64,000 bases of DNA from Raillietiella orientalis (lineage: Eukaryota), in the NCBI GenBank assembly GCA_036172245.1, contig JAYWIR010000002.1, positions 4,960,001-5,024,000 on the forward strand, in the 5' to 3' direction. The stretch's first letter is position 1; the number at the start of each line of letters is the position of its first letter. A program made the position numbers and the translations under genes. The notes below the pieces were generated by a model. It saw only the letters and a program-made list of their open reading frames with translations. It had not been told where the DNA came from and made no database searches. This document shows, one piece after another, positions 1 through 64,000 of the stretch.

Positions 1-1692
1 GAAGGAGAATTTGTAATGAAAATCATAATGAAAACCACGAATTAAATAAATTTCTGAAAGTAGGCAACAAAAACGTTTTGATAAAAACCAAAAAAAACTG
101 CTTATGTGACTCATTCCTATTATTTTCTGAAACGCAATAAAGAAATATGACTGAAAATTAATTTAGACAATGAACTGAAATAGAAAGACCTTTATTCTGG
201 TTTTTCTCATATTCGAAGCTTATACGTAATGATTACTGCTTGAAAAAAAAAGATTTTCACATAAGATTTTCTTGAAGAATCCAAATGATCAAAACTCTGA
301 AGCAGAAAGCGTTCTGAAAACCAAGTGTTTCATCATGAAAAATAAAAGTAGTTAAAACTCGAATATATAGTTCTCAGTAAAAGGTGAATTGCAATCTCTT
401 TTATCGGCGTTCTAAGGTTGAAGCTGGAGCTTTTTTCTTCTCTGAAAAAAGCAAAACAAATCATTGCAATTTACAAGACTAACTCTCACCCAATTATTTG
501 GGTCTTCATGCAATACTTGCACTGACATATCACTAGTTTCTGGAAAAAAATCCGGGAGTGTATGAATAAAGGTCATAGATGCATTGAGCAAAAACAAAAA
601 AAGCATTCAAAGTTCTTTCTCATAAGAAATAATTATGGCCTGGGTTAACTAACTTCCTAACCACGCTAAAATCCTTGAAAGAATTAATATTCAAATAATA
701 TGCTTTGAAGGGCTGATATGTGTAGGTATGTGCTGATATACTTAACGTGGTTGTGGAGATTTCTGAATAGAGATGGCATGGAAGCTGTATAGTAAAGTTC
801 ATAAGAAATAGCTTGGAAACGAACAATGAATGCAAGAAATTAAAATGATTCCACTGCAGTATTGAAATACGCACCTAATGGGAAAAAGAAGTCTTTAGGT
901 AAAAATGCCATTAAAAGCAGATCGTAAATATAGCAAAGAAAGAGACGAGAATCGAATTTGGAAAAATGACATTCTCATTTAAACACAAGATTCCGAAAAC
1001 AACTCATATACCCAACGGAAGAGCTTTCCAGATGTTCATGCTTTATAAATGGTTTTCACGTTTGGATCGAAGAAAATCTCTCTCGTTCACGCTTGTTAGA
1101 AATCCAATATCAGTCAACGGTTTTGCTTTTATGTACACTAAGGTATATTATCCTGGTAAAAAAAAAATGATTAGAATTCTCAACATCCGTTCACCATGAT
1201 TTGGTTCCAATTATTTAATGTAAACCCTCATTTGAAATGTGATTTCCTGTATCGATGTAAACATCTGTGGAAAACACCTAACATCCCATTGTAAAGAGTC
1301 TCTGCGAATTATCCTGAATTAAGCTTTTATTCATGGTTAACGAAATTCGTCCAAATACATTTCTCATCTGCAAGCTGTTACACATACGATAATTGTTTCT
1401 GAAATCCAGTTGATGCAATGAAAGCACCTTCCACCTGTGCGCACACGTTCCAAGAGATCCCCATCCAACATCAGGAGAGTAATGCATGGAATGGCATTTG
1501 GTTTCACTTGTGTCTGACAGTACTTTATTCTGAAGAGCACATGACTTATCCAATAACGAAGTAGCACGTTATTTGTGATCCCTCAAGTGGCAGTTTTTCC
1601 ATTCAGAATATAAGACTGAAGTGGGATCAAATCAAGCATCGACACTGGTGCGGTACTCGAGGACTATGTCTTGCAAAGAATAACTTATTAAA

Positions 1693-2775
1693 ATGAACAC
1701 AGATTCTCGAGACGTGCGTTCTATAGGAAAAGTAAATACAAAGATAAAATATTGCTCTGTACTTGTGATTTTGTTCGTTTTCTCAGCAAGTGTAACTGCA
1801 AAAAAATCTAAAGGAGAAAAGCCCAGTTGGGCCCAAAAACCCATATCTGAGTTTTCAGATGCAGATGTTGAGAAATTGTACGAACAGTGGGAAGTAAGTT
1901 ACTTTGTTGATGTTTGTAAATACGTCTGCCTCATTTTTAATGAGTCTTTGTACACAAGTGTGCAAATAACCTAGAGTACAGCTTGAAGCCAAAATATAGA
2001 ATAAAAAAATTTATGTTTTTATCTGATTTTACATTTCAAAAGGAAGATGAGGAACCCCTTGAAGATGATGAATTACCGGAGCATTTAAGAAAACAACCTG
2101 AACTTGACTGGAGTAAGGTAAGGAATTATGATGCCGTTAAGTAGATTATATGTGTTACAAGGCATCAAATTTTTTAAGAAGCATTACCTTTTTGAAACAA
2201 TATCTTTCAAATTTTTACTTATCTTAGATAGATTTTTCCAAACCTGATGCTTTAATTAAAGCTTCTAAAAAAGGGAAAACCGTTATGTCTTTTGTCAGTT
2301 TGATTGAAGGGTTAAGTGAAGAAGATTGTGAAACTACAACTAAATTATGGCAAAGTAGTCTCTGGAACAATCATATACAAGCAGAAAGGTTATATTAATT
2401 CCTTATTTTTGATGTTTGTATTTTTTGTTACAGATATGTTTTAGAGAAGGGAAGAGCACTTTATGTATTCAGGGATGGTGCTCAAGCATGGGATGCAAAG
2501 GCATTTTTTATTCAACAAGAAGAATGTAAGGACGTAGCTATTGAAGGAAAAATATATGCTGGCAAAGGACATCCAAATCCAGATGATGTGAGCCATAAAA
2601 CTTCATTCTCTGTAAGCTAAAATTTTTTAAGGTTATGCTGCAAAATATTAAGCGAGAAATGGAGGAAATTAGAGCAAGAGAGAAATTGCAGAAAAGCCAA
2701 GAGACTCCAGATGTGAAAGATGAAGAAAGTGAACCTGAGCTTGAAGCTGCAAGTGAATCCAGAGAAGAACTTTGA
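1693..2775 (+). CDS. MESD: LDL-receptor-family ER chaperone MESD/boca, about 244 aa, 5 exons
   Basis: Exons 1693-1893, 2043-2117, 2228-2388, 2434-2587 and 2632-2775 have GT-AG introns and compatible phases (735 nt in total). The product has an N-terminal hydrophobic signal, the motifs FSDADVEKLYEQWE-EDEEPLEDDELPEHL, KASKKGKTVMSFV, LWQSSLWNNHIQAERY and FRDGAQAWDAK, and a C-terminal REEL ER-retention signal. Confidence 0.95.
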
Positions 2776-3449
2776 AAGCATCTCCCAACTGCCGAGAGTA
2801 TTTTTTTCCCATGAGCTTATGTACATTTTAAAAGATACATTGTATGTTCATTGCACCAGGTTACTTTACTTTACTTACCTGGTATGAAGATCCTAAATTT
2901 ATTTTGATAAATTTACGACATTTTACACATATTATCGTTCCGAAATGCTATTTGCAGCAACTGAAGTAATGAAGTATTAGATTAAGCAAGTAGATTTGGG
3001 AAATCAAACATGAGTGTGTAATTGTAAGCAAAAAACTGCATGTTTCTGTAGCAACAAAAAAATATTTAAAAGGAATAAATAAATAACAAGTATCATTTTT
3101 GCTTATTACTATTGTAAGTTGATATTCAGTATTTGTATTTTAATTTATATTTATGCGCCGTTGACGTGGTTGCAAAAATTATTACTGAGCAGCAGGTACA
3201 CCTAAGGAGATTGCAATTCTGGAATTCATTCTGCTTGTCAGTGTTTAATTTCGAGTATTCGGTTTCGTCACGAGGTTTGGGATATGGATCACATTACTTA
3301 GCATTCGTGCTGATTTTGTTGAAACTACCTAACGTTTTCGCATACCCTTTTGCCACTGGGAAGTTTGGAGGTAGGAAGCAGCATGCTGTGTAGAATACGC
3401 TCGGCGTACATGCAGTATGCAACTGTACGTACAGTGCAAAGGAGAAATA

Positions 3450-4150
3450 GCTGAAGATGTCCCGTTTCGTGAAAGGACGACACATAGGCCGATGCAGTAC
3501 TTGCAGGTGGGAAAGGTTTTTAGGCTCAGTGCAGCTTCCTCCACGTAATGCTTGTCGCAAACGTCTGTTCTGCAACTGCCGGGTGCTGCGGTGGCAAAGA
3601 CCCCGCCGCCTCTCAAGGCCAGCATTGGACTTCCTCGGCACGTTCAAGCCTTTGCAGAGTTTCGATGTTTGCCATATGCTTTAATTGTCTTCGTTGCATT
3701 GAAGGAATAAGGAAGTAACACGCAAAAAAAACATGCAAGTTCCACAGTTTTTCCGTCAAACGGACCTCCCCAGTTCCAGAATGGGTAATCTTTTGAGTCT
3801 TCCATTTCAGGGATGGATGCAGCTGGTTTAATGGAAACTTATGAAAAGTTCAAACGTGTGCATTCGCCCGCGATGCACAGCTCTCATCTGCAATTTTTAA
3901 TTTGCAGACTGATTGCACGCTCTTTATCAGCATGCATTTTGAATGTGATGCCTTTCGCAGATCCAACGAAGCAATTCTGCATTCGTTGTCTCTGCAAACC
4001 CAGTTTTCCTTCCCGCTGCAATCTTGCTCTTGTAAAGTTCCTCGTCATCCGTCTTCCAGAAATGGATCTGGTTTGGTCCACTGATTCATTAGAGATATGG
4101 TGCAAAACCATGTTCGACAAATCGCAGTTTCAAGATACGATTTACTGATC
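3450..4150 (-). mobile_element. Highly degenerate piggyBac-like transposase C-terminal remnant
   Basis: The frameshifted pieces FLIPSMQRRQLKHM, ERRRGLCHRS and SCRTDVCDKH...TCKYC resemble the end of the piggyBac catalytic domain and the Cys-rich domain, in the expected order. By-eye similarity only. Confidence 0.3.
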
Positions 4151-5117
4151 CCGAATGAATTACAGTGGACACCATTCATTATTTTCTCATTATTCAGGGA
4201 TGGAACGACCACGGCATAAAAGTATAGCCAAACGTCTTACATTCGTAGGTTCGGTTTTCGCCGGTCGGACCAAACCCAATGTACGGTCCCGAACTGTGAA
4301 CTTTTCCTCCCTAAACGACCCCGGTGTCCGTTGGACTGGGAGAAATTGGTTCTCTTTCTTCCTTCTGAAAGGCTGAGTATGAAAACAGTGTTTCTGCCTA
4401 CGCAGAAAACTCCTGAACTCAACTGCACCTGTTTGCATTATCGTGCACTCCAACACAAGAAAACAGTCTCGCGTTCACCGCCGTCGTAAAATTGGCAGCA
4501 ATTTTCAACCCATTCTAAAGGAAGCGCAGCTTAAGCAAGACAAGTTTTTTTTCTTTTCAATTCTGTATTGTGTAACAGAAGCGTCCTCAGGTATTTTTGC
4601 TTTCCTTGAAGAAAAAGATATTCATTACGTTTCATGACAGAAATGCCATGTTATATGGGTTGCTCACTTTTCCATACAGGGAATTTCCTTTACATGCAAA
4701 CTTTGTAATACCTCCGTATACGCAGGCACCGACGATCTATGACTTGCATTGGACTTTCAAGTTCCTTTCACGAAACAACTGGTCCATATCGACGTAGTGA
4801 TCCGTAAGTGCACACAAATGTAATGCACACAAACGGTTGTATACTTTTCCACCTAATGGATTCGAACACTAGTGATCTTAGTCCATTCATTTTCTTGTGG
4901 TTTAGCTGGCAGGGCAGGCAGTTGTTTTCCAATCCAAAAAATCGTAAATCCACTTGAATACCACTTTCAGATATTTGACTGATTTCAAGAAATTCATTCT
5001 CTCAAAAATTACCTTGGGAAGGCATTGGAGCAAATGAATGGATGATGGAAATTCTTCTTTTCTGTCTTCGCAGTTCTTCGACACGGTTCCACGCCGCCCG
5101 AGGGTGGGTAATTCTTC

Positions 5118-5800
5118 AAGATAGGGAGTACCCCAGGAGGGGTCCGCCCTATAAATCCAGGAAGGACTCGGAGTTTGTTCCTCTCACGTCTAGGGAATGA
5201 AGATCACCTCCACCCTGGATGTCTCCGAAGGGGAATCCAAAAGGGAATCCTCCTTCCTTATTCTCTCCGGAGGACCCCCGGGGGGGTCTGCTCAATTCTT
5301 TGTTCTCTGAAGGGAACCCGGAAAGGATCCGATCCTGGAATTTCTTCTTCAGAGGGGATCCCCCGCAAGGGATCCGCTCCTGTTTTTATTCCTCTGAAGA
5401 GAACCCCGAGGGGACGCTTCCGAAATTCAGAAGGGCGCTGCTTTCCCGAAGGGATCGGCTCGCGTCTCCGCACCCTCTGGAGAGGTGGTGGCAACACACC
5501 TACTCCATCAGTACACGCGGAGAGTCTCCCCGGAATGGAGGGTCCGCTCCTTCACAACCGTAGGGGAGCTCCCACTCCGTGATTCCACGAAGGACCCGGA
5601 GGTAGACTCCCATTTTTCCAGGCCTCATCGGGGGCATCTGGTTTTAACCACTACAGTGCCGCACCCTGATGAATGTAGGCCAACCAGAGTCATCTTATGG
5701 GATGAACTCGGAACCCATGGTGCACTGCGTCGATTCCTTCGGAGTATTCGAACCAACGAGTATGGTGCCACGCGCGGAGACCACCATGACCACCCGACCT
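5118..5800 (-). mobile_element. tRNA-derived SINE, copy 1 (uninterrupted)
   Basis: The minus strand has an A-box-like TGGTCATGGTGG and a B-box GGTTCGAATAC (plus 5744-5754). The body and 3' end (CTATCTTGAAGAATTAC) are colinear with 49060-49866 and share the motif GAAGAGAACCCCG-AGGGACGCTTCCGAAATT with the 52.7 kb and 57.3 kb copies. Confidence 0.7.
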
Positions 5801-6342
5801 CCGAAGCAGGCAATTTAATTAATTAACAGGGCAAACAATGATATGCTCACGTGAGCTGCTTACCGGAAGCTTTCGACATCCAGACCCCGCAAATTCCCTC
5901 AGCATTGGCGTGATGTTGGTCACTGCCTTCATGGTGTTGCTCGTTGGTCTGACCAGCCCAGCAGCCTTCTGCCTCCAAAGGCACCTCATGGAAGCCGACC
6001 GGGTCGCTGAGGCAGAAGGGACTGGTGGCCAACGGCATCCACGAGGTGTATGCGTTGAAGTGGAGCCCGCAAGCCGGCCGGCGCATCAAAAAGATGGCCG
6101 ACCACTCTCCGTGACCGCAAGAGCTCGTTAGCTGTTTTTCATCCCCGCTCCCGGACACCTCTGGATATCCGGAATACTACGACCTGCAGAACAGCAGCTC
6201 GATTCCCCCTTACGACACAGATGCAATGTTCCACTACCGCAGTACCGTGGCAAGACACTCGAGACGCAGAAATCCGTCTTAACCTGTCGCTTTTTCAAGC
6301 AAAGGCACGTCTTTACGAGTTCCCTCTCCCGTCGCCTCGAGC

Positions 6343-6437
6343 ATTGTTTCTGAAATCCACTTGCTGTAATGAAAACACCTTCCACCCGTGCGCACACGTT
6401 CCAAGAAATCCCTACCTAAGATTCAGAAAGTAATGTA
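6343..6437 (+). repeat. 95-bp ungapped copy of 1392-1486, between 17-bp direct repeats
   Basis: 15 mismatches in 95 nt against 1392-1486. TCTCCCGTCGCCTCGAG occurs at 6325-6341 and 6456-6472. Confidence 0.85.
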
Positions 6438-7174
6438 GCGGTATCCTGCTCCAGGTCTCCCGTCGCCTCGAGACCTGGAGCGGGATGCCGCTGTTACTGA
6501 GAGTTTTTCCTTTGACTATCTTGAGGGTGCATCAGGACGCTGAACACTTTTCTAGCGTACCCGAGTCCCAGCAGCAAGCTCTCCCACCTCAGGGTTCAGA
6601 CCATCAAGAACATCAGAAGTAAGCCAATTCAGAGGGCATTCCTGACCGGTTCCCAGGGCAATCACATCAAGGATCGCCACTCGGCCGTCGAGCGGATTTC
6701 AAGAGCCATCTCTCGACTCAGCACGAGCAGTAAAGGAGCTCTCCCTTTTCCCCAGGGGAAAAGCGCGTGGTTCCCAGGCGCAGCTCGCGAGCGTGCAGCT
6801 TGGTTAGCAACCCGGACAGGATCTTGGATGACTGCGACGGAGAAAGCAGTGGAGATGGCGAAGGCAGCGTGACCAGAGAAATGGACGAGCTTGGAGTGCA
6901 ACAGGGATGACGTACCCTGATCGTGGATGGAGTACGAGACCCGCAAAGAATTCGGGTCGGAAAACCCCTCTCTACGCTACGGGAGCCTAGACTTGTCAGA
7001 CACGAGTGCTTCGTGGTCAGCGTACACTACAACGAAACGTACACCAAGAGTTCCGACTTAGGTTGGGAACACTCGTTTCTAACCTTAGTTTCCAACCTTC
7101 CAAACTTTATGCGTCTTCAAAAACTAAGCAGTTACCGGGTTCCGCGGCGCTGAGGTGGAACCACCGCTTCGATT

Positions 7175-7480
7175 TTCACCCGGGTTTCGCCGGGGTGTTT
7201 ATTGAAAATAAACTTTAACAAAGACGTGCTGTGGCTGGACCAGTGCTCCAACCACGCACGAAGAAACACAGAGCCTGCCGGGTCACTGGTTCGCAGATCG
7301 GTACGGGGGGGATAAACAAAAAAACGAAACAAAAAGAAAAGAAAAGGTGGGATGGGCCATCGCAACGCCCTCTTCAAAAATTCGAAGGCGTGCTGGATGG
7401 CACCCTTATCGCGAGGTCCTCCCGTAGCCGTGCTCCAAGCGGCGACGATCCCGCGAAGGCAGCACCGCTTCGAGATCAGT
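7175..7480 (-). mobile_element. Tx1/L1-type LINE 3' end fragment
   Basis: Same 3'UTR layout as 16390-16600: an AATAAA on the minus strand, the motif CCTGCC...CAC(T/C)GGTTCGCAGA and an A-rich tract. Confidence 0.6.
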
Positions 7481-8321
7481 AAGTCGTGAGTCCCCTTCGC
7501 TCACATAGGTCCACATCATCGACCACTGTCAATGATGATGGCCACGTAGAAAACAGTGTGCTAACACGAAAGGGTCGCCGTGGCGACTGGCAATAGTCGT
7601 GGTTGCATAAAAAGAGTCTGTCGTGTACATTTTTCTTTCTCAATTCGGTCCTATACTAGTTTACTTTGATGGAAACATAAAAACGAAATAACAAAGATTA
7701 CTAGGGGACCAAAGTTGCTCAGATATAAATGCTATTTCCATTTTTCAAATAGAAACTATAATTGCGTTTTCCTTATTATTTCAAAAGAAAATGAACTTTT
7801 GGAAAACCGTTTCCTTCGCTAGCAATGTTCCTACGTATAACGAAAGTACATAAATTAAACAGCATACGTTAGTACATAAGAATCACACAAACAAATACAA
7901 AGTATGCAAAACTGAACCACTTTTTTGCATAAACACGCATCTTCTGTGCATAATAAATTTTACAAAATGAAGTTTACTATAAACAACATTTATTGAATTT
8001 TTACAAAATGCACATTTTCATAAACTTTGCTTTTGTAAGTACAAAACTGCAATTCAGATATTTCCTTGTAATCATCTTTATGCACTTGAAAATGTCGGAT
8101 AACTAACATTAGGTAAACTAGAACACCCTGCTAAGAACTTGGTCTGCTAATATAAACTGCTTCTCACTTGGCATTTTACATGAACAATAAATATATTAAC
8201 TTTTATTTAAAAATCATGATGCATAGTAGAAACAGTTCCATTACAAAATTGTTATTTCTAATTAAATGACTTACATATAAAATGATGAATTCGGATCAAG
8301 GATAACATTTAACTCCAAAGC

Positions 8322-11300
8322 TTAAGTTGTTACTTGGGGAGGAGGTAATGGAGAATGAACAGCAGGTGGAAGCAACGGGGATGAAACAGGTGGTGATGGG
8401 ACAACTGAAGCTTGTGTTAAAGTCACAACCTGTGAAGAATTTGTCATGTTAACTTCCTTATTCAACTGCAACTGAGCCTGTTGCCTAGCCCTAAAATCTG
8501 CAGCACGTAGCTGCTCCATATGAAACTGCTGTCTTTCCTGAATGAGTTGCTGTCTTTGGTACTCCAAACTTTCTCGTTCCCTATCCATGATGGTTTCCAA
8601 TTCCTCAAAGTGCCTAAGCTTAATTTCTAGCTTTTTCATTTGTGTTTCCACAAGTAAGGCTACTAATGATTTTATCTTACGTTCTTCCACTGCAGCCAAA
8701 TGTTTAGCTTTGACTGCAGCTGCTCCTAGAGCAGCTGCAGCTGCAAGCTGCAACTGAGTATCTTTGACTACATGGTCCTCATCTACTTCCTTTTTTTCAA
8801 TTTCAGCTTCTTCTTTTACAGATGTAGTTTCATTAGAGATTAGTTTTCCATCCGGTTTTTTTTGTTCTTCTTCCTGCTCCACAATTTCTTCTTTTACTTC
8901 TACTTCAGAGACATTATTTTCTAGCTGGGATTCTGTGGGCGACTCTTTCTCTTGAGATTCTTCAGATTTCTTAGATTCATCTGCAGTCTCCTCAACAGCT
9001 GTGCCAGCAATTCCAGTCTCTGCCAACTTATAAGTGGGATCGATTTTCCCATTTTTGGCAGCTCCTTCCACATTTTTGATGTGAGAATCCATCAGAGACA
9101 AAGGCACTTCTTCCTTTTAAATCTCAAACTTGCTATTTATAAAATTAACTTATTCTGATACTCACCTTGATCTTTGCAAATTCCTCCATAGCAGCTTTGG
9201 CTGCTGCTGCTGCTACACGGGGATCTACCACTGATGCCAAGAAAGCAACAGTAGACATGATGGGATTACCCACTTTTGAAAAAGGTATGGGCTGATATGC
9301 AAGAGGACCCAGGGAGCCACCTCCTAAACCTGGATCTTCCAGGTATGGATCTTCAATAGGAAGACGAAGAAAATGCAAAATGCATTCATCCTGGGTACGG
9401 CTGCCTACATGTTCACACACTTTGTTCCAATCATCTTTGTACATTTCTAAGGCTTCAAGAAGCAGTAATGTCTCTTGCTCTGTCCACTCTCGGGACAACA
9501 TAGCTGCATTCTTGTTCTTTAATGCAGCATGCTTCCTAGCATACTGATCCATGCGCAGACCAAAATTTGACCCTACAGAGCTGCCATCATCTTTATGTTC
9601 TAAGTTAGTTGTAGGCAATTTGTCCAAATCAATTAAAGTTTTTGCTGCTGAGGGCTGATTTGTTTTGGGGGGATTGATAGGTTGCAATCCAGAAGGAGTG
9701 TCTGCTAATACATGGAAGTGAGATGTTGGGGGAGGGCCTACAGCTGTAGGACGACTATCAACATCAACTTGATAATTAATCAAGCCCCACTGTTCTAGGA
9801 AGGCATGCACACGCATGATGGCACACACATCACCAGACAGATTTCGACGACATGCAGTGCTCGTTAAATATTCAGTGGCATTCAAGCGGTATGTATCTAC
9901 CATGAAATTGCGATAAGCCAGGTACACTTCAGGAGTCTTGGATTTGTTCTTTCCATTAAAGAACTCAGGTAATGCTCTCCTTTCAATAGCATGAATACTA
10001 TTATAATCAAACCAAGCTGAATAACTTGGAATGATGATGTGATGTGCCTGGTCAGTTGCATTTTCTTCCTGGGAGTCTTCTCGAGTAATCTCTGGTCTTG
10101 CAGACTCTGGTCGATCACTGTCTTCATCTAAATCTGTGTATGTTCCGCATTTCAGAGGTTGCAATTCAGTATCCTTTTTGCCCAGAGTTCCTGAAGATCA
10201 AAATAAAACCTAGTGCCACTGGAACAAATGCCACTAACCAGAACGTGGTAAAACCACTTCTTGAATATTTGTCTCGGGAGACGGATCTTCCAGCTCTTTG
10301 GTAAGATCTTCAGTTTCATCATCTCCTCTATTCTTTTTTTTTGCATGAGCCATGCTAGGGACCCTCATGCTATGATGATTAATAAGGATTAATATTTTCA
10401 TTCTTTTTACCTTTTTCGTTTTCCTCCATGTTTAAACAATGGGGATGGGGATCTTTTCCTCTTTTTCCGGCTACTTTTCTCCTTTTCACCATAAGCCATT
10501 AGTTCCTCTACCGATAATTGCAGCTGATCTTATCAGTGAGCCATCTAAAGTTCTTTATTATTCTTGCCTGATGCTGTTTTAGACGTTGCCCCTGATCCTC
10601 TACTTCATAGTCCTCTTCATTCATCCATTCATTGTATTCTTCTAGGTCCAGTAACCAATTAGCAGCCAACTAAAACACAAAAGTTTTCAAAATTTTGAAA
10701 TTCTCAAAGTGCAAGTTTTCACATATTTTGGTTGCTGATTCAATACATGAAGACTCTTACTTCCCAAGGTTCCTCATGTGTAGGTAATGCATCAAAAAGA
10801 TCCTGATCAATGTCTAGTCCAGGAATCCAACTATCATGACTATCTGGTAAAAAATACCAGTGAATCAGTAAACCATTTTCCCTTCTTAAAACTGGTCTCA
10901 AAAGATCTTCCTTTGGCAGCTGCAGAGGTGGATAAATAATATGACTGGCATCTTCCTCACTCTCTGTGAAATAACAACATTTGTTTCCTAATGATTACCC
11001 AATTAACCTGCTATTGTTCCCTGATGCCGTTTTATTATGTCTTTGAGACGAGTTGCAAGTGTTTTATCAACAGTTTCAGAAATATAAATATGTGGCAGAA
11101 CAAGACATTTGTTTTGGATTAATGTTTTCTCAATATTCATGAACATTTCAACATTTCTATCCATTCTGGATGGAGATTGAAAATCAAATCTACGCCATCC
11201 TTGTTCACTCTTGAATTTATACACAGTAGCCAAGATATGGCACAAGCTTTCTCCAGGCTTGAAATCCAAAAAACATTGCATCTTAAACAACATAAACTAT

Positions 11301-11819
11301 GTTACAGTTTCTTTTGAACTTACAGGGAGTCGAGTAAGAGGAGGTTTGCACACATTTTTACCAAAATTATCTTCTTGAAACTGAATAAGCTGAACTACAA
11401 TCGACACGAGTCCCTTGCTTGTTGGTGGATCTGCAGCAATATACTAAAACAATAATAGTTTACTGGTATTCAAATTCCTGACAACAAAGCAGTCTAACGT
11501 TGGCAGTATCAAAAATAACAAAATCCCTATAGTGAATTAGAATCAGTACAACTCCTACATAAACAATACAGTGTTAACATAGAACAAAATTATATTTTCA
11601 ATAATGGTACTTGAGTACTAACACAACTTCGCTACTCAAGTTTCAACGCTCAGTTTTAAAAACCAACACAGTTTACAAATCAGCTAAAGAAAAACTTGAA
11701 ACCTTTTTACAATTTTTTTGCAACCATGATCGTACTCCATCAAACAGAGCAAGAATTTCTTGACTTTCAAAAAATTTAATATTTGGTCCTCCGTCTTCTT
11801 GTTTTTGAATCGCGGCCAT
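8322..11819 (-). CDS. SMARCC2: SWI/SNF (BAF) subunit SMARCC/moira (BAF155/170), about 958 aa, 9 exons
   Basis: Exons 11819-11703, 11443-11324, 11281-11008, 10963-10761, 10669-10568, 10523-10411, 10369-10239, 10190-9166 and 9113-8322 total 2877 nt in frame. Domains seen: N-terminal [25 protein letters not shown] ([27 protein letters not shown]), SANT ([23 protein letters not shown]) and leucine zipper ([27 protein letters not shown]). This is the single invertebrate orthologue of SMARCC1/2. Confidence 0.97.
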
Positions 11820-12959
11820 GTTTATGTACTTGGTATAGGAGTTGCATGGGAGTACCAAATGCCTGAGTTCACTTTTAAACTCAGCATATTATGATCCTAT
11901 ATAAGAAATACATCAACAAAAATAAAATATATTTCAAAAAGTTCAACTAAATTAATTTTTATCAAAAAATATTTTGATTTTCTTCATTTTAAATGATTGG
12001 GCCCACAAAATTTCTAGGGATGAGGCAAATTATTGAACAACATACTTGAGTTTCTTGAAACGAAAAACAAACTTCGCCCCAATTCTAGGATTATCTATAT
12101 TTAGAGAGCTGTTAAAATAAGATGGAAGAACTGAATTATTTTTTAAAAATAAACTTATTGGTCAATGTACTTTTTAGGGAACTCCGTCAATTTGATTCCT
12201 CATATCCTCATGCAAGAGTAATAAAATTAGATAAAATTATTTTAATCCAGTTTAAATTGAAAAAAATAAGCAAAGCTTTATCAAAAGTAAAATTGATATC
12301 TTACAAATTATCATATAACCGTTGAAAAGGGTTTTGACATTCCACAGAATATTCCATTTACCTCAATTTAAAATTCTGAAAGCAATAATACACTTTTATT
12401 CAAAAAAGTATATTTAAGACTCATATCGTAAGAAAGAAGTACTGTACACTAACTTTGTTGGATAATTTCGTTCTCATCGAAGATTGGAATTGTATAATTT
12501 GCTTATGTAATTTTCCGAAGGCAAGCTTAATTCTTTTCGTGGAACATATTCTACAATTAATTTTAACAGGTAGAAGTAGAAATAGAAGTAGAAACTATAT
12601 AGAGATCTAACTTCGTTTTAATGAATGATTTAAAGTACGCAAAAAAATATTTATCTACATATTCGTCGATTCTTATCAGAGTCAAGATTATTGTTAACTT
12701 ATTGTAGATTATAGCAAAGATTTTTTCGATTCATAAATTTTCTTAACATTTTTACACTATAACGTTAAGAATGCTAAGACTACATTTGAGGACTTGCCAA
12801 AATTTATTGTTTGATAAATTCACAATTTATTTCACAATTGCGTAAGTGGACTTCACATCTCATAAACTTTTGCGTTGCATACTTGAACATCTTCAAGTTT
12901 TTCATACGGATAAGCCAGGGCTTTTATTATTAAAACTTCAAAATAAAACTTTATAATAA

Positions 12960-13450
12960 AGTCTGGTCTTTTCTGTAGTTTTTTCCGTCAGAACACATGG
13001 CTGCCTGAAAACCGGGCATTGGGCATGGGTTGCTCCTCTTTCGCTTCACACGCCCGCACCGCATGTAGCGTGCGTTTTGCAGAATCCCAGAAGAATGAGT
13101 GCCATCATTCGGAAAGGACACAGCTACTCTGCATTCGTTATAGACGGCTTACAGGTTTTCAACTTTCCACAGAGAACTTCCGCAGCGTTCATCATTTTGA
13201 GCTGACGCTCCGCAGACTGATGTGATCCACACACACAGGGGCACCCTTTGAAATACAGCTCAACGCTGTGCCAAAAGTCTCTCGGGGAATGAAAATTCAT
13301 TGTACAAACGGATTACAAGAAAAAAAAAAGTGATGAAGAGTAATGGTGTACAGTTTTCGATTCATGTGTACATTTTATGTCAAAGAAGATGATGAGGGGA
13401 AAAAATCTGCTTATAAATGTCTGAGAGATGGAATAAATTGTGTATTTATA
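12960..13450 (-). mobile_element. Degenerate piggyBac-like transposase C-terminal remnant
   Basis: YSISQTFISRFFPLIIFFD resembles the YSxxRxTxRWPxxxF motif and is followed by a decayed Cys-rich tail (RCGRVKRKRSNPCPMPGFQAAMC). Many stops and frameshifts. Confidence 0.3.
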
Positions 13451-13639
13451 AAAAAAAAAAAAAAAGATCGCCGGAGCGGAGACGTTCTTTTGATGTGGTG
13501 TTGAGCAGTAGAGCCACTCTGCATGCATGAGACGGAGGACTGCATTTCATCTCCATGAGAAATGATCTGTATTCCCTACCGCTGTAGATGATGCGAGCTT
13601 GGCAGGTTCTTGACACAAATGTGCAGCCATACTTTTCTC

Positions 13640-13795
13640 GTTGGCGGCCGTGTGGCTCCACGCGAGATACCAAGCGTTGGCAGGTTCGAATCCCCATTTG
13701 GAGGGCTGACACCGAGAAATGGGTGTGTCAGGGGGGCTTCAAATTCTCTCCGCAGAATGATGCTGGTTGGCCCATGGGCTTAAAATGCGGCACTG
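13640..13795 (+). mobile_element. tRNA-derived SINE 5' portion, truncated by a LINE insertion
   Basis: B-box GGTTCGAATCC at 13683-13693. Similar to 53584-53740 (-) and 56870-57035 (+), and ends at TGCGGCACTG (13786-13795). Confidence 0.7.
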
Positions 13796-14720
13796 GTTGC
13801 CACCTGATCACTCCGGGGAGTTTATTTATAAAACAAAGATGCACATAAACATGCACAACGTGGCAGGACATTCGATCCTGCCACGTTGCTCATAACTACG
13901 AGAAGGACCTGCTGAGAACTGGCACGCAGACCAGCGGGGTTCGCTTCGTCAGCACAGGGGAAGAAAAGACAAACAAAAAGGAAAAAAAATAAAAAAAAAG
14001 CATACAGTCAAAAAAATAAGGGGGTTCGGGAGGGGATCACTGTGTGCTGGAGGGCATCCTCTGCATCCTTGTAAGGATCCCAGCAAGTTCCTGTTTTATG
14101 ATTCCCAGATTGGGCCATCTTGATGTTGTCCTCACGAAGAGGACAGAAAAATAGATAGCATCCCTGTCTTTCCAGCCTCCTCTGGCGTTGCTCCATGCAG
14201 TCACGATCCCGCCTCCTGGTCAGCAAAGTGCTACTAGGGGTGCGACCGGCGTGAGGGTGTCGCGCAGGTAGAGGCGCTTTTAAACGTCTCTGGCGTTGCC
14301 TCCAGAGGTTCCAAAGGTCGTGGCAAAGCGACCTCAAAGGGGTCGGAGAAGAACACAGTCCACTAGGACGTGCAGAAGGATCCCCTCTCCTTGCGCCTTG
14401 CACAGTTTGGGTCCACACACACCTATGTCCAGTGATGCCGGCTGGAGTTGCACGGGAGGTCCCAGTACAGCATCATCAATGCCGACTTCCGCCATTTCAA
14501 GGGGAGAGTGCGGTGTTCATGAGCCCCGGGAGTCACTCCAAGCCTTTCTCCTGAATACCCAGTGCAAAAGTCCATGAGGTCGAGTAATCGGGGTTGCAGC
14601 GTCGGTGAGCTGGTCCGTCGTCCACTCGCCCAGTCTCATTCTCCTTCGAGGGATTTCCACAGTAACCTCCCATCTAGTTGTAAGGCTGCTGCCCATGTGT
14701 TCCTTAAATCAACAGGACTA
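13796..14720 (-). mobile_element. Tx1/L1-type LINE 3' fragment (ORF2 zf-RVT region plus 3'UTR)
   Basis: The decayed ORF2 end reads HRTLPLKWRKS...LLHVLVDCVLLRPL. 13796-14300 is closely similar to the reverse complement of 53090-53583. Confidence 0.8.
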
Positions 14721-14779
14721 AATCTGGCGCTCAAGTCCTCTAACAGAAGTTTCTTCATTTCAGCAGCCACAGAAGGGGG

Positions 14780-16100
14780 GGGGGTACCTATCAACATCCT
14801 GGAGATAATCCTGGACAGAATAGGGATTTTTGAAACAGTCATTGACTTTTTTGCACTGATGTCTTTAGTAAGCTCATCAAAAGGCTGTAAGATATCTATG
14901 GAGCGTTTCGTAACTAGCCACTTATTATTAAGACATTTAAACTTTTCTGAATCCATATTCAAAAGAGCCAAAGCAAACATTAAACAGTCCTTTTTAAAAA
15001 AACTTTTTTTAACATAACGTATATAGAGTTCATCTTGTTATCACATCTTGCTCCAGTTGAAGTTGAGGTAAACGAATTTACTTTTGCATTTGCTCCAGTT
15101 CGCTTGAAGCATGAGCGCTTTGTTTAAAGTGCAGAAACACAGCTTTTACTTTGCAAATGACATCATCGATTTCCAACAAACCATTCCGAGCAACCAAATT
15201 CAGGGAGTGAGCAGAACATGGCATGTGCCGCCACTTGTACAGACGAACAGCAGCAATCGTATTTGCTGCATTGCCGGTTACGATTGCTGTAATTTCATTT
15301 CTGATACTCCACTCGGAGATGGTGGTCAGCAGTCAAAAGACGTTTCTTCTGCTGCATGCTTCCCGGCAAACTCTGAACAGCGTAGAAGACAGGATTGAAA
15401 ACAGGACTCTGGGCTGGTCAGCACAAAAGGGAGCGCAGCGAGTGCCAGAAAACTTGTGTTCTTTAGAGAGATCTGCCCATCTGTGGTCAAGCAAATAGCT
15501 CTCTTTTCGTTTCTGCGTGCAAACTGGGGACAAGGCTGTTTGAAATGAAGTTCTTCGAGATGGCAACTGATGCTGGATTTGAAAAAACTGACTGGAGTTC
15601 TTAAATTCAACATCTTCCACCAAGGAAGATGCACTGAATTCCTTACGCATCATTTTCACAAGTTGATTATCGATATTTTTTCTAACTGGGACTGCTTTAC
15701 AGTGTCTATAAAGGATGTTATAAATGATTGTCTGTTGAGCTCTGTCTGAAGAGCTCTGTACTGGAGGTGAAAAGCTCAGATAAAATATGTTCACCGAATA
15801 TTTCTGCGACTTCCTTGTCCGGTGTTGAGGTGACAGTAGAAGGCTCTGCATCAGATGGGGAAGAAAAAGAAACCCGTGTTCTTGGAATGGATGGCTGATG
15901 CACTTTTCCGAGTAGTGTTACTCTGGTCAAGGGATGCTTAATTTGCAAGTGTCGAAACAGATTCCCAACGCTGCCTGCCTCCAGTTGCATTGATTGTGTT
16001 CTTGCCGTACCGACATTTCTCCTTTTTTGAGTCGTCATCGAACGAGAAATGGTACTTCATGTCACTCGTTTTCTCCTCCTTAGTGGCTGAAAATGATAAT
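14780..16100 (-). mobile_element. hAT (Ac/ZBED1-like) transposase pseudogene
   Basis: Motifs appear in order across frameshifts: BED finger (KYHF...KCRY...GNLFRHLQIKHP), IDNQLVKMMRKEFSASSLVEDVEF, ICLTTDG, LEQDVITR and ILQPFDELTKDISAKKSMTVSKIPIL. Confidence 0.85.
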
Positions 16101-16389
16101 TTTGCTACACAGAAATTGCATATAAAAAATCGAAAATATGCCCTCTTCTCTCCTTCACCAAACAGTTTCAGTAATAAAATTCCAGGAGAAGCTTGCTAAC
16201 CAATTTACAGATTGCAGCCGGATGCTGCAAACAGATGTGAAACGTGATTAAAAATATTTAGAAAGACGCTACTCGGATCTCAATACCATGATATCAGTTT
16301 GATTCCGTTTAACATGGCTGATTATTAAAGACATTAAAAATGCCCCTTTCCCTCCCTCCCCGAAAAAGTCTTTCTCGATCATCGCGTCC

Positions 16390-17340
16390 GGGTGCTCCAG
16401 GCATTTATTTGAAAAATAAACATATAACGAGAACTGTGGTTCGACCACGGCTCCGACCACGCACAATTTAATGGAGACCTGCCGCGTCACCGGTTCGCAG
16501 ACCGACGCGGTGCACTACGGCAGCAGAGGGGAGGAGACAAAAAAAAAAGAAACAAAAAAGAAATACACTTTGGGTGGATATGGGTGGCAGTCCTGTCCAT
16601 CTTCTGTAGGATATCGGCAAGGTCTTGCTGGATATTCCTTTCCAGGTGGGGCCATCGCGTTGCTATCCTGATGAAAAGGACGGCGAAGTGGATGGCATCC
16701 CAATCGCTGGGTCCTTCTGTTGCTTTGCTCCATGCAGTGACGATCCCGCGTTAGGCGGCACAGGGCTGCCAGCGAGGCCGCTGGCCGGTCGCAAACGAAG
16801 AGGGGTTTTAAAGCGTCCCTGGAGTTGCTTCCGGGGGTCCCCAGGGCAGCGGCAAAGTATTCCCAGAGGGGCCGGAGGGCAACACAGTCCACTAGCAGGT
16901 GGGGGAGGGATTCACGCTCCCCGCACCTGACACACTTGGTGTCCACACATCCTCGTGCAACAGCAACAACATCGACTCCTGCCACTTCAAGAGGAGAGTG
17001 CGGGTGTCCATGAGCACCGGGACCACTTCAGGTGTGCCAATAGAACTCCCAGTTGCTCGCCCCAGAGCGAGAGTCCATGGGGTGGTGTACTCGGGAACGC
17101 AGCGTCCGTGAGCTGGCCCGTCTTCCATTCACCCAGTCATTTCTCGCTTCCGGAGATGGTCACCGTAACTTGCCATTTCGACGCGATGCTGTTGCTCAGG
17201 TGTTCCCCGAGGTAGGGCAGCGCTGCGGCGAAGTTCGTCCTGCCTACAAAAAGCCTTTCTTGAGGAATCCTTCGTAGGTCTCGCCTTTCACTACGACGAC
17301 GTCCCCCACCACGGCAAAGGGCTCGCTTTCGCATCTGCCA
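16390..17340 (-). mobile_element. Tx1/L1-type LINE 3' fragment (ORF2 CCHC zf-RVT plus 3'UTR)
   Basis: DTKCVRCGERESLPHLLVDCVALRPLWEYF matches the CxxC-E-H-C finger at the end of L1/Tx1 ORF2. The 3'UTR has an AATAAA, and the fragment is homologous to 13.8-14.7 kb. Confidence 0.85.
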
Positions 17341-18486
17341 TCTCCCGGAAAGGTCACACTCGGATTTGATAAAAAAAAAAAATGAAGATGAAATGAAATT
17401 TAAGTACCAACACATGGGCCTTGAAAAACAAGTCTCACTGTGAAATTTCGAAGCAAGAGCCTCGCAGGCTGGACGAACGAACCGAGCGAGCAGCTACCGA
17501 TGAACAGACCAACTAATAGCACCGGAGAACGAAACAAGTCACTGTACCCATACTTCTGCGCCCTCAGCCCAACGCTCGGGCCCCTTAGATAAAGAGAAAG
17601 GATCTCGTTATTTATCAGTTACAAGAGACCTCAAACAGACCGCGAAGACCTTGCAGATCTAGAGCTTAATGCTTTCAGCCTGATGATTTTGTTTTGCTGT
17701 TTCTTCTTGTAGGGGTAAGGGTCATCAAGGATGCGGCCGACGCGACCTCCGCTTCTCCACCGCGAACTCTTGAGCGTTATTGGTCACTAATGCAGGTCAA
17801 CCATTCGTTCGCTTTGACCCTTTCGCGAGCGAGAGGCACCTCCACGTGCAATGGAAATTGAAATGGTGCACTTATCCCAGGGGTATCCAGGATTCCTTCC
17901 AGCCGTGCTCAAAGTAACAAAAAATAGAAACTAAAAGAATAAAAAGTGATCCAAGCGCATATAAATCATTAAATGGTTTAGTCAACTGAAAAGTATCCAT
18001 AGCCATCGTCCACCGGAAATGGATTTGGAATCAGTAACTTAATTTTTCTTTATCTTGCCAAATGCAAAACTTAACAGTTGTTTGCTTTGTAAGTTACTTC
18101 AGTGTACATTTCAGGTATGTGTCATTTGAAGTTCAGTTCAAAGCAGTTTGATATGATCCAAACAAAGTGAGCATGTTTCCTGCGAATTATTTGTAATCAA
18201 TTACAGAAATGGTGTTTGAGAATCAATATTAGACACTTGGCATCAAAGTTTTTATCATGGCTTAAAACTACTAATATACTTTTTTTTTAAACAAATGAAT
18301 TGTCAAAATTGTGTTTGTACGTTACCAGATTAAGATGTGAATTTCAGGATTGCATTCTGAGGACACAAAAGCTGGCACTGTTATGTTCACTTGAGGATAA
18401 ACATGTAATAGGTCAGCAATGAAAATATTCAGTTTTAAGTACCTCTAAGTACCTCTAACGTAAAGGTTAGCAAGATCAAAACTACA

Positions 18487-21418
18487 ATGCAAGTTTCAGT
18501 TAAAGAATTGGAAAATTTGTTTCTTGGTGGTCATTATCAGAAATGTAAAAATATGATTAGTGCTGTATTTTCCAAACTAAAAGGAGAAGGTCATGTTGAA
18601 TATGAGGTAATACACTGGGCTAAAAAGTTCATGAACTGTTAGTCTGTTAAAAAAGTGTTGCAGACATGTCAAATGTCATTTAAACGGAATGCTAGCAACT
18701 GGAAAATTTTTAGGGTTATACGAAGTAACTGTCTTATGAAAATTATTGTAGTTTCGCATTAATAAAAAAAATTTCGAGTGACTTGTAATTTTAGGGATAT
18801 TTTGGTGAAGAGAGAAGATTCATTACTGTTGCAGATACAGTTTTTCTGGAAAATGCTAGAGAAAGCTGCGATTTTATGGTAATAATTTTGTTTTATTAGT
18901 AACCTAAACGAATGTATTTGTAAGTGGAATCTGTTTGTTATGTTGATCATCTTATGATGATTGATGCTATTATTTCCACTTATGTGATGATTTCCAAATT
19001 ACAAGTTCAATAGAGAAAAATGAATAAATAGAAAAGAATGTGTTAAGTAAAGAAAAGTGTTCGATGAAATGCAATAGGTTGTGCTCACAGCTGGCAAAAA
19101 ATGAGTTTGTAATTTATGCATTGGGAACAGGAGTAAAGGAGATTTTTGCTCTGAATAAATACACAGACTTTTTAACAAAATGATGTTTCTCAGAAGGGAG
19201 TTATTTTTTCATCATTAATATTAACTAGAAAATCATAATAAAATAGTAATATAATAAAATAGTTATGAATTTAAATAATTAAAGAATGACTTTTCTCTAG
19301 GGTATGTGAACTGTTGATGGTCCTGGCATCTAGTTATGATGATTTATTTCTCAATCATTTTAGATTAGCATCTCTTCTAATTCATCCATTGAACTGACAG
19401 ATATCCAAAACTTTATTGTCCGTTTTATAGAAGTGCAAGAGAAATGTTTCAGTTTGTCTCAGATATCCCAATATTTTCTTTATGAAACAGCCTCCATATG
19501 CAATCTCATTTGTGCAGTTATTTTCCTTTATTTTGTATCCCCTACATCAGTGCAAAAGATCGAAGTTGATCCAGTGCTAAGTACTATTCGAAAGTACTGG
19601 AATCTAAGTGAGTTAAATGTGTTATAGCTTCACATTTACACATGCTTGCTTGCCTTTATTCATGTTTTTTATTGTTTAGATGGATTCATTTGTGTAATAT
19701 TTGTTAACTTGTGTTCTTTTCAGTTTGTGAAACCAAAATACCTTCATGCATTGTATCTTCAGATGTATCTGTTTCTGAGATGATTGCTAGTGTATGGTGG
19801 GAGTTAACTCCTGAAGAGCAACAGATTGTATGGCTAGCTGATTTGTTGCATCAGCTGTTCACTGTTTTTCTTTTTCAATCACCTGCTGAGAATCTTTCCT
19901 TTAAAATGACTGTTGGTAGTGAAAAGAAAGTAGACATTCCATTGATTATTATGAAGCCTCTGTTTGAGTATTTGCATCTCAGTGATTTACAGAGAATCCT
20001 GTTGCTTTATTCTGGATATAAAAACTCATTAAATAAAAAGTCTGTTGATTTTTGGATGCAGTGTTGGAAATACAATGGGCACATGCGCCACCAAGGTTTG
20101 CAGCAATGCATGCAGTACCTCCATGCTACATCCCTGTATCATCATGGACAAATCAGTCATACAATGAATTCAGTGCATAGTGTACAACAAAATCACAGTC
20201 AGCTTGAAGGCTGGATGGTTGCATTGTGTCATGTACTGCTTGCAAAATGTTTTCTTCAGCAATCTAAATGCCATTTAGCATTGGAAAGGTAAGTTGATCT
20301 TGTTAGACCAAGAATATATTGCTGCAGTTGTCGTATGGCTATAGAAGCAGACCCAGATTACCTTGATAGTTTACTCTGTCTATGTGACATTTACAGCCAT
20401 ATGGAGAATTCTCCAGCTGAACTTGCTGCATTGGAGTTAGTTGGCCAGGTGATAAGGAATGTTTGTCTGTTTGTTTAATTCGTGCAGGTACTGCAAATCA
20501 GATCTAGCATGCGCCCTTGGAATGTATGTAGATTTTTGGTTCAACTTTTCCACCCAGTAGCACACATGAATTATTCAGAATTGATGCACAAGATAGCACG
20601 GCGATACTTGGAGTTGCAGGTTAACTTAAAGATAAACAAGAAATTTTGTGAATATTTTAGTAGCATTTGGAAAAAGCTGTTGAGAAGTATTCAGAATTGT
20701 TAGACAAGTATAGCTCAGATGAAATTATGTGTGAAGCTGCATTAGCTCATTTATTGTGTTGTCATGGTCTTCAGACTATCAGCATTTGTGATCAAGTACT
20801 TAAAAAAAGCAGATTATCTCCAGTAGCACATGTCCTTAAAGGAAAAGCTCTAAGTTTAATGGGAAAATGGCATGAGGCAGTTAAAGAGTTCACACAGTCA
20901 GTATTGCTATCCTTTTGTCTATTTTGAAAATGTAATTTGTTAATTGAAACGAGATTTAATTTAGGGCAATTAGTTGGCTGCTTTTGTGCAAAGGTTCTCC
21001 CTTCAGCATGAATGATGATGACTGCATTCCATTTAGTTCATCTTTACTAGCTTTTGTTTATTATGAAAAGGGAATACTGTTATCCCACTTGGGCCATGAA
21101 AAACACAGTTTATTGGCTTTAGAGACAGCACTGGCATTGGATCCAGGTTTGTATTGCTTCAAAAGTGTCATGTAATTTCTAATATTAGGAGTGTTAGCAT
21201 ATGCTGTGTGTGTGGTGCATGCTTTGGACTCCTGTGGACAAAGTGAGAAAGCAATGGAGTATTGGCAGCAATATAGGAACACTTCTCATGTGAATTCTGT
21301 AGTTAACCATCAGGAAATTTCAGATTTCTGTGTTTACTGCTTACTGGAAGCACTGAGAGATCAAGTTTCTAAAGAATCACAACATTGGGATGCAAAACTT
21401 TCATTTCAATGCCAGTGA
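18487..21418 (+). CDS. FANCG: Fanconi anemia group G-like TPR protein, about 608 aa, 8 exons
   Basis: Exons 18487-18606, 19364-19607, 19724-20288, 20328-20448, 20488-20619, 20664-20896, 20965-21146 and 21189-21418 total 1827 nt in frame. The TPR blocks match vertebrate FANCG by eye and in order: ENSPAELAALELV vs GDTTAELESLELL, KAVEKYSELL vs DAAEHYLDLL, CEAALA..ICDQVL vs LEAAVA..LCEELL, AHVLKGKA..KEF vs THLLQGQA..SEF. The first exon is less certain. Confidence 0.8.
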
Positions 21419-24182
21419 CTTGTTTCTCCTTATTAATAAAATTACAGTATGTTTTCAAATGTAAATATACACAAATATAGGTAAGCTTTAAAGATTTCCT
21501 TGAATAAACAAATTTGGTCATTTATATTCTTTGTATGCAAATGCAAAAACTGCCTGGTTGCTCATATAGTACTGAAATTGGATATTGGGAAAAGTACACC
21601 AAAAATTCATAATTAAACAAAATACGAGAGGAGAACATTTTGAACAGTTCAGAAAATGTTTTTGATGTCAAGTGTTGCAATCTAGGGTGCATGCCTTTAC
21701 ACAACCTCCTCTCATACTACTTATAAAATGTAATTAGGTTAAGAGTATCGCAGCACGATTAGTACATTTCGCCCATTTTAGTTCATACTTTTTACATAGC
21801 AGTTGAAAGGCTATTGAACGTTTTCCATATCTTTGTGGCCATTTTCTTTTCTCCCACTCACGGTTTTTTGTTTTCGTTGGTTTGCAAACTACCCAAGAAC
21901 CTTTGGTGCTACTGTGGGCATGTGATAGTGATGGTATTTTTGTAGTATGCTCGTTTTGAAAAAATAAGTCATCAAAATGATATTCTATTTGACTCCATAT
22001 TTTAAATGAAGATTTTAGTTGATGATTTGTCATGACTTTTTGTTTGAAATCGGAAATATTTAAGATAACGGCTGTTTGAGCGATGGTAGCAGAATGTAGG
22101 TAGAGAGACTAAGGGATCAAAAGAATTACAAACTTTAATGTATATTTGTTAGATATAGAGTGCATAGATCTTAAAATTTAATTTATAACCAAGTTAGTTT
22201 GCACGGAACATCGATTGCTTGCTGAAACGTTGGAACTCCATAAGTCTTGCTATAAGAAAGGTAGTCGCTTACCGATGTCCCGAGGAAGCAGTAATCGCGT
22301 GAACCTAAGTGTTGAATGGAATAATTAGGTGATTATTGGTAAAATTGGGCAAAGAAGTGGGCTTATTTGGATGCGCAGCAGCAGTGCTGATTGCCGCAAA
22401 AAGACGAGTTATAAGGTACCAAATTTTTTAAAAAACATGGATTGTAAGTTTTTCCAAAATAATTAAAGGCTGTAAATTGTAAGCAAACGATAGAATAACC
22501 ATTTACCATTACTACCAATAAAATTCTTATGATCTACCTCAAGGTGTATACACTTCCTCTTGCTTCGAAGGTACACCATGTAAATACAGTGCCTACTTGT
22601 TTTGCTTACTTGTTTAACTTTTAGAACTTACAACTGTTTACAGTTAGTTTAATATGTGTGTGGGAGATGCACGGGAGCTTCTAGAGAACAAAAGGTATTT
22701 AGGCAAGTCAAGATCAGACCGAGACTGAAGGAACAAACACAAGAATTAGCAACGTTTTCACGACGTTTCATCTATTCCTTATTTTTTTTCAGCATTCACT
22801 TTCATTAATTGTGGTTCTTGTTATTTGAGTGTTCTGTAATATGATCTAGTAACATCCACACCAGAATATACGCACAAGTGACCTTATGCATCGGATGGAG
22901 AAAAACGGAAAAAGAAGAGAAAAAGAATACAGAAGCTAATCGTAAATCGGAAAATTCTTAGTGCTGGGATATAAATTTTCCAAGTACGAAACCCGATACA
23001 GTCTAAATAAACCTAAATGGCTTCAGGTTTTCTCTTTCGACGTATGTGAAGTGAAACTCATGTCTCATGCATCTCTCTTGTCTCAGTTGAAAATATAAAA
23101 TCGAATAAACTAAGAAAGAACTAACGGTCCCACGTCTTTGTCCAACAAGCATTCAATTAAAACACAAGATAAACTCTCATTCTTCCTAGCATGTAAAGGA
23201 AGACAAAATCTTATCTGTCCTTTCCTGTGACTAGATGGGTGCGGAAGGAGGAAATTGGGCTGAAACTCAATCAGTTTGTCACCCAATACTCTTGTATTTC
23301 CTAGGTTCGCACACAGTAGCAAGAAGAAGGAATTTGGGTCCTTTTATGGATCACTTCATTAAATGATTCTCCGATGCCAATGATAGAATAATTCCAGCCA
23401 CGAAGTGCTAGAACTGTTTTCGATCTTGGTGAAGGTAATGCACCTAAAAGTTCTGAAATTTTCAGAATCAGATGAGACTAGATTTAAATTGAACCTTATG
23501 ACAAATAGTTTCGGAATAAAATACGGAATAAAATCGCTATCCTCTTGGATTATTTTTAAAATCTTGTGCTAGGTATGGAATGAAGAAATGAAATGGGTTA
23601 AATTATAAAATTGATTTTTTTTTTACTTGTGTAGAGTGATTCATAATATGTGTTCTTAATATTTTTTTAAAAACCACGTACACACAAGTTTTCGACAAAT
23701 AAAAAAGGTCTAAAAAATTCTCATGGCTCATTTGATTCACCATCCACTCACAATTTTTTTTTGTTTCTCCATTGCAAAGCATTTTGTTAAAATATTTGGT
23801 TTTTGATATTTTAAATTCTTTCTTTATTTATAATTACTCTCAAAGAGATTATTGATCTACAAACACTTGGTATCGGTAACCGCCAATTTAAAATTTGAAA
23901 CCCAGTTCTGGAGAATCGTTAATGCACATTTGCGAAAGTTGTAGTATACGATCTGGAGCTATATTGTGATTTTCAAACCTTATACATGTTTAATCAGCAT
24001 CTAATAAATTGTTATTGAAATATGTATTTTGATTTACATTCGAATGACTTTATGTTTTGACTGATGACTTTATGTTTGTTAAAACATTTGATGTTTGGAA
24101 TTTTTTGGCCGGACTTGGGTATTTGGTTATGTTTACAGATATGCTCTCCGTGAACGAACATCTTTAAGAATTAAACTTTAAA

Positions 24183-27100
24183 ATGAACATGAGAAAAGCG
24201 ATGGAGGTTTCTTCATATTTGGAGGTAAGATTTGACTGAATATTTAGTTAAATATTTTACTCGTAAAGTATCAGTTGTTTTATGCATTATGTTAGGTTTC
24301 AAGCTTCTGTTATAGCGATTGAATTTTTTTTCCTGAAAACTGATTTCAAATTTTTGTTTTAAGATCAGTCCACCCAAAAGTACTAAATTGATAACTCTGG
24401 ATGTTGATAATGAAAAAACTCCAACTCTTTTCCTCAAGCCATTTTCTGAAACTCCGAAGATATTTTTTGGAGATATTAAAGTTGGTACAACACGAAGTCG
24501 TCGTCTCATTTTACAAAACCCTACCAACATTTCATTAAAGGCAGGTATTTCTTAACAAATGCTGTTTGAAATTTTGTTTGTTTGATGGCAAAATGCTATC
24601 AGTCATCTATTGTCTATTGTTATTCATTTTAGTGCATAAACCTACTTATTTTTTTTTTTTGTAAAGTTGAGATTGTAAAGATTGTAATCCGTCAGTATAT
24701 TTAAATTTTTACATTGATCTTTATTTCTTAGGTGCTCCTACAAGATATACCCAAAAAGCAAGGTGTATCATTTTCTGAAACTAATTTTCTTATTAGACCT
24801 TCTGAGTCAGTTCACCTAGAAATATTTTGGACCCCGGAAGAACCCAAAGGTTTAAGGGTGGCTTTCAAAGTCTGTTATGCAAAGAATTCAGTTTCATCAG
24901 TCATTTTAATTTGCAATGCTTATGAAGTAACCAAGGTACTAATTGTGCTTTATTCATTTTTTTAAAGTTAATTGTCATGTTACTCGTGATTGTCATATGT
25001 GCACCATTCTAGAGAACTAAAGGTGCACAAAGGTCTACTGTTAAAAGATATGGAAATGCTGCCTGCCCCAAAGACTCTGCATCCAGCATTCATCCAAATT
25101 CCAAAGAAACATCCAACCCATGTATACCAGAGTTGAATAACCCATCTCTTGAACCTTGTGTATTTTGTACCCCTGACAGAAGACAAACATATACTATAAA
25201 GAGTTTGAGCACGAATGAAAGCTATGTTATTACCCCTGGGAAGCACAGATATATGAATGTGCGTGACCACTGCATACAACTATTAGAAACATTAGGGGCT
25301 TATTCTTCAAATAAAAATGAAGAAGAGTGTAATCAGTGTATTCCAGAAGGAAGTTGCTTTCAGAAGACATTTCTTGTGTTGCATAAATCTCCAGATGCGA
25401 AAATTCTATTTTCTCCAATGAAAGAGCAAATTTCTCAAGTTCTTGAAACTGATTTTTCATCAGTCCTTGCTTGCAGTTTAGAAATCGAAAAAGATACATT
25501 GCCAACCTCTGCTTGCAGCTTAGAAAGTAAAAAGGATGCATTGCCAACAACTGCTTGCAGCTTGGAAAGCGAGAAGGATGCATTGCCAACAACTGCTTGC
25601 AGCTTGGAAAGTGAAAAGGATGCATTGCCAACAACTGCTTGCAGTTTAGGAAAAGCCTTACCACTGAGCACTGCTTGCAGTTTAGAAAGCAAAAAGAATG
25701 TGATGTCAACAACTGTTTGCAGTTTGGAAAGCAAAAAGGACGCATTGCCAACAACTGCTTGCAGCTTGGAAAGTGAGAAGGATGCATTGCCAACAACTGC
25801 TTGCAGCTTGGAAAGTGAGAAAGATGCATTGCCAACAACTGCTTGCAGCTTGGAAAGTGAGAAGGATGCATTGTCAACTACTCCTTGCAGTTTAGGAAAA
25901 GCCTTACCACTGAGCACTGCTTGCAGTTTAGAAAGCAAAAAGAATGTGCTGTCAACAACTGTTTGCAGTTTGGAAAGCAAAAAGGACGCATTGCCAACAA
26001 CTGCTTGCAGCTTGGAAAGTGAGAAGGATGCATTGCCAGCAACTGCTTGGAGTTTAGAAAGCGAAAAGGATGTATTGTCAACTACTCATAGCAGTTTAGG
26101 AAAAGCCTTATCGCTGACCACTACTTTCAGTTTAGAAAGCAAAAAGAATTTGCTGCCAACAACTGTTTGCAGTTTGGAAAGTAAAAAGGATGGATTGCCA
26201 ACAACTGCTTGCAGTTTAGGAAAAGCCTTACCACTGAGCACTGCTTGCAGTTTAGAAAGCAAAAAGAATGTGCTGTCAACAACTGTTTGCAGTTTGGAAA
26301 GCAAAAAGGACGCATTGCCAACAACTGCTTGCAGCTTGGAACGCGAGAAGGATGCATTGCCAACAACTGCTTGCAGCTTGGAAAGTGAGAAGGATGCATT
26401 GCCAACAACTGCTTGCAGCTTGGAAAGTGAGAAGGATGCATTGCCAACAACTGCTTGCAGTTTAGGAAAAGCCTTACCACTGACCACTGCTTGGAGTTTA
26501 GAAAGTGAAAAGAATGTGCTGCCAACGACTGTTTGCAGCTTGGAAAGCAAAAAGGACGCATTGCCAACAACTGCTTGCAGCTTGGAAAGTGAGAAGGATG
26601 CATTGCCAACAACTGCTTGGAGTTTAGAAAGCAAAAAGGATGTATTGTCAACTACTCCTTGCAGTTTAGGAAAAGCCTTATCGCTGACCACTACTTTCAG
26701 TTTAGAAAGCAAAAAGAATTTGCTGCCAACAACTGTTTGCAGTTTGGAAAGCAAAAAGGACGCATTGCCAACAACTGCTTGCAGCTTGGAAAGTGAGAAA
26801 GATGCATTGCCAACAACTGCTTGCAGCTTGGAAAGCGAGAAGGATGCATTGCCAACAACTGCTTGCAGCTTGGAAAGTGAGAAAAATGCATTGCCAACAA
26901 CTGCTTGGACTTTGAAAAGCAAAAAGGACGCATTGCCAACTACTGCTTGCAGCTTGGAAAGTGAAAAGGATGTATTGTCAACTACTCCTTGCAGTTTAGG
27001 AAAAGCCTTACTGCTGAGCACTACTTGCAACATAAAGAATGAAAAGAATGCATCGTTGACTACTGTTTGCTATTCAGGAAAAGACTTATCACCAATGAGT

Positions 27101-38789: not shown

Positions 38790-40360
38790 AGAATACCTAC
38801 CTTCAGCACGAAGTCTCTTACAACGCAAGCTTCAGCAAGTTGGTTCTCCCTTTCGTGAGTCATACTCTTGATTTTGGGATGTGGAGTCTTCGGAACATAA
38901 ATGCAGCTGAACCCTCCTCCTTTCCCCTGAGATCCTTGTTCTTCAAAGGCAAAGCTAAATTAAAGGCAGGTTAAATTCGTATTGCTGTTGTTCAGGGTTA
39001 CTTCATGATAGGAAACAATAAATGCGGTGTCAAACAGACAGGCAAAGACTGAGTTAGCAAGATAACCAGATGCCTGAGATCCAGAGCATGGGTAAAGAGC
39101 AAAATTGTAATTAAATACATAAATAAAATGAAAGAAGTTACACATCAGCATACTTGCAGCCATGTTTGCATATGCACACATTTACATCTATGCATATAAA
39201 GGCAGAATTAATGCCTTTTTATAAACATGTATACCCAAACACACACATACACGTAAAGGGGTAAGGTGATTGGGCATATAGGGTGGTGAGTCTTCCACGT
39301 TTATGTCTTTCTACCTTTTGTATTGTCTCTTTGCCACACATGAAATGTCTTAAACTGTTTTGCCCAAGCTTCATCCAGCAGTGGAGTCGCAAGGCTAACT
39401 AGCTGCAGCTGCACTAGAGGTTGAAAATTATCCAAAAGATTGGATCTAAATTCTTAGATTCACACAGGTTACGCTTTTTTTCGTTATCAATACATCAGAA
39501 AATTCATTTTTCAATATAGCCGGGAATAATTCTAATTTAACAGGGAATACAGAGAAAAACAGAAGTTTCCACTGAGTTTTGTGGACAATCAAATTGTTTG
39601 CATTCAGCACCTCTCGCTCTGATGTTTGGTTGACCACTTGAATAGATTTTCCGCTCTTATTCTATTAGATGTCCGCAAGGATAAGAAAGCAATCGTACGA
39701 TAAGGATAAGGAAGATAGGGAAGCTTAAGGAAAAAAAAAAAAAAACACTGCAGAGAAAAGCAAAAATAGGTCAGAAAGAAAATCCAAATTTTTATATTCC
39801 AGTATCTCAGATTTTTCTTGTGATGCTTCAAGGAGGATTTGGAAACTGGAAAAGGAAAAAAAATGGAAGGTTATTTGAAAATATCGGAGCAAATGGGATA
39901 AAAGCTAAATCTTCTGGCTTGCACATTGTACAAATCAGCATCCAAACAGGAAGCTGTCCAAGTTGGCTAAATGAACCTTGGCAGTAGCTAAATGTACAAC
40001 GGATCTGGTACGAGTAGTATTTTACTCCACATTTTTGGACCGTGATTTGCACAGAAACGGAAGTTACGGCAACTTACTTTTCTTGAGTGCTGTTGAACTG
40101 TCCCTCATTTTTCTTACACAGAACATGAAGCTGTTAAAGAGCCACAGCAATACTCAAGGATCATTTACTCGGAAAGTTATCCTTCGTGGAGTGTTCCTGC
40201 GACCTTGGGAAAGTGATCTCCCTTCGGAAGAGAGGAGAACCCGAGAAAAACTTCCGTTTTCCATCCATTCACACTGGACAGTAGGTTAAAAACAGAGTAA
40301 GAGCAGTGGAGATCTGAGGATGGACTTTTGCAAAACTTCACAGGGAACGACTTTTCTTGA
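38790..40360 (-). CDS. Exon group C of a putative Mab-21/cGAS-like (cGLR) gene; structure incomplete
   Basis: Candidate exons about 40357-40204, 40130-40078, 39445-39315 and about 38940-38801 read VKFCKSPSSDLHCSYSV, VQLQLVSLATPLLDEAWAKQFKTFHVWQR and GFSCIYVPKTPHPKIKSMTHERENQL. These follow the order of Mab-21 landmarks (P-x-E-x-D strand, third-Asp strand with WP, VPK then SFSxxE). Confidence 0.4.
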
Positions 40361-41177
40361 TCGGAAAATCAGGAAAGCATTGGTCCATCGAAAAAAATGA
40401 AACTGGTTTACTGACGAAAGAAGAAATCGGATTTCCATTTTCTAATTGATGATCGCTTATTGGGTCACTTCGAAGCCGTGTGTTGGGCTGATGTTCAGGG
40501 ATCAGGATTTTCAGATTCTATTCTAGGGGAGACCTTGGTATGTTCTCCCCGCTGATCGAATGCCATATTTTTCATATATATGATGCAGTTTTATAAACAG
40601 CCCCTTTTCTATCCAGTGATTTTGTTATCTGGGTTGAGTTTGATGTTATTCAGGTGATTGACCCCGATAACAGAACTACGTCTTTTATTTGTAGATTGTG
40701 TTATCGTACTATCGTATAACATAGTAGATAATTCGTAAGCATCCCATCTTATCTTCATGGAGAGTAAATATTCCCGTGAAATTCGCTAATGCTAAATGAG
40801 ATACACTGAATTTCCAAAATGCAAAAAAAAAGAAAAAAAGAGAGAAAAAAAAAACTGGTTTATCGTTTCAGATGTGTGTGTGTTTTTTGCATCAATTAAT
40901 TCCATCAATTTTTTAATAGCAAACTAAGAGAATAGGAAACTCTCTTTTACATCCCTTTTCGCAACCAATCTTTCAATTGCCTCGATTCCGACATTGGTAC
41001 TTTCAACGGATATTTTCATCAAGATGGCTTTTAATAGATGACTGCGACAATTTTCGCAATTGCATAGGATGGTATGAAAATAGCTCCCCAGTTTTCAAGG
41101 CCTATAACTTTACTCCTCTTCCTCAAAGCACGAGGAAAGTAATAGCAAACGACAGATGCACACTTCAAAGCTCTGTA

Positions 41178-41326
41178 AGCTGTTTCCACCTTTGTCCGCT
41201 GAGAGGAACGCTAACAGTACATAGCACCAGAACCATAGAAAACGTTCAAAGTTCTAGAACGTTTTCTGTGGTTCTGGCACTGTGCACTGTTAGCGTTTCT
41301 CTTAGCAGAGAAAGATGGAGACAGCT
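41178..41326. repeat. 149-bp inverted repeat (70-bp arms, 9-nt spacer)
   Basis: Arms 41178-41247 and 41257-41326 align without gaps and differ at 11 positions. Confidence 0.92.
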
Positions 41327-44300
41327 GCTAGCAGGGAGAATGTGTTGTTGGACAGACTGAATTTCGGCAAAGATTGGAATCTTCTAGCAAAGGTACATTC
41401 TATGGTTGGGTAACTCTCTACCATATTGGTGAGCTACGTGGGTCACTAAAGGAAAAATGGCAGAAGCGTGATCTGACCAGGTAAACTGGTGTGCAGGCTA
41501 ATTTAAGTAAAAGAAACACAACTGGACAGGCAGCCGAAATTCACAGAACATCAACACACAGGTGTGCCTCAGCTGAGCGTCTATGCTGTATTGGATTCAG
41601 TGTAGCACGGTCAATAATTTGGAGATTGCTGGAGGGGTGTTCACAGTGTAAGGAATTGCAGTATCTGCAAGTCTTGCCGGGATGAACAGGTGTGATTCGA
41701 AACCGACAAGACGGGTGTGAAGACAAAGACCCCGTGGAGAGTGCAGTCTTCGAGGAGCAGCTTATGTTCCACACAGGAAATGATAAGCAAAAGGAAGGAT
41801 GATGGAATCTGGAGACGAATCAATACGGGGAGCATGTTCTTGGCGCTTCAGTAGCGAGGGTGCTTCCTGTTTTGAGGATGGCAGATGTTCCTCCTCATTC
41901 TCTTTCCTATTGTCGTCGGAATCATATGCTTCAACATCCCAAACATCAAGTTTTCCACCAGGAGGATCCACCAATTAAGTCGCATCAAGAAGGAGTGCAA
42001 CTCTGCAAATCACGGTAGTTGCCAAGTCACTTCGGCCTTTTTTCTTTGTGCATTTCCAAAAAGGGAACTGGTTCGACCCTGAAATAATTCGCTGCTTGCT
42101 TTCCCAACGGGAAGGCAAAGCATTCTCGATTCCTGAAAATCTCAGTTGAGCAGAGCGAACGAGGTGAAATTAGTCAGGGCAGATTCCAGAGGAAGATTCC
42201 AATTCGCTCAGAGTTCTAACACAGGAAATGCAGAAGAATATTTCTAGAAAATAACTCTCGTGTTCGGTGTCAGACTTTCTCGAGACGGGAGCTTGTTCTC
42301 TGTGATCCTTTCTGTTCCTCAAGACAGAATTTGCTCCAGTTGGAGGCTGAAGCCTTGCTAACGATCACTTGTTCTTGTTCACAAGTCGACGAGAGACTCG
42401 AAACGGTAACTTCTTGGACTTCAACTCTAAACTGCTAACATCTATCATGCAGAAGAAAATAAAGGAAACTGAACTTCAGACCAAAACCAGAATGGACATA
42501 CCCTCAGCTTTTTCATTTTTCGGCCTAACAGTTCGAGGTTTTTCCAGTTTGATCTGTATATTTCGATTTCGACCAGGCTTCTTGGCTCATAAACTTGTCA
42601 ACAACCACATCAAGCTAAACCAGAGATTTCTTTCTTTCTTTCATCTTTTGCAAACAGATGTTCGGAAACGGAAGATAATTTTTCCTTCTGGAGCCCAGAG
42701 AATAGTCATCTCAGTTCCTGTTACCTTGGTGACCCTTCGTTAGATTGTGCGATGAAACCAGCCGTTTGCTTCAAGACTTTCCGTAGGAACAGTGCACCAT
42801 GCTGTATTTTATTTTTAATCTGCAAAGAAATGCGGATGTGTGTTTCCGCGTTTTGCAAGAAATGGCCTGCATTGCATGCAAGAGGATTTGTGTGCGTTGT
42901 GCACATTAATCTCTTCATCTTACCCCTCCGTTGGTGGACGTTTTGAAAGCACCGATTCGAAAGGGGAAAACAATCGAATTCGTTATGGAAAAGCCTGGAC
43001 CCCAGTATTCCTCCTCCCCTCCCCCCCCCCTTTTTTTTCCAGATGGCTTTGATTAACGGGAAAAAAAAGAGAGGTGATTTTTTGATCAGCGTCCCAGAGC
43101 ACCAGCAATTGCTAGAAACACAATCCAACTAGCTTAGCCAGGAAGGCATAGTAAGAAGGATGCTCCCTGTGCAGGGTAGAACAAAAACAAACTACGAACC
43201 AGTAAAACAGGTTCTTCCTCTGTGAAGCAACAAGCAGGGCTATCGAGGAGCTCTTCTCAGAAATGAGGTAATTGAAACTAAACAGCGTGAATGGTCAATT
43301 CGTGAATGGACTTTCGAACAGCCCATTCCGGAGTTTTTCATCAGATAGGCCTTTGAGAAAGGCTACTCTGGGAGGTCCACGGTGGAGTCAGTCCTCGATC
43401 TAGACCACGGATGCTGAGCTGCTGCTTGAGCATTGGTTCAAATGGATTGGAGTTTTTCAAACGAACTATCGTTTCCCCCTCCTGCCTTGACCATGAAATT
43501 TTTCCGATTTTTTCGGAATGTGGATCAGAGTTGCTCTTGTGTTCACCTTTCCTGATAGTTTGGGAAATGAATCCAAAATTGGTAGGGAGCTCTCACTCAA
43601 GCGCCGACGACTCGTGGTTCCGGTTTCCATGGAACTCCCGTGTCGCTCTCTACGTGTCCACAGTGCACGTTGCCCGACGGGCGCTACGTTGTTCAAAACA
43701 AAGGATCACGACCCACTCACTGGGTAGTGGCTGGCACTCGATCGACTCTCGTGGCGTGCCATTTTACCGCACATTAAGAGGAGCGTTCCACAAGCACAGG
43801 ATGTGTGGAAATCGGGGCGAGGGAACCACGTCGAAGGATATTTCAAGGATAACAAGAAATACCGGATTTCCCACATGCTACCTTTCTCCAGAGCCTCAAA
43901 GATTACGCGTCGTGGAACCAAACGGCCGATCCCCTCGAGTGTGGCCGTTATTCACTTGGAAGAGAGAGATCATTTCCGGAGAGGCTAGGCTCAGCTGTTT
44001 TTCTTTGCAGTTTCTCTGGTCTTCTGAGCTGCTTGCTACTCCTGGGACAATTCCACATTGTGCCGTAACCTGCTTTCAACCAAAGTCATAATTGAAAAAT
44101 TCCTTTTTAAGGTCGTCTCTTGTAAAAAAGAAGAAATTTTTTAAAAATGAGAAATCCCTATTCAGGAAGGCACGCTGCGCTGGTATGCAACTCCGATTCG
44201 TTGGAGAGAGCTGTTGGATGACATCAAGACTGGCATTGGAATGAGTGGGATCAGTCCCCTACTGTGACACTGAGAATACTGAAATTATTCCTCCTCTTTT

Positions 44301-45119
44301 ACGAGGAACAGCACGCGAACCATTTTGCAGAAGATACAGTAAGTCCACTGGCCTCACACGGAAAAAAACTGACAAGGAACCAAGGCTGAGAACAAAAAGA
44401 ACTTTCTCGACGGAAATGAAAATCTTTGATCTAAGTGGGTGGTTGCGTCCAACATCTGCGGGTGTTCAGTGAATTGTATTTCCCATCATATTGGATGGAG
44501 CAACAGAGAAAAGAAGAAAGACCCTCTAAGGCTGCGAGACCTTTAGGTGTCAGAGTTTGCTGATTATCATGAAGCTGTGTGCAAAACAGATGATGACAAA
44601 TTATGATTGAAGAACTTTCGAATCCCAAACTTAGGGAAAAGCAACCTTCTCGATGCGAGCCTTCCCTCCCTCTTTTCCACTTTCTTTCCAGATTTCATTC
44701 AGCAACACTCATCCCATGCCGAGAAACGGTCAGCTATTCTCCATCTTGTGTACTTTCGCGTGCCAGATAGTATGGATAATCCCAGAGGGTGAAGTGTCGG
44801 AGCCCCACCAGCATGACGGTAAGAGAACGGAACTCTGAGGTGTTTTGTTTAATGCACTCAAAACCGAAGAGTTAGTTTCCATTAGAAGAATCAGCACCTT
44901 CATATGTGTATGTGTGTGTGTTTCTTCGATTGTTTCCTCAAAAAATTTCTCACCAAGCATCTCACTCTTGGGATGACATTAATTATTTGAACAGTGCACT
45001 TCACAACGCTCCATTTCCGACTTCGGCGACTCAACATTTTTCCTAGAAAATCAGCTGATCCAGCTCCAGCCATTTCAGCAGCGCAGTGGACAACGGACGA
45101 GCTCAACCAAAAGTGCCTT

Positions 45120-47353
45120 TCCGTTTTCGTTCACCAGCTCGCGTAAGCCTTGCTCAAGACAGACAGACGTGGACTCCAGTGCAAGATTCGCAGCAGCAGG
45201 CCATTCCATCTACCGTGGACGCTGGTTTGTGGCAACAAACGAAAGCAAAGCAGGACGTGGACGGAACGTAGACCTTCTCCTGTCGTGCCGGAAGCAAGAG
45301 TACCTTTCTCGAGCCTCGTTTTTCCGTCAGTTCACGGAACCAACTTGCAGCTTCCGGTAGAGACAATTCGAGAACTGGGCTCCTTGATTATTTTACGCGT
45401 AGCTTAGCCGGGAGAACAGTGCACAGAACACGGATCGTACAAATTGGAAAAAGCTACTCATTTCTGTTGCAGTGATGAATTTTCGGAACATAATGAGACG
45501 CAGTCCAGGATCACTCAAGAAAACCAGCCTGCCTGCCACACGAGGGGGTCTCAGTCTCCCGCATTCTAATAGAAGCGTGCGCGCGGAACCTCCTTTACGA
45601 GATTTCAAAGCCTGCAGGAACTCATCGCACAAAAAAAAAAAAAAAGGCGCTTGCGACTTCTCTCGTAATTCTTGCACTGTCATGATCCTCTTATACGATG
45701 GAAACACAAATCAAGCTCTCTTTATTTTACCTGGTTGGTGCAGCAGGCTGGTCTGCAAAAATTTTTCGGTGGTTTCTAAAACTCAGGGTGCTTAGTTTGT
45801 ACATTTTTACATTTTCTTCCTTCATCACCTCCCTATCACCGCGAGAAAGTTTCTCCTGTTGTTTCCAGGATGACATTCTCAGAACTAAGTCTGTTGGAGA
45901 TTCCATCGCCATCACGACCATTGGGACAGCATGACGACTTTGCCGCTCAGCAAGTCGTCGTTGTTTCCTGGATACGCCCGAGTCGACTCCATCAGCCAGC
46001 TGAGCCCAAGCAGCTGATAGAGAGCTCGAGGTCACGAGACCCAGAGTGAATAAAGCCGTTTCCTGCGGAGCTTTCTGGAACTCTGGTTCGGGACTCATGT
46101 GAAGTCTGAAGGCGAGAATTGTCCCTCCGTTTTCCTTTTGAGCAGTGCGTTATGTCCTTCTTGCTGCATCAGATCACGTTAAAGATCATCACTTTAAATG
46201 AGCCGTTTTAAACTTTCGGTGTGATCTCCGCTTCGAGAGGGGAAAGCGCCAAAGTCCCAAGTCCGATCTGATCTGAATGGAGTTTGAGAAGAGCCAGTTG
46301 CTGTCAGGACGATGAAAGGGGAAACAGAATGCTGCAACACATCGAAAACTGCGAACATGGGCTACTCGAGTTCCTATTTCTTCTTCCTTACTTCTTCCTT
46401 GCATCCTCCTTCAGCAATTCAGGGGTGGTTACAATAAATGGGATCGGCACGGAAGTTCGAACTGTTCTTTCCCAGACAGAAAGTGAAAGCACAATCCTGC
46501 CCTTGAATTCTGCAAAAGGAATCGAACAACTGCAGTGCATACACAACCCATCCCCACTGTTATTATGAAGCAATAAGTGGCAACCTAAGGTGACGTCTGT
46601 ACTTATAGAACTTTTAAATTCATCTCTAGATTTCCATAATGTAAAGCGTTTGACAAAAGGAAGAAATCTACCTCAACAGAACCCTCTTGAGAGAGCAAAA
46701 CAATTTTGTTCAGAGACAAAGTCAGTGTGGCGGTCATTTGCCCCCCATTTTCCTCAAATGAAAAGCCTCTTGAACAAAACACTCAACCCTTAAGAAACCT
46801 TCCTTGCATCTTCCTTCCCAATCGCTGAGAAATTTTCAAACTACCTCAAGTTCCCCAAAACTCATGGAAGGTTTTGGTTTTGACTCATGCGAAAGAATCA
46901 GCTTTTTCTAGTGAAGTCCACGAGATCTGTACCAGTTTTTTTTTTTTTTTTCCAGGGGAAAAAAAAAAAAATGGTTGGAATAAGGAAAATGGCTACTTTC
47001 CATTTCTCTCGATTCAGGAACTTGTAGCATCACTTCTACTCTTGTCATTTCCAATGAAAGTTCGTGTGACCTTTGAATTCTGGATGGTCTAGTCCGGGTT
47101 TTAGTTCCTCTCCCTCTCACATTCGCCTTGCATTCGTAATTGGAACTTCGAAGGTTAGTCGAAGATTGCGTGTTGAGCGCATGCTGAAGAAACGCTCTCC
47201 AGAATGCCCGAAGAAAATGATTCTACACAGCAATGCCTCCTTTGAGTACATGATTACACTCTGAAGATCTCGCAGCTTTCTTTTCTCTTTTTTTGAAAAA
47301 GGTACCTCGGAATTAAAAGTTCTCTGTGTGACTTCCGGCGCCCACATCAACAC
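45120..47353 (-). CDS. Exon group B of a putative Mab-21/cGAS-like (cGLR) gene; catalytic acids apparently absent
   Basis: A phase-compatible chain runs 46509-46392, 46348-46193, 46105-45731, 45528-45397 and 45343-45304, with upstream exons 47353-47306 and 47260-47121. It includes a 43-nt intron typical of this genome. Motifs: [37 protein letters not shown] and KMYKL..[12 protein letters not shown]. Start and end are not resolved. Confidence 0.55.
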
Positions 47354-47795
47354 CTGCTAAACCACGTTTATAAGTTCTAGTGAATAGTCTGCAACCAATT
47401 CTATTCAAAGTAGCCCAACACATTGCCGGAACTCTCTCTACTTGAAGATGTCTCACTACCACCTGCCACATTTTTCTTCGCATATGAATATGTTCAGGAA
47501 GAAGGTGGGTGCGAAGAAAAGGAGAGTGACGAATGGTAGAGGACTTGTAAGATCTTTGGTGATAAAAAAAAAATGGTCGGAAGGCACGGTTTCTTTTGGT
47601 TCTTAAGGGATTTGTGCGAAATTCTTCAGAAGAAAGAATAGGTGTGATATGACGACAATTGCTATGATGAAAGGTAAAGTGTATATATACTTTTTAGTAT
47701 CTTGCATACTGAAAAGTTCCAAAGATATATGTGTGTGTGTATCTCTGTATCTACCTATATCTATATCTATCTACCAATCACCCCCCTCTCTCTCT

Positions 47796-47950
<155 letters not shown>

Positions 47951-48559
47951 ATCGAAATTCATGTATCAAAACTTCATTTGCCAATGAGATAAGAATAAAC
48001 TGTATATGTCAGTATATGCTTAACGAAAGAGCTGTTTCTGTTCAAATGCCAATTCCTTTGGTTCTTGTGCTTCGTCCCTATGTTGGTTTTGGTTATGTCC
48101 ATTCGCGCATGCACTCTCAAATTTCACCTCTTTATGTTTCGTGGATTTACACATATCTATTACGATGTGAATGGTACATGTGTTCACTACAATCCATACT
48201 ACTTTCCTATGTTGTTGATTCCAGTTTCTCTGGTGAGTGTCTTTCTCATGTTAATCGGGCAAGAATTCATTCAAAATTCGTCGTAGCTTCCGGCTAGTCA
48301 ATCATGGACCGTTAGATCTCATCATGGAAGGCAGTTGGAACGTCCCAAACCATCACATCTGCAAAAATAATGCGATAATAACGTACCTGCTCTTATGAAA
48401 CTTTTGGGAAGGGTGAGCAAAACTCTGGAGTTTTCATCCGCTGTCAATAGATGGCTTTGTGAGTTCGATGTGATCACCGTTTTGCTTTCAAGGCAACCGT
48501 ACAGGGAAAGCATGTACAGGAACCGTGTGAAGTGATTCACTGAGTACGAATCGAAACTC

Positions 48560-48800
48560 TGGAGCGCATCGGTGCTTCGGGATAGAGTTGGCCATCAAGG
48601 AGAGACAAGCAGAAGTTTGGAATTCCAACAGAAAGAAAGTTTCAGAGCACGCAACCAGGAAGACTTACTTAGCGACAACTTGGGATGGATCATGCGGAAG
48701 CTAGCCAAAATGGGATTGGCTTGCATAGCATCAACCACGATCCGTACGTGGTCGAAGAGGGTCAAACAGGAAGTACAGCGTGCGCACAGGGAATGAAAAT
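48560..48800 (+). mobile_element. Dispersed repeat, probably a decayed non-LTR RT C-terminal fragment
   Basis: Similar to 53960-54045 (GCATCGGTGCTTCGGGATAGAGTTGGCCATCAA vs GCATTGGTACTTCGGAATGGAGTTGGCCATCAA). The translation loosely resembles LGVxxDxxL..KA..LG. Confidence 0.35.
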
Positions 48801-48859
48801 TGCACAGGGCTCCCCAAAATGACAAAAGCGCAGAGGTTGCCTTGCACGCTTCAGCGTTA

Positions 48860-49020
48860 ACAAGAGAGAGCAACGAAAGGGTCGGGTTTGTACCAGGGAG
48901 AGTCCCAGACTGTGCCGGGTGAGGGGAGCGGGAAAACTTCCCGCACCTGTTGTTGGATTGTGTTGCCCTCCTGAGTGTCCGGGAACGCTTCGCTGCGGCC
49001 CTCCCCCACTCCCGATAGGA
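48860..49020 (+). mobile_element. Tx1/L1-type LINE zf-RVT fragment
   Basis: GERENFPHLLLDCVALLSVRERFAAAL matches GERESLPHLLVDCVALRPLWEYFAAAL at 16.9 kb. Confidence 0.75.
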
Positions 49021-49059
49021 GACGGCAGAGAGGTCTTCGTCGGAGGTCTGAGAGGCCCG

Positions 49060-49866
49060 CGTCGGAGGCTTTGTGATTAAGGCGTCCGCGCGTGGCACCA
49101 TGCGTCGTGGGTTCGAATACTTCGGCAGATAACTGACGCCACTGCGTCGTTTGGGTTCCGAGTTTCTCCTGCAACGGCGCTGATTGGCCGAGACATTCGG
49201 GCGTGGCTTCGGCGGTGGATAAAGCCGGAGGCCTCCCGATGAAGGCCGGAACAATGGGAGTCGACCTTCGGGTCCTCCCAGGAATCAAGGAGTGGGAAGT
49301 TTCCCCTCCGGTCGTGCAACGGAGAGCGGACCCCCGTCACCGGGGGACCGCCTCCGGTTTCAAGATGGAGCAGGAGCCATGACGGGGACCTCTCCAGTTG
49401 TTCAAAGTTGGGGGGATCCTCCGAGTCGTCGCCTCTTCACAGAGTGTGCACAAGGAAGCAAGCGAGAGCGATTCCCTGCGGGAAGCTGCAACTCCCCTTA
49501 ATTTCGTAAGCGTCCTTGCGGAGTTCTCTTCAGAGGAGTGAACAGGAGCGGTTCCCTTGCGGGTTCCCTGCGGAGAAGAAATTCCTACAAGCGGATCCTT
49601 TCCGGGTTCCCTTCGGAGAAGTTGAAATGGAGAGGACCACCCTCCCATTAGGGAGGTGTCCCTCCATTGAGAATGAGGAAGGAGATTCCCTTCGGGGTTC
49701 CCCTTCGGAGACAACCAGGGTGGGAGGTGCGATCCCCCCCGTCTGGGGGCATTCCTCCCCAAGCGTGAGAGGAACGGACTCCGAGCCCTTCCTGGATTCA
49801 TAGGGCGGACCCCCATCCCGGGGTGCCCCCTATCCTGAAGAATTACACTGAAGAATTACACACACC
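49060..49866 (+). mobile_element. tRNA-derived SINE, near full-length copy with a repeat tail
   Basis: B-box GGTTCGAATAC at 49110-49120. The body is colinear with 5118-5800 (-), and the 3' tail is (TGAAGAATTACAC)x2. Confidence 0.75.
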
Positions 49867-52456
49867 CCTGCGGGTTGCCGCGGGCGGAGAGGCGTGGAAA
49901 CAAAACACTGTTAATGTTTAAAAAGAGCCACGTGCGCCGCGAGGCACGCGACCGGCTCTGAGGTACTTAGCAAACCAGAGAGGTCTTGCGGCGCCTCTTC
50001 GCGCGCAACTCGATGTCGTCTGGCAGCTTCCCTTGCAGTCACCCTGCTGCCTTCGTGGGATCGTGGCGGCGCGAAGCCGCGTCGAAAGATACCAGTCGAA
50101 GGATGAGGTCATCTCAATCGCCTGCAACTTCGTGAGGAAGACGACAAGACGGCCAGATCTCTGCCAACGAAAGGAGGAATCCCAAGCGAAACTGCCTCGC
50201 TATCCATTTTCCTGTCGGAACGGGAGCAGACGACAGTCTGCACAATCCGAGACGACCGATGCATAACGGAAGCCATCTGTTGAACGGTACAGTTGTCCAG
50301 TGGTTTTGGATTCTGGTTTGTGGAACGTTTCTGGACGTGCCTCACGATGATCTCCAAGGATGAAGGCGTTTACCTCGTCGGGATGAATCTTACACCGCAG
50401 ATGCAAACAACGAAAAAACACACACACATGTGCGCAGAAAAAAAAAAAGGAGGAAGTTGTCAACGCCCTCCAGAGAGTGCTGAGGATGCCAGGAAGAAAT
50501 CCGTGATCCTTTCCTTTCCCTCCCCAACACATTTTTTTTAAACTGAACTTTTGTGTGTGTGTGTGTGTGTTTTATTGTTTACCCCTTCCCCCACTTCTCC
50601 TATGCGGACCTCACTGGGGGAGCTGCTCACCAAAAGCAGAGCCTCCGAGGCTTTGTCCTTCGAGGTGGTGCTGCTGTGAAACCACCACAAAGGAAGGCAT
50701 TTTTTCATCTTGTTAATATGACTGTTTGTAAATATTTCATTTTATTTTTGCAATAAATGCCTCGACGTGACCAGGTGAAATAAAGGGTCGGGTTTGCATA
50801 AAGCGAGGTTTTCAAGGAGACCAAGTCCGCAGACCTCATCTGTGAGGACAGTCGGTTGCAGAACGTCGGCAGAACATTTGGCGTTCGTGACCACATCACC
50901 GAAACTGAGAATGGTACGCCAACACTATGAACGTGGGCACGTCGAAAGCATCTGCACTGTGATTAACCGGAAGGAGAGAGAGAGAGAGGAGGGGGGGAGA
51001 TGAACTTGCCTGGTGCTGTGAGGAGCATTCCCAGAGAGTTTCCTCTGGGATACGTCCGGGCAAGGGATCTCGGTTAACGACAGCTTCGACCAGCTGCTGC
51101 CCTCCCCCTTGGTTTACAACTCGTTGGGCTACTTTCTCTCCACCCTACGTGAAAGGCATTGTGTTCCAGAATGCTGTCGTAGCTCTTTAGGTGAAGGGGG
51201 CAGGAGCAGAACCATTGGCTCCGTTCGTGTGGGACCGAAGCGCATTCGCCTCAAGAAACGTGACAGGAACTGGCTAACGAGTCTGGAAGCACATCCAGGG
51301 AACGAAGGGGGCTCGTGCAAAAGACATGCAGGTGAAACTTTCCTCCTTCTCTCTTTCCTCCGCTCTTATCCTTCGAAAAGTCACAGCATGCCCCGGAAAG
51401 CGACCTCATGACTCCAGCTTGCTGTCGTCTTGTGCACAGCATGCATGATCTCATCTGGAAGAAAATGAAGCGTTGCTTAACTGGGGTCCAGCGAGTTTCC
51501 AACGCAGTAGGAAGATCATTTTGAGCCAAATCAAAAAAAGAAGAAGAAAACATTGATGTATCTAAGCACCATGTTTTTATAATGCTATTTTAGTATATAC
51601 ATTTTTTAAACGCATGCATCCACAAATGTGATAATGGACATACGTGGTCGTAATGCAGCCATGACCATGACGTTCACTGCTGGATTTTATTCGTTAGCAT
51701 TTAGTAAAGGAAAGCCGATGCCAGCAAAAGTCGGGAGCAGATTAATCGGGAGGAAAAGATGAGAACTCACAGGACTGAGCTCGTGATCCGAAGCAATCGA
51801 GACTGCTGACATTCAGGCTTACTCTGGTGCTCCGGAGAGAGAGGCGAGTTGTCTTACAACTGACATGTCTTTCTCTCTCGTAGTAAATCCTTGTAGGATC
51901 CTCGTGAATCCTTCCAGCTCCCGCGAGGGAGGAAAGGGGTGGAAGGAGAGGATAGAGCGCGCTCCCCGAGAGCTGACTGCGCACTCAGCCCATCTTGAGA
52001 GGGCTGCTCCTCCCCGCAGCCCGCCTGCTTTCGTGTTGAAGCACTGCTCGTAGGGTTCTCTAGGAGTCCGGGAATCCACAGAATGGTCAGGAGCTGAACG
52101 TCTCCCACCTGGGGAAGGAAACGGCGCGCCCCAGCGTCCAACGTTCTCACGGGAACACAGACTGCTCTGCGTCGGCTTCGCCCTCGAAATCACGAACCAA
52201 CTCGTGGACTGAAGGGACCGGGCGTGTAAGGACAGACAGCGGAGAACACCTCATTGTTTGCATCTGACCTTGTCCAGAATTGACAAAGGCGAGGATGCTG
52301 GAAATCCTTTTGGGTTCTGTTCTCGCCGCTGTCCTTCCAGTGTTTTTTTTTGGGGGGGTTCGTCAAGTTCTGAAGAACCGTTCGCTTCCTTGGGTGGGTT
52401 CACTCTCTTTGACACTCTTTAACACTGTCCACACCACTTGAGGGTGTGCGCGTCCA

Positions 52457-53740
52457 CTATTCTTCCAGTTATAGGGGGCCGCCCCGGAGGGGCCACCATA
52501 TGAATCCAGGAAGCCTCCAGGGGAAGGAGTCCGTACCTCTTACTCTTGGTAGGGGATCCCGGAGGGACCTCTTCCCTATTATCTCCGGAGGAATTCCCCA
52601 GAGGGGGACACGACTCCTCGTTTTCTTCTCCGAAGAGCCCTTGTGAGAGAAACCCGGAAAGCATCCTCTTCTTGTTACTCCTCTGAAGAGAACCCCGGAG
52701 GGACGCCTCCAAATTTCCCTGAAGCGCCGCTCCCCGAAGCGAGCAGTGCGCTTCTTACACTCTGAAGAGGTCACACCCAGAGGGGGGTATCAACCAGCTC
52801 CATGGTAACTGCTCCATTTTCACAACTGTAGGGGAACCCTGAGGGACTCCTCGATTCCCGGAAGGACTCCAGAAGGTTCACTTTCAATCTTGGAGGCCAG
52901 TCAAGGGTGGGGGATACATCCTGGGGTTTCCGGAATCCATCAGTGCCGCATCTAGCGCCTCCTGACGCTGGAGCGAATATAGCTGCAGCTCCAGTTCGAA
53001 CACTTGCCCTCGTGGCAAACCTCTGGAGCACCACCTGGTTCCAACCCGCAATCCTTCTCGTCCAGCAAGCTACCGGCAGCGTGGGACTTGAGGCAACGCC
53101 AGAGACGTTCTTAAGAGGCTCTTCTTGGGAAACGCCCTCACGCCGGCCGCATCCCCACCAGCACTTTGCTGCCCAGGCGGCAGGATCGTGGCTGCATGGA
53201 GCAATGCCAGAGGAGGCCGGAAAGACAGGGACGCTAGCTATTTTGCTGTCCTCTTCATGAGGACAACGTCAAGATGGCCCAATCTGGGAACCATAAAACA
53301 GGAACTTGTTGGGATCCTTACAAGGATGCAGAAGACACCCTCCAACACACAGTGATCCCCTCCCGAACCCTCCTGTTTTTTTGACTGTATGCTTTTTTTT
53401 TATTTTTTTTCCTTTTTGTTTGTCTTTTCTTCCCCTGTGCTGCCGAGGCGAACCCCGCTGGTCTGCGTGCCAGTTCCCAGCAGGTTTCTTCTCGTAGTTA
53501 TAAGTAACGTGGCAGGATCAAATGCCCTGCCACAGACCTGCATGTTTATCTTATAAATAAACGCCCAGTGACCGGGTGGCAACCAGTGCCGCACCCGAGT
53601 ACATAACAACCAGTGCCATCTTACGGAGAGATTTCAAACTCGTGACGCAACCGTTTCTCAGTGTCCTCTCCCGGGTGGGATTCGAACCCGCAGCGTCTGG
53701 TACCACGAGCGGAGGGCGCAGCCAGGCGGCTGCCATCGTG
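52457..53740 (-). mobile_element. tRNA-derived SINE split by a LINE insertion
   Basis: The head lies at 53584-53740 (B-box on plus 53678-53688) and the body at 52457-52950. The two halves rejoin at a duplicated CAGTGCCGCA. Confidence 0.75.
52951..53583 (+). mobile_element. 5'-truncated Tx1/L1-type LINE flanked by a 10-bp target-site duplication
   Basis: 53090-53583 matches the reverse complement of 13796-14300. CAGTGCCGCA occurs at 52941-52950 and 53584-53593. Confidence 0.8.
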
Positions 53741-54729
53741 GAGTCCAGACTAGGAAGGAAAAGTCCCGAAGAGTTTTCCCTACACTCGGCAGAAAAATAC
53801 ACAAGATCGGAAGTAGTTGCTAACCTAACGAAGATCATCACTAGAGCCATCATCCAAGATGGCGGCCACACAGCTGGTTTCTCTAGTCCCATGTGACCTC
53901 TGCTTTGCTTCCAAGGAGGCAGCAGGGTAAAGTGGGAAGGCGACTGACAGAGCATCAGTCGAGGCTCCGAAGAGCATTGGTACTTCGGAATGGAGTTGGC
54001 CATCAACGCGTAACTCGAAAGTCTGAATACCAACAGAAAGACAGCAAAAGGTAGAGGGAGGTTCCAGACTACGCAAGCCAGGGAGACTTGCCCCAGAGCG
54101 CAGAGGGATCTCCAAGAAAGAGGCCGCGGGAGTAGAGCAGGAATGAGAGAAACCAGCACGGTGGCTGGGTGGCATCCCATTCCACCTATAGGAAGTGAGG
54201 CGGATTTTCCTTGCTGTCTGAAGGGTAGAGGAAAAGACATGGCAGAAGGGGGGAACCGGAAATCTCGGCTCGAAATTCCTCCGAAACGCAGACGAGTTGC
54301 TCCGTCATGCATTCTGGCGAGTGAAGCCGCTGGGCTTTCCGTTTCTGTCCGCACAGCGATGCTGGACACAGCGGAAAATGCGTTTTGCTCTTTCCATCGG
54401 GATCCTGGGATCCAGAGAAGTGGGAAAGCATTGCCTGAGAAGTGCCGGACTTTGGAGCGACAGAGCTTCGCAGTCTAGGGAGGAAGATGATAAAGTGGCA
54501 GGAAGCTATGCGTACCCAAGCAGGTGGAACGCGGTTTTGTGAGGAATCCTGAACTTGGAAGGAAACCGACTTTCCAACGGAGGCTGCCCAAGATCTCTCG
54601 CACCCACCAGGGGCGTACGAAGCGAGTCGGTGGGAGGTCAAACTCACCCGAGCGTGTTCTGCAAGTGAAAGACGCTTCGCAGTCTCGCATCCCAGCGCTC
54701 GAGAGAAAGAGAAAAGGAAAACAAAGTCA

Positions 54730-55484
54730 CCGTATGCGTGCAAGTTAACTTGCGTCACCAACAGTGGTTGGTGTTGCACGTGAACGAAAAAAACTTCTTG
54801 TTCCGAGAAGTGCATGGAAGAAGCAACACTACTAGAAGAAGCTAACGTAAACGAAAGTGAGTAGGCGAAGAGGAAGGGGCAGAACCTGATGACTGGGACG
54901 ATTGTTCGGGAGAGCCAGTTCCGCCTTTCTTCCCTTGGCTTTTCGCTCCGGCCTGTATCTGCGTAGTTCGCTTTGTTCTGCTCGTGGTTTCATCCTCTGG
55001 AAGGGGTCGGTTGTTCAGGAAGGTGGGTGCTCCGGAGAGCGGCGGCGTCGCTTTCAGAGACGCAGAGCAACAGATGAGATGAAGTGGACCGATGCTATTT
55101 CTGAAGAGAGAGATGTGGCTGATCGTCCAGAGAGAGAGAGAGTGGTTGAAGGAGGTCAACTTCGCCTCATGGTCTGCCATCAGAGGGAACCGCAGAATCG
55201 GACCCGTGTTGTGCGGCCGTCGCGAGTAACTTCGGCGTAGTCAGGAAATGCATGGTTCGATCGTAACAACCACGAGCCGTCTCGAAGCCTCTTGATCTCC
55301 AGATCTCAAAGGGGATCGTGCACGGGTTGTACAACGGAAAATCAGAAACCGGAATCGCAACGGGAAGATGCATCTGCACGGATTCGATTTTCGAACCCCC
55401 GAGACGAAGCGCCGCGCCGGTGGGAAAAGTCATCTGGATTCTTCCTCGAAGGAGACGTTGCATCGGATGAAGAGACGGGTAGAT
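54730..55484 (-). CDS. Exon group A of a putative Mab-21/cGAS-like (cGLR) gene; structure incomplete
   Basis: One open frame reads LLRGRIQMTFPTGAALRLGGSKIESVQMHLP...HFLTTPKLL, compared with cGAS LLLRLK..GVGLLNTGSYYEHVKISAP...ILSASKML. A downstream exon reads SMHFSEQEVFF, compared with RLSFSHIEKEI. Confidence 0.4.
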
Positions 55485-56334
55485 CTACGGCTGCTGCAAG
55501 CATCGATTAGGCCTGGACCCGCTCGCCTCCCCAAGACTCCAAGAGAGAGCAGACACGAGGCTGCACCAGCGTAACCGGACTTGGAAACTGAAAGAAAAAC
55601 TGCACGCACACTCGCAAGAAAGCAAGGACAACAAAGAAAACAACAAAGAGAATAATCAAAAATGGAGAGATCGAGCATGTGAGCCGTGTCTGGACCACCT
55701 CGGAAGCGTCTTCGGGCAGACAAATTCGCTTTCGCTTAGCCTCGATTTGCATCGCCGAAGAGGCCTCTCGATTCGTGGAAACGTTCCAGAACGTGCTGGA
55801 GCACCATTTTTGTGGACGGGTCAGGATGCGGTTCGTACAAACTGCAGCATCTGCAGCGGAGGACCGGGCAGGTGCTGATAATTTATTGCCCACATTACCT
55901 TTCGAGTGGTTGCTTGGGCTACGGTCTAACTCATCTTCCTATCTCATGTTGTGCATTTGAGCATTCGCAGGCTGCATTTGCGAGGAAGAGAGGAAGAAAG
56001 CGACAGAGAGACGAAGAGAGGGAGAAAGAGAGAGAGCGAGAAGGAGGAAAAACAAGAAAGATGATACGGAGCGAAGGAAACTGGAGTCGTGAGAGCCGGT
56101 GATGATGACAGTTCTTGAAAACAAGCACTCCAGAAGCCGGTGGTGTGCACCCAGACCGGCAACAGCGGTTGCTCCTCAAAGTTCGCTCTCTTCTCCGAGA
56201 GGGGCAGGAAAGGGGACCCGTCAGAGGAGGAGGCCCATTATTGATGATGTTTCCCTTTTGTTCAGTTCCTCATCTTTTTCTTTAAAGGGGAAAAAAAAGG
56301 ACCGCGTCGACTGGGAATGCAATGCCACCGCTGT

Positions 56335-56429
<95 letters not shown>
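56335..56429. repeat. (CA)n microsatellite
   Basis: Directly visible in the sequence. Confidence 0.97.
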
Positions 56430-56431
<2 letters not shown>

Positions 56432-56869
56432 TGTTCCAACGTTCCAACGGAGGAAAATATTTATCTCGCTCGTTCCGGGACGCATGTGGCCTCAGAGAGC
56501 GTGCTCGACTGGGTGGTGCTCGCAAGGGATACGTCACGCCCGCACGCTCTTTCCCTCAGTGGGCTCCGTGATCAGGAGGCCTCTGTGACCTCCTGGGAGG
56601 GCAGGTTGACTGACGCGAGGAATTAGGGAGGGGCCTGGGCCCCGATTGGGGGTGGTGGAGTGGGAACCTACAATACGCCTTCGTCAGGAAAGGAGACCCG
56701 TGGCCATGAGTCGCTGCGACGAAATAGGTCACGATGACCGAGTCACCCGGGGCACGGATCCCGGGCATGTCTTCTGATTGCCGATTCGGGAGTCGCGAAT
56801 CCTGGAAACGAGAGAGGAGGAGCGCGCGCAAAGACGCAGTCGCGCCATGAGCATTCCTGCGCTGACGGC

Positions 56870-57480
56870 TGTGAGGCTGCGGCTGCCGAGCGCACAGCAC
56901 TGAGCCGTCGCGGGTTCAAATCCCACCCGGGGAGGGATTGACCCAGAGAAATGGGGGAAAGGGGTGCGTCATGAGTTTCGAGTTCCCCCCCTTTCCTGCA
57001 GGATGATGCTGGTTGGCCTATTCGGGTGCGGTACTGTCAGAAGCCGGAAACCCCCGTCGACTGACTTCCAGGATTGGAAGGTGACCCTCCGGAGTCCTTC
57101 AGGAATCGAGGAATCGGTTCCCTTAGGGATTCCTTTCCTGTTGTGCAAATAGAGTCGTGCCACGTAGCTAGTTAATACCCCCTCGGGGAATTCGCCTCTC
57201 CAGAGCATCAGAAGCGCGCCGCTCCCTCCGCAGACCACCTTTCAGGGTGAAATTTGGAAGCGTCCCTCCAGGGTTCTCTTCAAGGGAGAAAACAGAGGAA
57301 GGCAGAAGGGAGGAGGAAGGGAAAAATGTAAGGAGGAAAAGAGGAAATGGAGGAGTAAGGATCCTTTCGGGAGTCCCTCCGGAGAGCAAACCCCAGAAGC
57401 GGATGACTTCTGGGTTCCTTTCGGAGGAGAAACGAGGATCTCCTCCCTCCTCCAGGGGTGGTCCTTCCGGAAAGAATCAC
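56870..57480 (+). mobile_element. tRNA-derived SINE, diverged copy
   Basis: B-box GGTTCAAATCC at 56913-56923, then GATGATGCTGGTTGGCCTA..GGGTGCGGTACTG and the body motif AAATTTGGAAGCGTCCCTCCAGGGTTCTCTTC. Confidence 0.65.
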
Positions 57481-58549
57481 GAAGAGCATTCCTGCGAGAA
57501 GATTGGAGAACCCGGAGGGAAACGGCCACGGCATGCACCGGAGACCGACAGGCCACGGCATGCACCGGAGGGGAAATCCATCTCCGCCAAGTCCGAGCGC
57601 AGCGTTCGAACGGAATTTCGTCTCGAAGGGTCACTTTCGGTGACGTCACGTTCGTGCAGGTACGATCTCATTCCATCCCGGCACCCGCAGTGAACGACGC
57701 AGCTTCTGAACGTCCTGGTATCCTCCGGAGGCTCGTCGGCGGCCTCTCCCCGAGTCCTGGCTGCGCACGCCACCATCGTCCTCACGGGCTCTTTGCCTCT
57801 GAGCGCCTCGGGGTCCCCGAGTCCAGGGGGAAGAGTGCCCTTGACGGAGCCGGCATCCCTCTGTTGAACGATAGGTGGGCAGCTTCGCGCGCGCCCGGGC
57901 CGCCTTTTCTTCACCGCGCCCTCCTTCCCTTCCGTGGTGGGCGCACCCGCGTCCTCACAAGGGGTGGAGACGCAGGGGCGAGAAGGCTCGTTCCGGAGGG
58001 CGGGCTCGAGTCTCCCAGGATCGGTCGGTGGGGGACCGGAGTCCTGATTTCTTTGCGTCGTTCCCTTGGCGAGGGGAGTGGAATCGACAGAGATGGCCGC
58101 GCGCGTAGACGATGGAGATGCAACTTCGCCCGTGCCGAGCACCTCCTACCCATCTGCGCCGCTCTGTCTCCTCCGGGCACCGCTTTGGCGCGCAGTCGAG
58201 TTCAAGCGGGCGGCGGCAGCAGCGAAGCGGTGATGGCACCGAGTCAAGCCAAGTTTATTTTTAGCGCCACAACCCGCGGCGTTGAACACACGGATGGATA
58301 AATCAGAGGATGCGGGGCAAGACGCCGGGTGCCGCCAAAGTCGGAAGAGTTCCGGATGAGCTGGCGAGGGATCAGCTGACCCGCCAGTGAGGTCAGTGGC
58401 GGGTCAGCTGATGGTCGGGGATGCAGTGGAAGAGGCTTCCTTCCGGAAGAAGTGCTTGATTGTTTGAGCAGGTAGGGAAGGAGGAAGGAAGGGAAAGGAA
58501 GAGGAAGAGGAAGAGAAGGAAGAGGAGGAGGAAGGAAAGTCGCGCCGTG

Positions 58550-61500
58550 CTTTCCGGCTGTTCTTCGCGCCGCAGAGGATTGCGATGGCGCGGCAGGCGG
58601 CGTTTCGCTGAATCGTCGTCTCCAGGAATCACCCTGCAGGGTGGCCGTTGCGAGGTGCTGCTGCCACACTCTCTGGGAGAAGGGGCAGGGGAAAGACATG
58701 GTCATGTCCGCGTGATGGACAGCTGGACCCAGACTCCCCCTCTTGTCCAGTAGTGCCGGCTCAGTGATATGACGCTGCCGTATCGCCGAGAGCTGCCGCT
58801 CCAGAGAAGGCGGAACCTCTAGTGAGGGTCGCAGGGATCCCGAAGTCTTCCAGCAGGGGGAGTTCGCCACGTGGTTCTCCTCCGGAAGAAAACCGCCGTG
58901 TAGGTGGCACTGAGGCTCTTTTCTGTTGCTCCGTGAGCCTACGACCGTGCCGCAGAGGTGGCTGAGGGTCGCTCGGAGGAATTGGTAGCTGGGGAGATCA
59001 CAGCTGACTTCCCGCGTGCCCGACGCGGATCACGTCCTTCTCTGCTCCTGGGCGAAGGGGTTCCCTGCTTCCCTTATTCTGGAGGTGACAAGCTTGCTCC
59101 TCGTGCGAGTCCCCAGGCCGCCTCTTTGGGAGGAGGGGGGAGCAAGCACTCTCTTTTTCCAGATGACTGGCCGGCGCTCATCCGAGCGTCCGTCGAGTCG
59201 AGCCCCCATTTTGACTCTTGACGAACTTCAGCTCGAAGTACGGGAATTCCAGGAAGCGGTGGCGGCCCCGCCTTCCCGTCTCGTCTCGGGTCGTCTCGGT
59301 GCGGACTGCCGTAGGTAACCCGCGATCCCGCTCGGCGGAAACTCGCACAGGAGGAGGATCAACCCGGCCGTTGACCGGGAACTTCACGAACGCGCCGCCA
59401 GCTTCCAGGAAGTCGCGATAGCACGTGCTGCACTGGCCGATCCGTTGGAGTTCGCCTCGCTTCTTGAGTGGTCTTCTTAAAGCCCCTCCGGGCTCTGTTG
59501 CCCCCTCTTCTCCCTTTCCATCAGGTTGCAGGCTGCTCGTCCTCCGCATCCCCATCCGCGAGAGCGCGAGTGTCTTCCGGTTCACCCCGTCCCGCCCCGC
59601 CCCCCCCCGCTTGTTTTCGACGGACGTGTCTCTCGCCATCAGCGCTCGCACCCTTTCGACGCTGCGCATGAGCGCGCAGACGAGAGAAGGGCGGGAAAGA
59701 GAAAAACCCCGCGGATCGCTCCTTCCCCTGCGGCCGTCGTCGTCTCCCGCGCAGCATCCTCGCCGGGCCGCTCCGCCCATCGCTCTCTATCGGCGTCTTC
59801 CTGCTGGTCCTCCTGGAAGGCGCCTTTGAAACCTGCTGCCTTCCAATCAGATTCAGCGCTCTCCCGTCTTCCTCCGTGGGACACGACACCGCCGCTGTGC
59901 TGACATCAACTTGCATCACTGCGCGGCTGAAGCCAGGTGACCAAGCGGGAGATGCCCTTCTCTTCTTCTCCTTGTCCCCTTTTGCTCTTCCTCCGCTTCC
60001 TGCTTACGTTCGTGCGAAGGACCTCACGGAATGGGTGAGTGGGCTCGACCCCTTTCTGCTTGCTGCAGCTTCAGGCATGCGGAGCATTTTGGCCCGACTC
60101 TCGCCCGCCCTTTGAGAAAGGCTCGGCGAGTGATGCTCCTCAGGGGGCCATGAGATGAGAAGATTCTCGGGGGCTCCTCTTTCCAGAGGAGAGCAGGGGA
60201 AGGGAGGGAAGGGGGTCTTCGATCTTTCGGAACGCGGCTCCATACGGGCACTGCGCTCGTTAAAGGGCATCATCAAGCCATCCGGAGTTCCGCGCGCGCT
60301 CCCCGCGGGGCTAGCCTAGCCACGGGGGACACGTATCTGCCAGAGTCCCATTTCCTCGGGAGAGACCCTGCCTTCTTCTCTGGGGGAGAGCAGGGGAAGG
60401 GAGGGAGGGGATTTCGATCGTTTGGGCCGGCGCAAGAGGGAGTGGGAGATTTGGCTTTCCGCTGAGGCGATCGGCCACCCACGGATCTCCTGCCACTTCG
60501 CGAACTGGGACGCACGGCGGCGGGAGGAGGCCCGGAACGGGGGAAAGGGAGGTCCCGGACTGTTCCGGGTGTGGGCGGCCCCAGCGCATCTGCTTTTCGA
60601 GTCATGCGTGCCCTCCAGAGAGCGCGTGAAGCGGCTCGTCCGCGTCCTGGGAGTAGCCGAGGGCACCATGCGAGAGGCGTGCTGAGGAGAGAGGGAGGCT
60701 CTTCTCTCGCGTACTCTGACCGCAGCTCTGCTGTGCGCAAGCACGGGTCGAATGCCAGAGGCCAGCAGGTGTCGGTAGGGCGTCGGAGTCTCGGACGCTC
60801 ATACGAGGTCAGAGAGACGCGCAGTTAGGTGGAGAAAAGGATACCCACAGGATGCTCCACTTTCTCCCGGATGCGCTGGGGGTCGTTTGTCGTAAAATAA
60901 ATGAATAAATAAGCAAGTAAATATTTACAATAAGCAGTCACGATATTAAAATAGCAGTCCCTTCTTCGGGGAGCTGGAATCCCGCTACGTCGAAGAAAAC
61001 CCGGGAGGCATCTTTGCTTGCAAGCAGCTTGCCCGCAGAAGGTCACGCGCAGGAGTGGGGAGGATGAGGGCGGGGGAGGGAGGGACGCGGAAACAAAAAA
61101 TAATAATAAAATAAGGGGAAGAAACGAAAAAGAAAAACAATATTTTTTCTTTCTAATAAAAACGGGAGGGAAGGCAGGGATCACAGATGTCTTCCCAGCG
61201 CCTTCATTATCCTTTACGGGATGCTGGAAAGTTCTTTCTTCTGCCGTTGGAGATGCGGCCACCTAATGGTCATCCCGAAGAGGGAGATCTCCGCATCTTA
61301 GAACTGTCTGGTCTCTTTCTCTGTGGCTCTTTGCTGCCATGGCTCCACGGACGCGGCACAGGTCACCGCGGGCAACGTCCCGCCACGCGCGAAGAGGCGT
61401 TTCGAGCGCGTGCTCTTCGCTCCGTCCCTTAGGGGTCAAAGCGGCCGCTGCAGCACGTTCCCGTAAGGGAACGCACTCAGGTGTCGGACGTTTAGGTCTC

Positions 61501-62950
61501 CTCGCTTGCACGTGCACCTGACTCAGCCTGGAGGCACCCTTCCCCCTGGTCCAGCGGCGAAGGCAAGTTCTGCTTCCCTCGCGCGGCGGCAGTGCCGGAG
61601 GAGTGGGAGCAAACCCCAGAAGCTGTTGTGGGGACATGGAAACTCCCACGCATCTGTTGCCTCTGGGATGCGGAGTGATCACGCCTCGCGGTCGCGCTGC
61701 TTCGATCTCTGCAGACGCCCCAGAAAGGTGGCAGCTCTGTTTCACGCGGGACGGGGAGAGGGGGTTCCTGTCGCCTGCTTCTGCGATCGGCTCGCCATCC
61801 AGGAGGATCGCGGCGTCCACGGAACACGCAGGAGGCGCGTCGGGAATGATGAAGGACCACAGCTCTCGATCCCGCAATCATGAGGAACGCGGAGGAATGG
61901 TACCTGAAGGAGATGGGCATGAAGGAGGATGCCGCCTGCATCTCACGCGAGAGCCAAAAGAGCAGAGGCAGATGACCCCATCCCCCTCTACCTATTTCTT
62001 GTCATTTGCCCTTCTGTGCAGCTGGTCCGCGAGTCGATAGTTCCCTTTTTATTCCTTCCTCCCCTGAGTTTTTTTAAATATCAGTGGATTCTATAATCCA
62101 CGTGGTCTGTTTGTTTTTCCTTTTGGGAATGACTGGATGAAGATGGCATACTGACGTGCGTTGCCAGGGGAAACCCAACGCCGGATGCTGCCATCTCAGG
62201 AGGAGCACGGAGCCGTGCAAATGGAATATCCGCAGTATCCAAATGGATTCCAAGGGGATCCGCCCAGCGAGGAAGACTTTTGGGGTGGATTGAGAGGTGA
62301 CTGCCTTAGCCAGTCGACGTCCAGCATCCCAGCGATTTTCTTTTTCGACTCCCGACTCCCGATTTGCTCGCTGGTCACTCCTGTTGCTATCCCGGATGGA
62401 AAGGCAGTGCTGCCGCAAGTGTTTTTTTTTCATTCCACGCATTCTTCCCGGAGCCTTTCGCGATCTCCTGCAAGGACCAAAGAGCGTGATCTCAGCGCCG
62501 CGCAGGCACAACGACTTGTTCCCTCCCCCCTTTCCCCTCCTCGGGGGCGACCCTCCACCAAGTTCCATGGAACTGGTAGATACCCCCTCGGCGGGTTGCC
62601 TCTCTTCCGGGTGCAAGGAGAGGAATTGCTTTCAGACACTGCGTTGGTGGGTGGGCGGGAGAATCCAAGGTTGCCCTGCACCAAGGCAACCATATGGAGA
62701 GGTCACCACCCGCAACGGTGGCTTTGCCCGAGAGGAGACGCAAGTCCCGTCGGAGCTGGCTGCTTGCTTGGCGACCGCCGCCGCTCGGGAGGAGTGTGCG
62801 GGGAAGGAGGTGGAAATTTGTCGTTTCCGAGGGAGTCGGATCTGGCAGGGTACATCGGAGTACCCTCTAGGCGTTTCGGACACGGGGAAGACTTCGGCAG
62901 CTTCGGGCAAGTGGATGAAACAGCAGAGAGCCACTTCGAAGGGAAAAACG
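58550..62950 (+). mobile_element. GC-rich field of decayed non-LTR retrotransposon fragments (probably Tx1/L1 ORF1/ORF2)
   Basis: No intact ORF. A twice-repeated GEQGKGG(K/R)G..D segment (about 60187 and 60384) resembles the post-RT LPxxxGGLG motif, and LVAGEITADFPRARRGSR resembles RT subdomain 4. Boundaries are approximate. Confidence 0.4.
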
Positions 62951-63589
62951 TAGGATCGGGGGGGGGGGGAGAGGGAGGGAGAAGGGATGGATAAAGGGGT
63001 TCCCGGTGCCTTTGCCATCCCGGCTGAAGGTGACGTCCTAAAGAGAGACTGGGCCGGCTCTCCTTTTTCCCTAATTCTTCTGCTTCCCATGCTCTGTCCC
63101 CAGACTCCGGACTGGCTCTTCGCATCCGGTCGAGTCAAGGGAACTACGTCGGATGCAAGAGAGGAACGCGAGGACGGATCCCGTCATCTTCGGATCGGTG
63201 GCGGGAGAGCCTGATTCCAGGCGCGGAGGCCGGAAACTGGCTCCGAAGGATTTCGGCATCCCGGATGGCGTTCCTGACTTCGGAATCTCACCAGCGGTCT
63301 CGGAGCCGGACGTCCCGGTTTTATCAGAGACTCCGAAAGGTGCATGCCTTGCTTTATTTTTATTTTTTCCTTTCTCTTTCTTCCTTTGCGTGCGGGGGAG
63401 TAAGAAAATAGTGGCGTGCTGACTCGCCTTCCGCGTCTGCGCTCTTTTGCTGGTGCGAGATGAACAGAGGAAGGATGGGTCCTTCCTCTGTTCTCTTACC
63501 GTGCCTCGCGGCTGGAGCTATCTCCAACTGCGAGGTGCAGTGGAGGAGAGCGTGGGATCCTCCTGAGTTGGCTACCCGGGGAGAGGCAC

Positions 63590-63875
63590 CACCCTTCTTC
63601 CTCTTCCTCTTTATTTTCCTCATTATTCACCCTTCCTCAGCCTTCTTTCCCTTCTCCTCTCTCTCTTTTTCTTCCCTTTACACCACTTTCTCTTCCCCTT
63701 CCTTCTTTTCCTCTTTACCACTTCCTCCTCTCTTCCTCCTCTTCCCCTTCCTTTTCCTCCTACCCTTCCTCCTCTTTCTCTTCTTCTTCCTTTTCCTCCA
63801 TTCTTCCTCCTTTTCCACTTTTCTATCTCTTCCTCTCTTCCTCATCCACTTCTTTCTAATTTTTGTTCTCTCGAC
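63590..63875. repeat. Polypyrimidine low-complexity tract (CTT/CCT/CT-rich)
   Basis: About 280 nt that are almost entirely C/T on the plus strand. Confidence 0.9.
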
Positions 63876-64000
63876 CGGAGACTCTTCGCTGGCAGGAATC
63901 TTCCAAAATGAAAGGAAAAAACACGTGGCGCCATCACAGACCTCGGGGTAAGAGGGCGTCGGAGGTACTCAAGGTCTTTTACCTGCGCCATCAATCATAA

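What the first reader, a model, noticed from the sequence alone, without database searches (positions are those of the whole stretch)
52941..53593. LINE inserted into a SINE at a fixed site with a 10-bp TSD: a SINE-targeting retrotransposon?
Seen: the insert 52951-53583 is flanked by CAGTGCCGCA on both sides, and removing it restores the SINE. The uninterrupted copies read ..CAGTGCCGCACCC.. at about 5654 and ..CAGTACCGCACCC.. at about 57030 (-). At a second locus (13786-13800, minus strand) the same LINE 3' end joins the same site: ..GGTGGCAAC|CAGTGCCGCA. The two host SINE heads look clearly more diverged from each other than the two LINE tails, which favours independent insertions over duplication of a composite. 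Known: Tx1-clade elements are often sequence-specific (U2 snRNA, 5S rDNA, tRNA arrays, other transposons). Inference: this LINE uses a SINE family as a renewable landing site.
Basis: partly seen in the sequence, partly recalled or inferred. Interest (0 to 1): 0.75.

Follow-up and report, generated by a model that had tools for sequence, protein, structure and literature searches.

The report
Retrotransposon tail repeatedly hitting one SINE site
A young LINE-type retrotransposon lineage in an arthropod genome has landed twice, independently, at exactly the same 10-base site of a SINE-like repeat, which points to a site-specific element that uses another repeat family as its landing pad, a strategy already known for other LINEs.

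Summary
The insert 52951-53583 is flanked by exact 10-bp CAGTGCCGCA copies, and removing it restores a SINE-like repeat seen intact at 5069-5842 and 56834-57469. At 13796 (-) the same 3' end (..GGTGGCAAC) abuts the same 10-mer in another copy.

The two events are independent:
- LINE parts are 441/496 (88.9%) identical, while the host repeat heads are 95/141 (67.4%), no closer than either is to an uninterrupted copy.
- The 5' truncation points differ.
- The outer flanks share nothing.

Limits:
- n = 2.
- The second locus has no 5' duplication and no repeat body on its far side.
- None of the four older relatives of the LINE in the window has a match to the repeat at its 3' flank. The two with readable ends sit in other targets with duplications of 15 bp and about 18 bp.
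- No reverse transcriptase or endonuclease domain survives in the window, so "Tx1 clade" is untested. Only a weak zf-RVT-type CCHC motif supports LINE identity.
- The tRNA origin of the "SINE" is also unconfirmed.

LINEs that target other transposons are known (Tx1L/Tx1D, Tx1-Mar/Mariner). A SINE-like target looks like a new variant of that kind. A genome-wide census was impossible because no eukaryotic DNA collection was available.

The parts
52941..52950 (+). Left copy of the 10-bp target-site duplication CAGTGCCGCA (original SINE-like sequence)
52951..53583 (+). LINE copy A: a 5'-truncated non-LTR retrotransposon tail. It holds the ORF2 C-terminal 87 codons (53092-53352, stop at 53353-53355), a 3' UTR with a T-rich tract, a stem-loop (53509-53517 paired with 53525-53533), AATAAA at 53556-53561, and the terminus ..GGTGGCAAC with no poly(A). 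The first 136 bp (52951-53086) are only weakly colinear with the CCHC region of other copies.
53584..53593 (+). Right copy of the 10-bp duplication
52358..52950 (-). SA body: the 3' part of the interrupted SINE-like repeat (3' end ..GACGAAC at 52358)
53584..53778 (-). SA head: the 5' part of the interrupted SINE-like repeat, with the B-box-like GGGTTCGAATCC
13796..14705 (-). LINE copy B. It has the same 3' end ..GGTGGCAAC and is homologous to A over 13796-14305 (88.9%) and to older copy C up to about 14705. Its 5' limit is uncertain (a composition shift at about 14700-14745). It abuts an AT-rich hAT/ZBED-like relic, not the repeat body.
13603..13795 (+). SB: head of a second SINE-like copy, ending in the 10-mer (13786-13795, read as CAGTGCCGCA on the minus strand). 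No body is found anywhere beyond LINE B.
5069..5842 (-). S1: uninterrupted SINE-like copy with an exact, unoccupied site at 5654-5663
56834..57469 (+). S3: uninterrupted SINE-like copy; site with 1 mismatch at 57027-57036 (-)
49038..49975 (+). S2: complete SINE-like copy (938 bp) with its site diverged at 5 of 10 bases. It is itself inserted into older LINE copy E, with a 12-bp duplication CAGAGAGGTCTT (49026-49037 and 49976-49987).
48891..50781 (+). LINE copy E: an older relative interrupted by S2. It ends ..GGTGAAAT and has a 15-bp duplication AAAGGGTCGGGTTTG (48876-48890 and 50782-50796) in a target that is not the repeat.
16376..17242 (-). LINE copy C: an older relative, about 66% identical to B. 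It carries the best-preserved CCHC motif (ORF 16518-17027). Its probable decayed duplication of about 18 bp (17243-17260 and 16358-16375, 14/18 matched by eye) lies in a target that is not the repeat.
7175..7490 (-). LINE copy D: an old fragment of the same family, ending ..GGGTGAAAAT. No match to the repeat at its 3' flank.
61092..61564 (-). LINE copy F: an old fragment of the same family. No match to the repeat at its 3' flank.

Best explanation
A young lineage of a non-LTR retrotransposon (copies A and B, about 11% apart) integrates by target-primed reverse transcription at one defined site of a roughly 0.9-kb SINE-like retroposon, in antisense orientation.

Inferred steps:
1. The element's endonuclease nicks the repeat's sense strand at 5'-..GGGTGCGGCACTG^-3'.
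2. The exposed 3' OH primes reverse transcription directly at the RNA terminus ..GGUGGCAAC. The element has no poly(A) tail, and a conserved 3' UTR stem-loop probably serves RNA recognition.
3. The other strand is cut 10 bp away, which gives the CAGTGCCGCA duplication.
4. Copying stops early, which gives 5'-truncated copies.

What is shown:
- One clean insertion with a 10-bp duplication.
- A second, independent 3' junction at the identical nucleotide and in the same orientation.
- An exact 10-mer next to otherwise strongly diverged repeat sequence.

What is inferred: the nick positions, that specificity lies in the endonuclease, and that the repeat family serves as a safe, self-renewing landing pad. 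The clade (Tx1, R1, L1 or other) is unknown.
For: The TSD and the restored repeat rest. The same junction at locus B rests.

Independence of the two events:
- The LINE part is 441/496 identical, against 95/141 for the heads (p = 7.5e-9).
- At non-CpG sites the figures are 401/440 against 79/117.
- The SA and SB heads are 66.2% identical. That is no closer than SA-S3 (68.6%) or SB-S3 (67.8%).
- The 5' truncation points differ, and B holds LINE sequence that A lacks.
- The outer flanks share no homology.

Both of the 2 young copies lie at the site. By my own arithmetic, with 5 repeat copies in 64 kb, a second random hit on the homologous base and strand has a chance of about 5/128,000, or 4e-5.

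LINE nature:
- Six copies share a 3' end and have variable 5' ends.
- Duplications of 10 bp, 15 bp and about 18 bp are present.
- The ORF ends in a CCHC motif. Its direct zf-RVT E-value is 0.013-0.03. The only 2 hits among 1.84 billion representative proteins both carry zf-RVT above the Pfam cutoff. In the ESM Atlas, 24 of 30 feature hits are zf-RVT clusters.
- A 9-pair 3' UTR stem is predicted in 5 copies, and 2 of its pairs show compensatory changes.

Precedent: LINEs that target other transposons are documented (PMC4494074, passages read; PMC5035012, introduction passage read).
Against: - There are only two events, both from a single 64-kb window.
- Locus B has no second copy of the 10-mer. 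It has no repeat body beyond the LINE. No shared 8-mer links its 5' junction region to the region beyond the head. Its 5' side is therefore unexplained and needs a target deletion or a later rearrangement.
- An exact site in S1 and a 1-mismatch site in S3 are unoccupied.
- None of the four older family members C, D, E and F has a match to the repeat at its 3' flank. C and E used unrelated, T-rich-nick targets. Any specificity is therefore confined to the A/B lineage.
- No endonuclease or RT sequence is available to tie specificity to a protein.
- A's first 136 bp do not align to B. They are only weakly colinear with C and E (shuffle p = 0.14-0.19), so A may be a mosaic.
Confidence: 0.65

Rival explanations
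1. RNA-guided rather than protein-guided specificity. Source copies sit inside repeat copies, and their transcripts read through into the flanking antisense repeat sequence. That 3' extension then anneals to nicked DNA of other repeat copies, as described for co-transcribed R1/R2-type elements. The junction is therefore reproduced without a highly specific endonuclease.
For: The 10-mer next to the LINE end is 10/10 identical in A and B. The adjoining repeat sequence is hypervariable (CCCGAG.. against TTTTAA..) and the heads are 67% identical overall. The element has no poly(A) tail and ends about 22 nt after AATAAA, so its 3' end formation is not obviously autonomous. PMC4494074 (discussion passage read) notes that co-transcription with the target can strengthen target-specific integration.
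Against: Any read-through tract carried into the new copy can be at most 10 nt, because A and B diverge immediately after the 10-mer. In A the left duplicate, which must be original target DNA, is identical to the right one, so nothing requires RNA-derived sequence. Ten nucleotides of pairing would not by themselves place the nick.
Confidence: 0.15
2. A structural or sequence hotspot rather than targeting of the repeat family. The site contains a 9-bp near-palindrome (GTGC-C-GCAC) in a conserved island of the repeat. An endonuclease with a short motif preference, or a fragile DNA structure, could make this spot a frequent entry point. The repeat would matter only because it multiplies the motif.
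For: The palindrome can be read directly from the sequence. The 10-mer is exact in S1, SA and SB and has 1 mismatch in S3, although heads of different subfamilies are only 53-60% identical. It therefore behaves as a conserved island. All 4 exact copies of the 10-mer in the window lie in repeat copies, so use of the motif outside the repeat cannot be judged here.
Against: This differs from the main explanation in emphasis only. Two hits at the identical phosphodiester bond, in the same orientation, still require sequence-directed nicking. The cut positions are not symmetric about the palindrome centre (reading).
Confidence: 0.12
3. One chimeric unit (a LINE tail joined to the antisense repeat head) was made once and then copied, by amplification of a composite repeat, by 3' transduction or by segmental duplication.
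For: The A-B alignment runs without a break from the LINE tail through the junction into the repeat head (53087-53714 against 14305-13656, 82.5% over 652 bp). B has no duplication of its own.
Against: Identity drops from 88.9% to 67.4% exactly at the junction (p = 7.5e-9), and does so at non-CpG sites too. The two heads are no closer to each other than to the uninterrupted S3. The 5' truncation points differ, and A has the repeat body with a duplication where B has LINE sequence. No flanking homology exists. Even if B were a transduction from a third locus, that locus would itself be a second insertion at the same site.
Confidence: 0.04
4. The insert is not a LINE but another kind of mobile or non-autonomous element, for example a LINE-derived 3' fragment moved in trans or a different element class.
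For: No RT or endonuclease domain was found in any copy: 0 of the 210 ORFs scanned carried one (23, 124 and 63 ORFs). The direct zf-RVT match is below the Pfam cutoff (E = 0.013-0.03). No longer relative was found for A's 87-aa ORF tail, and there was no PDB match. All six copies are under 1 kb of element sequence.
Against: A shared 3' end with variable 5' ends, duplications of variable length, no terminal inverted repeats (reading) and an ORF that runs into the element from its 5' edge and ends about 230 nt before the 3' end form the classic picture of 5'-truncated LINE copies. A trans-mobilised fragment would still report the specificity of a LINE machinery.
Confidence: 0.04

Closest known systems
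Tx1L inserted into Tx1D in Xenopus laevis (Tx1 clade; cited in PMC4494074, introduction passage read)
   Same: An autonomous LINE integrates at a defined site inside copies of another, non-autonomous transposon family, so a dispersed repeat serves as its landing pad.
   Different: The Tx1L target is a piggyBac-type DNA transposon, not a retroposon, and the host is a vertebrate. Clade membership of the present element could not be tested because no RT or endonuclease survives in the window.
Tx1-Mar families of crocodilians targeting Mariner-N4_AMi, with Tx1-9_AMi targeting Harbinger and Tx1-8_Crp/Tx1-4_AMi targeting LTR retrotransposons (Kojima 2015, PMC4494074, results passages read)
   Same: These show preferential insertion at particular positions of another transposon family. 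That includes insertion in the opposite orientation to the target (around position 240 of Mariner-N4_AMi). Independent insertions were inferred from many copies.
   Different: Their targets are DNA transposons or LTR elements, and the evidence there rests on many copies (for example 77 of 88 flanked). Here the target is a SINE-like retroposon, with 2 copies, in an arthropod. That paper's criterion (more than 20% of flanks share a sequence) is met only nominally here: 2 of 6 family tails, or 2 of 2 young ones.
R1-clade target-specific LINEs of arthropods. PMC4640811 (introduction passage read) names early-branched elements, Tx1 and R1 as the three groups holding most target-specific families. 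The member names R1, TRAS/SART, Waldo and Mino are recalled, not from a call.
   Same: Arthropod host, an APE-type LINE group rich in sequence-specific lineages, precise 3' junctions, and members without long poly(A) tails (recalled).
   Different: Their known targets are rDNA, telomeric repeats and microsatellites (recalled, plus the PMC5035012 introduction list). No RT is available here to place the element in this clade.
R2 and other elements co-transcribed with their target (discussed in PMC4494074, discussion passage read)
   Same: A precise junction at one site of a multicopy sequence. Target-derived sequence on the transcript may play a role in homing.
   Different: R2 uses a restriction-like endonuclease and 28S rDNA. 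Here at most 10 nt could be transcript-borne, and the type of endonuclease is unknown.

Membership tests
Non-LTR retrotransposon (LINE) | Reverse transcriptase domain in ORF2 | tested here: inconclusive
   No RVT or endonuclease Pfam hit in the 23, 124 and 63 ORFs scanned. All six copies are 5'-truncated to under 1 kb, so absence is expected and says nothing either way.
Non-LTR retrotransposon (LINE) | Common 3' end with variable 5' truncation, flanked by target-site duplications of variable length | tested here: met
   Six copies share the 3' region and have different 5' ends. Duplications: 10 bp for A, 15 bp for E, and about 18 bp, decayed, for C (matched by eye).
Non-LTR retrotransposon (LINE) | ORF2 C-terminal CCHC zinc-binding motif (Pfam zf-RVT) | tested here: inconclusive
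   The direct E-value is 0.013-0.03, below the gathering score. Support is indirect. The only 2 library hits (E = 8e-5 and 7e-4) both carry zf-RVT above the cutoff. In the ESM Atlas, 24 of 30 feature hits are zf-RVT clusters, top score 0.94.
Tx1 clade | RT-domain phylogeny placing the element within Tx1, with an APE-type endonuclease | not testable with these tools
   No RT or endonuclease sequence exists in the window, and no longer relative was retrieved.
Target-specific LINE (operational criterion of PMC4494074: one sequence type in more than 20% of flanks) | Recurrent identical 3' flank in independent copies | tested here: met
   2 of 2 young copies, and 2 of 6 family copies in the window, join CAGTGCCGCA plus the repeat head. 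Independence is shown. The sample is very small.
SINE (tRNA-derived, SINE2) | Head derived from a tRNA with an internal Pol III promoter | tested here: inconclusive
   ARAGORN finds 0 genes. Rfam finds none at gathering or at E <= 1 over the whole window. On the SA head alone the tRNA model scores 13.3 bits (E = 4.4) against a gathering score of 29, and nothing is found on the S2 head. Only a B-box-like GGTTCGAATCC is present in 4 of 5 copies, with GGTTCAAATCC in the fifth (the consensus is recalled).
SINE (general) | Short, non-coding, dispersed, flanked by duplications | tested here: inconclusive
   Five dispersed copies, and no Pfam domain in overlapping ORFs. S2 has a 12-bp duplication, but at 938 bp it is longer than usual for a SINE.
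LINE-SINE partnership (shared 3' tail) | Significant similarity of the last 50 nt or so of the repeat and the LINE | tested here: not met
   Local alignment of the last 50 nt of S2 and SA against those of A, B and E gives shuffle p = 0.30-1.0. Only the final ..CAAC / ..CAAAC / ..CGAAC look alike.

The most novel reading that the evidence does not exclude
The A/B lineage has switched from the loose, T-rich nick sites of its older relatives (C, E) to a single 10-bp site inside a SINE-like retroposon. That retroposon is itself mobilised by the same LINE family. The nesting in the window is reciprocal: the repeat sits in LINE E, and LINEs A and B sit in the repeat. On this reading an autonomous element would be using its own non-autonomous parasite as a self-renewing safe haven. 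The window would also capture a recent change of target specificity within one LINE family.
Probability: 0.15. Interest if true: 0.7.

Novelty: new variant of a known kind. Interest (0 to 1): 0.45.

Why it matters
Target-specific LINEs are the natural models for programmable, site-directed RNA-templated insertion. They also show how mobile elements limit harm to the host by landing in expendable repeats. Published targets include rRNA, tRNA and snRNA genes, microsatellites, telomeric repeats, DNA transposons and LTR elements (PMC5035012 and PMC4494074, passages read).

A retroposon of the SINE type as a dedicated target would add a case in which the landing pad is itself amplified by LINE machinery, so the supply of sites grows with retrotransposition. 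The window also holds older relatives with ordinary targets. If a full-length copy exists, that gives a within-family contrast for mapping which endonuclease changes create a new specificity.

I found no report of a SINE-targeting LINE in five full-text searches. Those searches do not cover Repbase Reports or most subscription journals.

Tried and rejected
1. Single-chimera or duplication model. Rejected on divergence, truncation points and flanks.
2. CpG decay as the cause of the faster-diverging heads. Rejected: at non-CpG sites the heads are 67.5% identical against 91.1% for the LINE part.
3. 3' transduction for locus B. No shared 8-mer exists between 14640-14900 and 13300-13800, and no tail follows the head. 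This is unsupported, and it would still need a second hit at the same site.
4. 5' inversion or internal deletion to explain A's first 136 bp. There is no significant match in either orientation to B, C, E or F. There is only weak colinear similarity to the CCHC region of C and E (p = 0.14-0.19). This remains unexplained.
5. A shared LINE/repeat 3' tail. Not significant. One search used a wrong S2 end, which one search corrected.
6. Clade assignment.
- Pfam on 210 ORFs gave no RT or endonuclease.
- A protein search with A's 87-aa ORF tail against longer proteins gave none of 566 candidates.
- An exhaustive HMMER search with C's 170-aa ORF gave 2 weak short hits.
- The PDB gave none.
7. tRNA origin of the head. 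Not confirmed by ARAGORN or Rfam.
8. A six-frame read-through of 13800-18500 for Pfam was rejected by the tool because of stop codons. It was replaced by ORF-by-ORF references.
9. Genome-wide census. Not possible. The genome collection holds only bacteria and archaea, and the phage, plasmid and E. coli collections are irrelevant, so none was queried.
Full report
**What is there**

The window is eukaryotic. Two large exons at 8325-10197 (-) encode SWIRM, Myb/SANT and SWIRM-associated domains. Their translation is 77-78% identical to SMARCC2/moira proteins of beetles, cockroach and cricket, and 72-74% identical to those of crustaceans and chelicerates. The host is therefore an arthropod that is not itself represented closely in the protein collection.

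GC content runs from about 32% to 62%. The GC-rich stretches are repeats.

**The host repeat**

A profile built from the copies finds five members and nothing else at E <= 1:

| Copy | Coordinates | Strand | State |
|---|---|---|---|
| S1 | 5069-5842 | - | uninterrupted |
| S2 | 49055-49900 (full insert 49038-49975) | + | uninterrupted |
| S3 | 56834-57469 | + | uninterrupted |
| SA | 53778-53579 and 52953-52409 | - | split in two pieces |
| SB | 13603-13795 | + | head only |

S2 is bounded by an exact 12-bp duplication, CAGAGAGGTCTT, at 49026 and 49976. That gives a 938-bp insert at 49038-49975.

The head carries a B-box-like GGTTCGAATCC, but a tRNA origin is not confirmed:
- ARAGORN finds nothing.
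- Rfam finds nothing at gathering or at E <= 1.
- On the SA head alone the tRNA model reaches only 13.3 bits, against a gathering score of 29.

I therefore call it a SINE-like retroposon. Copies are old and heterogeneous, with head identities of 53-69%.

**Check of the observation**

- CAGTGCCGCA occurs exactly four times, all in this repeat: 5654 (+), 13786 (-), 52941 (+) and 53584 (+).
- The pair at 52941 and 53584 brackets a 633-bp insert. The neighbouring bases differ, so the duplication is exactly 10 bp.
- With the insert and one duplicate removed, SA aligns without a gap across the site with S3 and S1.
- At the second locus the minus strand reads ..GGTGGCAAC|CAGTGCCGCA, followed by the antisense head of SB.
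- In both loci the insert is antisense to the repeat.

**Is the insert a LINE?**

nhmmer finds six copies of its family:

| Copy | Coordinates | Strand |
|---|---|---|
| A | 52951-53583 | + |
| B | 13796 to about 14705 | - |
| C | about 16376-17242 | - |
| D | about 7175-7490 | - |
| E | 48891-50781, interrupted by S2 | + |
| F | about 61092-61564 | - |

They share the 3' region and differ at the 5' end, which is the pattern of 5'-truncated LINE copies.

An ORF enters from the 5' edge and stops about 230 nt before the 3' end. In A this is 87 intact codons at 53092-53352. Upstream, copy C keeps a CX2CX7HX4C motif followed by ..RPLW.

Support for a reverse-transcriptase-associated zinc motif is real but weak:
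- The direct zf-RVT E-value is 0.013-0.03.
- The only two hits among 1.84 billion representative proteins (E = 8e-5 and 7e-4) both carry zf-RVT above the Pfam cutoff.
- 24 of 30 ESM Atlas feature hits are zf-RVT clusters.

The 3' UTR has a T-rich tract and a stem-loop. The stem is predicted in all five copies compared and has 9 pairs, 2 of them with compensatory changes. The UTR then has AATAAA and a short terminus without poly(A): A and B end ..GGTGGCAAC, E ends ..GGTGAAAT and D ends ..GGTGAAAAT.

No reverse transcriptase or endonuclease domain is present in any of the 210 ORFs scanned. A's ORF tail has no longer relative in the word-indexed protein collection, and C's ORF has no PDB relative. 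The clade is therefore open.

**Independent insertions or one copied chimera?**

The A-B alignment runs straight through the junction, but identity changes sharply there:

| Segment | All sites | Non-CpG sites |
|---|---|---|
| LINE part | 441/496 = 88.9% | 401/440 = 91.1% |
| Repeat heads | 95/141 = 67.4% (10-mer excluded) | 79/117 = 67.5% |

The difference over all sites is significant (Fisher p = 7.5e-9). The non-CpG figures come, whose head alignment includes the 10-mer.

- The two host heads (66.2% identical) are no closer to each other than each is to the uninterrupted S3 (68.6% and 67.8%).
- The 5' ends differ. A stops after 633 bp and is followed by the duplicate and the repeat body. 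B continues for at least 910 bp with LINE sequence that A lacks.
- Nothing outside the elements is homologous.

Together these exclude amplification of one composite. Even a 3' transduction origin for B would require another insertion at the same site elsewhere.

With five repeat copies in 64 kb, a second random insertion would hit the homologous base and strand with a chance of about 4e-5. That figure is my own arithmetic, not a tool result.

**Weaknesses**

- Locus B has no second 10-mer and no repeat body anywhere beyond the LINE.
- No 8-mer is shared between B's 5' junction region and the sequence past the head.
- B's 5' side abuts an AT-rich, degenerate hAT/ZBED-like stretch (zf-BED E = 0.0019). 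B therefore documents only a 3' junction. Its 5' side needs a target deletion or a later rearrangement.
- A's first 136 bp do not align to B. They are only weakly colinear with the CCHC region of C and E (p = 0.14-0.19), so A may be a mosaic.
- S1 has an exact site that is empty, and S3 has a 1-mismatch site that is empty.
- None of the four older relatives has a match to the repeat at its 3' flank. E has a perfect 15-bp duplication, AAAGGGTCGGGTTTG. C has a decayed duplication of about 18 bp (14/18 matched by eye). Both lie in unrelated sequence whose inferred nick follows a T-rich run. Specificity, if real, is therefore a property of the young A/B lineage.

**Mechanism**

The best reading is target-primed reverse transcription, with four steps:
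1. A first nick on the repeat's sense strand after ..GGGTGCGGCACTG.
2. Priming directly on the RNA terminus ..GGUGGCAAC.
3. A second nick 10 bp away.
4. 5' truncation.

The exact 10-mer sits beside a hypervariable stretch of the repeat. This fits either of two readings. The endonuclease may select intact sites. Alternatively, up to 10 nt of read-through sequence on the RNA may assist homing, and no more than 10 nt, because A and B diverge immediately afterwards. The site contains the near-palindrome GTGC-C-GCAC, and the cuts are not symmetric about it.

**Comparison and novelty**

LINEs that use other transposons as targets are established:
- Tx1L in the piggyBac-type Tx1D.
- Crocodilian Tx1-Mar families at defined positions of Mariner-N4_AMi, including in opposite orientation.
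- Tx1-9_AMi in Harbinger elements, and others in LTR elements (PMC4494074, abstract and passages read).

'Transposons' appear in the published list of LINE target classes (PMC5035012, introduction passage read). I found no report of a SINE-type target in five full-text searches. Those searches miss Repbase Reports and most subscription journals, and the supplements of the papers read were not opened.

This is therefore a new variant of a known kind. It is credible but rests on two events. The test I ran for a shared LINE-repeat 3' tail, which would have made the repeat the LINE's own dependant, was negative. Even so, the reciprocal nesting (S2 inside LINE E; LINEs A and B inside SA and SB) shows that the two families were active over overlapping periods.

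**What could not be done**

No eukaryotic DNA collection was available, so the decisive genome-wide tabulation of 3' flanks, the trees, and the recovery of a full-length copy remain open.

Noticed in passing
8325-10197 (-): Two large adjacent exons of a SMARCC2/moira-like chromatin-remodelling gene, with SWIRM, Myb/SANT, SWIRM-assoc_1 and SWIRM-assoc_3 domains. They are 77-78% identical to insect orthologues, which places the window in an arthropod.
   Followed up: partly
48876-50796 (+): Reverse nesting. Older LINE copy E (15-bp duplication AAAGGGTCGGGTTTG) is interrupted by the complete SINE-like copy S2 (938 bp, 12-bp duplication CAGAGAGGTCTT). The insertion point lies about 11 bp downstream of where A-B homology begins.
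   Followed up: yes
52951-53086 (+): The 5' 136 bp of insert A do not align to copy B, although the next 497 bp are 89% identical. They show only weak colinear similarity to the CCHC region of C and E. Possible explanations are a mosaic or template-switched copy, or a different subfamily sharing a conserved 3' module.
   Followed up: partly
53509-53533 (+) and the equivalent positions in copies B-E: A conserved 9-bp stem-loop in the LINE 3' UTR (GUGGCAGGA..UCCUGCCAC in A). Compensatory changes occur at 2 of its pairs across 5 copies. It is a candidate RNA recognition element of a 'stringent' LINE.
   Followed up: partly
14639-16195 (-): An AT-rich, frame-shifted hAT/ZBED-like relic directly upstream of LINE B (weak zf-BED, E = 0.0019, with transposase-like motifs by eye). 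It is unique in the window and may be the sequence into which the SB/LINE B complex was joined.
   Followed up: partly
25013-27643 (+): An 877-codon open frame made largely of diverged tandem repeats (many self-matches across 25468-27116, 72-87% identical). It has only sub-threshold Pfam hits, and its nature is unknown.
   Followed up: no
47782-47904 and 41178-41326: Two near-perfect hairpins (self inverted repeats of 93% and 81%). Both have sub-threshold Rfam miRNA-family matches: mir-5014 at 38.8 bits against a gathering score of 101, and mir-5897 at 30.5 bits against 90. They are probably MITE-like palindromes rather than those miRNAs.
   Followed up: no
5654-5663, 13786-13795, 52941-52950, 57027-57036: The 10-mer is a conserved island in an otherwise fast-diverging part of the repeat. 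It is exact in 3 of 5 copies, has 1 mismatch in S3 and 5 mismatches in S2. It contains the near-palindrome GTGC-C-GCAC.
   Followed up: partly
28667-29392 (+): An ORF with a sub-threshold calponin-homology domain match (E = 2.7e-5, 24.8 bits against a cutoff of 26). It is possibly an exon of a host gene.
   Followed up: no
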